A DNA stretch of 64,000 bases, taken from an uncultured Gammaproteobacteria bacterium (GTDB taxonomy: Bacteria; Pseudomonadota; Gammaproteobacteria; Steroidobacterales; Steroidobacteraceae). The notes beneath the pieces were generated by a model. The model searched no databases. It was not told the DNA's origin and worked only from the letters and a program-made list of their open reading frames with translations. Made by a program: the position numbers and the translations under genes. Below are positions 1 through 64,000 of the stretch, one piece after another. The stretch is taken from the NCBI GenBank assembly GCA_963843985.1, contig CAWJMS010000033.1, positions 278,951 to 342,950 on the forward strand, in the 5' to 3' direction. Numbering within the stretch: position 1 is the stretch's first letter; every line of letters starts with the position of its first letter.

Positions 1-212
1 TGGCAGACCGCGCAGTTGCGCCGGTAGTGGTCGGCGCCGGGCAAAGTCTCGCGGTCGACGACCTTGGCGTCCTTGTCCTTGACTACCATCGCGTCCTTGA
101 ACGCGGCCAATTCAGCGGCCTCCTCTTCCGCGGTCTTGTCCGCGAAGGACGACGGCGCGCCCGCGAGGAGCAACGAGGACAGCACGACCAGGGCCAGGGA
201 AGACCTGCGCAT
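1..212 (-). CDS. c-type cytochrome, N-terminal part (gene runs off the window start)
   Basis: Minus-strand reading from ATG at 212 gives MRRSSLALVVLSSLLLAGAPSSFADK..., a signal-peptide-like N-terminus. It reaches the window edge at ...HYRRNCAVC(H), a CxxCH haem-c motif. Confidence 0.5.
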   Translation of the reverse strand, partial: MRRSSLALVVLSSLLLAGAPSSFADKTAEEEAAELAAFKDAMVVKDKDAKVVDRETLPGADHYRRNCAVC

Positions 213-253
213 CGCAATCACCTTCTGCGAAGAATATCGTCGATTTGCCGGGC

Positions 254-778
254 TCAGCGCATCCGGCGGATCGGCTCGTTGCCATCCCAGCCCTGCGCGG
301 CGTCGCGCACGAGCTGGAAGAATCCCGTGATCGCGGGCCCGGCTTCGATCAGTTCGATCATGGCGCCCGGGTGATCGTCGGTATCGACGTACGCGAAGCG
401 GATGCCCGTGCCGGTGTGGCCTTGCTGCACCGCTGCGATGCCGACCTTCTTCAGCCGGGCGAGATCGTCGGCCACCGAGTTCGTCATCACACCGAGGTGC
501 TGCAAGCCGCCCTGCCGGCGGCCCGCGAATTCGGTGTAGATCGACGGCGCGTCGTTGAACTGCTGGATCAGCTCGACCTGCACTTCGCCCCATTGCGCCA
601 GTCCGACCGACATGTCGATGTCGGTCGGCTTGCCGCGATGGAGCACCTGCGCGAACTTCACGTGCTCGAGCACGAAGAACGGGCCGATGCCAACCTTGTC
701 CAGCCAATGACGCATGGCGTGCTCGAGGTCGGGGACGACGAACCCGAGTTGCATGACCGGTCCGAATTGCGCGGCCAT
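254..778 (-). CDS. VOC (glyoxalase/bleomycin-resistance/extradiol dioxygenase) family protein
   Basis: Intact 174-aa ORF. Two VOC-like half-domains are visible (LGFVVPDLEHAMRHW..., HLGVMTNSVADDLARLKKVG...). Family-level call from recall only. Confidence 0.7.
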   Translation of the reverse strand: MAAQFGPVMQLGFVVPDLEHAMRHWLDKVGIGPFFVLEHVKFAQVLHRGKPTDIDMSVGLAQWGEVQVELIQQFNDAPSIYTEFAGRRQGGLQHLGVMTNSVADDLARLKKVGIAAVQQGHTGTGIRFAYVDTDDHPGAMIELIEAGPAITGFFQLVRDAAQGWDGNEPIRRMR

Positions 779-781
779 GAG

Positions 782-2638
782 CTACTCCAGCCCCAGTTCT
801 TTGAGCAGGGCCACGCGCAGCCGGAACTTCTGGATCTTGCTGCTCGACATCGGCCACTCGGTGACGAAGCGCACGTGACGCGGCACCTTGAAGCTCGCGA
901 TCTCGCGGCGACAGAAATCGATCAGCTCCTTTTCGCTCGCCTTCTCGCCGGGCTTCAGCTCGACGAAGGCGGCCGGCACCTCGACGTATTTCGCATCGGG
1001 CACGCCGACGACCTGCGCGAGCTTCACGGCGTGGTGGCGGCCGAGCAGCCCCTCGATTTCGGCCGCGGCGACGTTTTCGCCGCCGACCTTCAGCATGTCC
1101 TTGAAACGGCCATGGAACATCACCGTGCCGTTGTCGTCCAGTGAACCGATATCGCCGGTGTGGAACCAGCCATCGTGATCGAGCGCCTGCGCCGTCTTCT
1201 CCGCATCCTTGTAATACCCGTCGAACAGCGAGTAACCGCGCACCAGCACCTCGCCGCGCAGGCCGGTCTTCACGTCCTCGCCAGTCTCGGGATTGATGAT
1301 GCGCAACTCGAGTCCCGGCAGTGGCCGGCCGAGACGCGTGATGCGCTGCGTCTCGGGCTCGTCCCACGCGCCCGTGCAGACGGTGCCCGCCGCCTCCGTC
1401 ATGCCGAAGCTGCCGACCTGCAGCGCCTGCGGCATCGCCTTCATGATCGGTTCGGCCACGCCCGGCGGCTGGACCGCGAAATTGCTGTTCATCAGCTTGA
1501 CGCGCGACAGGTCCGTGTCCGGGAACGTCGGATGGTAGATCAGGCCCTGCATGATCGTGACGAAGCTCGGGTAGAGCGCCGTCACCTTGTGCTTCTCGAG
1601 CATCTGCAGCGCGACGCCCGGATCGAAGAATCCCATCGTCAGGTAGCTGCCGCCCACGTCGAAGATGGCGAGCATGGGCAGCACCGCCGCGATGTGGAAC
1701 ATCGGCAGCGGCGACCACATGCGGTCGACGTGCGTCAGCCGGTAGCGATGCCGGCCGAGCGCGATGCTGTTGCGCACCATCGCTTCGTGCGTGATCAGGC
1801 AACCCTTCGGATTGGCGGTCGTGCCGGACGTGTAGAGCATCAACCCGATGTCGCGCACGCGCACGCGCAGCCGCGTCTCGTGCACTTGCCGGTCGTCGCG
1901 CGCCTCGCCGGCTGCAATGAACTCCTTTTCTCCGACGAAACCGGGGGCGTGTGACCTGCCGAGCAGCACGATGTTGCGCAGCTTCGGCGCCGCGGCAACC
2001 TTCAGCGACTCCGGATGCTTGTTCCGGTGCAGTTCCGGCAATGCCGTGTTGAGCCGTTCGACGAAGTTCACCGCGTCGGCCACCGCATCGGTGGTCACCA
2101 CGGTCACGATGTCGCCGTTCTCGATGACGTAGGCGAGTTCACTCGCCTTGTAGCGCGCGTTGATCGGCACGATGACGGCGCCACAGAATGCCGCGGCAAA
2201 CAGGATCTCCATGAACTCCGCGCAGGTGTGCATCAGGATGCCGACGTGGTCCCTCGGCCGGACCCCCATCGCCTGCAGGCTGCGCGCGCGCCGCAACGCT
2301 CGTTGTGCGAGTTCGGCATAGGTCAGCGATTGGTCCGGGAACACGAGCGCCGGCGTGTCGGGATAACGGTCCGCCGCCGTCAGCAGCACGTCGCCGATGG
2401 TCGTGACGTGAATTCGCGCGCGCGCCAGGTCCTCCCCCGAGTAGGGCTCGAAGGTCGCGTTCGCCCGCCGCCGCGAGGCCTGCTGGCCGGCAGCCGCGTG
2501 CGACGCAACCCGCACCTTGGGCCGCGCCTTGGCCAGCGGCCGTTTGCCCGGCACCGGCCGCCCGCGCTTGGCCACGACGGGCTTCGCACGCGCCTTGCCG
2601 GCGCGCGTCTTCGCACTGCTACGTTTCGCTTTCGCCAT
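782..2638 (-). CDS. AMP-dependent acyl-CoA synthetase/ligase with Lys/Arg/Ala-rich N-terminal tail
   Basis: Intact 618-aa ORF with AMP-binding motifs LMLYTSGTTANPKG, GWFHTGDIG and KDMLKVGGENV. A Shine-Dalgarno-like GAGGGAAG lies 7 nt upstream of the ATG at 2638. Confidence 0.85.
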   Translation of the reverse strand: MAKAKRSSAKTRAGKARAKPVVAKRGRPVPGKRPLAKARPKVRVASHAAAGQQASRRRANATFEPYSGEDLARARIHVTTIGDVLLTAADRYPDTPALVFPDQSLTYAELAQRALRRARSLQAMGVRPRDHVGILMHTCAEFMEILFAAAFCGAVIVPINARYKASELAYVIENGDIVTVVTTDAVADAVNFVERLNTALPELHRNKHPESLKVAAAPKLRNIVLLGRSHAPGFVGEKEFIAAGEARDDRQVHETRLRVRVRDIGLMLYTSGTTANPKGCLITHEAMVRNSIALGRHRYRLTHVDRMWSPLPMFHIAAVLPMLAIFDVGGSYLTMGFFDPGVALQMLEKHKVTALYPSFVTIMQGLIYHPTFPDTDLSRVKLMNSNFAVQPPGVAEPIMKAMPQALQVGSFGMTEAAGTVCTGAWDEPETQRITRLGRPLPGLELRIINPETGEDVKTGLRGEVLVRGYSLFDGYYKDAEKTAQALDHDGWFHTGDIGSLDDNGTVMFHGRFKDMLKVGGENVAAAEIEGLLGRHHAVKLAQVVGVPDAKYVEVPAAFVELKPGEKASEKELIDFCRREIASFKVPRHVRFVTEWPMSSSKIQKFRLRVALLKELGLE

Positions 2639-2789
2639 GTGTACTTCCCTCGCAGGCCGAAGATTACGTCGAGTGAACAGAAAAAAACAGACTGTCCTGT
2701 TTCTTTTTATCCCGCCCGCACCCTAAAGTTTCCGTCAGCGGCCGACCGGCCGTGCGACCAACCGTGCTGCAGCGCAACAGGACCCGACC

Positions 2790-3347
2790 ATGACCGATCT
2801 TGCCGCACTCGAACGACGCATCCGCCGCCTCGAAGACCGCGAGGCCATCGCCGAGTTGATCGCACGATACTGCCTCGTGATGGACAACCGCGACATGGAT
2901 GCGATGCCCGCCTTGTTCACGCCGGACTTCGTCGTGCGTTCCGCCGACGGCGTGATGAACACCGTGGGTCGCGAGGCCGCCGTGGAAATGTTCCGCGGAC
3001 GCTTCCAGGTGCTCGGCCCGAGCAACCACTTCACGCACGATCGCATCATCACCTTCGACGACGCGGATCCCGATCGGGCGTCCGGCTTCGTGCTCGCGCA
3101 CGCCGAAATGAATCGCAAGCAGCAGCCGATGCTCGCGGCGATCCGCTACGACGACGGCTACCGGCGCCACGAGGGCCGCTGGAAATTCGCCAGTCGCTCG
3201 CTCGCTTTCATGTACTACGTGCCGACGGCCGACTACCTCGACGCGTTCGGTCCCGGCATCGGCAAGCGCAACCGGGCGTACGACACCGCGGTCGCCGCCG
3301 ACTGGCCCGAGAAGCTGCCGACCTGGCGCAAGTATTACGGCAGCTAG
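2790..3347 (+). CDS. SnoaL-like / NTF2-fold family protein
   Basis: Intact 185-aa ORF. The N-terminus LERRIRRLEDREAIAELIARYCLVMDNRDMDAMPALFTPD is typical of SnoaL_4-type NTF2-like proteins. Confidence 0.65.
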   Translation: MTDLAALERRIRRLEDREAIAELIARYCLVMDNRDMDAMPALFTPDFVVRSADGVMNTVGREAAVEMFRGRFQVLGPSNHFTHDRIITFDDADPDRASGFVLAHAEMNRKQQPMLAAIRYDDGYRRHEGRWKFASRSLAFMYYVPTADYLDAFGPGIGKRNRAYDTAVAADWPEKLPTWRKYYGS

Positions 3348-3407
3348 GCCTCGCGGCACGCGCAAGCGCGGCTGCCACGGTTCGCGCGGCGATGCTAGAT
3401 TGCGCGC

Positions 3408-5216
3408 ATGAGCAACGCGAGCCACCTCGCCCGGGTGCAGGACCTGCTGCGTCGAGGCCAACACCCGGCCGCCGAAGCCGCGTGCCGCGACCTGCTGCGA
3501 GCACGGCCTGGCGACGCCGATGTGACGCACCTGCTCGGCATCGCCCGCAAGCAGGCCGGTGACTTCACCGCAGCCGAGCAATACTTGCGCACGAGCGTCG
3601 AGCTTGCGCCGCGACGTGCGGACTTTCGCCACAATCTCGCGAACCTGCTGCGCGCCCAGGGCCGTCACGGCGACGCCGAAGCCGAATTTCGCGCGGCGAT
3701 CGGCGCCGATCCCTCGTTCCGCCCGGCGCGGCTGGGGCTTGCCGGCCTCTACAACGCGGTCGGCCAGTACGCCCCGGCCGAGGCGGAAGCCCGCCGGCTC
3801 CTGGCGTCGAATGCGAAGGACGCCGATGCGTCGACGGCGCTCGGCGTCGCCTTGCGCGGCCAGGGGCGCCTTCCGGAGGCGGAAGCTGCGTACCGGGCTG
3901 CGCTCGCCATTGCGCCGAACGACGTCGTGGCCCGCCACAACCTGGGCGCGGTGCTCATGCAACTCGAGCGCGCCGAGGAATCGCTGGTCGAGCTCGACCG
4001 CGCCGCGGCCGCGGGACTCCGCGGCGCCGAGCTGGCTTTCAATCGCGGACGGGCGCTGTTCGACCTGTATCGCTTCGACGAGGCCGAGCGCGCTTTCGTG
4101 GAGGCGACCGCAGCGGCGCCGGGCGACGTGCGGAGCCACGTGCAGCTGGCCAAGCTTCGACACATGCGTGGGGACGAGGATTTCGGCCGCAGCTTGCGCG
4201 AGGCCGCCATCGCGCGACCGCGGGACCTGCGCCTGCACATCACGTACGGCGAGACACTGAGACGCGGCGGCGACCGCGCCGGCGCCGAGCGTGCGCTGCG
4301 ACCGCTGCTGCAGGATTCCGCGGGTCGCACGCCGCCGGTGCTGATGGCGCTGGCCGCGGTGCTGCACGAATCGGATCGCGTGCCCGAGGCGCTGGCGTTC
4401 GCTCGCGAAGCGAGCGCCCGGGACGCCGGCGACCCGACGATTGCCGATGGACTCGTGTCGATCCTGCTGTCGTCGGGAGCGGCCGACGAAGCCTGGCCGA
4501 TCATCGAACGCGAGCAGGGGCGCGCTCCGCTGCACCAGGGGTGGCTGGCGTATCGGGCGACGGCCGCGCGCCTGCTCGGCAGTGACGAGTACCGTCGTCT
4601 TTACGACTACGAAGCCTTCGTCCGTCCGTACGAACTCGAGCCGCCGCCGGGCTGGCCGACCATCGGCGCATTCCATGCCGAGTTGATTCCGGCGCTCGAA
4701 GCGCGGCATCGGCTCGAGGCCCACCCGCTCGACCAGAGCCTGCGTGGCGGCACGCAGACGGCGCGCAGCCTGCTGGCCGATCCGGAGCCGGTGATCCAGG
4801 CGTTCGTACGCGCGCTCGCGCCACCCATCGCGGCCTACCGCGAAGCGATCGGCTACGACGCGCAGCATCCGTTTCGCTCGCGCAATCGAGGCGCGACACG
4901 CCTGGCGGGCTGCTGGTCCGTGCGGCTGCGACGCGGCGGCTACCACGTGAACCACGTGCACCCCGAAGGCTGGATCAGTTCGGCGTATTACGTCAGCGTG
5001 CCGCCGGAAGTCTCCGACGAAACGGTCCGCAGCGGCTGGATCAAGTTCGGCGAACCGCGTTTCCCGGTGCCGGGAGCCCGCGCCGAGCACTTCGTGCAGC
5101 CGCGGCCGGGCCGCCTGGTGCTGTTTCCATCCTACATGTGGCACGGCACGACGCCGATCACCGGCGACGCGCCGCGCCTGTCGATCGCTTTCGACGCGGT
5201 CCCCGTCGGACCCTAG
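3408..5216 (+). CDS. TPR-repeat protein with C-terminal putative 2OG-Fe(II) oxygenase domain
   Basis: Intact 602-aa ORF. The N-terminal ~350 aa are repeated Ala/Leu/Arg-rich TPR-like helices. The C-terminus (GGYHVNHVHPEGWISSAYYVSVP ... LVLFPSYMWHGTTP ... RLSIAFD) matches the HxH/D...H pattern of the 2OG-FeII_Oxy_5/TIGR02466-type domain. Confidence 0.7.
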   Translation: MSNASHLARVQDLLRRGQHPAAEAACRDLLRARPGDADVTHLLGIARKQAGDFTAAEQYLRTSVELAPRRADFRHNLANLLRAQGRHGDAEAEFRAAIGADPSFRPARLGLAGLYNAVGQYAPAEAEARRLLASNAKDADASTALGVALRGQGRLPEAEAAYRAALAIAPNDVVARHNLGAVLMQLERAEESLVELDRAAAAGLRGAELAFNRGRALFDLYRFDEAERAFVEATAAAPGDVRSHVQLAKLRHMRGDEDFGRSLREAAIARPRDLRLHITYGETLRRGGDRAGAERALRPLLQDSAGRTPPVLMALAAVLHESDRVPEALAFAREASARDAGDPTIADGLVSILLSSGAADEAWPIIEREQGRAPLHQGWLAYRATAARLLGSDEYRRLYDYEAFVRPYELEPPPGWPTIGAFHAELIPALEARHRLEAHPLDQSLRGGTQTARSLLADPEPVIQAFVRALAPPIAAYREAIGYDAQHPFRSRNRGATRLAGCWSVRLRRGGYHVNHVHPEGWISSAYYVSVPPEVSDETVRSGWIKFGEPRFPVPGARAEHFVQPRPGRLVLFPSYMWHGTTPITGDAPRLSIAFDAVPVGP

Positions 5217-5273
5217 TCGGACCGCTGCTGGCGGGCTCAGCTGTTGAGCCTCGGCCGGCGCTAGCCTGCGACG

Positions 5274-5516
5274 ATGATCGACCTCGGCACGATTTCGGGC
5301 CTGCACGCGCACCGCCACGAGTTGCACGCGTATTGCCTCGGCTGCGACCGGTGGTCGACGTTGCCGCTTGCGAGGTTCATCGCGTCGGGACTCGGCGACC
5401 GGCGCCTGCCGCTCGCCGTACGTTGCGCGCGCTGCGGCGCGCGCGGCCGGTTGCAGGTGCGCCCGCCCATGCCGCAACGCACTGCATGCGGTTGGCTGGC
5501 CCCGCCGTCGGGCTAG
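5274..5516 (+). CDS. small CxxC...CxxC zinc-ribbon-like protein (paralogue of 24343..24603)
   Basis: 80-aa ORF, MIDLGTISGLHAHRHELHAYCLGCDRW...VRCARCGARGRLQVRPPMP. It has about two-thirds identity (by eye) to the 86-aa ORF at 24343, including the first 7 codons and both Cys pairs. Confidence 0.5.
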   Translation: MIDLGTISGLHAHRHELHAYCLGCDRWSTLPLARFIASGLGDRRLPLAVRCARCGARGRLQVRPPMPQRTACGWLAPPSG

Positions 5517-5597
5517 CGCGCTTGTACGGCGCAAATTTGACAGTCTGCGAAGACCTCGGGAGGATCGGCAGTCCATCCTGCGTCCGCGATCCTGCCG

Positions 5598-6755
5598 ATG
5601 CGTTTCAAGCCGGCCCGGTTTGCTCTCCTGCTGCTGCTGGCATTCGTGCTGTCGGCAGCCATGCTGGCCGCGTTCCTGCCCGAGATCCGCCGTGCCTACT
5701 GGGCATGGTCGGCACCCACGAGCCCGAACCAGCATGCGGCGCAGGTAACGCGCATCGTCCCGCGCAACACCCCGTACGATCAGTGGATCGCACAGGCGAA
5801 AAAGCGGATCCCTGTCTTTGAGGGGCTCGTGATCCAGGATGTGCGGACGGTTGCGCTGCAGGCGTGGCCGGAGATCGGAGTTGGAGTCAATGGACTCTAC
5901 CTGCGCTTAGCCGATTACCAGTTGACCGACGGTCGCCTGCTGGAGCTGGGTGTGCACGGCCGCACCCACCCCGCGCGTCACCTGTTCGAGGCCGACGTCT
6001 ACTTCCTCTCCGGGAGCGGGCACACGCTCTTTTTCCGCGACGGCGCCGAGCCGCTCAGGATCGACTGGCGCGCGGGAAGCCTGGTCGCGATCCCGCTCAA
6101 CGTGCGCTACCAGCATTTCAACGACGACGACGAACCCGCCCGCTTGCTGTCGGTGACGAGCTTTCCGTTCATTATCAACTCCATGGCCAGCGAGTCTTTC
6201 GTCACGGAGAACCCTTACCAATTCGCCGACCGCTTCGACGGCCGTGACGACTACTTTCGCGAAGCCCGTCCGGCCGGCGACCGGCGCGGCGCCACGAATT
6301 TCGTCCCCGACGTCGGCACGGCGAAGATGTACCCGTACGACGAACGCGGAGAGGGCGCGACGACGACGCGATGGACGATGGCGGGCAACACACAACTCGA
6401 CCTGCATGCGTCCGAAATCCCGCCGCACAGCCACCTCAAGGCGCACCGGCACAGCAGCGACGCCTTCATCCTGATCCTCGGCGGCAAAGGCTATTCGTTG
6501 ATCTGGCGCGGCGACGACGTCCAGCACCGCCAGCGGTTCGACTGGCGCAAGGGCACGCTGTTCGTCCCGCCGACGTACTGGTACCACCAGCATTTCAACA
6601 CCGGCGCCGAGCCGTCGCGACACCTTGCACTCAACGCGCCCGCGCTCGTCCAGAACCTCGGCTTGCGTTTCGGGGACGAGCTCGACCGCGACGCGCCGCC
6701 GATCCGCGACGAGTGGCAACGCGAGCTCGCGCATGCGCACGTCGGCGCGCAGTGA
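5598..6755 (+). CDS. bicupin-type protein with N-terminal signal/anchor helix
   Basis: Intact 385-aa ORF with hydrophobic N-terminus (FALLLLLAFVLSAAMLAAFL). Two cupin-like halves are present; the second has a His-rich motif (EIPPHSHLKAHRHSSDAFILILGGKG ... YWYHQHFN). Confidence 0.55.
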   Translation: MRFKPARFALLLLLAFVLSAAMLAAFLPEIRRAYWAWSAPTSPNQHAAQVTRIVPRNTPYDQWIAQAKKRIPVFEGLVIQDVRTVALQAWPEIGVGVNGLYLRLADYQLTDGRLLELGVHGRTHPARHLFEADVYFLSGSGHTLFFRDGAEPLRIDWRAGSLVAIPLNVRYQHFNDDDEPARLLSVTSFPFIINSMASESFVTENPYQFADRFDGRDDYFREARPAGDRRGATNFVPDVGTAKMYPYDERGEGATTTRWTMAGNTQLDLHASEIPPHSHLKAHRHSSDAFILILGGKGYSLIWRGDDVQHRQRFDWRKGTLFVPPTYWYHQHFNTGAEPSRHLALNAPALVQNLGLRFGDELDRDAPPIRDEWQRELAHAHVGAQ

Positions 6756-6758
6756 CGT

Positions 6759-8519
6759 TCATCCGGCGCCGGACGATCGCTCCGTCGGGACGGATTCGAC
6801 GCTTGTCCTGGAATCGGTGACCAGCGTCCCGTCCGCCATCCAGTAAAGGCGATCGGCGTGCTGCATGACCCGCTGGTCGTGCGACACCACCAGCAGGCTC
6901 GTCGTCTGCTTCAGGCGCTCGAGCAGGTCGAGCAACGCGTCGACGCTCGCCGTGTCCAGGTTGTTCGTGGGTTCGTCGAGCACCAGCAATTGCGGGTCGC
7001 GCAGCAGCGCCCGTGCGATGCAGATGCGCTGGCGCTCGCCGCCCGACAGCAGAACCCCGCGCTCGCCGACCCTGCCGTCGATCCCGCCGCGGCGCGCCTC
7101 GACGAAGGAGCGGCCGTTCACCGCGTCGAGCACGTCCCACAGCTGCCGCTCGGTGGCCGCCGGCCGCACGCAGAGCAGGTTGGCGCGGATCGAGTCATTG
7201 AACAGAAAGCTCTCCTGCGGCACCAGCGCGGTCTCGCGGCGCCAGCGAATGCGGTCGCGCTCATCGAGCGGGCGACCATCGAGCAGCAGGCTGCCCGTGC
7301 CGGGCGGCAGCAGCCCGGTCGCCACGTCCACGACCGTGCTCTTGCCCGCGCCCGAATTCCCGCCGATCGCCGTGAGCCCACCCTTTTCGATCCGCAGCGT
7401 GACGGCGCGCAAGGCCGGCTCGTGCGACGGGTGATAGCGGAACGTGACGTCCCGCAGTTCGAGCGAATGCTCGAGCTTCAGCCTCGGCAGGCCGTCGCCG
7501 ACGACGGCCTTTTCCTCGTGCTCCTTCAGCTCGTCGACCAGGTCGAGATAGTGGCGGAAGCTCGGGACGAGCCCGACGAATCGCTGCAACTGGTTCTGGA
7601 ACAGCCCGATCGTCGGGAACAGGCGTATGAATACCAGCAGCAGCACGATGAACCGCGCCGGATGGATGTGAAAACGCGTGAGCCCGACGTAGACCATGGC
7701 CGCCAGCAACACCGCCGCGACGGTCTCGAACACGAGCGACGAGCGCGCGGACAGTCGGGTCAGCTGCACCGCGACCTCACCCGCCTGGTTGGATCGAGCC
7801 CGATAATCCGCGACGAACCGCTCCGTCAGGCCGAGCGAGCGCGCCGTGCGCAGGCCCTGGATGTGCTCGATCAGGTTGTTGATCATGCTCGAGCGCACGC
7901 GCAGTTGCTGCCGGCTGAGGAGGTGCGTGCGACGGATCAGCGGCCGCATTGCCAGGACCGCCAGGGCGCCGCAGACGAATGCGAACAGGGTCATCTCGCG
8001 GGACAACACCAGCGCGACGACGAAATAGACGCCGAGCCGCAGCACCGTGGAAACCAGCTGGAAAAGGACGTCGACGGCGTCCTGCACCCGGCGGATCTCC
8101 CCCTGCGTCGCCTGCACGAACTCGGACGTCCTGAGCTTCTGCAGCCAGTAGAGTTCCGTGCGCGAGAGCGTCTCGTACAAGCGATGACGCAGCGAGGTCT
8201 GGAACGTCTGCTCCACTTCGACCTGCCAGGTTTCGCGCCGCCAGTTGAGGAGCGCGCGAGCGCAGATCACTGTTGCGAACAACGCGAGCCCCGTCTCGAG
8301 CGTGAGCGTGAGGCCCATGCGGTCGAGCGCCGCGTTCAAGCGCTGCCAGATGGAGTTGTCGGCCACGCCCGGCGCGAGGCCGAGCAGCCCGAGGAGCGGC
8401 AGGATCAGCAGCAGCCCGACACCCGTGATGCTGGTCAGCAGCGCATCGAGCAGCAGCACCGCCACCAGCTTGAAGCGGCTCCCTTCGAAGCAACTTCGCG
8501 CCAGTTCCACGAAATCCAT
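6759..8519 (-). CDS. ABC exporter, fused permease/ATPase (type I exporter fold)
   Basis: N-terminal 6-TM-like region, then Walker A GGNSGAGKST, signature LSGGERQR and Walker B LLVLDEPT. The ORF track starts at 8636; I prefer the internal ATG at 8519 (MDFVELARS...). No C39 peptidase domain. Confidence 0.85.
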   Translation of the reverse strand: MDFVELARSCFEGSRFKLVAVLLLDALLTSITGVGLLLILPLLGLLGLAPGVADNSIWQRLNAALDRMGLTLTLETGLALFATVICARALLNWRRETWQVEVEQTFQTSLRHRLYETLSRTELYWLQKLRTSEFVQATQGEIRRVQDAVDVLFQLVSTVLRLGVYFVVALVLSREMTLFAFVCGALAVLAMRPLIRRTHLLSRQQLRVRSSMINNLIEHIQGLRTARSLGLTERFVADYRARSNQAGEVAVQLTRLSARSSLVFETVAAVLLAAMVYVGLTRFHIHPARFIVLLLVFIRLFPTIGLFQNQLQRFVGLVPSFRHYLDLVDELKEHEEKAVVGDGLPRLKLEHSLELRDVTFRYHPSHEPALRAVTLRIEKGGLTAIGGNSGAGKSTVVDVATGLLPPGTGSLLLDGRPLDERDRIRWRRETALVPQESFLFNDSIRANLLCVRPAATERQLWDVLDAVNGRSFVEARRGGIDGRVGERGVLLSGGERQRICIARALLRDPQLLVLDEPTNNLDTASVDALLDLLERLKQTTSLLVVSHDQRVMQHADRLYWMADGTLVTDSRTSVESVPTERSSGAG

Positions 8520-8705
8520 GCCGCGTCGACGTGTCGCGCCGCGATTCGACATAAGCCAGCCAGTGTCCCCACGCTGATGACGGACCGGACGCCTGTTCAT
8601 GCGAACCGGGAGGTTCCCCTCCCAAAGCCCGGACAAGCCTTGGGATAGTAGGCTACGCGCTCGCCGGAAAATGTGTGATGCTCACCCCGGGCGAGCGAAC
8701 CTGCA

Positions 8706-10066
8706 ATGAACCTTCTGATCACGAATTCGCAGGAAATCCAAGCGTACACGATCATGCGTTCGCTGCGGCCGTTCGCGCGGAAGGTCGTGATCACCGTGGG
8801 CGGGGACTCCGTGAATCACACGGGCTTCGAAGGCATGTTGCCGCACTCGCGTTTCATCGACGCGAAGCATCCCGTCCCCTACTTCGCCGGGGACTGGCTG
8901 GCCGGCCGGCTCGACGACGCCAATACCGACGCCGAGGAATCCTACGTCCGGCGCATCGAGGAGATCTGTCGGCTCGAGAAGATCGACGTCATCTTCCCGT
9001 CGCTGGATCCCGAGGTGTACGTCTTCGCCAAGAACAAGGAACGCTTCCTGAAGCAGGGCGTCGTCACGGTGGTGCCGGATGCCGAGACCATCCGCGTGCC
9101 GATGGACAAGGGGCTGACCATGCTGGCGGCACAGCGCGCCGGCTTTCCCTGCCCCCTGCACGTACGTTCTCGAATCGGCGGACGGCGTCGGCCGGATCCT
9201 GGCCGAGAGCGGCCCGCCCTGGCTCGTCAAGCCGCGCTTCACCGCGCATGCGCTCAACATGATCCTGGTCAAGGATTCCTCCGAGCTCCAGGCCGCGGTC
9301 GCGAAAGTCAGCGAGGCGTACGGCATGCCGATCGTGCAGGAATTCATCGGGGGCCTGCAGCGGCAGAATTACTACGTGACCGTGGATCGCAGCGGCAGGA
9401 TTCTCTCGCTGCTCAGTCCCCGAGCCACGCGCATGTACGACTGGGGCACGTATCGCGTCTCCACCAAGACGGCCATATCGGCATCGGCCGCCCCGTACCT
9501 CGAGGAGATGTGCGCCCTGCTGGCCGAACTCGGCCTGTGGGGTGGCGTACACGATCCAGACCAAGGTCGACCCGCGCGACGGCATCCCGAAGCTCATGGA
9601 GATCAACGCGCGACTCGGCCAGCACCTCTGGTGGCGGACCGGCCTCGGCGTCAACGAACCGATGATCTGCCTGCAGCTGGCCCGCGGTGAGCAACCCTCC
9701 GGCGACTACCGTTTCCGCGACGGCGTGATGTTGCTCGACCCGTTCCACGACTTTTTCATCCTGTATCCACTGTCGATCTACTCGTGCTTCCGGACGCTGG
9801 AACGGTTGCTCGGCCGCGGCCGCGCCGGACCGCCTTCGGACCCGGGAACCGAGCCGGGCTTCTGGTCGACGTTCGGGCTCTATGCCAGGGACTACCTGAA
9901 TTTCAGGCCCAGGGTGCTCTGCCCGGAGATCGGCAACCTGCTGAGCGACCCGATGCCATGCCTGCAGGCCTTCAGATTCAGTTTCAGGCGCACGACGGCG
10001 CCGCACTTGCGTCGCATCGCAGACTTCTTCACGACGCGCTTCCGGCGGTTGTTCGGCAATGCGTGA
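8706..10066 (+). CDS. ATP-grasp domain ligase (two apparent frameshifts)
   Basis: Three collinear frame segments: 8706-~9158, ~9160-~9540 and ~9540-10066. ATP-grasp-like motifs include PWLVKPRFTAHALNMILVKD, MPIVQEFIGG and PKLMEINARLG. The first break is at a C5 run near 9158. Confidence 0.65.
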
Positions 10067-10147
10067 ACCGCGACTCGGATCCTCATGAATCGAAAGCGGA
10101 CCGTTGCGAGGTGGCGGCAACCGGTCCGACAAAGGGGGGCAACGGCC

Positions 10148-12103
10148 ATGTCGAACATGATCTTCGCGGCGAAGCACATGCCGCGCTGGCGCTCGACGCT
10201 CGCGCTGTCGCTGGTATCGGCCCTGACCTGTCACGTAGTGCGTGCCGGCGACTTGCCGGCCGACTCCAGCCTTGCGGCGGACGTCTTCCCGCTGCCGGCG
10301 ATTACCGTGACCGCCACCCGGATCGTCGAGGCTCCGCCGACGCTGGTCGTGCGGGACGTTTCGGTTGCAGACCTCGATGCATACAACGCGCATACCGTCG
10401 GCGAGGGCCTGACGCCGATCTCGGGCGTCAACGTCCAGAACGGCGGCACCTCCGGCGACTCACGAGCATGGATCCGCGGCTACCGGGACCGCGACACGCT
10501 CGTGTTGTTCGACGGCATCCCGATCGCATCCGGTTTCGAGGGCACCATCGACCTCAACGAGATCGCGACCGAGCAGGTCGCCGGGATCAAGGTGTTGAAA
10601 TCCGCGCCGTCGGTGATCTACGGCACGAACGGCATGGGCGGCGTGATCGACATCCTGCCGCGCAACGGCACGGATGCGAGCCTGCTGGCCGGGGAGTTCG
10701 AAGTCGGCACGGACAATCGCCTGCTGGCGCGCGCCAGTTCGGGCGCCGGCAACGGCAACCTGAGCTACCTGCTCTCGCTCAGCCACGATCGCGCGGAGGA
10801 TTACGCGCTCTCTGACGACTACCGGGGCGAACTCAATCAGCCGCCCGGCGACCGGGTCAACAGCGACTACCGTCGCGACAGCGTCTTCCTTTCACTGGAC
10901 GCCCAGGAGACCGCGGCCGGCCACCTGTCGTTGTTCTACAACCTCTCCGATGCGGAGAAGGGCCTGCCGCCGACGGCCGGCGTCGAGGATCCGGATTACC
11001 AGCGGCTGACTCGCTCGCGGCGTCAGACCGTCGGCGTGTCGGATCGGCTCTCGTCCATCCCGCTGGCCGTGAAGGCGTATTACAACAGTTACGACAGTGA
11101 TCTGACCACCTACACCGACGGCACGTACACGCTGGTGGACGACGTCGAGAAGACGCAGGACTACTCGTACGGTGTGAAGCTCTACTCGACGCTGCAGACG
11201 CACCCGAACAACACGATCGTGCTGCATGCAGCGGGGCAATCGGACGTGTTCGAGGGCGAAGGTCAACTCGAGGACGGCAACCGGGCCGAGATCACCACGT
11301 GGACCGCCGCGGTCGAGGACCAGTTCCTGATCACGAAGACGCTTTCGCTGGCGGCGGGCGGCATCTACAACCTGTTCGACCAGACGCTGCTGAATCGATC
11401 CAGCTCTGCATTCAACCCGCAGCTGGCCGTCGCCTGGCAGACCACCGACCGGCTGGCCCTGCATGCTTCGGCCGCGCAGCGCACGCGCTTTCCGAAGCTG
11501 CGCGAGCTGTACCGGCGCCGGTACGGCAATCCGGATCTCGACCCGCAGACGGCCGAAAACTACGAGATCGGGTTCACGTTCGCGCACACGTCGCGCTACC
11601 AGTCGGACGTCGCCGTGTTCCACAGCGACGTCGACGGACTGATCGAGCGTCCGGACCGACGGTCGACGTACCAGAACCTGCCCAAAGTCACGATCGACGG
11701 CGTCGAGGCTTCCACGGGCGGATGGGTCTCGGACCAGCTGTACACCCGGCTCTCGTACACCTACGTCAAGGCGGACGAATCATTGCCAGACGGCAAGAGC
11801 CGGCAGTTGCGCAGCCGGCCGGAACATACCGCACAGGCCGAGGTGCGCTACCGCTTCCCGTGGCAGATCGTCGGCTCCGCCAACGGCATCTACATCGCCG
11901 GCCTGCACGACCTCGACGACAATGACGTCTACGTGAAACTGGACAGTTACTTCGTCGCGAACCTGAAAGCCTCGAAGGTCTTCAACGACACGCTGTCGGG
12001 CTACATGGCGGTCACCAACCTGCTGGACGAGAACTACGAACAACGCCTCGGCGATCCACGCGAGGGCCGTGCCGTGCGCGTCGGCTTCGACCTGCAGCTC
12101 TGA
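10148..12103 (+). CDS. TonB-dependent outer-membrane receptor
   Basis: Intact ORF with signal peptide (MPRWRSTLALSLVSALTCHVVRA). Plug region has PAITVTATRI, DTLVLFDGIPI and IKVLKSAPSVIYGTNGMGGVIDI, followed by a long Tyr/Asp/Ser-rich barrel. The start is ambiguous (10085, 10148 or 10178). Confidence 0.85.
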   Translation: MSNMIFAAKHMPRWRSTLALSLVSALTCHVVRAGDLPADSSLAADVFPLPAITVTATRIVEAPPTLVVRDVSVADLDAYNAHTVGEGLTPISGVNVQNGGTSGDSRAWIRGYRDRDTLVLFDGIPIASGFEGTIDLNEIATEQVAGIKVLKSAPSVIYGTNGMGGVIDILPRNGTDASLLAGEFEVGTDNRLLARASSGAGNGNLSYLLSLSHDRAEDYALSDDYRGELNQPPGDRVNSDYRRDSVFLSLDAQETAAGHLSLFYNLSDAEKGLPPTAGVEDPDYQRLTRSRRQTVGVSDRLSSIPLAVKAYYNSYDSDLTTYTDGTYTLVDDVEKTQDYSYGVKLYSTLQTHPNNTIVLHAAGQSDVFEGEGQLEDGNRAEITTWTAAVEDQFLITKTLSLAAGGIYNLFDQTLLNRSSSAFNPQLAVAWQTTDRLALHASAAQRTRFPKLRELYRRRYGNPDLDPQTAENYEIGFTFAHTSRYQSDVAVFHSDVDGLIERPDRRSTYQNLPKVTIDGVEASTGGWVSDQLYTRLSYTYVKADESLPDGKSRQLRSRPEHTAQAEVRYRFPWQIVGSANGIYIAGLHDLDDNDVYVKLDSYFVANLKASKVFNDTLSGYMAVTNLLDENYEQRLGDPREGRAVRVGFDLQL

Positions 12104-12105
12104 AC

Positions 12106-13217
12106 ATGCGCGAGTCGCTCTTCCATCCCCGCAGGAGCGCGGTCACGCCCGCCGCGTTGGCGTGGATCCTCGCCGGCTGGCTGATCGCGGTCGAATCGGC
12201 GCCGGCCGCGCCCGCCTCCTGCGCGATGCTGTCGGGGTCCACGATGCGGCTGATCGTGCCGCACAATCCCGCCGGCGGCTACGACGCATACGCTCGCCTG
12301 CTGCAGCCGTTCCTCGAGAAGGAACTTCACGCGACGATCGTCGTCGACAACCGGCCGGGCGCCGGCGGGCTGATCGGCGCGGCCGCGGTCCTGGATGCGG
12401 CACCGGACGGCAGGACCCTCGGCATCCTCAATGCGGCCGGGCTGCTCGCGGCGCGTCTCGACCAGCAAGCGCCGGATCCGGCCACCGATTTCACGGTCGT
12501 CGCTCGGCTGCTCAGCAATCGAACGGTACTGGTGACGGCGCAGAATTCCGGCGTCCGCAGCCTCGACGACCTTCTGCGCCTGTCGGCCAGGCGGTCGATC
12601 ATCATCGGCGTGCGCGATGCGGGTTCAGCCAGCTTCTTCACCGTGCCTGTCGTCGCTTCGCTCGTCGGGCTGAACTATGAACTCGTCACCGGGTACGACG
12701 GCAACGCCGCACGGGCGCTCGCCGCCATCCGAGGTGAAGTCGACCTGCTGGTGCAGAACCTGGATTCCGTGCAGCGTTTGATCGCCGACGGCGAGTTGCG
12801 ACCGCTGCTGCAGTTGGCCGGCACGCGGCCAGGCGCCCGGCCCGGGCCGAACGAAGCGCTCCTCGTGAACGTTCCGGTGCTAGACGGGGAAACGGGTGTG
12901 GCGCAACGGCGGGCCAAGGGACGGGCCGAACCCGGGCGCAGGCGATGCAGCAGGCGGAAGCCCTCGCCGCGATGATCGACGCAGGGCGACTGATCGTGGC
13001 GCCCGCCAGACTGCCGGACGACACGCGCCGTTGTCTCGAGTCGGCGGTCGGCAAGGTGCTCGAGAGCCCGGGCTTCCAGGCAGCGGCGACACGCGCCAAG
13101 CTCAGCATCGAACCGGCGAATGCCGCGGAAGCACGCGCCGACATCGCGACCGCTACCCGTGCGGTGGCGCAGTTCGCGCCGCTGGTGAAGGCGGCGATGC
13201 AACGGGCCAGGCAGTAA
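12106..13217 (+). CDS. tctC: tripartite tricarboxylate transporter substrate-binding protein (Bug/TctC family), one apparent frameshift
   Basis: Starts 3 nt after the TonB receptor stop. The motif PAGGYDAYARLLQPFLEKEL...VVDNRPGAGG is typical of Bug/TctC. The C-terminal part continues in the frame of ORF 12945..13217. Confidence 0.7.
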
Positions 13218-13240
13218 CAGCGGCACGACCCAGCTGCAAC

Positions 13241-14771
13241 GACGCGGACGCATCCATCATCGATGCCGCGCTCGAAGGCCTGCGACTGGTCTTCTCCTGG
13301 CCGTACATCGTGTACCCGATCGCCGCGACGCTCGTGGCGATGATGTTTTCAGCCACACCGGGGCTCAACAGTTCGTCGCTGATGGCGCTGGTGATTCCGA
13401 TGCCATCTGCCTCGGACTCGCTGCCGGTCATGCTCGTTTTCGGCGCGCTCGTCGGCGGCGCCACGTTCATGGGATCGGTCACCGCGATCCTCTTCAACAT
13501 TCCGGGCAAGGCGTCGAACGCCGTCACCCTGCTCGACGGCTATCCCATGACGCAACAGGGCCAGGCCAAGACGGCCATCGGCTGCGCGGCCGCGTCGTCG
13601 GCTCTCGGCTCGACGCTGGGAATCGCCGTGCTCATCGGCCTGCTGCCGATCATGCGCCAGGCAGCGGTGGCCCTCGGTCCTGCCGAATACCTGATGCTCG
13701 CAATCTGGGGCCTGACGACGCTGGCCGCGCTGACGGGCAATTCGCTGGTGAAGGGTTTGATCGCCGCCGGGCTCGGGCTGCAACTCGCGTTCATCGGCCA
13801 CGATCCGCGGACCGCCGAACCTCGATTCACGTTCGGCATCGACTACCTGCAGGACGGGCTCAGCCTCGTGCCGGTTCTGCTCGGCCTGTTCGCGCTCGCC
13901 GAAGTCATCGATCTCATGGTGAGTGGCCGCGAGACGCTGTCCGGCCAGCGACGCCTGCAGGACCTCACCGGCAGCGTCACAGAAGGCGTGCGCAGTGTCT
14001 TCCGGCATTTCGGGTTGCTGGTGCGTTCGTCCGTCATCGGCGTACTTGTCGGCGCCATCCCCGGCATCGGCGGGTCGGTGGCCGGCTTCGTGGCGTACGG
14101 ACACGCCAGTCAGACCGCGCGTGACCGGTCGCGGTGTCGGCAAGGGCGACATCCGTGGTGTGCTGGCGCCAGAAGCCGCCGCCGACGCCAAGGACGGCGG
14201 CGCGCTGGTGCCGACGCTGGCGCTCGGCATCCCGGGAGGTACCGGGACGGCGATGCTGCTCGGCGTGCTGACGTTGCACGGGCTCAATCCGGGCGCGAAC
14301 TGCTGTCGAACAACCTCGTGCTCGTGTTCGTGCTGATCTGGTCGCTGTTCCTGTCGAACTGGCTCACCTCGCTGCTCGGCCTGTCGCTGGTCACACCGAT
14401 GGCCAGGCTCAGCACGCTGCGTACGTCGCGCCTCGTGCCGGTGATCCTGCACGCTCGCAATGCTGGGCGTCGGCGCAGTACCGCGGCCTCGCTGCGGACG
14501 CCGTCTGCGCGGTGGCCTTCGGGCTCGTCGGCTTCATGATGAAGCGCCACCGCTGGCACCGCGTGCCCATGGTGATCGCGATGTCGCTGGCGCCGCTGTT
14601 CGAGACCAACCTGCACCTCACGCTGCGCCTGCAGACCCTGGGCGCATCGACTTCTGGTCGCGGCCGGTGGTGCTGGTGCTGCTCGCGCTGATCGTGCTCA
14701 ACATGTTCCTGCCGGCACTGCTGACGAAGCTGCGGGAAATCCGCGCGCAGCGCGAGGCGCTGATCGCGTGA
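13241..14771 (+). CDS. tctA: tripartite tricarboxylate transporter permease TctA (at least 3 apparent frameshifts; start uncertain)
   Basis: Polytopic membrane sequence spread over three frames. Segments include LVFSWPYIVYPIAATLVAMMFSATPGL..., GDIRGVLAPEAAADAKDGGALVPTLALGIPGGTGTAMLLGVL..., and ...FWSRPVVLVLLALIVLNMFLP. No clean start codon was found because of the frame errors. Confidence 0.65.
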
Positions 14772-15246
14772 CGCCGCGCGCGACACCGCTGCGCTTCCTG
14801 CGCCGCAGCTGGGACACCGTGGTCGTCGCGCTCGCGGTCGCGACGCTGCTCGCGATGTCCATATCGCTGAGCCGGATCGCGGGCTGGATTCCCCGCCTCG
14901 TCCTCGCCATCACGTTTGCGCTGGTGGTCCTGCAACTCGGTCATCGAGTTTCGCGAACTCGGGCCGGGGCCGGCTGGGACGCCGCCGGCTCGTCTAGGCC
15001 CATGCGTCCGGCCGCCCGGTGGTGGTCGTGCTGTGGATCGCAGGCCTGATGCTGGCCGTGCTGCTCTTCGGCAACGTGATCGGCAACTCGCTGTTCTGCC
15101 TCGCCTACCTGCGCTGGCATGCTCACGAGCCCTGGCCGACGAGCAGCTTCATCGCCGTATCGCTAGGCGCGAGCGTGCAGCTGATCTTCGGCCTGCTGCT
15201 GCGCGCGCAGCTCCACACCGGCTGGCTCTGGCACCTCGCGCAGTAG
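14768..15246 (+). CDS. small integral membrane protein, possibly TctB-like (one apparent frameshift)
   Basis: The GTG start overlaps the tctA stop (GTGA). Hydrophobic segments are VVVALAVATLLAMSISL, LVLAITFALVVLQL, VVLWIAGLMLAVLLFGNVIG and SFIAVSLGASVQLIFGLLL. The family call is weak. Confidence 0.35.
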
Positions 15247-15302
15247 GCTGTGCAATGGCCCGGAACGCTTTGCGGCTCCCGGAGCACGTCAGGTCGCGCG
15301 GC

Positions 15303-15921
15303 TCAACTGCCCTTCTCGTCGAGCACCAGCCGGGTAACCGTCGCCATGTCGGCGACGGAAGCGTCGGAGAACGACGCGCGCAGCCGTCCGGCCTTGTCCA
15401 CCAGGAAGACCTGGCTGGAGTGGAAGTACCCGTAGTTGCCCATCGCATCCGGTTGGTCTTTGAACGCCACCGCGGTGAAGCGCGCCGCGATGTTGGCCAC
15501 GGCACGAGGATTGCCGGTGAGGCCGATGAAGTCGGGGGAAAAGGACGCGAGGTACTTCTTCATGACCGCGGGAGTGTCCCGCTCGCCGTCCACGCTGATC
15601 ATGACCACCCGGGCCGCTCTGCAGGGCTCCGCCACTCGACTCATGCAGCAGCTTCAGTTTCGTCAGGGCGGCCGGACAGACGTCCGGGCAGTGGGTGAAC
15701 CCGAAGAAGACGAGCGTCGGCGCGCCGCGCAGGCTCGCAAAGTTGCGAGGTCGTCCGTTGTGGTCCGTCAGTTCGAAATCCGCGATCGCCTTCGGCGCGG
15801 CAATCACCGTCACCCGCTCCAGCGCAGGAAACGGCGACGGCGGGCTTGCAGTGCGCGCGGCTCCGGGCAACATCACCAGGCAAACCAGCAGCGTCGACAC
15901 CGGCACACGGATGGCCATCAT
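15303..15921 (-). CDS. SCO1/SenC family copper chaperone (thioredoxin fold), one apparent frameshift
   Basis: Signal/anchor MMAIRVPVSTLLVCLVMLPGAA and CxxxC motif FGFTHCPDVCP. The C-terminal half (VMISVDGERDTP...GYFHSSQVFLVDKAGRL) lies in the frame of ORF 15303..15644. A GAGGG sits before the ATG at 15921. The gene starts 61 nt downstream of the oxidase-peroxidase gene on the same strand. Confidence 0.75.
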
Positions 15922-15982
15922 GACGCCCTCATGAGAGCCATTGCGCAGCAACGTCGCGTCTGACGCCAAACCGGCCAACCAG

Positions 15983-18900
15983 TCAGTTCGTGTACAGGCG
16001 GCTCGCCGGGATCGCCACGTAGGATGTCGTGCCGGGCGTCTTCCAGCGGAGCTGGGCCACGGCCTGGCCGCCATTCTCGTAGAACTCCATCTTGATCGTG
16101 TAGCGCGTGCCGCCGGTCAGCGCAATCGTCGCGCTGTTGTTCGTCGATGCGGCGTGGTTGGTCCAGTTGTTGATGACCTGGACCCCGTTGATCCACAGGC
16201 GCACGCCGTCGTCCGAATTGGTCTGGAACTGGAAGTTGCCGGTCGATGAGGCTTCCACGGTGCCGGTCCATCGCACCGAGAACTTGTCCTTGTTCACACC
16301 GGTGCCGGGAGATGCGTTGCCCCAGTTGAAGTTCACGGCCTCGGTGCGCTGCAGAACGACGGTACCCGTCAAGGTCATGTTGTTGAAATACTGACCCACC
16401 AGCCCCTTGCCGGAATTCTGCGTGCTCGTCGGCGCCGAGATCTCCTGTCCGCCGATCTCCTGGACGTATGCGACGAGATTCGGCAGGTCCGTGCCCGAGA
16501 CGGTGACGTTGTTGTGAGCCCGGATTGCGTCGCTCAGCGTCGACGCCGAACCGTCGTGCAGGTAGGGCGCGGTAGCCCAGACGTCGCGCAGCGTCGGAAT
16601 GTCGATCCCGGTCAACGCGCCACCCAGGCGGGAACCGCTGCTCGCTTTCAGCGTGCCGATGTTCTGCGGATTGTTGACGCCGCTGTTGGTGAAGGCCGTG
16701 CCGCCGTGGCAGCCCGCGCAGTTCCTGGCGGTGAATACGGCGCGTCCCGCGGTGGCCGCGGCGCTGAGGCTGCCATCCGAGTTGCGCCACGGGCTGGACG
16801 CGAACGTGTTGAGCGAGGCGACGTAGGCCGCCAGGGCGTCCAGGTCGCTGCTCACGCCCGCCTTGGCAGTCGCCGAGAGGCTGGCTGCGCGTGCCGGTGT
16901 TGAACTGCGCGTCGGTCATCAGCCCGCTGCCGCCGGCGAGATTGCGGATCTGGCCCTCGAAGTCCTGCACCTCGTCGAAGTTGTTGCTCCAGTGCAGGAA
17001 GCCCTGCGCCGTGGCGGCGCGACCGCGCAGATCGATGGTGTTGCGCAGCCCCTCGCCGAAGCCGGTCAGGTCCCAGACCCGGCCGTCGTGGCCGCCATCG
17101 TTGTGGCACGACGCGCAGCTGATGTAGGCATCGCGCGCGAGCCGCGTGTCCTTCGCATCGTAGAAGAGCTGCTTGCCCTTCAGCACGGTGGCGCTCAGCT
17201 TCTCGGCGCCGACGGCCGCGAGCGTCGCGCGCAGCGGCACGTCGATCGCGCCGTCCACCAGCAGCGACGTGAGGTCGAACACGCTGACGGTCCGATCCAT
17301 GAAGTTGCTGACGTAGAGCGTCCGACCGTCGGCCGACAGCGCCAGGCCTTGCGGCGCGCGACCCACGTCGATGCGGAAGATCTGCCAGTCGTCGTACGCG
17401 CTGACGATCGCGACCTGGCGGCTCGACTCCAGTGCGACGAACATGTACACGCCCGACTGGTCGAACAGCGGCGGCACTCGCGACGCCGGAGTTGTCGAAA
17501 TCGAGGCGCGCCGCGTAGTCCTCGGTGCCGCCCGCGAGGTCGATGCGCGAACCGATGGCGCGCACCGTGCTCTGGAAGTCCAGGCCGCGGCCATCGCGCA
17601 ACATGCCCCGCTGGATATTGTCCTGCTTCGAAGGCACCCATGCGGACTGGCCGTCCGGCGACAGAGCGGTGGCGCCGAGGTAGTTCGGCACGCCGCGGCC
17701 CTGGTTCTCGGCATCCGGCTTGTCGCTGTGGCGCAGCACGATGGTTTGCTGCGGCACCAGTGACGCTGCGTCGACGACGACAACCTGGCCGCCGGTTGGC
17801 ACGCCGCCAGCCGACGTCTGCACGACCGCGGTGCTCTCCCCCGGCTGGGCCGGTGTGATGAATCTCGAGACGTAGACCCGGCTTGCCGCCGCTGTCGACC
17901 GACACATGCCGCGGGTTCGCGCCGACGTCGACACTGCCCGCCTGCGTGTAACCGGCCACATCCATTTTCAGCAGCTTGCCCGAAGCCTCCAGCGCCACGT
18001 AGGCGAACCCGCCCGTGGGCGCCATCGCGATGCCGAACGGCTGCGACGCGAACGGCAGGCCGAGCGTGCGCGTGACGGCGAGCGTGGACGGGTTGATGAC
18101 GCTGATGGTCGCGCTCTGCTTGTTGGTCACCCAGATCTCGCCGTTCGGCGCGATGGCCAGGGTACGCGGCGCGGTGCCCACGGTGATCTCCGCCAGTTTC
18201 GCGTTGGTCACGGCGTCGAAGACGCTGACCGAGTCGTTGTCCTGGTTGACCACCCACAGGCGGTCGTTGGCGCCGGCCCGGTCCTCGAAGGCGATGTTGG
18301 ACGACACGGCCGGACGATTCGCCGAGAGCGGCAGGTGCACCGTCTGCACCACGGTCTTCGTCTGCGGCAACCCGCTGTCGTCGATCGCGGTGACCGTCAC
18401 GTAGTAGATGCCCGGCCTCGCGAAACTGTGCGTGATGCGTCGGCTCCGAGGACAAGTCGGTCTGGCGGCGTGCCGTCGTCGAAGTCCCACTGGTACCGGA
18501 CATTCGAGCCACCCGTCACGCTGACCGCAAAGGTCACCGGCTGCGCCGGCGAGCTGCGGCGGCCGGCGACGGCATCGGATTGATCGTCAACGCCCCGGCC
18601 ACGGTAATGGTCCAGACGAAGCTCTTGACGTCGTTGTTGACGCCGTCGCTCGCCGCCACCACGACGTTGTAGACACCGGGCACCGTCGCGGCGCCCGGAA
18701 ATCAGACCCGTGGTCCCGTTCAACGACAATCCCGCGGGCAAGCCGCTGGCGCCGAAGCCGAGGACGTCGCCGTTCGGATCCGAGGCGGACAGCTGCAGGG
18801 ACACCGGCGCGCCAACGAGGCCCGCCTGGTTGCCGGGATCGGCGAGCACTGGCGTCACCGCTGGATTGGGCACCGTCGCGACATTGACCTTCACGATGCG

Positions 18901-20352
18901 GGCGATCGACGGCACGCCCGCGCTGTCGAGTACGAACAGCATGTAGAAGCCCGGCGGCGCATCGGCTGCGCGGGTTGGCGACTGCACCATCAACCGGTTG
19001 CCGCTGGCCCGTGAACGTCAGCTCGATGAAGCGCTGCTCCATGTTGAAGCTGTGCGTCACGGCCGCGGTCTTGATCATGACCACCCGGCCGATGCCTGGG
19101 CCCGAGGTGAAATCGACGGAGAACGTCTGGCCGATGTCGATGACCGACGGAGCCGAGTCGATGGCCGGGCGGGACGCGAGCTCACCGGATGCGTCGTACA
19201 GGTACGGCGGATAGTAGACCTCGAAGTTGGTGTTGTTCTGCGGACCGGGCGCGCCGCCGCCCGCGACCAGCACGCTGGCGTCCGGCATCAGCACGGACGT
19301 CGAGTGGTACAGCCGCGCGCGGCTCGCCGCGGGCGCCGACGGTCCAGGTGCCGGTGCTCGGATCCCAGATCTCGGCGGTGTAACTGGCGTTGGTCATGTC
19401 GTTCCAGACCGGACTGCCGCCGGTGGCCAGCACCTTGCCGTCCGGCGAGTATCGTGGCATTGACCAGTCGGCGCTGCGACGACATGGAGCCGGTCGGCGG
19501 TCACCACCGGCGCGCCGCCCGTGATGTCGATGACGACGGCGCCGTTGGAGTTGCCGCCGAATTGCAGGATGCGACCCGGCCGGAACATGGCCGCGCTCGC
19601 GTCGCTGCCGGTGGGCCCGCTGAACTGGCCCACGTTGGTGATCGAGCCCGTGCCGGCAGTGTTGACGTAGTACATCTTGCCGTTGCTGTCGTAGCCGAAC
19701 ACACGGCCGTCCGGCGCAATGAAGTTGCGCGGGTACATGAAGTCGAGGGAACCCGTACCCGCACCGGTCAGCAGCCGGAAGGTGCCGTCGGTCGCTCGGA
19801 CCTCCGGGTAATCCGTGCCGCCCGAACCACCCTGCGTGTAGACCTCGCCGCTCAGCAGCGCGATGGAGCTCGAATACCATCGCGCGCGGTTCATGTTGCC
19901 CTGGCGCGTGAGCGAGCCGCTGGTGACCGGGCTGCTGGTGTAGTCGAAGAGATTGCTGTTGTTGTTGCCGCGTGTTGGTGGTGCCCGTGCCGGTCCAGTT
20001 GTCGCCACCGGCGATGAACACGTTGCCGCCCTGGGGCAACACCAGCGTGGAACTGCAGAAGATATCGGTTCCGGTCAGGTTGGCGACCGTGGAGTGGCCA
20101 CCGCTGAGCCCGCCTGCGGGGTCCCACACGTCGTAAATGAAGTAGCCGGTCTGCGTGCCGTCGGCCTTGGTGCCGAAGCTGAGCACGCGGCCATCCGGCA
20201 TCAGCACCATGTGCACCGGAATGAGTGGCCACGGAATGACAGGCGGACCACGCACCCGTCACGTTGGGTGCAGCGGTCGCAAGGCCGGCAGACGACGCCA
20301 GGATCAGCCCCAGGAATGACCCCAGGACACCACGACGCACGATCGTAGTCAT
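15983..20352 (-). CDS. secreted multidomain protein (at least 8 apparent frameshifts): galactose-oxidase-like copper-radical oxidase (Kelch + DUF1929) / He_PIG Ig / PKD / YVTN beta-propeller / di-haem cytochrome c peroxidase / PA14
   Basis: Signal peptide MTTIVRRGVLGSFLGLILASSAGLATA from ATG 20352. Putative galactose-oxidase Cu-site equivalents are DIFCSS (Cys ~20055-20057), RWYSSS (Tyr ~19874-19876), RLYHSTS (~19304-19309) and VTHSFNMEQR (His ~19052-19054). DUF1929-like PPGFYMLFVLDSAGVPS follows, then He_PIG-like LSASDPNGDVLGFGASGLPAGLSLN, PKD-like YQWDFDDGT and YVTN-type propeller repeats. Haem motifs are CASCH (~17101-17129) and CAGCH (~16690-16730). A C-terminal PA14 runs GLVGQYFNN...DDGVRLWINGVQVINNW...QLRWKTPG. 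All segments are collinear across frames with no gene-like gaps. Confidence 0.7.
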
Positions 20353-20623
20353 CACCGCCCTGCCCCCTGTTCTTCGCGCGGTGCGTCTTCTTTGTGGCTT
20401 GCAGGGCCTGCAATTTCCACGCCAGCCGCGGGTGCGCGTAGTCGGCTCAGGCACTTACACATTCGACAGCGGACTGGATGCAGTCTTGCGGCGGCGCAGT
20501 ATGTAAAGAACGCCGACGCACAAGAACAGGCAAAACCGGCGCACGGCGCGGGCCCTCGCCCGGACCCGCCCCCTGGCTAAGGCCGCTACAACTGAATGTC
20601 ATCCCTCTGACGATTTGCGCTGA

Positions 20624-20815
20624 CGGCGAGGGCGCGACCCGAACGCACCCAAGGCTTTTGCCCTTGGCCCGTTCAAGTCTCAAGACTCATTTGCGCGCAG
20701 GTCACACCCGAACACTGACGCCTGATCGCCCTGCATCCGCGACGCAGAGCCTTGCACACGAATTGCGAGCGATCCGCCGACGTTGCAACTCAAGTGCAAT
20801 TTTCGCGGCCTCCCG
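20624..20815 (-). repeat. degenerate copy A of the tRNA-Ser 3' half plus ~125-bp conserved flanking arm (att-like remnant)
   Basis: 20624-20687 aligns with the variable-arm/T-arm part of the tRNA-Ser at 25636. Examples: ccaaggcttttgcccttgg against cggaaggctttcaccttcgg, and gttcaagtctcaagact against copy B gttcaaatctcaagact. 20750-20815 aligns at ~70% with 23731-23796, with the same spacing. Confidence 0.55.
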
Positions 20816-20985
20816 TCGCTCGCATCCACATCGAGCATTGCAAACTGATCGTGCTTCCGACGCCGAACGTCGCCATTGCCCTGCGCCAGGCGCTCTGTGC
20901 GCCAAGCAACAGACGGGTCGGCGGTCCGCGCCTATACAGGTCGCCTTGCATCCGCTTCCGCGGCTGCGCATTTCCAAAGGACGTC

Positions 20986-23525
20986 ATGAGCAATCGGGGC
21001 TATCTGTGTATTCTCGCCTTGCTGGGCATGATGCTGCCTGCCATCGCGCAGCCGGCCGCGGCCCCCGCCCCAGTGGCAGACGCTCCTACACTGAGCGGCC
21101 TTGTGCCTCCACCGAACCTTGACTTCCGGGTTGCTCCCGCGTCGGTCGCGAAGGGCGCATCCGCATCCATCAGTTGGTCGAGCAAGTACGCAAGCAGCTG
21201 CACGGCCGGTGGCGGTTGGTCCGGCGCCAAGGCGAAAAGCGGCACGCAGTCGAGTGGCGCGCTGTCGGCGACGACCACGTTCACGCTCAGTTGCACAGGC
21301 GCCGGCGGCACGGCCAGCCAGAGCGCAACTGTCGACCGTGGCGGCAGCAGCGCCGACCGTGTCCCTGACCGCGAGTCCAGCTTCGGTCGCAAGCGGCGGG
21401 ATCCTCCACGCTGACATGGAGCTCGACCAACGCGACGCAGTTGCACGGCCTCCGGCGGCTGGAGCGGCGCCAAGGCGACGAGCGGCACGCAGTCGAGTGG
21501 CGCGCTGTCGGCGACGACCACGTTCACGCTCAGTTGCACCGGCGCCGGCGGCACGGCCAGCCAGAGCGCAACTGTCACCGTGGCGGCAGCAGCGCCGACC
21601 GTGTCCCTGACCGCGAATCCAACGTCGGTCGCAAGCGGCTCGTCCTCCACGCTGACGTGGAGCTCGACCAACGCGACGCAGTTGCACGGCCTCCGGCGGC
21701 TGGAGCGGCGCCAAGGCGACGAGCGGCACGCAGTCGAGCGGCGCGCTGTCGGCGACGACCACGTTCACGCTCAGTTGCACGGGCGCCGGCGGCACGGCCA
21801 GCCAGAGCGCAACTGTCACCGTGCGGCACCGACGGTGTCCCTGACCGCGAGTCCAGCTTCAGTCGCAAGCGGCTCGTCCTCCACGCTGACATGGAGCTCG
21901 ACCAACGCGAGCTGCACGGCCTCCGGTGGCTGGAGCGGCGCAAGGCGACGAGCGGCACGCATCGAGCGGCGCGGTCGCGACGACCACGTTCACGCTCACC
22001 TGCACGGGCGCCGGCGGCACAGCGAGCCAGAGCGAACGGTCACGGTGGCGGCAGCAGCGCCGACGGTCACTGACCGCAAATCAGCGTCGGTCGCAAGCGG
22101 CGCCTCTTCGACGCTGACCTGGAGCTCGACCAACGCAACCAGTTGCACGGCCTCCGGCGGCTGGAGCGGCGCCAAGGCGACCAGCGGCACGCAGTCGACC
22201 GGCGCGCTGGCCGCGACGACCACCTATCACGCTCACCTGCACGGGCGCCGGCGGCACCGCAAGCGACAGCATCACCGTCACGGTCGGCGCCGTCGCCGGT
22301 CCGGCCTTCCCGCTGCACGTCGAAGCCGGCAAGCGCTACTTGGTCGATGCCGCGGGCCAGCCTTTCTTCATGAACGGCGACACGCCCTGGGACCTGATTG
22401 CCCAGCTCAAGCGCGAGGATGTGGACGTCGTACCTGGAGAACCGGCGACTCAAGGGATTCAACACGATCCTCGTCGAACTGATGGAACACCAGTTTTCAT
22501 CGAACCCGCCGAACAATGTGTACGGTGCTGCGCCCTTCACCACCCCGGGCGATTTCTCGACGCCGAACGAGGCCTATTTCGCGCACGCCGAGTACGTGAT
22601 TGCCAAAGCGAAGTCGAAAGGCATCCTGGTGCTGATCACGCCGGCCTACATGGGCGGCGGCGGTGAGGGCTGGTACCAGGAGATGGTGGCGAACGGCGAG
22701 GCCAAGCTGCGCGCATACGGCCAATACGTCGCAAATCGCTTCAAGGCGTACGACAACATCCTCTGGGTCGAGGGCGGCGACTACAATCCTCCGGAGAAGG
22801 TGCTGCTGCGCGCGGTGGCCAACGGCATCCGCGACGTCACGCCGAACGCGCTGCAGACGTTCCATGGATCCAGGGGCACCTCCGCACTCGCCTTCCTCGG
22901 CACCTCCGAGCCCTGGCTCAACGTCAACACGATCTATACCGACGAAACCACCGTCGTCGCCAACGCGTTCCTGGAATACGGCCGCTCGACGATGCCGTTC
23001 TTCCTGGTCGAGGCTCGCTACGAGGGCGAACGGGCTTCGGTGAGCTGATCGCGCGATCGCAGGCCTACCAGACCGTGCTGTCGGGTGGCATGGGCCACCT
23101 GTACGGCAACGATCCGCTGTGGTACTTCCCGGCGGGCTGGCAAGCGGCGATGAACGACCCGGCTGCGGCGAGCCTGGCCTACTTGCGGACTCTTTTCGAT
23201 TCACTCGCCTGGTGGACCCTGGTCCCCGACACCGGCAATGCGCTCCTGACGGCGGGCACCGGCTCGGGCAGCTCGCGCGCGGTCGCGGCCAAGGCCAGCA
23301 CCGGTGCGTTCGCGATTCTCTATACGCCCTCGGTGCGCGCCTTGACCGTCAACCTGGCGCAGCTGAGCGGACCGAACGTGCGGGCACGCTGGTACGACCC
23401 GACGAGCGGCACGTACGCGCCCATCGCTGGTTCGCCGTTCGCCGCCAGTGGCTCACGGACTTCACGCCGACCGGCAGCAACGCAACGGAGTTGGTGACTG
23501 GGTGCTGGTGCTTGAAAGCCAGTGA
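20986..23525 (+). CDS. secreted protein with five tandem ~81-aa Ig-like repeats, a DUF4038 (GH140-like) domain and a C-terminal collagen-binding-like beta-sandwich (at least 5 apparent frameshifts)
   Basis: Signal peptide MSNRGYLCILALLGMMLPAIAQP. Repeats follow the pattern APTVSLTASPASVASGxSSTLTWSSTNATxCTASGGWSGAKATSGTQSSGALSATTTFTLSCTGAGGTASQSATVTV. The DUF4038-like core reads KRYLVDAAGQPFFMNGDTPWDL...KGFNTILVELME...ILWVEGGDYNP. The C-terminus is ...RARWYDPTSGTY...DWVLVLESQ*, with stop at 23523-23525. Confidence 0.7.
21105..22290 (+). repeat. five tandem ~240-243-bp coding repeats (Ig-like modules); copies 2 and 3 are nearly identical at the DNA level
   Basis: The string gcagcagcgccgaccgtgtccctgaccgcga recurs at ~21345 and ~21588. 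Diverged versions occur near ~21828 and ~22050. There are long identical runs between ~21440-21600 and ~21680-21830. Confidence 0.8.
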
Positions 23526-23605
23526 CCTGCCAGAAGCCGGGCGATCTCAGCCGGTCGTGCCAGGCATATACGCGCAACGGCCGTCCATACGCGCGTGTAT
23601 TCCTA

Positions 23606-23796
23606 GCGGTGGGGGTGGGATTCGAATCCACGGAAGGCTTTCACCTTCGGCGGTGTTCAAATCTCAAGACTCTCTCACACGCGCAACGCATGCGCGCAAA
23701 CGCCTAATCCCCCCGAATCAGTAGTGGATTGCCTTGCCTATGAATTGCAGGGACTCGGCCGGCATTGCAACCCGAGTGCAACTGTACCGGCTGCCC
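23606..23796 (-). repeat. copy B of the tRNA-Ser 3' half (not a functional tRNA) plus conserved flanking arm (att-like remnant)
   Basis: 23606-23654 (gcggtgggggtgggattcgaatccacggaaggctttcaccttcggc) matches 25638-25686 of the tRNA-Ser gene with one mismatch. It has no CCA, D-arm or 5' acceptor strand. 23655-23796 is homologous to copy A, not to the tRNA gene. Confidence 0.7.
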
Positions 23797-24132
23797 TCGC
23801 ACGCTCGAACGCGGCCTCGATCTCCGCGATCCACGCCTGCCGATCATGGGGCCGCGGCACGGCCGCGGGAGTCTCCATGTCGGCGAGCGGCAGGACTTCA
23901 TAGTGCGCGACGATGTAGACCGGCGACATGGCGAGGAGTCGTTCGAGTTCCTCGTTCGACGTCACGTCATAGATCCACGCTCCGCCATGTCGCCCGACGA
24001 TGTGGTACCGGGCGATGAGCTTGCCCTGCTTGACGAGACCGGCGGAGCATAATCCGGCGTTCGGGCGATCGCCTGGACCATCTCCGCCCGCAGGCCTGCG
24101 ATCTCGAAACGCCACAAGATGAGGAATTTCAT
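23738..24132 (-). CDS. dimeric alpha/beta-barrel protein (DUF3303 / muconolactone-isomerase-like), one apparent frameshift
   Basis: MKFLILWRFEIAGLRAEMVQAIARTPDYA... from ATG 24132 continues in the second frame as ...GKLIARYHIVGRHGGAWIYDVTSNEELERLLAMSPVYIVAHYEVLPLADME. The 3' tail overlaps repeat copy B, so the true stop may be earlier. Confidence 0.4.
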
Positions 24133-24342
24133 TTGCTCCCTCCTTGTCACCATCGTGATCGGCCGACAGAGGGCTTCACTTTAGACCCCCGCATCGACGC
24201 CCGGTAGGGGGAGCCGTTGCAAGCGGACTGCTTTGATTCGATTGGCCGCCGATCGCGTGCCACGCACATGAAATGCCGCTCCGACGCGATGCACCGGTTT
24301 CGGTGCGCGCCCTGTGATCCTTACCCGCGCTACGATGCCTGA

Positions 24343-24603
24343 ATGATCGACCTCGGCACGATCGGCGGCTTGCATGAACATCAGCACGAACTGCACGCCT
24401 ACTGCCTGCACTGCGACCGCTGTCGCGTGTTGCCGCTCGAAAGGATGGTAAGCCAGGGTCTGAGCGATCGACGCTTGCCGCTTGCTGTGCGATGCCGTGA
24501 ATGTGGACAGCGCGGGCAGCTGCAAGCGCGGCCGCCAATGCCGGCACGAACGGCGACCGGATGGATTGCGCCGCCGGCCCCGAGTCACGGCGGTACGCAA
24601 TAA
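24343..24603 (+). CDS. small CxxC...CxxC zinc-ribbon-like protein (paralogue of 5274..5516)
   Basis: 86-aa ORF, MIDLGTIGGLHEHQHELHAYCLHCDRC...VRCRECGQRGQLQARPPMP. It is collinear with the 80-aa ORF at 5274, and the Cys pairs are conserved. Confidence 0.5.
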   Translation: MIDLGTIGGLHEHQHELHAYCLHCDRCRVLPLERMVSQGLSDRRLPLAVRCRECGQRGQLQARPPMPARTATGWIAPPAPSHGGTQ

Positions 24604-25635
24604 GACGCCTTCACATCAGGCACGCTCGACCGTCCGCATGTCCTGGGCGTGACTAGCGCGCCGACCGAGGCTTAGGCGGCGCCGTCGATGGCCGGGATGC
24701 CCGCGCGTCGCGGCTGTTCGCACGCTCTGCGGCGAGAGTGTGCGGCGCGTCACAGAATCGACACGCCAAGTTGCGGACTGTTTGCTGATCTCCGAGGTGA
24801 GGACTATCTGGATTGACCCATCGGTCCCGACCAACGGGTTCGCCCGGACACACGCTTGACGATTGCATGGTTGCTGGAAACGCTATTCGTCGGAGGTTTC
24901 GCCGGCGTCTTCTTGATGGCACTGGCCCGATCGGGTGCCGAACCTACGCCATCGAAGGACGTACCGACGCGGGAAGCGGCCGGTAATCGCGCCAAGTGAT
25001 GGGGAAAGCACGATGAACCTGGCGCAAGTCCTGACGGTCATCGCTTACCTCGCCGCGGTGGTCGCGGCGTACGTGGTGATTACAGACGGGAGAACACGAC
25101 CACGTCGCTTGGCACATCGCCGCTCGAGCGCCACGTAGCGTTCGTACAGGCGGTGCAGTTCAACCGCGAGCCACCGCTCATGTTCTGTGTTGAAGGCGCC
25201 CCAGGCCTGCTGACGCTGCGCCTCGATCGCCGCCGCACGGACGATCAAGGCGGCCAGCTCGATGCGGACCTCGTCCGTCACCATGTCAGCCAGCGATAGA
25301 CCAACACGCCGACCGCAATCGCGCCGACGATCTCAGCCGCGAGTTCCAGAATTCGCCGGTGCGTACGCGGAGTCATTGGCCGACTCCCGCGACCAAGGCA
25401 ACATGCTCACCGGTCATTGCATCGTCCGGATCGTGGCTCCGCCGATGTCGATCCGCATCAGACCGTGGGCTGCCGGGTGGATCGGCAGTGCTGGGACCTA
25501 GAGAATCGTGGGGCCGCTTTCGACAGTTGCGTCGACCACTGAGCCGACTACCCGAAGCGGACGATCCCAACGACGACGTTAGGAGCCTTCCTGCATGCGC
25601 GATCTGCTCAAGCTACTTGATATTAATAACTAAAT

Positions 25636-25725
25636 TGGCGGTGGGGGTGGGATTCGAACCCACGGAAGGCTTTCACCTTCGGCAGTTTTCAAGACTGCTG
25701 CCATCAACCGCTCGGCCACCCCACC
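25636..25725 (-). tRNA. tRNA-Ser (anticodon UGA), class II with long variable arm
   Basis: The reverse complement folds by hand as GGTGGGG-TG-GCC GAGCGGTTGAT GGC-A-GCAGT CTTGAAA ACTGC-CGAAGGTGAAAGCCTTCC-GTGGG TTCGAAT CCCAC-CCCCACC-G-CCA. The 7-bp acceptor, T-loop TTCGAAT, encoded CCA and anticodon loop CT-TGA-AA are all present. Confidence 0.9.
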
Positions 25726-25800
25726 GCTGCAGGAAACTCCCAGGCGCGATTACAAACGGCCCGCATGGCCGATGCAATCGTCCCCGCCCGGCTCGGCGCG

Positions 25801-28546
<2,746 letters not shown>

Positions 28547-28899
28547 CCGCCGGTGACGGTTCGCGCGATGCCAAGACCCAGCGCCACGCCCACCGCGTTC
28601 GCGAGCATGTCGACCGGATCGGCGTCGCGTCCCATGCCCATCAGGTACTGGCCGATCTCCATCGACAGTCCGAGTCCGAGCAGCGCCAGCACGATGATCG
28701 CATCCCGCCGGCGCGGGTAGAGGCCAGTGAACCAGACGGTCAGGAACCCGTACGTGCCGAGGTGCTCGACCTTGTCGAATTCGCCCGGCACCGGAACGTT
28801 CACGGACGTCTGCAGACTGCCCCAGACGACGATCGAGACGAGCACGACGCTCGCCGTCAGCCACAGCCCGCGCAGGCGCAGTTCGAGCATCGCGTCGTG

Positions 28900-29532
28900 T
28901 CAGCGGCCTGCGTTGCCGATCACGTCCGCGCCCTTCGGCGGCACGAACCGGAAAGCCGAATCGTCGACCTTGCCGTTGCGCACGAGACCGCGGAACTCGA
29001 TGGAGGTCGCCTGGCCGAGCTTGTCGACGAGTTCCATCGCGGCCAGTTCGCCTTTGGCGTCGAAGGCCAGGCTGACGCGCTCGAAATCCGACCCTTGCTG
29101 GGTCGGCTGCAACGTGCACCAGGCGAGCGCGCCGCGCTGCTGCACGGGCCCGCCGGTGAACGCGTCGCTCGCCTTGCCCGAGCCGGACAGCAGCATCGCG
29201 GGCGTCGAGCCCAGCCCCTGCTCGAGCGGCCTGACCGTCACCTGCTCGAGGTCGGCGTCGTACAGCCAGAGCTTGCTGCCGTCGGCGACGATGGTCTGCA
29301 GGTAAGGTTCGCGGTAATCCCAGCGAAACCGATCAGGCCGCGAGAGCGTGAGCCTGCCCGAGGCGTGGTTGGTGATCTGGCCCTTGTTGTCGCGGACGAT
29401 CTGCTCGAAGTCGGCCGCAATCGTCTTCAGCGAGCCGAGGAAGGCCTCGACACGCGCCAGCGAGTCGTCAGCCGCGTGCGCCGGCCATGCAGCCATCAAC
29501 AGCGCGCACAGCAACCCGGATCGTCGCAGCAT
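28900..29532 (-). CDS. lolA: outer-membrane lipoprotein carrier protein LolA
   Basis: Signal peptide [20 protein letters not shown] (preferred start 29532; the ORF track starts at 29583). LolA-like core reads [10 protein letters not shown]...[15 protein letters not shown]...[11 protein letters not shown]. Its position between ftsK and rarA matches E. coli. Confidence 0.85.
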
Positions 29533-29554
29533 GCTGGGGGTGCCCGCCACGGGG

Positions 29555-31881
29555 TCAATCGGCGTCGGGGGGCGGCGGCGCAAGCACTTCGCGGCTGCCG
29601 TTCGACTGCAGCGGACCGACGAGGCCCACGGCTTCCATCGCCTCGATCATCCGTGCCGCGCGGTTGTAGCCGATCTTCAGCCGGCGCTGCACGCCGGAAA
29701 TCGACGCCTTGCGGCTCTCGGTGACGATGCGGACGGCTTCGTCGTAGAGCGGATCCTGTTCGGGATCGCCGCCCTCCTCGCCTTCGCCGCCGGCCTCGCC
29801 GGACAGGCCGGGGATCGGCGCGGACGGGCCGTCGAGGATGTCGTCGAGGTAGACCGGCGGGCTCATCGTGCGCAGCGAGCCGACGACCCGGTGCACTTCC
29901 TGGTCCGACACGAACGCGCCGTGCACGCGCACCGGTATCGAGGTGCCGGGCTGCAGGAACAGCATGTCGCCGTGGCCGAGCAGGCTCTCGGCGCCGCTCT
30001 GGTCGAGGATGGTGCGCGAATCCACCTTGGCCGACACCTGGAACGCGATGCGCGTCGGGATGTTGGCCTTGATCAGGCCCGTGATCACGTCGACCGACGG
30101 CCGCTGCGTGGCGAGGATCAGGTGGATGCCCGAGGCGCGCGCCTTCTGCGCGAGGCGCGCGATGAGTTCCTCCACCTTCTTGCCGACGATCATCATCATG
30201 TCGGCGAGTTCGTCGACGATCACGACGACGTACGGCAGCGGCTTCGAGGAAAGGCACGGTGTCCGGATCGCCGCCCGGCGGCAGCCGCTTCATCTCGAGC
30301 GGATCGCGCATCGGCGTGCCGGCGTCGGCGAGATCCTTCACCTTGCGGTTGAAGCCGGCGAGGTTGCGCACGCCGGCCGCGGCCATCAACTGGTAGCGGC
30401 GCTCCATTTCCGCGACGCACCAGCGCAGCGCGTTCGCCGCCTGCTTCATGTCGGTGACGACCGGCGCGTACAGGTGCGGGATGCCCTCGTAGACCGAGAG
30501 CTCCAGCATCTTCGGGTCGACCATGATCAGCCGCACGTGCTCGGGCGTCGCCTTGTACAGCAGCGACAGCACCATCGCGTTGATGGCCGTCGACTTGCCG
30601 GAGCCGGTGGTGCCGCCGACCAGCAGGTGCGGCATGCGGGCGAGGTCCGCGACGATCGGGTTGCCGCCGATGTCCTTGCCGAGCACCAGCGCGAGCGGCG
30701 ACGACATGTCGTCGTAGGCCTTGGACTTGATGATTTCGCCGAGCGTGACGATCTCGCGCGTCTCGTTCGGGATCTCGATGCCCATCGTGGACTTGCCGGG
30801 AATGATCTCGACGACGCGCACGCTCACGGCGGAGAGCGCGCGCGCCAGGTCCTTCGCGAGGTTCGAGATCTGCGCGACCTTCACGCCCGGCGCCGGCCGC
30901 AGCTCGAAGCGCGTGATCACCGGGCCCGGGTGCACCTCGACGACCTCGGCCTCGACGCCGAAATCGCGCAGCTTCAGTTCCACGAGGCGCGACATCGCCT
31001 CGAGCGCCTCGGCCGAATAGCCGCCGTGCCGCGGCCGGCGCGTCGTCGAGCAGCGACAGCGCCGGCAGCGACGTGGCGCCCGGCTTCTCGAACATCGGGA
31101 CCTGCTTTTCCTTCTCGACGCGCTCGCTCTTCTCGACCTTCGGCGCCGGCGCCTCGATCCGCGGCGGCTTGCGGTCCGCGACCTTCTTCTGTTCTTCGCG
31201 CACGACTTCCTGTCGCGCCTGCTTCACCTCGCGTCCGGCCTTCGCGTCGCGCGCGGCCGACAGCCGGTCCCGCAGCCACGAAATCGCGAGCAGCACGCCG
31301 CGACCGATCCGGTCCATCACGTCGAGCCAGGAGATGCCGGTGCAGAGCGACACCGAGGCGAGCCAGACGGCGAGCAGCAGCAGCGTGGCGCCGAGGAAGC
31401 TCATGGCGCTGGGCAAGGCCGTCGCCGGCCAGCGTGCCGAGCAGGCCGCCCGCGGTGTTCGGGAACGAGCCGCCCGAGAAATGCAGCGTCGCCAGTCCGC
31501 AGCTGCTCGCGAGCGCCAGCACGAAACCGAGGCCGCGCAGCGTCGACGTGCGGCGATCGACGGGCTCCGGATTGCGGCGCCCCTGGAAGAGATTCCAGCC
31601 CGCGATACCGAGCATGATCGGGAACAGGTAGGCCGGGCGCGCCGAACAGCACGAAGAACAGGTCGGAGAGCCACGCGCCGAACGGACCGATCAGGTTCGT
31701 CGACCGGTCCCGGTTGTCCCGTCGAGGTGAACGAAGGGTCGGCGCGGTCGTAGCTGATCAGCGCGACGAACAGGATCAGCGCCAGTGCGCCGAAGATCCA
31801 CAGCGCGCTTTCGCGCAAGCCTCGCGCAACGTTGGCCGCCTGTGCGCCGCCGGCCGCGCGCTTCTGCTCGAGTCTAGCCAC
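29555..31881 (-). CDS. ftsK: DNA translocase FtsK (at least 5 apparent frameshifts)
   Basis: N-terminal membrane segment is MARLEQKR...[18 protein letters not shown]. The motor has Walker [10 protein letters not shown] and ...[10 protein letters not shown]. The gamma domain reads [21 protein letters not shown]. The pieces are spread over ORFs 30220..31881, 30974..31615, 29496..30995 and 29555..30223. Confidence 0.9.
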
Positions 31882-32058
31882 CAGAGATCACCTGAAAGCT
31901 CAATACTTTGCCGTAAGCCCATGAGTCTACGAGGATTACACGCCGTTGGACAGGGCTCCGGCCGACCGGCTGCGGGGCGCCTGCAAGCGCGCGCATGGCG
32001 ACATGGCCGCGGGTGCTTTGCCGCGGGGCAGGGAGTTGCTTACCATGCCGCGCCCTGA

Positions 32059-33085
<1,027 letters not shown>

Positions 33086-33103
33086 CCGCCGCCGCCTTCG
33101 GCC

Positions 33104-34272
33104 ATGCCGTTGAAGGCGGAACTCACCGGCAGCATCGCGGACCTGCCGCGCGCCGAGTGGGATGCGCTCGACCCGACCGGCCACCCGTTCGCTGCGCCAC
33201 GCCTTTCTCGAGTCGCTCGAGAGCACCGGCTGCGTCGGGCGGCGACTCGGCTGGATGCCGCGCCACCTGGCGATCCGCGACGCGCGCGGCGCGCTCGTCG
33301 CCGCCGTGCCGCAGTACCTGAAGGCGCATTCCTGGGGCGAGTTCATCTTCGACTTGAGCTGGGCGCAGGGCGTACGCGCGCTCGGGACTCGAGTACTACC
33401 CGAAGCTGCTGTCGGCCATCCCGTTCACGCCGGTCACCGGGCCCCGCCTGCTCGTGCGCCCGGACGTCGAGGCCGACGGGCTGCGCGACTCGCTCGCGGA
33501 GCTGCTGATCGAGTCGGCGCGCGCGACCGGCGCCTCGGGCGCACACGTCAATTTCACGACCGCCGAGGACCAGGCCGCCCTGGAGCGCGCGGGCTTCCTG
33601 CGCCGGCACGACTGCCGCTTCCTGTGGCGCAACGCGGGTTATCGCGATTTCGACGATTTCCTCGCGCGCTTCCGCGCCGACAAGCGCAAGAAGGCCCGGC
33701 GCGAACGGCGCCGCGTCGCCGAATCGGGCATCGAGTTCCGCACGCTGCGCGGCGAGGAGATGGACGCCGCGCTCTGGCGCGTGGTGTTCGGGTTCTCGGA
33801 GCGCACGTTCCTGCGGCACGGCAACGACCACTACCTGAGCGTCGACTTCCTGCGCGCTGGTGTCGCGCCTGCTGCCCGGCACGATCATGGTGAAGCTCGC
33901 GCGAACGCGATGGCGCGCCGGTGGCGGCCGCGATCTTCTTCCGCGGCGTCGACTCGCTGTACGGCCGCTACTGGGGTTCCGCGCGCGCCGAGGACTCGCC
34001 TGCATTTCGAAGCCTGCTACTACCAGGGCATCGACTACTGCATCGAGCACGGGCTGCAGACGCTTCGACCCCGGCACGCAGGGCGAGCACAAGATCGCGC
34101 GCGGCTTCGAGCCGACGCCGCACGTGCTCCGCGCACTGGCTGGCGCATCCGGGATTCGCCGACGCCGATCGGCCGCTACCTGCGAGCGCGAGCGCGCGGC
34201 CATCGACGACTACATCGCCGCGGCCGCGCGCGCACCTGCCCTTCCACCGCGACGGAGGCGACGCCGGCGTGA
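33104..34272 (+). CDS. DUF482 / FemAB-like GNAT-fold N-acetyltransferase family protein (several apparent frameshifts)
   Basis: Recognisable segments are [22 protein letters not shown]..., [13 protein letters not shown]...[27 protein letters not shown] and [17 protein letters not shown]. The stop TGA overlaps the aat start (GTGA). Confidence 0.6.
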
Positions 34273-34988
34273 TCCCGTGGCTGCGCCCGACCGATCCGCC
34301 GGACGCGTTCCCGCCGGTCGTCCGACGCGCTCGACGAGCCGGACGGCCTGCTGTGCGTCGGCGGCGACCTCTCGCCCGCGCGACTGCTCGCGGCGTACCG
34401 GCGCGGCATCTTCCCCTGGTACTCGGAGGGACAGCCGATCCTGTGGTGGTCGCCCGATCCGCGCGTCGGTGCTGTTCCCCGGCGAACTTCAGCGTGACGC
34501 GCAGCCTTGCGAAGACGATCCGCAACCGGGGCTATCGACGCGTCACGTCGACCGGGCGTTCGCGGACGTGATCGAACCTGTGCGGCGACGGCACGCTGCG
34601 GCCGGAGGGCACCTGGATCTCGCCCGACATGCGCGCGGCGTACGCGCGCCTGCACGCGCTCGGCCATGCCCACTCCGTCGAGACCTGGCTCGACGGGCGC
34701 CTGGTCGGCGGCCTGTACGGCGTCGCGCTCGGGCGGGTCTTCTTCGGCGAGTCGATGTTCAGCACGGAGCGCGACGCGTCGAAGGTCGCGCTGCACGGCC
34801 TGGTCCAGGCGTTGCGCGCGAGCAACGTCGAGCTGATCGACTGCCAGATCGCCAGCCCGCACCTCGAGAGCCTCGGCGCGCGCGCGATCCCCCGGCGCGA
34901 GTTCGTCGCGCACCTCGAGCGGTGCATCACGGACCTGCGACCGGCGCCCGGTTGGCCCGGACCGCACGCGCCGGGCAACGGGAATTAG
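34269..34988 (+). CDS. aat: leucyl/phenylalanyl-tRNA--protein transferase (several apparent frameshifts)
   Basis: GTG-IPWL start, then [26 protein letters not shown]..., [11 protein letters not shown] and [49 protein letters not shown]. It lies upstream of infA as in E. coli. Confidence 0.85.
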
Positions 34989-35071
34989 CGCGCTCGCCGG
35001 CCGGTTCTCGTTGCAATGGATGGAGCGTTTATGCAGAATTCGCGCGGCTTCTCCGGCCGTCGAGAGGGTGC

Positions 35072-35291
35072 ATGTCGAAGGAAGATGCGATCCAGATGGA
35101 AGGCAAGGTCGTGGAAACCCTGCCCAACACGACGTTCCGCGTGCAGTTGCAGAACGGCCACCTCGTGACCGCGCACATCTCCGGCAAGATGCGCAAGAAC
35201 TACATCCGCATCCTCACGGGCGACGCCGTCACCGTCGAGATGACGCCCGTACGATCTGACCAAGGGCCGCATCGTCTACCGCGGCCGCTGA
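35072..35291 (+). CDS. infA: translation initiation factor IF-1 (one apparent 1-nt insertion near the 3' end)
   Basis: [59 protein letters not shown], then [13 protein letters not shown] after removing one C from the run acgCCCgtac (~35247). The envelope is 220 nt where 219 is expected. Confidence 0.95.
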
Positions 35292-35323
35292 TCGCCCGCG
35301 ACGCGCGAATCGCGCAACGAACA

Positions 35324-35347
35324 AGGCCGGCATCGCCGGCCTTTTTC
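35324..35347 (+). terminator. rho-independent terminator downstream of infA
   Basis: AGGCCGGC-atc-GCCGGCCT hairpin followed by TTTTC. Confidence 0.7.
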
Positions 35348-35480
35348 ATTTCTCCATCTGCCACGTCGACGTCGCACCAGGATCGAGTCGTGCGACCGCA
35401 TGGGCTGCATGCGCCGTGCGAGTTCTCGCGCCCTGGCGAGGACTCGCTCAGGCGCCCGGCGTCAGGCGTTCGTTCGGGAT

Positions 35481-35630
35481 TCTCTCCCCGCGAGCGTGTC
35501 TTCTTTCCGCTCGCGGGGAGAGAACCCGGAACGGACGCCATGCTCACAACCCTCACCCGCCTGTCGGCGACCTCTCCCGCAAGCGGGAGAGGTGAGTCAC
35601 CGCTCACTCCGCAAGCGGGAGAGGTGAGAC
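35481..35630. repeat. cluster of REP-type palindromic elements (between convergent infA and clpA)
   Basis: One hairpin is tctctccccgcgagcg-N11-cgctcgcggggagaga (35481-35523). A unit ccctcacccgc...cctctcccgcaagcgggagaggtg (35550-35594) is followed by a second ctccgcaagcgggagaggtg. The same family occurs at 44380-44476, 44763-44783 and 50559-50657. Confidence 0.8.
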
Positions 35631-35645
35631 CGCGAGCCGGAGAGC

Positions 35646-37920
35646 CTATTCGAGCAGCGCGGGCTCCTCCGCCGAGCGCGCCTCGACCTTGAGCTGATCG
35701 TCCGGCCCCACGCTGACGAAGGCGTGGCCGCCCTTCTGCAGCCGGCCGAACAGCAACTCCTCGGCCAGCGGCCGCTTGATGTGCTCCTGGATGATGCGCG
35801 CCATCGGCCGCGCGCCCATCTTCGGATCGTAGCCGCGCTTCGCGATCCACTGGCGCGCTTCGTCGTCGATGTGCAGCGCGACGCCCTTCTGCTCGAGCTG
35901 CGCCTCGACCTCGACCAGCAGCTTGTCGACGACACGCTCGATCGTCCGCTCGTCGAGCGACTCGAACTGGACGATCGCGTCGAGGCGGTTGCGGAACTCC
36001 GGCGCGAACAGCCGCTTGATGGCTTCCATGCCGTCGGTCGCGTGGTCCTGCGCGACGAAGCCGATCGACGCGCGGCTCATCTCCGAGGCGCCGGCGTTGG
36101 TCGTCATCACGATCACGACGTGGCGGAAATCCGCCTTGCGGCCGTTGTTGTCGGTCAGCGTGCCGTGGTCCATGACCTGCAGCAGCAGGTTGAACACGTC
36201 CGGGTGCGCCTTCTCGATCTCGTCGAGCAGCAGCACGCAGTGCGGGTGCTTGGTGATCGCCTCGGTGAGCAGCCCGCCCTGGTCGAAACCGACGTAGCCC
36301 GGCGGCGCGCCGATCAGCCGCGACACCGTGTGCCGCTCCATGTACTCGGACATGTCGAAGCGGATCAGCTCGACGCCGAGCGTCAGCGCGAGCTGGCGCG
36401 TCACCTCGGTCTTGCCGACGCCGGTCGGACCGGCGAACAGGAACGAGCCCACCGGCTTGTGCTGGTCGCCCAGGCCCGAGCGCGACATCTTGATCGACGA
36501 CGCCAGCGTCTCGATCGCCTTGTCCTGACCGAAGATGACGAGCTTCAGGTTGCGCTCGAGGTTGCGCAGCACGTCGCGGTCGCTGCTGGAGACCGTCTTC
36601 GGCGGGATGCGCGCGATGCGCGCGACGACGTCCTCGATGTGCGCGACGGTGACCGTCTCCTCGCGGGCCTCCGGCGGCCTCAGGCGCAGGCGCGCGCCGG
36701 CCTCGTCGATGACGTCGATGGCCTTGTCCGGCAGGTGGCGGTCGTTGATGTGGCGGGCCGACAGTTCCGCGGCGGCCGTCAGCGACTCGTCGGCGTAGCG
36801 GATGCCGTGGTGCTCCTCGAACTTGGGCCTGAGGCCGCGCAGGATCTCGATCGTTTCGGGCACCGTCGGCTCGACGATGTCGATCTTCTGGAAGCGGCGC
36901 GTCAGCGCGTGGTCCTTCTCGAAGATGCCGCGGTACTCCTGGTAGGTGGTCGAACCGATGCAGCGCAGCTCGCCGTTGGCGAGCGCCGGCTTGATCAGGT
37001 TCGACGCGTCCATGACGCCGCCCGACGCCGCGCCGGCGCCGATGACGGTGTGGATCTCGTCGATGAACAGGATCGCGCCGGGCTGCTTCTTGATCTCGGC
37101 GAGCACGCCCTTCAGGCGCTTCTCGAAGTCGCCGCGATACTTGGTGCCGGCGATCAGCGAGCCGAGGTCGAGCGAGAACACGACGCTGTCGGCCAGCACG
37201 TCGGGCACCTTGCCCTCGACGATCAGGCGCGCGAGGCCTTCGACCAGCGCGGTCTTGCCGACGCCGGCCTCGCCGACGTAGAGCGGGTTGTTCTTGCGCC
37301 GGCGGCAGAGGATCTCGACCGTGCGCTCGATCTCGAGCTGGCGGCCGATCAGCGGATCGATGCGGCCCTGCTCCGCGAGCTTGTTCAGGTTGGTGGCGTA
37401 CTTGTCGAGCGCCGAGCCGCCCTCGGCGTCGCGCTCGCCCTCCGGCTGCGGCGTGGCCTCGTCGCTCGGCCGCTCGCGCTCGTCGCCGGGCTTGGCGAGC
37501 CCGTGCGAGATGAAGTTGACGACGTCGAGGCGCGAGATGTCCTGCAGGCCGAGCAGGTAGACCGCGTGGCTGTGCTTCTCGCTGAAGATGGCGACCAGCA
37601 CGTTGGCGACCGAGACTTCCTTCTTGCCGCTCGACTGCACGTGGAAGACGGCGCGCTGCAGCACCCGCTGGAAACCCAGCGTCGGCTGCACCTCGCGGTC
37701 GTCGTCCTGCTTCAGGCGCGGCGTCGTCTGGTCGACGAATTCCTTCAGTTCCTTGCGCAGGCGCGCGGCGTCGGCGCCGCAGGCACGGAGGATCTCGCGC
37801 ACCTTCGGGCGTATCGATGATCGCGAGCAGCAGGTGCTCGACCGTCATGAATTCGTGGCGCGCGTCACGGGCCCCCTGGAAGGCCTCGTTCAGGCAGATC
37901 TCGAGTTCGCTGCTCAACAC
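35646..37920 (-). CDS. clpA: ATP-dependent Clp protease ATP-binding subunit ClpA (one apparent frameshift near 37800)
   Basis: The GTG start lies 4 nt after the clpS stop ([39 protein letters not shown]). The 718-aa main frame has Walker A motifs GEAGVGKT and GPTGVGKT. The break is at a CCC run. Confidence 0.95.
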
Positions 37921-37924
37921 GTGT

Positions 37925-38242
37925 TCAGGCCTCTTCCATCGTGCACAGGAGGGGGTGCTGCTGCTGCCGGGCGTAGGTGGTGACCTGCGCGACCTTGGTC
38001 TCCGCGATCTCGAATGTATACACCCCGCAGACGCCCTTGCCACGGGTGTGCACCTCGAGCATGACACGGGTCGCAGTCGTGCGGTCCATGCCGAAAATGT
38101 GCTCCAGCACGTCGACGACGAACTCCATCGGGGTGTAATCGTCGTTCAGCAGCACGACCTGGTAGAGGGGCGGCCGCTTGGTCTGCGGCAGCGCCTCCTC
38201 GACGATCAGGCCATGGTTATGTTGTGGATGTTCCTCGCTCAT
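37925..38242 (-). CDS. clpS: ATP-dependent Clp protease adaptor ClpS
   Basis: Intact 105-aa ORF; ...[27 protein letters not shown]...[27 protein letters not shown]. Confidence 0.95.
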
Positions 38243-38419
38243 CTGCCGCCTGCCCTGCCTCCGCCCCTATATAGGGCCGTCACCTGCCCCTGACAAGCTT
38301 ACCCATCCGCAATTTGCGCAACGACCTTGAGGCGGTGTCGCCCAAGTCCGTATGATGCCGCCACCCCGGCCGAACCTGGGTAGAACCGCCTTGCCGGACG
38401 GACACTTACACGAGCCCCG

Positions 38420-39394
38420 ATGCAGTTTCCGAAGAGCCTGAGCAACCTAGCCTCGGTCGCAGATGGGGCCCGATCCGACGGGTGGGTCAAGACCCTGCCC
38501 TGGCTGGTTTCGGCCGGCGCTGGTCGTGCTGCTGGCCTGGCAACTGGTCCAGCTCGGCTGGGCGCTGCTCGACCGGAGCCACGGTCTGGCCGGCCCGAAG
38601 CCGGACCGGCGGCGGCCGCGCCGACGCCTGCGACGCGAGCGGTGGACGTGCAGGCCATCATCAACGCCCACCTGTTCGGCGCGGCGACCGCGCCCGGCGC
38701 CGGCGAAACCGACCCGAATTCGGTCGCCGCCACGCAGATGAGCCTGGTGCTGGTCGGGACGATCGCCGAAGCCGACCCGGGCCGAGGCTACGCCATCATC
38801 GGCGAGAACGCCGCGTCGGCAAAGGTCTACGCCGTCGGCAAGACCATCACCGGCGGCACCAAGCTGCACTCGGTCTACCCGGATCGCGCGATCCTCGACC
38901 GCGGCGGCAAGCTCGAGGCGCTGTTGCTGCCGAAGCAATACCAGGGCGGGCCCGGACGCCCCGTCGCCGCGAGTGGCCCCGCGCCCGACGCGCTGCTCGG
39001 CGAGCATCTGCGCCAGCTCGCCACCGAGAATCCGGCGGCCATCACCGAGATCCTGCGGCCGCAGCCGGTCTTCGCGAACGGCCAGCAGCGCGGGTACCGG
39101 GTCTACCCGGGCCGCAACCGGCAGCAGTTCACGAAGCTCGGCCTGATGCCGGGCGACCTCGTCACCGCCATCAACGGGACGCCGCTCGACGACCCGGGCC
39201 GCGGCATGGAAATCCTGCAGTCGATGAACAGCGCGACCGACGTCACGGTGACGGTCGAGCGCAACGGCCAGAGTACCCAGATCAGCATCAACAACGCCCA
39301 GGTCGCCGCGGACGCCGCCGCGGCCGCCGCCATGCCCGAGACCATCCCGGTGTCGGAAGTCCCGAGCATGCCCGCCCAGGATCCTTCGGAGTGA
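38420..39394 (+). CDS. gspC: type II secretion system protein C (PDZ domain; 1-2 apparent frameshifts in the N-terminal region)
   Basis: The TM helix PALVVLLAWQLVQLGWALL lies in the alternative frame (38463 ORF). An HR-like region reads LVLVGTIAEADPGRGYAIIGENAASAKVYAVGKTI...AILDRGGKLEAL. The PDZ-like region is GYRVYPGRNRQQFTKLGLMPGDLVTAINGTPLDD. It is directly upstream of gspD. Confidence 0.75.
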   Translation: MQFPKSLSNLASVADGARSDGWVKTLPWLVSAGAGRAAGLATGPARLGAARPEPRSGRPEAGPAAAAPTPATRAVDVQAIINAHLFGAATAPGAGETDPNSVAATQMSLVLVGTIAEADPGRGYAIIGENAASAKVYAVGKTITGGTKLHSVYPDRAILDRGGKLEALLLPKQYQGGPGRPVAASGPAPDALLGEHLRQLATENPAAITEILRPQPVFANGQQRGYRVYPGRNRQQFTKLGLMPGDLVTAINGTPLDDPGRGMEILQSMNSATDVTVTVERNGQSTQISINNAQVAADAAAAAAMPETIPVSEVPSMPAQDPSE

Positions 39395-39396
39395 CG

Positions 39397-41623
39397 ATGA
39401 AGCCCAAGCTGTTCAACCGGGTCGCCCTCGCCGCCGCCAGCTTCGCGCTGACGGCGCTGGTCGGACTCGCGCTGCCGCACGATGTCGCCGCGCAGTCCCA
39501 GGCACAGGGGGCCATCACCCCGAATTACAAGGACGCGGATCTCGGCCAGATCATCGAGGCCGTGAGCGCGGTGACCGGCAAGAACTTCATCGTCGACCCG
39601 CGCGTCAAGGCCCAGGTGACGATGCTCTCCTCGACGCCGATGTCGCCGGACGCGTTCTACGAGGCGTTCCTGTCGATCCTGCAGGTGCACGGCTTCGTGG
39701 CCGTGCCCTCGGGCGACGTGATCAAGATCATCCCGGACGCGAACGCGCGCCAGCTGCCGTCCATCGACCTGCCCTCCCGCGTCAGCTCGACGTCGGACGA
39801 GATCGTGACGCAGGTCATCGCGGTCAAGAACGTCAGCGCGGCGCAGCTCGTGCCGATCCTGCGGCCGCTGATCCCGCAGTACGGCCACCTCGCCGCCTAC
39901 CCCTCGTCGAACATGCTGATCATTTCGGACCGCGCGTCGAACGTGTCGCGCATGGTGCGGATCATCCAGCGCATCGACCAGACCGGTGACGAGGCGATCG
40001 ACGTCATCCCGATGCAGCACGCGAGCGCGGCCGAAGTGGTGCGCATCGTGAACAGCCTCAACGCGAGCGCCGGCGCCGAGGGCGGCGGCATGCCGCAGGC
40101 CAAGGTCGTCGCGGATGAGCGCACCAACAGCGTGCTCGTGAGCGGCGAGACCTCGCAGCGCCTGCGCCTGAAGGCGCTCGATCACGCACCTCGACACGCC
40201 GCTCGAAGCGGGCGGCGACACGCAGGTGCGCTACCTGCGATACGCGGACGCCGAGAAGATTTCGCCAGAAGCTGCGCGAGCAGATCCAGGGCATCGCCGC
40301 GGCCGCGGTGGCCGCGGGCGGCGGCGCCGTTGCTGCCCCGGCAGCGGCCGGCGGCGGTGGCGGCGACAAGAGCGTCACCATCTGGGCCGAACCGCAGACC
40401 AATGCGCTCGTCGTGACGGCCCCGCCGAAGGTGATGCGCTCGGTCATGACGATCGTCGACCGGCTCGACATCCGCCGCGCGCAGGTGCTGGTCGAGGCGA
40501 TCCTGGTCGAAATGTCCATCGACAAGTCGATGGACCTCGGCGTGAACTGGATCATCGGAGACCGCGACGAGAACGGCAACCTGCTGCCAGCCGGCGGGTT
40601 CGTCCAGCCGGTGCAAGGCACCGGCATCGGCCAGATCCTGCAGGGCGTGCTGAATCCCGGCAGCGTCACGTCGCTGCCGAGCGGCCTGACGCTCGGCGTC
40701 GGCCAGATCGTCGAGAGCGGCTTCAGCTGGGCCGCGTTGATCCGCGCCATCGGCGGCGTGGGCAACACCAACATCATCGCCACGCCGTCGATCGTGACGC
40801 TCGACAACGAAGAGGCGGAGATCAAGATCGCGCAGGAGGTCCCGTTCATCACCGGCCAGTACACCAACACCGGCGTCGGCGGCGGCACGGGCACGGTCAA
40901 CCCGTTCACGACGGTGCAGCGCGAGGAAGTGGGCAACATCCTCAAGATCACGCCGCAGATCAACGAAGGCGACTCGGTGCTGCTGAAGATCTCGCAGGAG
41001 GCCTCGAGCATCGCGGCGAGCTCGCAGCAGGTGAGCAGCACGGACCTGATCACGAACAAGCGCACGATCTCGACCAAGGTGATGGTGGAGAACGGCGGCA
41101 TCATCGTGCTCGGCGGGCTGATCTCCGACGAAGTGCGCGAGAGCAATTCGCAGGTGCCGTTCCTCGGCTCGATCCCGGTGATCGGCGAGCTGTTCAAGAC
41201 GCGCAGCGTCAACAAGGTGAAGACGAACCTGATGGTCTTCATCCGCCCGCGCATCCTGCGCAGCGGCGTCGACGCGGCGATCGAGTCGAACGCCAAGTAC
41301 AACTACGTGCGCAAGCAACAGGTCGAACAGCACGACGGCCGGGTGCCGCTGATGTGGGGCGAGCACCAGCCCACGCTGCCGGCGCTCGAGCAGCTCGTGC
41401 CGCAGGAATTGCTGAACCCGGCCCGTGACGCGGCGCCGCCGGGCACGACGCCCGCCGAGCGCGCCGAGATCTCCAATTCGAACACGGCCAGCCCGCAGCC
41501 GGCACCGGCCCAGCCGCCGACCAGGCGCCCCCCCAGACGCCTCCCCAGGCGCCGCCGCCCGCCGCGCCGCCGCCGACGGCTCCCTTCGGCACGCCGACGC
41601 CGAATCCAGGCACGACGCCGTGA
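39397..41623 (+). CDS. gspD: type II secretion system secretin GspD (about 3 apparent frameshifts; Pro-rich C-terminal tail)
   Basis: Signal peptide MKPKLFNRVALAAASFALTALVGLALPHDVAA, then N0-N3 repeats (DADLGQIIEAVSAVTGKNFIVDP..., NMLIISDRASNVSRMVRIIQRID). The secretin core reads ATPSIVTLDNEEAEIKIAQEVPFITG...VPFLGSIPVIGELFK...NLMVFIRPRIL. Breaks are near 40180, 40260 and 41520. The stop overlaps the gspE start. Confidence 0.9.
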
Positions 41624-43143
41624 GCACGGCCGCGACGGACGAAGCGATCCTCGCGGCCGCGGGTCGCGTCAGCGATCCGTTGCGCCCGCTGCCGTTCGCG
41701 TTTGCGAAACGCCACGGCGTGCTCGTCCGCGACGTCAAGGACGATGCGGCCTACATCGTCGTGCGCGACGGCGCCTCGCCGCTGGCGCTCGCTGAAGTGC
41801 GCCGGCACCTGCGCCGCTCGCTGCACGTGGAGCGCGCGGACGCGGATCGCTTCGAGTCCTTGCTGCGCGAGGTGTATGAGGCCGGGTCGGGCACGACGAT
41901 GGACGCGATGGGCGGCCTCGAGGAAGAGACCGACCTCAACAACCTCGCGCAGGACATCCCGGAGCCGTCCGACCTGCTCGAGAGCGAGGACGAGGCGCCC
42001 GTCATCCGCCTGATCAACGCGCTGCTCACGCAGGCGGTGAAGGAAAGCGCCTCGGACATCCACGTCGAGCCGTTCGAGAACCGGCTGGTGATCCGCTTCC
42101 GGGTCGACGGCGTGCTGCGCGAAGTGCTGCAGACGAAGCGCGCGGTGGCGCCGCTGATCGTCTCGCGCATCAAGGTCATGTCGCGGCTCGACATCGCGGA
42201 AAAGCGCCTGCCGCAGGACGGCCGCATCTCGCTGCGCATCGCCGGCCGCGCGGTCGACGTCCGCGTCTCGACGATTCCCGCCGGGCACGGCGAGCGCGTC
42301 GTGCTGCGCCTGCTCGACAAGCAGGCGGGCCGCCTCGACCTGCAATCGCTCGGCATGGACCCGGTGACGCAGAGCCTGATCGACGAGATCATCCACAAGC
42401 CGAACGGCATCCTGCTCGTGACCGGCCCCACCGGCTCCGGCAAGACGACGACGCTGTACGCGGCGCTCGACCGGGTCAACGACCGCACGCGCAACATCAT
42501 GACGGTCGAGGATCCGATCGAGTACTACATCGACGGCATCGGCCAGACGCAGGTGAACACCCGCGTCGAGATGACGTTCGCGCGCGGCCTGCGCGCCATC
42601 CTGCGCCAGGACCCGGACGTGGTGATGGTCGGCGAAATCCGCGACCTCGAGACCGCGCAGATCGCCGTGCAGGCGTCGTTGACCGGTCACCTCGTGCTGT
42701 CGACCCTGCACACGAACACTGCCGTCGGCGCGGTCACGCGACTGCGCGACATGGGTATCGAGCCGTTCCTGCTGTCGTCGAGCCTCGTCGGCGTCGTCGC
42801 ACAGCGCCTCGTGCGCGTGCTGAACCCGGCCACGCGCGAGGCCTACACCGCAGGCGAATACGAGCGCCGGCTGCTGAACCTGCCCGACGACGCACCCTCG
42901 CCCACCCTCTACCGGCCGAATCCGCGCGACCCGACGGGCGGCTACCGCGGCCGCACGGGCATCTACGAACTCGTGCTGATCGACGAGCACGTGCGCACGA
43001 TGATCCACGACGGCGCCTCCGAGCTCGAACTGGAGCGGTACGTGCGCACTCGCACGCCCGGCATCCGGGACGACGGGCGCACCAAGGTGCTGGCCGGCAT
43101 CACGACCATCGAGGAAGTCCTCAAGGTCACGCGCGAGGACTGA
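41620..43143 (+). CDS. gspE: type II secretion system ATPase GspE
   Basis: The GTG start overlaps the gspD stop. Motifs are APVIRLINALLTQAVKESASDIHVEP, Walker A GPTGSGKTT, the Asp box and Walker B DPDVVMVGEIRD, and a His box. The gene is intact. Confidence 0.95.
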   Translation: MSTAATDEAILAAAGRVSDPLRPLPFAFAKRHGVLVRDVKDDAAYIVVRDGASPLALAEVRRHLRRSLHVERADADRFESLLREVYEAGSGTTMDAMGGLEEETDLNNLAQDIPEPSDLLESEDEAPVIRLINALLTQAVKESASDIHVEPFENRLVIRFRVDGVLREVLQTKRAVAPLIVSRIKVMSRLDIAEKRLPQDGRISLRIAGRAVDVRVSTIPAGHGERVVLRLLDKQAGRLDLQSLGMDPVTQSLIDEIIHKPNGILLVTGPTGSGKTTTLYAALDRVNDRTRNIMTVEDPIEYYIDGIGQTQVNTRVEMTFARGLRAILRQDPDVVMVGEIRDLETAQIAVQASLTGHLVLSTLHTNTAVGAVTRLRDMGIEPFLLSSSLVGVVAQRLVRVLNPATREAYTAGEYERRLLNLPDDAPSPTLYRPNPRDPTGGYRGRTGIYELVLIDEHVRTMIHDGASELELERYVRTRTPGIRDDGRTKVLAGITTIEEVLKVTRED

Positions 43144-43152
43144 CGCAGCAAC

Positions 43153-44376
43153 ATGGGAGCTTTCGAGTACGTCGCGGTCGATCCTGCCGGTCGCGAGCGC
43201 AAAGGCGTCCTGGAAGGCGACACGCCACGCCAGATCCGTCAGCAACTGCGCGACCAGAACCTGCTGCCGGTCTCGGTCGCCGAGGTGGTCGAGCAGGAAG
43301 CCGAGCGCAGCGCCGGGCGGACGCCGTTCAAGCTCCAGCGGGGACTGAGCGCGCTCGACCTGTCGCTGATCACGCGCCAGCTCGCGACGCTGGTGAAATC
43401 GTCGCTGCCGCTCGAGGAATCCCTGCTCGCGGTCTCGCAGCAGACCGACAAGCCGCGCATCCGCAACATCATGCTCGGTGTGCGCTCGAAGGTCATGGAA
43501 GGCCACACGCTGGCCGACGGACTCGCGGAGTTCCCGACTTCGTTCCCCGAGATCTACCGGGCGACCATCGCCGCGAGCGAGCAGACCGGCCACCTGGACG
43601 CGGTCCTCGAGCGGCTCGCCGACTACACCGAGAACCGGCAGCAACTGCGCAGCAAGACGCTGGGCGCGATGCTCTACCCGGTGCTGCTGTTCGGCGTCTG
43701 CATCACGATCGTGTTCTTCCTGCTGGTTTCGGTCGTTCCGAAAGTCGTCGAGGTGTACCGAAACAGCGAAGCGCAGCTGCCGATCCTCACGCAGATCCTG
43801 ATCTCCGGCAGCGACTTCATGCGCAGGTACGGGATCTTCCTCGTCATCGCGCTCGCCGCCGCCGGCTGGCTGTTCAACCGCTGGCTCAAGGTCGAGGCGA
43901 ACCGCGCGCGCTGGCACCGGTTCCTGCTGTCGTTGCCGCTGGTCGGCAAGGTCGTGCGCGGCAGCAACACGGCGCGATTCGCCCGCACGTTGAGCACGCT
44001 CACGGCGAGCACGGTGCCGGTGCTCGAGGCGCTGCGCATCTCGGGCGAAGTGGTGACGAACCTGCCGATGAAAGCCGCGGTGGCGGAGGCGGCCGTGCGT
44101 GTCCGCGAAGGCGCGCCGATCGGGCGCTCGCTCGGCGTCAGCCGGCTTTTCCCGCCGATGATGATTCACCTGATCGCGAGCGGCGAAACCAGCGGCGAAC
44201 TCGACACGATGCTCGAGCGGGCTGCGCAGCACCAGGAACGCGAGCTCGACGCCACGCTGCAGGCGGTGGTGGGCCTGCTCGGGCCCTTGATGATCCTCGT
44301 GATGGGCGGCGTGGTGCTGCTGATCGTGCTGGCGATGCTGCTGCCGATCTTCCAGCTCAACGACCTGGTGAAGTAG
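43153..44376 (+). CDS. gspF: type II secretion system inner-membrane platform protein GspF
   Basis: Intact 407-aa ORF with two GspF-type cytoplasmic domains and three TM segments. It starts MGAFEYVAVDPAGRERKGVLEGD and contains ...ETSGELDTMLERAA. Confidence 0.95.
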   Translation: MGAFEYVAVDPAGRERKGVLEGDTPRQIRQQLRDQNLLPVSVAEVVEQEAERSAGRTPFKLQRGLSALDLSLITRQLATLVKSSLPLEESLLAVSQQTDKPRIRNIMLGVRSKVMEGHTLADGLAEFPTSFPEIYRATIAASEQTGHLDAVLERLADYTENRQQLRSKTLGAMLYPVLLFGVCITIVFFLLVSVVPKVVEVYRNSEAQLPILTQILISGSDFMRRYGIFLVIALAAAGWLFNRWLKVEANRARWHRFLLSLPLVGKVVRGSNTARFARTLSTLTASTVPVLEALRISGEVVTNLPMKAAVAEAAVRVREGAPIGRSLGVSRLFPPMMIHLIASGETSGELDTMLERAAQHQERELDATLQAVVGLLGPLMILVMGGVVLLIVLAMLLPIFQLNDLVK

Positions 44377-44379
44377 CCT

Positions 44380-44476
44380 CTTCACCTCTCCCGCTTGCGG
44401 GATCTTCACCTCTCCCGCTTGCGGGATCTTCACCTCTCCCGCTGCGGGAGGTCGCGCGCGAGCGCGGGTGAGGGCG
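44380..44476. repeat. REP-family cluster: 24-nt unit cttcacctctcccgcttgcgggat repeated 2.5 times, plus a gcgggtgaggg arm
   Basis: Copies lie at 44380-44403, 44404-44427 and 44428-44450 (variant), followed by gtcgcgcgcgagcgcgggtgagggc. This is the reverse orientation of the unit at 50559-50657. Confidence 0.8.
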
Positions 44477-44491
44477 TGCCGCAGGCGCAAG

Positions 44492-44715
44492 CCAAGGCAA
44501 TCCCGGTCCCGGTTCTCTTCCGCGCTCCAGGTCGTACGCGCGCTGCGACGAGCGGAGGAATCGGGAGAACCGTCGGCGACCTTGCGCAGAGCGGTGATCG
44601 GGGCGACTCGTCTCGCGAAACGTCGCGGGCGGTTACGCCCCGATTCCAACGGGGGCATCGTCGAAGCGCGGTCGACATGGAGCGCGGAAGAGAACCGGGA
44701 CCGGGATTGCCTCGG
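44492..44715. repeat. MITE-like element / long hairpin: 43-nt terminal inverted repeats (2 mismatches) flanking ~138 nt
   Basis: Left arm 44492-44534 is ccaaggcaatcccggtcccggttctcttccgcgctccaggtcg. The right arm 44673-44715 is its reverse complement with 2 mismatches. There is no coding capacity. The arm resembles the hairpin at 35481-35535. Confidence 0.65.
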
Positions 44716-45081
44716 CAGCCGTCGCATGCGGACTGCAGGATCTCACCCGGCCGGGAGGCCGGTCTCCCCCGCAAGCGGGAGAGCTCAGTCGGAGCGGTCG
44801 TCGCTGAAGAGCCGCGCGCGCAACCGTCGCAGCACGGATTCCTCCCAACCGAAGCCGTCGTCCACCGCCGCACCGTCGAGCGACCCCGACGCGCCCTGGG
44901 AGGCTGGCTTCGACATCAGCGACTCAACGCGGCTCGCGACCCGTCGCAGGGTCGCCGTTTCCCAGTCGTCCTTGCTGTCTGGTTCGGCCAATGCCCGGAC
45001 TCCCGTACCACCTGGCGCCAACTTAGCCGGGTCGCGCGCCGGTCAGCGGGACGCCCGTCACATCTCACGCCGGCAACGGGC

Positions 45082-45513
45082 TCAATCCTGGCCCTTGCGG
45101 ATGCGCAGCAGGTCCCGACGGTCGCGCTTGTCGGGCCGGCCCTCGGACACCGGGCCAGACAGCCGGTCGAACTCCCTGGCCTGCTCGCGGGCGGCGAGGC
45201 TTTCGGCTGATTCGACGTAATGCAGCCGCGCCTCGCCAGCCGGGCCCCGGCGCCGCGGAATGCCGGTCACCTCGACCTCGAATCGCTCCCGCTCGCGGGT
45301 AATGCGGACACGGTCGCCGATCTTCACGTGCCGCGACGGCTTCACCCTCTCCCCGTTCACCTGCGCGTGCCCGCCTTCGACCGCCGACTGGGCGAGCCCG
45401 CGCGTCTTGAAGAATCGAGTGCACCACAACCACTTGTCGATGCGCAGGCCGGCCGCTGGCGACGTGCCCGTGACGCCTCCCGCGTGGTCCCCAGCGAATT
45501 TCTGCATTGGCAC
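45082..45513 (-). CDS. hslR: ribosome-associated heat shock protein Hsp15 (S4 RNA-binding domain)
   Basis: Intact 143-aa ORF; [49 protein letters not shown]. Confidence 0.85.
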
Positions 45514-45564
45514 GCCGGGATTATAGGCCGCCTATAATCGCCGATTGCGACGGAGACTGCGCTC

Positions 45565-46755
45565 ATGGACCGACCCTTCCTCGACCGCCTCGCCCGCCAG
45601 ACCGACGAGTTGCGGAAGTCTGGACTCTACAAGCCGGAGCGCGTGATCGGCTCTCCCCAGCAGCCGATGGTGCGGCTGGCCGACGGCCGCGAGCTGATCA
45701 ACCTCTGCGCCAACAACTATCTCGCGCTCGCGAACCATCCTTCGATCCGCGAGGCGGCACACCGGGCGCTCGACCGCTACGGCTACGGCATGGCATCCGT
45801 GCGCTTCATCTGCGGCACGCAGAGCGTGCACAAGGAGCTCGAGGCCCGCCTCAGCGCGTTCCTCGGCACCGAGGACACGATCCTCTACTCCTCCTGCTTC
45901 GACGCCAACGGCGGGCTCTTCGAGACTCTGCTCGACGAGCAGGATGCCGTGATCAGCGACGCGTTGAACCACGCGAGCATCATCGACGGCATCCGGCTCA
46001 GCAAGGCGCAGCGGCTGCGCTACGCCAACGACGACCTCGACGAACTCGAGGCCCGGCTGAAGGAAGCGTCGGGCGCACGGGTGAAGCTGATCGCGACCGA
46101 CGGCGTGTTCTCCATGGACGGCGTGATCGCGCGGCTGAACGACATCTGCGATCTCGCCGACCGCTACGGCGCGCTGGTGATGGTCGACGATTCGCACGCG
46201 ACGGGTTTCGTCGGCCGCGGCGGCCGCGGCACGCCGGAGTACCGCGACGTGCTCGGCCGGATCGACATCCTGACCGGCACGCTCGGCAAGGCGCTCGGCG
46301 GCGCCGCTGGCGGCTACACGTCGGCCCGCAAGGAGATCGTCGCCTGGCTGCGCCAGCGTTCGCGCCCCTACCTGTTCTCGAACAGCGTCCCGCCGGTGAT
46401 CGCGGCCACCACGCTGCGCGTGCTCGACCTGGTCGAGGCTGGCGACGAGCTGCGCCAGCGCCTGCGGGACAATACCAGCCACTTCCGCACGCGGATGCGC
46501 GAAGCCGGCTTCGACATCGTTCCGGGCGAGCACCCGATCGCTCCCGTGATGCTCGGCGACGCGGCGCTCGCCGGAAAATTCGCCGAGCGCCTGCTGGAGC
46601 GCGGCGTGTACGTGATCGGCTTTTCCTATCCGGTCGTGCCGATGGGCAAAGCGCGCATCCGCACGCAGATGTGCGCCGGCCACGACCGCGCCCAGCTCGA
46701 CCGGGCGATCGACGCATTCGCGGCCGTCGGCCGCGAACTCGGCGTCGTCCAGTAA
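45565..46755 (+). CDS. kbl: glycine C-acetyltransferase (2-amino-3-ketobutyrate CoA ligase)
   Basis: Intact 396-aa ORF; [15 protein letters not shown]..., [12 protein letters not shown], and the PLP-lysine region [14 protein letters not shown]. It is immediately upstream of tdh. Confidence 0.95.
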
Positions 46756-46781
46756 CGACCCCCCCTCGGAGGCAAGCTCAC

Positions 46782-47810
46782 ATGAAGGCCCTGGTGAAGT
46801 CGCAGCGCGCGCCCGGCATCTGGATGGAGAACGTGCCCGAGCCGAAGGTCGGTCACAACGACGTGATGATCAAGGTGCGCAAGACCGCGATCTGCGGCAC
46901 CGACATGCACATCTACAACTGGGACCAGTGGGCGCAGAAGACGATTCCCGTGCCGATGCACGTCGGCCACGAGTACGTCGGCGAAATCGTCGAGATGGGC
47001 AGCGAGGTGCAGGGCTTCACGGTCGGCGATCGCGTCTCCGGCGAAGGCCACATCACCTGCGGCTACTGCCGGAACTGCCGCGCCGGCCGCCGCCACCTGT
47101 GCCGCAATACCGTCGGCGTCGGCGTCAACCGCCCGGGCTGCTTCGCCGAGTACCTGGTGATCCCGGCGTTCAACGCGTTCAAGCTCACCGATGCGATCAC
47201 GGACGAGATCGCGGCCATCCTCGATCCGTTCGGCAACGCCACGCACACGGCGCTGTCGTTCAGCCTCGTGGGCGAGGACGTGCTCATCACCGGCGCCGGG
47301 CCGATCGGCATCATGGCCGTCGCGATCGCGCGGCACGTGGGCGCGCGGCACATCGTCATCACCGACGTCAACGATTACCGGCTCGATCTCGCCCGCAGGA
47401 TGGGGGCCACGAAGGCCATCAACGTCGGCACCGAATCGCTCGACGGCGCGATGAAGGAACTCGGCATGGTCGAGGGGTTCGACGTCGGGCTCGAGATGTC
47501 GGGCAACCCGATCGCGTTTCGCGACCTGCTGCGCACGATGCACCACGGCGGCAACGTGGCGCTGCTCGGGATCCCGCCCGGGGACACGGCGATCGACTGG
47601 AACGACGTGATCTTCAAGGGCCTGGTGCTGAAGGGCATCTACGGCCGCGAGATGTTCGAGACCTGGTACAAGATGGCGGCGATGCTGCAGAGCGGCCTCG
47701 ACATCACGCCGGTCATCACGCACCGGCTGCCGATCGCGGAATTCCGCGAGGGCTTCGAGATCATGCGCAGCGGCCAGTCGGGCAAGGTGATCCTGGACTG
47801 GGCGGCCTGA
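46782..47810 (+). CDS. tdh: L-threonine 3-dehydrogenase (Zn-dependent)
   Basis: [45 protein letters not shown]...[12 protein letters not shown]...[15 protein letters not shown]...[11 protein letters not shown]. The frame is intact from ATG 46782. Confidence 0.95.
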
Positions 47811-47811
47811 C

Positions 47812-48132
47812 CTATGCCTGGTCCCGGCGCGACTCCCCCGGTTCCGGTGAGACCGGCCTGGCGCCGATCGACTTCGACAGGCGGTCCTCGCAGACCTTGA
47901 AGACGAGAAAAAACATCAGGCTCGCGTAGCCGGTAACGACGAGCTCGAGGAGCTGCTGCAGACCGCCGTCCATCACGGCCTGCCAGCCGTAGTCGCGCAG
48001 CAGTTCGGCATTCGCCTTGAGCAGCAGAAAGAGGTTCGCCGTGCCGAGGCCGGACACGAAGAACGCCAGCCCCATGACGAGGAACGTCGCCCAGGGCCGG
48101 GACAACACGACGCGATGGAACCACGACTTCAT
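47812..48132 (-). CDS. small membrane protein of unknown function
   Basis: 106-aa ORF with two clear hydrophobic helices (WATFLVMGLAFFVSGLGTANLFLLL; LLELVVTGYASLMFFLVF). No family recognised. Confidence 0.4.
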   Translation of the reverse strand: MKSWFHRVVLSRPWATFLVMGLAFFVSGLGTANLFLLLKANAELLRDYGWQAVMDGGLQQLLELVVTGYASLMFFLVFKVCEDRLSKSIGARPVSPEPGESRRDQA

Positions 48133-48330
48133 GTGCGCTCCCGGATGGCGAACGTGGCCGCGAGTCTACCGCACGACCGGCGCCCGATACGCCGGGCGGC
48201 CGGGTCCGCCCGTCAGCGGCACGCCATTTCGTACATCGCTAATGCGCCGCGAGGCCGCGAATAGTAGATTGCACGGCTGGCGCGGAAGCCCCCTTCGGCG
48301 CCATCACCCGACAATTTCAGGAAGCTCCCC

Positions 48331-49395
48331 ATGCCACTCGTCTCGATGCGCCAGTTGCTCGACCACGCCGCCGAAAACGGCTATGGCCTGCCCGCCTTCA
48401 ACGTCAACAACCTCGAGCAGGTGCGCGCCATCATGGAAGCCGCCGACGAGACCGGCAGCCCCGTCATCATGCAGGGCTCCGCGGGCGCGCGGAAGTACGC
48501 CGGCGAGGCGTTTCTGCGCCACCTGATCCAGGCGGCCGTCGAGGCCTATCCGCACATCCCGGTCGTGATGCACCAGGATCACGGCCAGTCGCCGGCGGTC
48601 TGCATGGGGGCCATCCGCTCGGGCTTCTCGAGCGTCATGATGGACGGCTCGCTGAAGGAGGACGGCAAGACGCCTTCCTCGTACGAGTACAACGTCGAGA
48701 CCTCCCGCAAGGTCGTCGACGTCGCGCACTCGATCGGTGTGACCGTCGAGGCCGAACTCGGCGTGCTCGGCTCGCTCGAGACGATGAAGGCCGACAAGGA
48801 AGACGGTCACGGCGCCGAAGGCCACATGACCCGCGAGGACCTGCTCACGGACCCGGACCAGGCCGCGGACTTCGTGCAGAAGACCCAGTGCGACGCGCTC
48901 GCCATCGCGATCGGCACCTCGCACGGCGCCTACAAGTTCACGCGCAAGCCGACGGGCGACATTCTCGCCATCCAGCGCATCAAGGAAATCCACGCGCGCA
49001 TCCCGAACACGCACCTCGTGATGCACGGCTCGTCCAGCGTGCCGCAGGAATGGCTCGAGGTCATCCGCAAGCATGGCGGCCAGATGAAGGAAACGTACGG
49101 GGTGCCGGTCGAGGAAATCGTCACGGGCATCCAGCACGGCGTGCGCAAGATCAACATCGACACCGACATCCGTCTCGCCATGACGGGCGCAATCCGCAAG
49201 CACATGGCGGAGAAGCCGTCCGAGTTCGACCCGCGCAAGTTCCTCGCCGATGCGCAGAACGCGGCGAAGGGCATCTGCAAGCTGCGGTACGAGGCGTTCG
49301 GCTGCGCCGGCCAGGCCGCGAAGATCAAGCCGCAGCCGCTCGACAAGATGGCCGAGCGATACAAGAAGGGCGAGTTGAACCAGATCGTAAACTGA
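48331..49395 (+). CDS. fba: class II fructose-bisphosphate aldolase
   Basis: Intact 354-aa ORF; [30 protein letters not shown]...VVMHQDHG...SVMMDGS...[14 protein letters not shown]...[10 protein letters not shown]. Confidence 0.95.
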
Positions 49396-49479
49396 TCGCT
49401 GCCCCGCGTCCCGCAGCTTGCGCGCGGTCCGCGCGACCGGGCTGCAGTACGGCTTGCGCCCGTCATCGAGCGAGTATCC

Positions 49480-50557
49480 ATGCCCCGCCTGTTCGATCCG
49501 CTGACGTTCCGCCACGGCCCGGCGATGGCCAACCGTTTCATGCTTGCTCCACTGACGAACTGCCAGAGCCATGCCGACGGCAGTCTCTCGGACGACGAGT
49601 TCCACTGGCTGACGATGCGGGCGCGCGGGGGGTTCGGGCTCACCATGACCTGCGCGTCGCACGTGCAGGCCATCGGCCAAGGGTTCCCGGGACAGCTCGG
49701 GATTTTCTCGGACTTACACCTCGAGGGCCTCACCCGGCTCGCGTCGGCGATCAAGGCTGCCGGCAGCCTCGCCGTGTCGCAGTTGCATCACGCAGGCATG
49801 CGCTCGCCGGCCGCCTTGATCGGCACGGTACCGGTAAGCCCGTCATCGGACGCCGAGACAGGCGCACGCGAACTGAGCCTCGCCGAGGTCGAACAGCTCG
49901 CCCGCGATTTCGTCGCGGCGGCGCAGCGCGCGGAACGCGCGGGCTTCGACGGTGTCGAGATTCACGGCGCGCACGGCTACATCCTGTGCGCGTTCCTCAG
50001 CCCCGAATTCAACCGGCGCAGCGACCGGTACGGCGGCTCGCTCGAGAATCGCTCGCGTCTGCTCTTCGACATCATCGCAAGGGATTCGCCGAACGTGCCG
50101 GAAGGACTTCAGCATCGGCGTGCGCCTGTCGCCCGAGCGCTTCGCACTGCAGACACGCGAGATCGTCGAGCTCGCCCGGCGCCTGATACGCGAGGCCGAC
50201 ATCGATTACATCGACCTGTCGCTCTGGGACGTGTTCAAGGAACCGATGGATGTCTCGCTGCAGGGCCGCAGCCTGCTTTCATGTTTCACGGAATTCGGTC
50301 GAGGCAACGTGCGTCTCGGCGTGGCGGGCAAGATCATGAGCGGGCCGGACGCGCAGCGCTGCCTCGATCTCGGCGCAGACTACGTGACGATCGGGCGCGC
50401 GGCTGTGCTGCGCCACGACTTTCCGCGCCGCGTGCAGGCCGATCCGGGCTACCAGTCCCCGTCTCTTCCGGTCACCGCGGAATACCTCCGCAACGAAGGT
50501 CTCGGACCCGCGTTCCTCGATTACATGCGCAGCTGGAAGGGATTCGTTGCGGCGTAG
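49480..50557 (+). CDS. NADH:flavin oxidoreductase (Old Yellow Enzyme family), one apparent frameshift near 50080
   Basis: NRFMLAPLTNCQS..., DGVEIHGAHGYILCAFLSPEFNRRSDRYGGSLENRSRLL, then in the second frame FSIGVRLSPERF...GADYVTIGRAAVL. Confidence 0.8.
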
Positions 50558-50558
50558 T

Positions 50559-50657
50559 GCCCTCACCCGCACGGTGTGCGACCTCTCCCGCACGCGGGAG
50601 AGGTGGGAAGCCCTCACCCGCACGGTGTGCGACCTCTCCCGCGCGCGGGAGAGGTGA
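50559..50657. repeat. two tandem ~51-nt REP-family units
   Basis: ccctcacccgcacggtgtgcgacctctcccgcacgcgggagaggtgggaa is followed by a near-identical copy. They lie between the convergent OYE gene and uppP. Confidence 0.8.
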
Positions 50658-50663
50658 TCGACG

Positions 50664-51485
50664 TCAGCCGGCCCAGTCGATGAAGCCGGTCCAGGCGGTG
50701 GCAAGCACGAGCAGGCCGAACGCGATGCGATACCAGGCGAACGGCACGAAGGTGTGCGTCGCGACGTAGCGCAGCAGCCAGCGCACGCAGGCGAACGCCG
50801 ACACGAACGCGGCGACCATGCCGACGATCCACAGGCCGAGATCGTCCATCGACAGCAGGTGCCGCTCCTTGTAGAGCGAGTAAACGGAGGCGAGGCCCAG
50901 CGTCGGGATGGCCAGGTAGAAAGTGAACTCCGTCGCCACCTGCCGCGACAGCCCGAACAGCATGCCGCCGATGATCGTCGCGCCCGACCGGCTGGTGCCG
51001 GGCACCAGCGCAAGCGCCTGCGCCAGCCCGACCTTCATCGCGTCGAGCGCCGACATCTGGTCGATCGTCGTCACGCGCACCGTGTGATTGCGTCGCTCGG
51101 CCCACAGGATGACGAAGCCACCGATGATGAACGCAGCCGCCACGGTGGGCGCGTTGAACAGGTGCGCCTTGAGCGCCTTGCCGAACAGCAGTCCAAGCAC
51201 TGCGAGTGGCAGGAACGCGATGCCGATGTTCAGGAGCAGGCGTTGAGAGGCGCGATCGCGGGTGGCCCCGGCGAGCACCGAAACGATGCGCGCCCGGAAT
51301 TCCCAGACTACGGCCAGTATGGCGCCGGACTGGATGACGATTTCGAAGAGCTTGCCCCGCTCGTCATTGAAGCGCAGCAGCGAGGCGGCGACGATCAGGT
51401 GCCCGGTGCTCGACACCGGCAGGAACTCGGTCAGTCCCTCGACGACCCCGAGGACGGCCGCCTTCAGCAGCAGCAGCCAATCCAT
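50664..51485 (-). CDS. uppP: undecaprenyl-diphosphate phosphatase
   Basis: Intact 273-aa ORF; [20 protein letters not shown]... and ...[13 protein letters not shown], the BacA/UppP signature motifs. Confidence 0.95.
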
Positions 51486-51488
51486 GCA

Positions 51489-53343
51489 TCAGTCCGGGCT
51501 GCAGGCGAAGCAGTACGCGAAGACGTTGCGCGGATCGGCGAGGCGCTCGATGCGCTGCATCTCGGCCACGACGGGCGCCAGCGACCGCGGCATCGCGGGC
51601 AGCGCGCCTTTCGGCAGCAGCGGCGCCACCACGGCCGCGACCGCGGCGCGGACTCGCAGGCCCAGCGCCTCGCCGAAACCGGGCTCACGGTCGTCGTAGA
51701 TCACCTCGTAGTCCTTGCCAAGCTTGGCCAGCTTCGCGGCGAGCTTGATCGCGTCCCGGTAGCCGCCGAGTCTCGTCGACGAGGCCGAGCTTCTGCGCGT
51801 CGGCGCCCGACCACACGCGGCCTTGCGCGACCGCATCGATGGCGGCAGATCGTCCTTCTTGCGCGCCTTCGCAACGAGCTCGACGAAATCCTGGTAGCCG
51901 CGCTCGATCGTCCGCTGCAGGATTTCGCGCGTCGGCTCGCCCATCGCGCGGTCGGGCCGGAACTCGCCGGCGAGCGCCGTGGTGCCGACGCCGTCGACGT
52001 GCACGCCCACCTTCTCGAGCGTCCGCTGGAAGGTCGGGAACATCGCGAAGATGCCGATCGAGCCGGTCAACGTGGCCGGGCCCGCGACGATGCGGTCGGC
52101 GTCCATCGGCGATGTAGTAGCCGCCCGAGGCCGCGAGGCTGCTCATCGAGGCCACCACGGGCTTGCCGGCCTTCTTCAATTCGTCGACCTCGCGGCGGAT
52201 GACCTCGCTCGCGAACACGCTGCCGCCCGGGCTGTCGATGCGCAGCACCACCGCCTTCACGTCCTCGTCGAAGCGCGCGTCGCGGAGCTGCTGCGCGAGC
52301 GTATCCGACCCGACCATGCCCGGCGGCTGCTCGCCCGGGACGATGTCGCCGGAGGCGACGATCATCGACGATCTTGTCGCGCGGCTTGCTCTCGAGCGCC
52401 TCCGACGAACGGACGTTCGCGAGGTAGGACTCGAAGTCGATGCCCTTGTAGGAATGCGCGTCCTCGTCCTCGCCGGTGATCGCCGCGAGCCGCTCCTCCG
52501 CCCGGTACCGGCCTTCGAGCGCGGTGACGAGACCGGCGTCGAGCGCCATCTTCGCGAGGTCGCCGTTCGTCTTGCGCAGGGCTCGGGACGGCGTCGTCCG
52601 CGTACGCCTGCAGCGCTTCCGGTTCGAGCTCGCGCGCCTTCGCGACCTCCGACTTGTAGGTGCCCCACACCGACGTTCAGCCAGGCGAGGCTCTCCTCGC
52701 GCTCGGCGGGCGACATGTCGTTGCGGGTGAACATCTCGACGGCCGACTTGTACTGGCCGACGCGGAACACGTTCCAGTCGACCGCGAGCTTGTCGAGCGC
52801 GTCCTTGATGAACATCCCGTAGTTGGCATAGCCGTCCACGTAGACGACGCCCTGCGGATCGAGGTAGATCTCGTCGGCGTGCGCGGCGAGGAAGTACTGC
52901 GGTCTGGTCGTAGAAATCGCCGTAGGCAATGACGGGCTTGCCGCTCTTGCGGAAGTCGTCGACCGCGGCCGCAATCTCCTGGAGCTTGGCGAGGCCGCCG
53001 CCGGTCAGGCCGCCCAGGTCGAGGTACAGCGAACTGATGCGCTTGTCGTCCCTGGCCGCGACGATCGCGTCGATCGACGTCGCGCAGGCGGGTTTCGGAC
53101 GGCAGCCGCCGCATGCTCTGCTCGAGCGCGCGCTCGCAGCGGATCACCGGTGAACTGCTCGACGATCGGGCCCTGCGGCGCGATGACGAGCGCCGCCTTG
53201 TCCGGGACGAACGGACTGGGGCGCGAGAACAGCGAGCCGATGATCCCGAAGATCAGCAGCAGCAGGATCAGGTGCAGGATCTTGCGCAGCCCGTCGAGGC
53301 CGCTCCAGATCCAGGCCAGCACCCTGCCGATGGCACGCAACAT
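51489..53343 (-). CDS. sppA: signal peptide peptidase SppA, 67K type (at least 4 apparent frameshifts)
   Basis: N-terminal anchor is MLRAIGRVLAWIWSGLDGLRKILHLILLLLIFGIIGSLF. Two S49 peptidase halves are present (...VVLRIDSPGGSVFASEVI..., ...AASGGYYIA..., ...TGSIGIF...). The pieces are collinear over several frames. Confidence 0.85.
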
Positions 53344-53365
53344 TCGCGCGCGCCCGGGAGCCGCG

Positions 53366-53710
53366 TTAGACCTTCTCTTCGATGCGCGCGGACTTGCCGG
53401 TGCGCTCGCGCAGGTAGTACAGCTTGGCGCGGCGGACGTGGCCACGGCGCTTCACCGTGATCGCGCCGAGCGCGGGGCTGTAGGTCTGGAACACGCGCTC
53501 CACGCCTTCGCCGTGCGAGATCTTGCGCACGGTGAACGACGAGTTCAGGCCGCGGTTGCTCTTGGCGATGACCACGCCCTCGTAGGCCTGCACGCGCTCG
53601 CGATCGCCTTCCTTGACCTTGACCTCGACGACGACGGTGTCGCCCGGGCCGAAGTCCGGCACTTCGCGCTTCATGCGCTCGGCTTCGAGCGCGGCAATGA
53701 TGTTCGTCAT
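53366..53710 (-). CDS. rplS: 50S ribosomal protein L19
   Basis: Intact 114-aa ORF; [49 protein letters not shown]. Confidence 0.97.
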
Positions 53711-54448
53711 AACTCACCCTTCTCAGACAGGTATTCGTCGAGGAGCCTGCGCTCCTCCATGCTCAATTCGCGGCCCGACAGCAAGTCGGGCCGTCTCTGC
53801 CACGTCCGCCCCAGCGCCTGCTTCAGGCGCCAGCGGGCGATCACGGCGTGGTTGCCGCCGCTCAGCACGGCCGGCACCTCGCGCCCGGCCCAGACCTCCG
53901 GCCGCGTGTAGTGCGGCCAGTCGAGGAGCCCGCTCGCGAACGACTCCTGCACGGCCGATTCGGCATCCCCGAGCGTGCCCGGGAGCAGCCTCGCCACCGC
54001 GTCGATCACCACCAGCGCCGGCAGTTCGCCGCCGCTCAGCACCGCATCGCAGACCGAGACCGACTCGTCGATGCACGCGTCCACGAACCGCTCGTCCACG
54101 CCTTCGTACCGTCCGGCCACGAGCACCAGCTCGGGCAGCGCGGCGAACTCGCGCGACCTTCCGCTGCGTGAGCGGGGCGCCGTCCGCCGCCAGGTACACC
54201 CGGCGCGCCGCCGGCACGTGCCGCGCGGCCTCCTCCATCGCGAGCCGCAGCGGCTCGGCCTTCAGGACCATCCCGGGGCCGCCGCCGTACGGCCGGTCGT
54301 CCACCGTCTTGTGCACGTCCGTGGCGAACTGCCGCGGATTGACCGTCTCGACCGACAGCACACCGCGCTCGAGCGCCCGGCCCAGCACGCCGAACCGAAG
54401 CGCGTGCTCGACGAACTCGGGGAACAACGTGACGACCACGATCTTCAC
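53707..54448 (-). CDS. trmD: tRNA (guanine37-N1)-methyltransferase (one apparent frameshift near 54150)
   Basis: [25 protein letters not shown]...[13 protein letters not shown], then in the second frame [12 protein letters not shown]...[27 protein letters not shown]. Confidence 0.93.
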
Positions 54449-54485
54449 GCCTGCTCCACCTTCCCGATCCGCGCCGGCCGGCGAC

Positions 54486-55007
54486 TCAGTCGTCGACGTG
54501 CCAGTCCACCGTCACCCTGCGCGCCTCGAGATCGACCGCGACCAGCCGGTCGGGGACCAGCGGCACGAGGCGTTCCCGATCGCCCTTCAGCACCAGCACC
54601 GGGTGTGCCGGCATTTCCATGACCTCGGCGACGCTACCGAGCGGCGCGCCTTCGCGATTGAACGCCGCGAGGCCGACGAGATCATGCCAGTAATACGTCC
54701 CCGCCTCGGGCTCGGGCAACACGGAACGATCGACCCGTACCTCCGCACCCGACAGCATCTGCGCTGCCTCCCGACTCTCGATGCCTTCGAATCGCACGGC
54801 CAGCGCCTGCCCAGCCCGCTTCGACTCCAGCACGGTCATGCGCCGGACCACGTTGCCGAGCGCCACGTCCCACGACGGGTAGCTCGTGATGCCCTCGGGC
54901 GGGTCGGTGTACGAAAACACCTTGACCCAGCCCTGCACCCCGTGCGGCGCGCCAACCTTGCCGAGCACGATCGGCTGCGGCAGCCCGTCACCGGATCGCG
55001 CAGTCAT
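54486..55007 (-). CDS. rimM: ribosome maturation factor RimM
   Basis: Intact 173-aa ORF; LGKVGAPHGVQGWVKVFSYTDPPEGI...YYWHDLVGL...; it sits between rpsP and trmD. Confidence 0.9.
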   Translation of the reverse strand: MTARSGDGLPQPIVLGKVGAPHGVQGWVKVFSYTDPPEGITSYPSWDVALGNVVRRMTVLESKRAGQALAVRFEGIESREAAQMLSGAEVRVDRSVLPEPEAGTYYWHDLVGLAAFNREGAPLGSVAEVMEMPAHPVLVLKGDRERLVPLVPDRLVAVDLEARRVTVDWHVDD

Positions 55008-55025
55008 TGCGCGCCCCGGGCTCGA

Positions 55026-55289
55026 TCAGGCCGCGGCCGCGACCGGATGGGCCTTCTTGTAGCTCTTGACGAGCTGGGCCACTCGCTCGGACGGCTGCGC
55101 GCCGACCGAGACCCAGTAGTCCACCCGCGCGACGTCGAGGCGCAGCTCTTCGCTGCCGCCGCGCGCCACCGGGTTGAAGAAACCCACCTGCTCGAGCGTG
55201 CCGCCACCGCGGCGCCGGCTGTCGGTCACCACCACGTGGTAGAAGGGTTCCTTCTTGCCGCCGCGGCGAGTCAATCGGATCGTCACCAT
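55026..55289 (-). CDS. rpsP: 30S ribosomal protein S16
   Basis: [40 protein letters not shown]... from ATG 55289, in frame with the long ORF 55026..55943. Confidence 0.95.
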
Positions 55290-55374
55290 CTTGTGCCAAT
55301 GCCTCAGTAGGGGCCGCGGGCGAACGAGCCGCGCCCGGCCAAAAAAGAGCCGCGAACTATACCCAAATTCGTAG

Positions 55375-55414
55375 GGAAAAGAAATGCTTGTGCCGGGGCT
55401 CAGCGCAGCCCCGG
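55375..55414 (-). terminator. possible intrinsic terminator at the ffh stop codon
   Basis: On the minus strand, CCGGGGCT-gcgctg-AGCCCCGG (55393-55414) includes the TGA stop. It is followed by cacaagcaTTTCTTTTccc. The T-tract is interrupted, so this is tentative. Confidence 0.35.
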
Positions 55415-56761
55415 CGGCATCCGGCCCGACATCGACCGCAGCATGCCCCGAATCCCGCCCTTGCCGGACATGCCCTTCATCATTTTCTGCATCTGCAGGA
55501 AGTTCTTCAGCAGCCGGTTGATCTCGGCCACGTGGGTGCCGGAGCCCGCCGCGATCCGCCGCTTGCGCGAGCCGTCGAGGTTCTTGGGCCAGCGGCGCTC
55601 CTTGGGGGTCATCGAGCAGATGATGGCGATCTGGCGCTTGATTTCCTTCTCGTTTGCCCTGGGGCAGCTGGCCAGCCTTCGCGGCCAGCTGGGCCGGCAG
55701 CTTGTCCATCAGGGCCGCCATGCCCCCCATCTGCTCGAGCTGCCGCAACTGGCCCAGCAGGTCGTCCATGTCGAAGTCCTTGCCCTTGGCCACCTTGCGG
55801 GCCAGCTTCTCGGCCTCGTCGCGGTCCACCTGGCGGGTGACCTGCTCGACCAGCGACAGCACGTCGCCCATGCCGAGGATGCGGGCGGCCATCCGGTCGG
55901 GCTGGAATGCTTCCAGGGCGTCTGGCTTCTCGCCGACGCCCATGAACAGGATCGGCCGTCCCGGTCACGTGGCGGACCGACAGCGCGGCGCCGCCCCGGG
56001 CGTCGCCGTCGGCCTTGGTCAGCACGACGCCCGTCAGGTCGAGCGCCGCGCCGAACGCGCGCGCGGCATTGACGGCATCCTGGCCCGCCATGCTGTCGAC
56101 GACGAACAGCGTCTCGATCGGCTGCACGGCCGCGCTGAGATCGCGAATCTCCTGCATCATCGCGTCGTCGACGTGCAGCCGGCCGGCGGTGTCGACGAGC
56201 AGCACGTCGTAGACGCCGCGCCGCGCCGCGTCCAGCGCGGCGGTCGCGATGTGCACCGGCGCCTGCGCCGGCATCCGCGAAGGCTACGTCGATGCCGAGC
56301 TGCTGGCCGAGCCGCTCGAGCTGCAGCATCGCCGCGGGCCGGTAGACGTCGGTCGAAACGAGCAGCACGCGCTTGCGCTCGCGGTCCTTCAGCCACAGCG
56401 CGATCTTCGCAGCCGTCGTGGTCTTGCCCGCACCCTGCAGGCCGGCGAGCAGGATCACGGCGGGCGGCTGCGTGCGCAGATTGAGCGGACGCACGCCCTC
56501 GCCCATCACGCGCACGAGTTCGTCGTGGATGACCTTGATGAGCGCCTGGCCCGGCGTCAGGCTCTTGTGGACTTCCTGGCCGACGACGCGTGCCTTCACG
56601 CCGTCGATGAAGTCCTTGACCACCGGCAGCGCCACGTCGGCCTCGAGCAGCGCCATCCGCACCTGCCGCAACGTGTCGCCGATGTTCTCTTCGGTGAGGC
56701 GGCCGCGGCCGCGCAGGCCCTCGACGACGGCGGCAAGGCGGGTGGAAAGCTTGTCGAACAC
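55400..56761 (-). CDS. ffh: signal recognition particle protein Ffh (about 3 apparent frameshifts)
   Basis: [27 protein letters not shown]..., G1 motif [23 protein letters not shown] and [13 protein letters not shown]. The Met-rich M domain reads [20 protein letters not shown]. The pieces are collinear over four frames. Confidence 0.93.
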
Positions 56762-56848
56762 GTTGAAACCTCGACCGTCGCGCCGGCATGAATCCGCGCA
56801 GGGTGGCGAATTATAGAGAAAAGCTCGCCTCCTCAGGTCGGCCGCGGC

Positions 56849-57703
56849 ATGGCATCATCCGGATGTCGCCAGGTCACCGCTCGGGCCCCGCACTTGCCGC
56901 TGCCACTGATTGCCGTCGCCTGTTACCTGATCGGAGCCGTGTGGCTCGGGTTGACCGTCTATCGCACCGATTCCCACCAGGGTCGCGGCGGCCGCATCGC
57001 CGCGGTGGCCATCGCCGCGGTCGGCGCCTGTGTCCATGCGATCGCGCTGGCCCAGGAGCGGCGCATCGCGCCGTCGGCCGCGCTGTCGCCGGGCGACACG
57101 GCCGCCATGGTCGGCTTCGTGATCGCAATCATTGCGGTCCTGATGTCGCTGCGCCCGCGCTTTCGCGGCATGGCGGCGTTGCTGCTCGCGATCGCCGCCG
57201 TCCTGGAGGCCGCGTTCTCCGAAGGCGCGCGCCAGTTCTCCGTCGGTCGGCCCGGCTGGGAGCTCGCGTTCCACATCGCGATGGCGACGACCGCGTTCGC
57301 GTTCCTCACGATCGGCATGGCGCTGGCCGTCGCTCAGGTCATCGTCGACCGCCGGCTGCGCAGCCGGCAGCCGCTCGGCTGGCTGAAGATCCTGACGCCG
57401 ATCGAGTCGCTCGAATCCGGCCTGTTCCAGAGCATCCTCGCCGGCTTCGCGATGCTGACGCTGGCGCTGGTGAGCGGCGCGTTCTTCATCGAGAACCTGT
57501 TGGCGCAGCACCTGGTGCACAAGGTCGTGCTGGCGCTGGTCGCGTGGGTCGTGTTCGGCATTCTGCTGCTGGGCCGGCTGCGTTTCGGCTGGCGCGGCCG
57601 CAAGGCGCTGCGCTGGACGCTCGCCGGCTACGTGCTGCTCGGCCTGTCGTATTTCGGCAGCAAGCTCATCCTCGAGGACATCCTCGGCAAGCACTGGGGC
57701 TGA
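56849..57703 (+). CDS. cytochrome c assembly family inner-membrane protein (CcsA-like / YpjD)
   Basis: Intact 284-aa polytopic ORF divergent from ffh, as ypjD is in enterobacteria. The C-terminal region is Trp/Gly-rich (GRLRFGWRGRKALRWTLAGYVLLGLSYFGSK). Confidence 0.7.
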   Translation: MASSGCRQVTARAPHLPLPLIAVACYLIGAVWLGLTVYRTDSHQGRGGRIAAVAIAAVGACVHAIALAQERRIAPSAALSPGDTAAMVGFVIAIIAVLMSLRPRFRGMAALLLAIAAVLEAAFSEGARQFSVGRPGWELAFHIAMATTAFAFLTIGMALAVAQVIVDRRLRSRQPLGWLKILTPIESLESGLFQSILAGFAMLTLALVSGAFFIENLLAQHLVHKVVLALVAWVVFGILLLGRLRFGWRGRKALRWTLAGYVLLGLSYFGSKLILEDILGKHWG

Positions 57704-57708
57704 GTCGC

Positions 57709-58984
57709 GTGCTCGACCTGTCCGTCAGCGCACTGCTGGGCATCCTGGTCCTCTGCGTCGCGCTGTCCGCGTTCTTCTCGAGCACCGAGACGGCGTTGAT
57801 GAGCATCAACCGCTACCGGCTGCGCCACCGCGCGCGTGAAGGCAGCACCAGCGCGCGCGCCGCCGAGAAGCTGCTCGAGCGCCCCGACCAGCTGATCGGC
57901 ATGATCCTGATCTGCAACAACTTCGTGAACTCGGCCGCAGCCGCGCTGGTCACGGTGATCGCGCTGCACGTCGGCGGCGAAGGCACCGCCGCCATCGGCG
58001 TCGGCGTGTTCACGGTCGTGCTGATCATCTTCGGCGAGGTGGCCCCGAAGACCTTCGGCGCCCTGTACCCGGAGCGGCTCGCGCTGCCGTCGGCGCTCGT
58101 CTACCAGGTGCTGCTGAAGATCCTCTACCCGATCGTCTGGGCCACGAACCTCATCGCGAACGGCGTGCTGCGCCTGCTCGGCGTCTCGCAGGAGAAGGTG
58201 AACCGCACGTCGCTCAGCTCCGACGAGCTGCGCACGGTGCTCGCCGAGGCCAGCACCGTCATCCCCCACCGCCACCAGCGCATGCTGATGAGCATCCTCG
58301 ACCTCGAGAAGGTCAACGTCGAGGACATCATGGTGCCCCGCTCGGAGATCTCCGGCATCGACGTCTCCGACGAATGGGACGACGTGCTCGAGGCGGTGCA
58401 GCAGAGCCGGCACACGCGCATCCCGTGCTTCGAGGGCAACCTCGAGAACCTGATCGGCATCCTGCACATGAAGAAGGTGGCGCGCCTGCTGGCGCGCGAC
58501 GAGCTCGATCGCGAGCGGCTGGTCGCGCTCGCGAAGGAGCGCGAGCCCTACTACGTGCCCGAAGGCACGTCGCTCAACACGCAGCTGCTGCAATTCCAGC
58601 GGCAGCGCCGGCGCGTCGCGTTCGTGGTCGACGAGTACGGCGACGTGCAGGGCCTCGTCACGCTCGAGGACCTGCTGGAGGAGATCGTGGGCGAATTCAC
58701 CTCCGATCCCGTCGTCGCTGCACAAGGACGTCCACAAGGAGAAGGGCGACAGCTACGTCGTAAGCGCAGCCGCGAGCGTGCGGACGCTGAACCGCAAGAT
58801 GGGCTGGTCGCTGCCGACGACCGGCCCGCGCACGTTGAACGGACTGATCATCGAGTACCTCGAGACGATCCCGGAGCCCGGCACGGCCCTGCGCATCAAC
58901 GACTACTCGCTCGAGATCCTGCAGACGAGCGACAACGCCGTGAAGACGGTGCGCCTGAAGTCGATCCCGAAATCGCCAGCCTAG
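57709..58984 (+). CDS. HlyC/CorC family transporter (CNNM/DUF21 TM domain, CBS pair, CorC_HlyC), one apparent frameshift near 58700
   Basis: The GTG start lies 6 nt after the previous stop. Segments are FFSSTETALMSINRYRLRH, FGEVAPKT, a CBS region (VEDIMVPRSEISGIDV...RIPCFEGNLENLIGILHMKKV) and VVDEYGDVQGLVTLEDLLEEIVGEF. The C-terminal part lies in the frame of ORF 58778..58984. Confidence 0.85.
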
Positions 58985-58993
58985 CGGCGGCGG

Positions 58994-60347
58994 TCAGAAC
59001 GCGTACTGCAGCGCGTCCTGCAAGCGGCTCACGCCGTGCACTTCGAGACCCTCGATCGCCCTGCGCGGCGCGTTGCCTTCCGGCACCAGCGCGCGCCGGA
59101 AACCCTGCTTCGCCGCCTCACGCAGGCGCTCCTCGCCGAACGGCACCGGCCGGATCTCGCCCGTGAGTCCGAGTTCACCGAAGACGACCGTCTCGTGGTC
59201 GAGCGGGCGGTCGCGCAGGCTCGACAAGGTCGCGAGGACGGCCGGCAGGTCCGCCGAGGTCTCGGCAATCCGCACCCCGCCGACGACGTTGACGAACACG
59301 TCGCTGCCCGAGGTCGACACGCCGCCGTGCCGGTGCAGCACGGCCAGCAGCAGCGCGAGACGGCTGGCCTCGAAGCCGACCGCGACGCGGCGCGGGATTC
59401 ATGCCCTGCGCCTCGTCCACCAGCGCCTGCAGTTCGACCAGCAGCGGGCGGCTCCCTTCGCGGACCACGGTCACGACGGTGCCCGCGACCGGCTGCGGAT
59501 GGCGCGTGAGGAAGATCGCCGAGGGATTGCGCACTTCGCGCAGCCCCTGCTCCGCCATCGCGAACACGCCGATTTCGTTCGCGGCGCCGAAGCGATTCTT
59601 GACCGCGCGGATCACGCGGTACCGGCTGCCCGGATCGCTCTCGAAGTAGAGGACCGTGTCGACCATGTGCTCGAGGATCCGCGGGCCGGCGATCAGGCCT
59701 TCCTTGGTGACGTGGCCGATCAGCAGCACCGCCACCCCGCTCGCCTTGGCGAATCGAACGAGCTGGGCGGCCGACTCGCGGACCTGCACCGCCGACCCCG
59801 CCGACGACTCGCTGAGCTCGGTCTGCATCGTCTGGATCGAGTCGATGACCAGCACCTGGGCGCGCGACGCCGCGGCCTCGTCGAGGATGCCTTCGACGCG
59901 GGTTTCCGCGGCGAGGCGCAACGTGGTCGCCTCGAGGCCGAGGCGCTTCGCGCGCAAGGCCACCTGCCGCACCGACTCCTCGCCGGACACGTAGAGCACC
60001 GGCCTGTCGCGGCTGAGCGCGTCGGCGGCCTGCAACAGCAGCGTCGACTTGCCGATACCGGGATCGCCGCCGAGCAGCACCACCGATCCGGCCACCAGCC
60101 CGCCGCCGAGCACGCGGTCGAATTCGCCGATGCCGGTCAGGGCGCGCACGTCCGTCTCCTGCGTGACCTGCGTCACGGTTTTGCTGGACGGCCCGCTCGC
60201 CGCCGCCCGCCGGGTCGCGACCGAGCCCGAGACTGCGACCGCGAGTTCGAGCGTGTTCCATGCCTGGCACGCCGGACACTGGCCCTGCCATTGTGGCGTG
60301 TGAGCGCCGCAGGAACCGCAAACGTAGCTGGTCTTGGGCCGGGCCAT
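58994..60347 (-). CDS. radA: DNA repair protein RadA/Sms (one apparent frameshift near 59400)
   Basis: Zinc finger YVCGSCGAHTPQWQGQCPAC, Walker A GDPGIGKST and KNRFGAANEIGVF. The Lon-like C-terminal domain (DVFVNVVGGVRI...GELGLTGEIRPV) is in the second frame. Confidence 0.93.
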
Positions 60348-60471
60348 CTAGGCCCTCCTCGTGCGGGGAAACCGGGAGTGCGCCGATGCTAGCACGTGCG
60401 CGTTATGACACCCGGACTGTGACGGAGGCTACACAGGCGACCTGCCGCTCGCCCTATACTTCGGCGCACAC

Positions 60472-61386
60472 ATGCGTCTGAACGCCGACAACACCGTCAT
60501 GCTGGACACGTCCGGGGCCCGCGAGCCCAGGCCGGTGCGCACGAACGTGCCCGTGCCCCCGAAGCTCGGCCGCTACCAGCTCCTCGGCGAGATCGGCAAG
60601 GGCGCGATGGGCGTCGTCTACCGCGGGCGCGACCCGATGATCAATCGCGAGGTGGCGCTGAAGGCCATTCCGCTGGCCGAGGAGTTCGAAGCGGACGAAC
60701 TCGAGGACGCGCGCACGAAGTTCTTCCGCGAAGCGGAGATGGCCGGGCGACTCTCGCACCCGCACATCGTGACGATCTACGATGCCGGCGAGGACGGCGG
60801 CACGGCGTACATCGCGATGGAACTGCTGCGCGGCACGCATCTCGTCGAATACACGCAGGAGGCCAGGCTGCTGCCGCCGGCGATTGCGATCGAACTGATG
60901 GCGCGGCTCGCCGACGCGCTGCATTACGCGCACCAGAACCAGGTCGTGCACCGCGACATCAAGCCGGCCAACGTGATGTTCGACCCGCCGAGCGGCGAGC
61001 TGAAGATCACCGACTTCGGCATCGCGCGGCTGACCGACTCCAATCGCACGCGCACCGGTGTCGTGCTCGGCACGCCGTCGTTCATGTCGCCGGAGCAGCT
61101 GCAGGGCCGGGTGGTCACTGGAAGCTCCGATCTGTTTTCGCTGGGCGTCACGCTGTACCAGCTGCTGACGGCGCAGTTGCCATTCCGGGCCGACTCGATG
61201 CCGGGACTGATGCTGAAGATCGCGCAGGAGCCGCACGCGCGCGCCCGTCTGGTCAACCCGGCGCTGCCGGAGTCAATCGACGAGTTCTTCGACCGCGCTC
61301 TTGCCAAGCTCCCCGCCGACCGGTTCCCGAACGGCGCCGCCTTCGCGCTTGCGCTCCGCAGCATCAACTCACCCGCGAGAACCTGA
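60472..61386 (+). CDS. Hanks-type serine/threonine protein kinase (kinase domain only)
   Basis: Intact 304-aa ORF with GEIGKGAMGVVY, VALKAI, catalytic loop HRDIKPANVMF, DFG and GTPSFMSPE. No TM or sensor domain follows. Confidence 0.85.
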   Translation: MRLNADNTVMLDTSGAREPRPVRTNVPVPPKLGRYQLLGEIGKGAMGVVYRGRDPMINREVALKAIPLAEEFEADELEDARTKFFREAEMAGRLSHPHIVTIYDAGEDGGTAYIAMELLRGTHLVEYTQEARLLPPAIAIELMARLADALHYAHQNQVVHRDIKPANVMFDPPSGELKITDFGIARLTDSNRTRTGVVLGTPSFMSPEQLQGRVVTGSSDLFSLGVTLYQLLTAQLPFRADSMPGLMLKIAQEPHARARLVNPALPESIDEFFDRALAKLPADRFPNGAAFALALRSINSPART

Positions 61387-61393
61387 GACAGGC

Positions 61394-62220
61394 ATGCGCC
61401 ACAAAGGCAAGTTCCGCTGCGTTGGCGTTACCGACACCGGCCGGGTGCGCGAGCACAACGAGGACACGTTCGGCACGGACGCGGACATCGGCCTCGTGGT
61501 GCTCGCCGACGGCATGGGCGGCTACAAGGCGGGCGAAGTGGCGAGCGGCATCACGGTGCGCACGGTGATGGGGCTCGTCAAGGAAGCGGTCGACCGCGAG
61601 GACCTCAGCCACCGCGACGAGGAAAGCGGCCTCGGCCGGCCCGGCATCCTGCTGCGCGACGCAATCCAGCGCGCCAACAAGATCATCCACCAGACGGCGA
61701 AGACGCAGGCGAACTGCGAGGGCATGGGCACCACGGTGGTGGCCGGGCTGTTCTTCGACGACAAGACTCACGATCGCCCACGTCGGCGATTCACGGCTGT
61801 ACCGGATGCGCGACGGCCAGCTGCAGCAGGTGACCCAGGACCACTCGCTGCTGCAGGAACTGGTCTCCCGCGGGTTCTACACGCCCGAAGAGGCCGCGCG
61901 CGCCTCCGCCAAGAACTACGTCACCCGCGCCCTCGGCGTCGAACCCGACGGTCGAAGTCGAGATCACCGAGGCCGAGGTGCTGAAGGACGACGTCTACCT
62001 GCTGTGCTCGGACGGGCTGTCCGACATGGTCGAGGACGACGATATTCAGTTAACTATCAGTACCTTTGGTGCTAACCTTGAGACGCTTGCTAAGCAGTTG
62101 GTGCTGCTCAGCAACGACAATGGGGGCCGGGACAACATCTCGATCGTGCTGGTGCGGGTACTGGAAAGCTTCCCCGCCCAGCGCCGGGTGATCGACCGTC
62201 TGCTCGGAATGTTCGCTTAA
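61394..62220 (+). CDS. PP2C-family serine/threonine phosphatase (2 apparent frameshifts)
   Basis: GVTDTGRVREHNEDTF, LADGMGGYKAGEVAS, GMGTTVV, (I)AHVGDSRLY, LCSDGLSDMV and GGRDNISIVLV. The pieces lie over ORFs 61301..61984, 61806..62075 and 61978..62220. Confidence 0.85.
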
Positions 62221-62235
62221 GGGAGCGCGTAACGC

Positions 62236-62950
62236 ATGGCCAGGCTAGTTCTCAGCCTCGACGGGCAAGTGCTCGCCGAATACAACATGAGCAAGGAGCG
62301 CTACACGGTCGGACGTCTTCCGGACAACGACATCCGGATCGACAACCCGGCGGTCAGCGGCCACCACGCGCTGGTGATCAACATCCTCAACGACTCGTTC
62401 CTGGAGGATCTGAACAGCACGAACGGCACGTACGTCAACGGCAAGATCATCAAGAAGCACGCGCTGCAGGACGACGACGTCATCACCGTCGGCCACCACA
62501 CGCTGCGCTTCGTCGACAGCGACGGCGACGAGCCGGCCGACGAGTTCGAGAAGACGATGGTGATCAGCTCGCGCGAAGCCGCACGCATGAACGTGCCGAA
62601 TCCGCCACCGCCTGCCGCCGGCCCCGGCCGCGCCGTCGGCCGTCGGCTCGACGCAGGGGGCGTTCGCGAACGGCGCACTGCCGAAGGCCAAGCTGCAGGT
62701 GCTCTCGGGGCAGTTCGCGGGTCGCGAGCTCGAGCTGGTCAAGACGCTCACGACGCTCGGCCGTCCGGGCGTGCAGGTGGCCGCGATCACCCGCCGCGCC
62801 GACGGCTACTACATCGTGCACGTCGAAAGCGGCACGGAAGGCGACTTCCCGCTGGTCAACGGTGCGCCGATCGGGCCTCAGGCGCGACGCCTGCACGACA
62901 ACGACGTCGTGCAGCTCGCCGGCGTGAAGATGGGATTCTTCATGAACTAG
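62236..62950 (+). CDS. FHA-domain protein with a second C-terminal FHA-like domain (one apparent frameshift ~62600-62690)
   Basis: Hand translation from ATG 62236 gives MARLVLSLDGQVLAEYNMSKERYTVGRLPDNDIRIDNPAVSGHHALV...DLNSTNGTYVNGKII...DVITVGHHTLRF, a canonical FHA. After a Pro-rich linker comes a second module, LSGQFAGRELELVKTLTTLGRPGVQVAAI...VVQLAGVKMGFF (ORF 62699..62950). The first frame is missing from the ORF track because it stays open to the window end. Confidence 0.75.
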
Positions 62951-64000
62951 CGGAATTCGCTGGCCACGCGCTGGCTCACTCCGCAGATCAGTTCGTAGGC
63001 GATGGTGCCGGCGTACCGGGCGACTTCCTCGGCCGGCACGCCTTGCCCCCAGAGCACGACCGGATCGCCGACCGACACAACCGGCAGGTCGGTCACGTCC
63101 ACCGTGATCATGTCCATCGACACGCGGCCGACCAGCGGCGCGCAACGCCCGTTGACCTGCACCGGGGCTCCGGACGCAGTGCTGCGCGGATAGCCGTCGC
63201 CGTAGCCGGCCGCCACGACGGCGATGCGCGTGTCGCGCAGCGCCCGCCAGGCGCCGCCATACCCGACGGTCTCGCCCGTCCTCACGGGCTTCACCGCGAT
63301 CACCTCGGTCTGCAGGCTCATCGCGGGCCGCAACCCGAGTTCCTGGCCGGTGCCGCTCGGGAACGGCGAGAGGCCGTACAGCATCAGGCCCGGGCGCACC
63401 CAGTCCCCGCGGGTCGCGGGCCACGCGAGCAGGCCCGCGGAATTCGCGATGCTGCGCGCCCCGGCCAGGCCCTGCGTCACCGCGTCGAACCGCTCGACCT
63501 GCTGCGCCGTCCTGGCATCGTCGCGATCGTCGGCGTTCGCCAGGTGCGTGACCAGGGCCGGCGGCGAAGCGATCCGCGGATTGCGCGCGAGCCGCGCGTG
63601 AGCCGCCGCGAAATCCTCCACCCGGAAGCCGAGCCGGTTCATGCCGGTGTCGACCTTGATCCAGGCGCGAATGGGCTCGCTGCCGGCGAATCCGTCGAGG
63701 AGGTCCAGCTGTTGCTCGCTGTGCACCATCAGCTCGAAATGCTGCTGGGCCGCAAGCGCCAGCTGCTCGGCGCTGAACACGCCTTCGAGCAGCAGCACGC
63801 GATTCGCCAGACCGGCCGTCCTGAGCGCAAGGCCTTCGTCGAGCCGCGCGACCGCGAAGCCGTCGGCCTCGGCGAGCGCCTTCGCCGACTGCAGTACCCC
63901 GTGGCCGTAGGCGTTCGCCTTGATGACCGCCATGACGCGCGCGCCGGCGGCACGCGTGCGTGCCACGCGCGAGGTTGTGGCGCAACGCCGCAGTATCGAT
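62947..64000 (-). CDS. alr: alanine racemase (5' end beyond the window; one apparent frameshift near 63968)
   Basis: PLP-lysine motif VMAVIKANAYGHG, then ...DTGMNRLGF..., ...SIANSAG..., and ...VGYGGAW...GYGDGYPR...SMDMITVD. The extreme end of the window encodes IDTAALRHNLA in another frame, which is the usual alr N-terminus. Confidence 0.9.
   Translation of the reverse strand, partial: SILRRCATTSRVARTRAAGARVMAVIKANAYGHGVLQSAKALAEADGFAVARLDEGLALRTAGLANRVLLLEGVFSAEQLALAAQQHFELMVHSEQQLDLLDGFAGSEPIRAWIKVDTGMNRLGFRVEDFAAAHARLARNPRIASPPALVTHLANADDRDDARTAQQVERFDAVTQGLAGARSIANSAGLLAWPATRGDWVRPGLMLYGLSPFPSGTGQELGLRPAMSLQTEVIAVKPVRTGETVGYGGAWRALRDTRIAVVAAGYGDGYPRSTASGAPVQVNGRCAPLVGRVSMDMITVDVTDLPVVSVGDPVVLWGQGVPAEEVARYAGTIAYELICGVSQRVASEFR

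Follow-up and report, generated by a model that had tools for sequence, protein, structure and literature searches.

For fungal alcohol oxidases, one-electron recharging of the copper-radical state is done by separate peroxidases, and in Streptomyces the peroxidase DtpA has been linked to the same radical recharging for the oxidase GlxA. Copper-radical oxidases must first be oxidized, a step usually carried out by a peroxidase, and fungi possess such oxidases together with natural, co-located peroxidase partners (PMC12951238, PMC11611005). In the AlcOx-PerOx tandems of Colletotrichum and Magnaporthe, the oxidase is paired both genetically and functionally with an activating haem peroxidase; these are two secreted proteins encoded by head-to-head genes, and the peroxidase contains haem b (PMC11611005, PMC12951238). 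In Streptomyces lividans, GlxA is linked with a Sco protein and with DtpA, a separate, Tat-exported haem-b DyP peroxidase (PMC4736821). In hydrazine synthase (5C2V; NCBIfam hydrazine_BC), a seven-bladed propeller adjoins a cytochrome c peroxidase (CCP)-like di-haem unit, in which the second haem is bis-His (PMC12758564).

Here, we describe a locus in the window, i.e. the whole 64,000-nucleotide stretch of DNA analysed, from an uncultured gammaproteobacterium, that would link the same three functions as the GlxA system (Table 1). Unlike in the fungal tandems, the oxidase and the haem part form one polypeptide, and unlike DtpA the haem part is a fused c-type di-haem domain needing Sec and Ccm. 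Among the gammaproteobacterial members, the Sco gene stands in the oxidase operon, and there is no cslA-type glycan synthase near the fusion gene. An earlier sequence-only reading had combined an oxidase, a peroxidase, a glycan module and a copper chaperone into a single machine. That view is partly supported: the core and its motifs hold, but the oxidase is nearer to galactose oxidase than to GlxA, the di-haem domain departs from canonical peroxidases, PA14 varies across the family and the Sco link is confined to one clade.

Table 1. Features of the fusion gene and the adjoining chaperone gene, in window positions
Feature	Position	Strand	Details and basis
Fusion-protein gene, whole	15983..20352	-	1451 aa frame-corrected; includes TGA 15985-15983
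Single extra nucleotides breaking the frame (14)	16868..20241	-	Against protein P0001 and DNA of L001
Signal peptide (MTTIVRRGVLGSFLGLILASSAGLATA / APN)	20272..20352	-	Read from sequence
Copper-radical oxidase Kelch propeller	19175..20271	-	PDB sequence matches, AF2 model, residue conservation
C99	20057-20055	-	Kelch propeller, DIFCSS motif
Y159	19876-19874	-	Kelch propeller, RWYSSS motif
Y347/H348	19309-19304	-	Kelch propeller, LYHS motif
GO-like_E_set domain (DUF1929)	18877..19174	-	Pfam PF09118, 88 bits
H432, fourth Cu ligand	19054-19052	-	In DUF1929, THSFN motif
He_PIG Ig-like spacer	18588..18849	-	Pfam PF05345, 55 bits
PKD domain	18326..18559	-	Pfam PF00801, 53.7 bits
Seven-bladed YVTN/YncE-type beta-propeller	17250..18304	-	Pfam YNCE, NCBIfam TIGR02276, AF2
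Di-haem c domain	16439..17222	-	Pfam CCP_MauG, RoxA-like_Cyt-c; PDB matches
CASCH haem motif	from 17117	-	Residue 1075, di-haem domain
H1116-W1117 dyad	W at 16991-16989	-	Di-haem domain
CAGCH haem motif	from 16720	-	Residue 1207, di-haem domain
H1275, at CCP Met ligand position	16516-16514	-	Di-haem domain
PA14, C-terminal	15995..16399	-	Pfam PF07691, 109.9 bits
Intergenic spacer, 61 nt	15922..15982	-	GAGGG ribosome-binding site ahead of SCO1 ATG; read from sequence
SCO1/SenC copper chaperone gene	15303..15921	-	~205 aa corrected; Pfam PF02630; PDB ScoI

The coordinates and content of the ~4.4 kb minus-strand coding track, which starts at the ATG at 20352-20350, are as first read. Its description as a single collinear track is correct once 14 bases are removed; as given, the sequence passes through several frames and holds no single intact ORF. 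Compared with the intact 1448-aa homologue P0001 and with the DNA of L001, the nearest intact homologue, all 14 lesions are +1 insertions, at about 20241, 19970, 19495, 19443, 19325, 19009, 18696, 18560, 18538, 18468, 18437, 17884, 17469 and 16868, with no association with homopolymers. Their removal gives 1451 codons and zero stops, and the corrected product is 89% identical to P0001 in a frameshift-aware alignment. The question of one gene or several is settled in favor of a single gene, encoding a protein of ~155 kDa, and intact homologues of ~1448 aa with identical domain order exist in large numbers.

If the 14 frameshifts were genuine, the organism would no longer make the protein, and the absence of an intact ORF from the uncorrected sequence would fit such decay. 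The defects in the window are also patchy, since some genes (e.g. 10085-12103 and 35670-37739) are clean. We nevertheless regard a pseudogene as very improbable. The alignments to P0001 and L001 contain only +1 insertions, with no deletions, nonsense substitutions or larger lesions, and dN/dS against L001 is 0.13 (dS 0.47), a value that holds across all domains. Because the same type of +1 insertion also occurs in ffh, ftsK and trxB, three genes of the window that are essential and single-copy, the breaks are most likely sequencing or other data errors rather than gene decay; the stitched products of these three genes have complete SRP54, FtsK_SpoIIIE and Pyr_redox_2 domains.

The coding track does start with a signal peptide, as judged by its basic n-region, hydrophobic core and A-x-A site. 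Since its twin Arg is not kept in the family consensus, the predicted Sec route is favored, and Sec export would fit the attachment of c-type haem, which requires it.

All the copper-site motifs that had been pointed out are found in the corrected protein. C99, Y159 and Y347/H348 align with the FC, Y and YH ligand motifs of galactose oxidase, and H432 aligns with the His of TH(T)xN. These five residues are invariant in 121 sequences and 98-100% conserved among 116-120 distant representatives (118/119 aligned representatives for H432), so conservation covers both the ligands and the Cys-Tyr pair. On the stitched protein, the Pfam model Glyoxal_oxid_N stays under its cut-off of 37.5 with 30.8 bits; the assignment as an oxidase is independent of Pfam and stands on matches to solved galactose oxidases (E 3e-48 to 4e-35) and on a superposed AF2 model (pLDDT 94.4; TM 0.86-0.89 to 9g43/1gof). 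The domain had been called galactose-oxidase/GlxA-like, of which the first half stands. Identity is 27-31% to galactose oxidases and 19-20% to GlxA structures, and the NCBIfam GlxA equivalog, whose cut-off is 800, gives 143 bits, placing the domain nearer the galactose/alcohol oxidases (AA5_2 type), with GlxA a more distant relative. It has in common with galactose oxidase from Fusarium (1GOF) and the AA5_2 enzyme from Pseudoarthrobacter (9G43) the seven-bladed Kelch propeller, the E-set fold and, by alignment, the Cys, Tyr, Tyr-His and His ligand set. The N-terminal CBM32 of galactose oxidase is missing, the loop bearing its stacking Trp290 is deleted in the alignment, and the fusion protein has ~950 extra residues, including two c-type haems.

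Pfam finds each of the other domains named earlier (DUF1929, He_PIG, PKD, CCP_MauG and PA14) on the stitched protein. He_PIG copy number differs among family members, and in relatives PKD nearly always lies immediately before the YVTN propeller. The propeller itself was correctly recognized: YNCE scores 26.7 bits, slightly under its cut-off of 27.1, TIGR02276 clearly passes on P0001 (69.6 bits versus 27.85), and the seven-bladed AF2 model has pLDDT >90, with hydrazine synthase beta (5c2v_B) as best fold match and 1l0q as the next.

The family is common, not rare: species-representative genomes contain at least 584 loci, and clustering at 50% identity gives 1,635 representatives. Among 149 representatives (50%-identity clusters) with the propeller/di-haem block, 116 also have the oxidase, and the remaining 33 are mostly N-terminally truncated fragments; the two parts travel together in a nearly obligate fusion. 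The invariant core consists of the galactose-oxidase-type oxidase (Kelch plus E-set), joined through Ig-like spacers to the PKD/propeller/di-haem-c block. The spacers and the modules at the C-terminus differ freely between members, and in one protein the domain order is reversed. The C-terminus is a variable module of glycan-binding type, here a single PA14, whose best PDB match is the PA14 pair of the Clostridium anti-sigma factor RsgI3 (6qe7). Relatives have 0-5 copies or other modules instead, F5/8-type-C domains among divergent members, so the PA14 noted earlier is present here and lies outside the family core. The sequence-only reading had also supposed the full architecture to be uncharacterized, and we found no paper characterizing it in the searchable literature.

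The di-haem domain scores 32.4 bits with CCP_MauG (cut-off 25.6) and 28.2 bits with RoxA-like_Cyt-c; its PDB matches are hydrazine synthase gamma (1.8e-15), CcpA (2.6e-13) and Pseudomonas CCP (1.8e-9), and the AF2 model has low confidence here (pLDDT 30-70). Both CxxCH motifs reported earlier are present, and they and W1117 are conserved in 149/149 representatives. As in bacterial di-haem CCP and MauG (PF03150; 1EB7, 3O5C), the CxxCH motifs are spaced in the usual way, and the Trp between the haems, the Asn of the Ca site and the PTLR(N/D)V...APY.H.G motif are retained. Unlike them, the family has its own invariant motif, HWSNNFDEVQDFEGQIR, and its di-haem domain is joined to a propeller. At the electron-transfer haem, a nearly invariant His (H1275, 148/149) stands for the Met ligand of cytochrome c peroxidases (Met275), and aligning the domain with Pseudomonas CCP revealed no counterparts of His71 and Glu114. 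The domain is not a canonical cytochrome c peroxidase, and the predicted ligation of its second haem is bis-His in place of His/Met. Of the original CCP/MauG-type assignment, the Pfam family and haem motifs stand; that the domain consumes H2O2 is put forward conditionally, because of the Met-to-His change, the unmatched His71 and Glu114, and nearest relatives in hydrazine synthase.

The di-haem part and the propeller most resemble hydrazine synthase beta/gamma, gamma being the top sequence match and beta the top fold match, in the same adjoining arrangement and with a second haem predicted to be likewise bis-His. A nitrogen-oxide role, in which this block would convert NO to hydroxylamine with the oxidase as an accessory, could draw on these matches and on that of the NCBIfam beta-gamma fusion model (E 7.8e-24). 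We consider it extremely improbable: the likeness is very distant (83.8 bits versus a cut-off of 1250), and the position of the Cys that is reported to form a covalent bond with haem gamma-I is taken by Ala in the alignment. The hosts are aerobes, Proteobacteria of soil and water, the block is joined to a copper oxidase, and the gene neighborhoods examined contain neither an alpha-subunit homologue nor nitrogen-cycle genes.

The di-haem block might instead be an electron-exit cytochrome, passing electrons from the copper site through the haems to an external acceptor and not to O2. The block would then be comparable to the cytochrome domains found in cellobiose dehydrogenase and in quinohaemoprotein dehydrogenases. 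The His at the Met position of the second haem would suit this role, as would the nearly obligate fusion and the precedent of hydrazine synthase gamma, for whose bis-His haem II a role in electron transfer has been proposed (PMC12758564). We think it unlikely, partly since a D/R/W/E/D/E/Q/R set is invariant or nearly so in the 149 representatives, and its polar members in the first-haem region (D1085, R1087, E1123, D1126, E1128, Q1130 and R1132) form a pattern that is commoner in catalytic pockets than in pure relays. Known copper-radical oxidases, moreover, use O2 for reoxidation, and their Tyr radical is a much stronger oxidant than a typical bis-His haem c, which would make oxidase-to-haem electron flow unfavorable for that step.

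A high-valent di-haem species could also carry out long-range oxidation of a protein residue, as in MauG, building or repairing the Tyr-Cys cofactor of the oxidase or cross-linking a polymer rather than acting as a general peroxidase. This would be in keeping with CCP/MauG superfamily membership, the retained W1117, a non-Met ligation of the second haem that is MauG-like in spirit, and the dependence of GlxA maturation on a peroxidase in Streptomyces (PMC4736821). The MauG model TIGR03791 has a cut-off of 444 and gives only 46 bits here, and we hold such a maturase to be rather improbable. The Tyr-Cys link of galactose oxidase, for its part, is formed by Cu and O2 alone. The maturase overlaps with the radical-recharging step proposed below, from which it differs in emphasis and not by exclusion.

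The SCO1 gene lies exactly 61 nt downstream on the same strand, as first read. It runs from an ATG at 15921 to a stop at 15305-15303, with one +1 insertion at ~15617 (mapped against L001). After correction, PF02630 scores 135.9 bits over profile positions 2-133 of 134, and the best PDB match is Bradyrhizobium ScoI (Blr1131; 4WBJ; E 8e-35), with which the product shares an identical THCPDVCP and the conserved His, as well as a membrane anchor or signal at the N-terminus. A CcmG-type assignment was rejected, the motifs being Sco-type (CxxxC plus His). By position, this member goes with the copper-radical oxidase gene instead of with cytochrome oxidase genes. Alignment to the L001 DNA suggests a further extra base at ~15959 in the spacer, whose minus strand contains no promoter-like or terminator-like sites. 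The Sco gene lies 56-140 nt downstream in most close relatives and is adjacent in 30/31 gammaproteobacterial loci (26 directly downstream on the same strand) but in 0/41 Burkholderiales loci; the linkage is clade-specific. The remaining neighbors are housekeeping genes, with no wider operon offering functional hints.

Our preferred reading, to which we give an even chance, is that the fusion protein is a natural, fused form of the known oxidase-peroxidase partnership. Against this stand the departure of the di-haem domain from canonical bacterial peroxidases, nearest relatives that are hydrazine synthase subunits with different chemistry, and the lack of an adjacent Sco gene in Burkholderiales. 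In its favor we count the ligand-for-ligand alignment and fold match to solved galactose oxidases for oxidase competence, the conserved CxxCH motifs, H1275, W1117 and polar set for haem competence, the co-carriage of the two parts for functional coupling, and the PA14 or F5/8-type-C modules for glycan targeting. In such a fused partnership, the Ccm system would add two c-type haems after Sec export, and the membrane-anchored, co-transcribed Sco protein would supply the oxidase with Cu once it is in the periplasm, so that the Tyr-Cys cofactor can form. The oxidase domain would then oxidize a primary alcohol or an aldehyde, probably part of a carbohydrate polymer that PA14-type modules keep near, and reduce O2 to H2O2. 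The nearby five-coordinate haem would react with this H2O2 while the bis-His haem passes electrons on, a reaction that may both clear H2O2 at its source and provide the one-electron oxidation sustaining the charged Cu(II)-tyrosyl radical state.

We treat the minus-strand gene that joins a copper-radical oxidase to a propeller, a di-haem domain and a PA14 domain as one intact gene, and its copy in the window as an ordinary family member within error-rich sequence. The sequence-only reading had described a single coding track, and a plot of GC at third codon positions does show one collinear coding signal with about a dozen frame hops; in a plain ORF listing of the minus strand, however, the locus is not one ORF as given. 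A codon-usage dynamic program joins the track into a protein of ~1450 aa, and the frame breaks, which neither plain ORF listing nor ordinary tblastn could locate in this gene, were placed by combining the frame plot, this program and a frameshift-aware protein-to-DNA alignment. The stitched protein retrieved intact full-length homologues, the best of which (P0001, 1448 aa) shares 87% identity at 100% coverage. Aligned with P0001 (1446 matched codons, 89% identity), the window DNA has 14 frame events, each consisting of one extra nucleotide in the window, and the same 14 unbalanced one-base insertions are seen against the DNA of the homologous contig L001 (85% nucleotide identity), which also places one further inserted base in the adjoining SCO1 gene at ~15617. 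Removal of the 14 bases leaves an uninterrupted frame of 1451 codons, from the ATG at 20352 to the codon at 15988-15986 and then TGA, and this frame, together with the intact P0001, bears out the idea of a single gene.

Were the frameshifts real, the locus would be a true pseudogene, which we consider very unlikely. Apart from the +1 insertions, the alignments to P0001 and L001 contain neither deletions nor nonsense changes in this gene, and a check of the insertions for association with homopolymers found none. Against L001, dN/dS is 0.13 overall (dS 0.47) and 0.09-0.23 across every domain. A codon model of the whole window reveals similar +1 events in other genes on both strands: ffh, ftsK and trxB carry 2-5 single-base insertions each, and the stitched Ffh, FtsK and thioredoxin reductase have complete SRP54, FtsK_SpoIIIE and Pyr_redox_2 domains across the junctions. 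Other genes of the window are free of insertions, so the errors lie in patches. Decay of this kind is not seen in essential genes. Because all events are +1, dN/dS is low and the essential ffh, ftsK and trxB have the same lesions, we conclude that the insertions are a property of the data.

On the corrected protein, Pfam recovers the domains that had been named from sequence, in the order Glyoxal_oxid_N, GO-like_E_set (DUF1929), He_PIG, PKD, YncE/YVTN propeller, CCP_MauG with a RoxA-like cytochrome c motif, and PA14, behind an N-terminus with a plausible Sec signal peptide whose twin Arg is not conserved in relatives. GO-like_E_set scores 88 bits. Glyoxal_oxid_N stays below its cut-off (30.8 versus 37.5 bits in the stitched window protein), and the precomputed match to it is marked weak in P0001 and unmarked in the Piscinibacter homologue; this model describes the N-terminus of AA5_1 enzymes, and the domain here is nearer AA5_2.

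The oxidase domain is galactose/alcohol-oxidase-like, and of the earlier label galactose-oxidase/GlxA-like the GlxA half was not upheld, because the PDB matches and the superposition are better for galactose oxidases and the score against the GlxA equivalog lies far below its cut-off (NF052501, 143.4 versus 800 bits, with the match limited to residues 264-482). Sequence matches in the PDB run from galactose oxidases (E 3e-48 to 4e-35) through GlxA (4e-26) to glyoxal oxidase (5e-21). The AlphaFold model of a homologue's oxidase domain (pLDDT 94.4) has, in agreement with Pfam, a seven-bladed Kelch propeller capped by an E-set domain. Its first 27 fold matches in the PDB are all copper-radical oxidases (TM 0.81-0.89), with TM 0.86-0.89 to the bacterial galactose oxidase 9g43 (31% identity) and the Fusarium enzyme, and 0.82 to GlxA at 19-20% identity. 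Judged from alignment, the complete ligand set of a copper-radical oxidase is present, at the residues first picked out by eye. C99 and Y159 fall on FC and Y in the solved galactose oxidases (thioether Cys and cofactor Tyr; C228 and Y272 in GalOx), and Y347, H348 and H432 with the YH and TH motifs (axial Tyr and two His Cu ligands; Y495, H496 and H581 in GalOx). All five are invariant in 121/121 close family members and 98-100% conserved among aligned distant representatives (C99 101/103, Y159 105/106, Y347 115/115, H348 114/115, H432 118/119).

The architecture belongs to a large family. Scanning one genome per species turned up at least 584 loci. Steroidobacteraceae-like Gammaproteobacteria and Burkholderiales (Rubrivivax, Piscinibacter, Ideonella, Rhizobacter, Methylibium) account for most of them, and the carriers include cultured strains such as Steroidobacter agaridevorans SA29-B, Piscinibacter defluvii SH-1, Rhizobacter sp. 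Root404 and Ideonella lacteola. An exhaustive search without profiles, with the 641-aa propeller/di-haem block as query, returned 1,635 representatives of 50%-identity clusters at E <= 1e-30. Among the best 149 of these 1,635, the oxidase is present in 116; we conclude that the other 33 are mostly fragments, because they mostly begin mid-domain, and about half a dozen resemble complete stand-alone modules. The association of the oxidase with the propeller/di-haem block is near-obligate. A Rosetta-stone search for a split version, with separate oxidase and di-haem genes side by side, found none beside the few apparently complete stand-alone modules, one of whose upstream genes ended at a contig edge. 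Databases name family members in generic terms that do not agree with one another: YVTN family beta-propeller protein, PA14 domain-containing protein, cytochrome c peroxidase and DUF1929 domain-containing protein.

Several members depart from the usual layout. In P0003 (Rivibacter subsaxonicus, 2362 aa) the entire HePIG-PKD-propeller-di-haem-PA14 block is doubled behind a single oxidase, and in P0252 the di-haem block precedes the oxidase. Two small separate CCP_MauG-type genes lie divergently just upstream of the fusion gene for P0254, a divergent member of 2326 aa (locus L084). The rare stand-alone propeller/di-haem lipoprotein P0190 (681 aa, locus L085) is encoded amid aromatic-catabolism genes, with protocatechuate dioxygenase subunits, a GMC oxidoreductase and a molybdenum hydroxylase as neighbours. 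Two members come from MAGs labelled Planctomycetota and Chloroflexota (L012 and L083), which could reflect lateral transfer or mis-binning; L012 has a downstream Sco gene, as is typical of the gammaproteobacterial clade.

All modules other than the oxidase and the propeller/di-haem block are variable. The PA14 domain of the window is full-length (PF07691, 109.9 bits versus a cut-off of 24, profile positions 3-142 of 147), aligns with the PA14 domains of RsgI3 and is putatively glycan-binding, but it is not a fixed part of the architecture, occurring in 0 to 5 copies on either side of the haem block. He_PIG varies from 0 to ~10 copies. Some members have F5/8-type-C domains, and unassigned sequence can extend over as much as 1300 aa. 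Of the close relatives, 84/121 have exactly the domain order of the window, with a single PA14, more than have any other arrangement. The PA14 and F5/8-type-C modules would target the fusion protein to a glycan.

Once corrected, the gene downstream encodes the SCO1/SenC copper chaperone that had been recognized there; the protein is full-length, begins with a hydrophobic stretch and retains CPDVCP and the conserved His (PF02630, 135.9 bits versus a cut-off of 22.8, profile positions 2-133 of 134). Its CPDVC and distal His align with those of ScoI (4wbj, E 8e-35), the Bradyrhizobium protein being the closest. A CcmG-like role was rejected in view of the CxxxC and His, the strong SCO1 score and a weak AhpC-TSA score.

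Linkage to SCO1 in related genomes holds in one clade and fails in the other. Among the evaluable loci of a set of 82, Sco is adjacent in 30 of 31 gammaproteobacterial cases (26 directly downstream on the same strand), but in none of 41 from Burkholderiales, where none is directly downstream on the same strand either; a dedicated Sco gene is a feature of one clade. The one gammaproteobacterial locus without it belongs to a genome with two paralogues, the other of which does have Sco. In the Steroidobacteraceae MAG DAIQBB01, which has two paralogues (L006 and L009), Sco follows only one. Clustering of neighbours across the 82 loci found no conserved partner other than Sco; everything else was either a housekeeping gene (secD, yajC, tgt, queA or a uvrA-like gene) or an antisense artefact. 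On the nearest homologous contig the Sco gene begins 60 nt after the big gene, and beyond this two-gene module the whole window has no synteny with that contig. Promoter and terminator scans gave no signal above chance. Rfam and ARAGORN found no RNA gene in the window besides a tRNA-Ser, and the carbohydrate-active gene nearest to the locus encodes an apiosidase-like protein. In Piscinibacter sp. XHJ-5 (locus L002), a genome without an adjacent Sco, a bufferin-type copper-binding peptide operon lies ~4 kb upstream of the homologue; this could be a further connection to copper, or chance.

Features of the window and of three homologous loci, with their coordinates
Sequence	Feature	Position	Strand	Remark
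Window	TonB-dependent receptor, then TctC and TctA tricarboxylate-transporter genes	10085-14932	+	Receptor intact; genes converge on SCO1; TctA apparently with several frameshifts
Window	SCO1 gene	15303-15921	-	
Window	Fusion gene	20352-15983	-	
Window	Propeller/di-haem block	16439-18304	-	Within the fusion gene
Window	Upstream stretch, ~1.7 kb	20353-22036		No convincing coding periodicity; ORFs without Pfam match; no Rfam family
Window	Secreted apiosidase-like PF13204 protein	22036-23452	+	N-terminal Ig-like repeat; 2-3 frame events
Window	tRNA-Ser (anticodon TGA)	25636-25725	-	Rfam, ARAGORN
Window	ftsK	29594-31809	-	
Window	trxB	32131-32909	+	
Window	ffh	55424-56767	-	
Window	Insertion-free genes (examples)	10085-12103, 35670-37739, 40266-49392		
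L002	Bufferin-type operon	3324-5777		BufA1, MbnB-like, HvfC, DoxX
L084	Two CCP_MauG-type genes	6093-7733	-	
L085	Gene for P0190	8001-10046		

The second catalytic candidate is the di-haem domain. Its two haem-c motifs, CASCH at 1075 and CAGCH at 1207, lie in a CCP_MauG fold (32.4 versus a cut-off of 25.6 bits), and the alignment to 3o5c and 1eb7 spans both. They are intact, as first thought, being invariant in the 121 close family members and present in 149/149 cluster representatives. Of the further claim that this is a CCP/MauG di-haem peroxidase, the fold and the two CxxCH sites stood, but the canonical His/Met ligation did not. The domain shares with the Pseudomonas cytochrome c peroxidase both CxxCH sites, the Ca-site Asn (N79, here N1100) and the inter-haem Trp (W94, here W1117), whereas Met275, which in that enzyme provides the sixth ligand to the high-potential electron-transfer haem, is replaced by His1275. 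In the pairwise alignment the distal switch residue His71 falls on Thr and, of the catalytic Glu114/Gln104, Glu114 falls on Gly, in a region that aligns poorly; nearby are invariant acidic and amide residues peculiar to the family, where the structural model is weak. The di-haem part of the AlphaFold model is of low certainty and its ligand geometry is not readable. Conservation among the 149 representatives is complete for W1117, D1085, R1087, W1089, E1123, D1126 and Q1130 and nearly so for H1116, H1275 and R1132 (148 each), E1128 (147) and N1100 (141).

The nearest PDB entries to the propeller/di-haem block are the beta and gamma subunits of hydrazine synthase (5c2v chains B and C). The propeller, modelled at pLDDT >90, has hydrazine synthase beta as its top fold match, and the di-haem sequence matches hydrazine synthase gamma first (1.8e-15), then Shewanella CcpA (2.6e-13) and other cytochrome c peroxidases. 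A Cys is reportedly bound covalently to haem gamma-I of hydrazine synthase, in work attributed to Dietl and colleagues in 2015. In the residue mapping, the gamma-subunit Cys (DRVCG in 5c2v_C) aligns to Ala in NLAGG here, and the curated NCBIfam models NF052342, NF052341 and NF052340 all stay below their cut-offs (83.8 versus 1250, 63.9 versus 625 and 45.4 versus 560 bits); the 83.8 bits, far under the cut-off, are those of the beta-gamma fusion model, which matches at E 7.8e-24. Hydrazine-synthase-like nitrogen chemistry is, despite the resemblance, extremely improbable. Distant homologues of hydrazine synthase have been reported only from anaerobic Planctomycetota and Desulfobacterota (PMC12758564), to which the aerobic proteobacterial family described here may add another remote branch. 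The di-haem module itself forms a distinct branch of the CCP/MauG/hydrazine-synthase-gamma superfamily, for which peroxidase activity is plausible.

Two other roles for the module have to be weighed. The second haem of hydrazine synthase gamma is bis-His ligated and thought to carry electrons (PMC12758564); that the block here is an electron-exit cytochrome seems unlikely. A MauG-like maturase, for which the MauG model TIGR03791 gives 46 bits against a cut-off of 443.85, is a shade less probable again, and overlaps partly with our best explanation.

This best explanation, for which we consider the chances evenly balanced, combines an oxidase fused to an H2O2-consuming haem block with copper delivered by Sco. 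The sequence predicts one exported polypeptide with two c-haem sites and a conserved pocket specific to the family; export would be by Sec and haem attachment by Ccm, since c-type haems require them. Maturation of GlxA requires Sco and the peroxidase DtpA (PMC4736821), and by analogy Sco would deliver Cu to the oxidase here. The haem block would consume the H2O2 made by the oxidase and supply the one-electron oxidation by which natural fungal peroxidase partners activate copper-radical oxidases (PMC12951238, PMC11611005). In a tentative and rather doubtful extension, the enzyme would be self-priming: the hydrazine-synthase-like propeller/di-haem block would capture the H2O2 made by the oxidase and form a high-valent haem, and long-range electron transfer within the single polypeptide would recharge the Cu(II)-tyrosyl radical. 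If so, an external activator would be unnecessary and little free peroxide would be released.

Partnerships of a copper-radical oxidase, a peroxidase and a Sco chaperone are already known. The natural single-chain fusion, the c-type, di-haem, hydrazine-synthase-like partner and the scale of the family appear to be undescribed: in line with the first impression that the architecture had not been characterised, we found no paper on it in the open-access full-text literature, where absence is no proof. Those who use copper-radical oxidases as biocatalysts have in practice to add a peroxidase or a chemical oxidant for the enzymes to become active and remain so. That these oxidases have natural peroxidase partners is a recent recognition, made in fungi and, through genetics, in Streptomyces.

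With oxidase and conserved di-haem module nearly always fused, a bacterial family of this very large size would offer a natural single-chain model of communication between two catalysts and a source of possibly self-activating oxidases. It would also give a first functional context to the propeller/di-haem block, whose solved relatives are anammox hydrazine synthase subunits only. The dedicated Sco of one clade makes the way in which a non-respiratory enzyme receives copper in the periplasm accessible to study. Self-priming, if true, would be a bacterial single-chain answer to the activation problem that fungi meet with a separate peroxidase.
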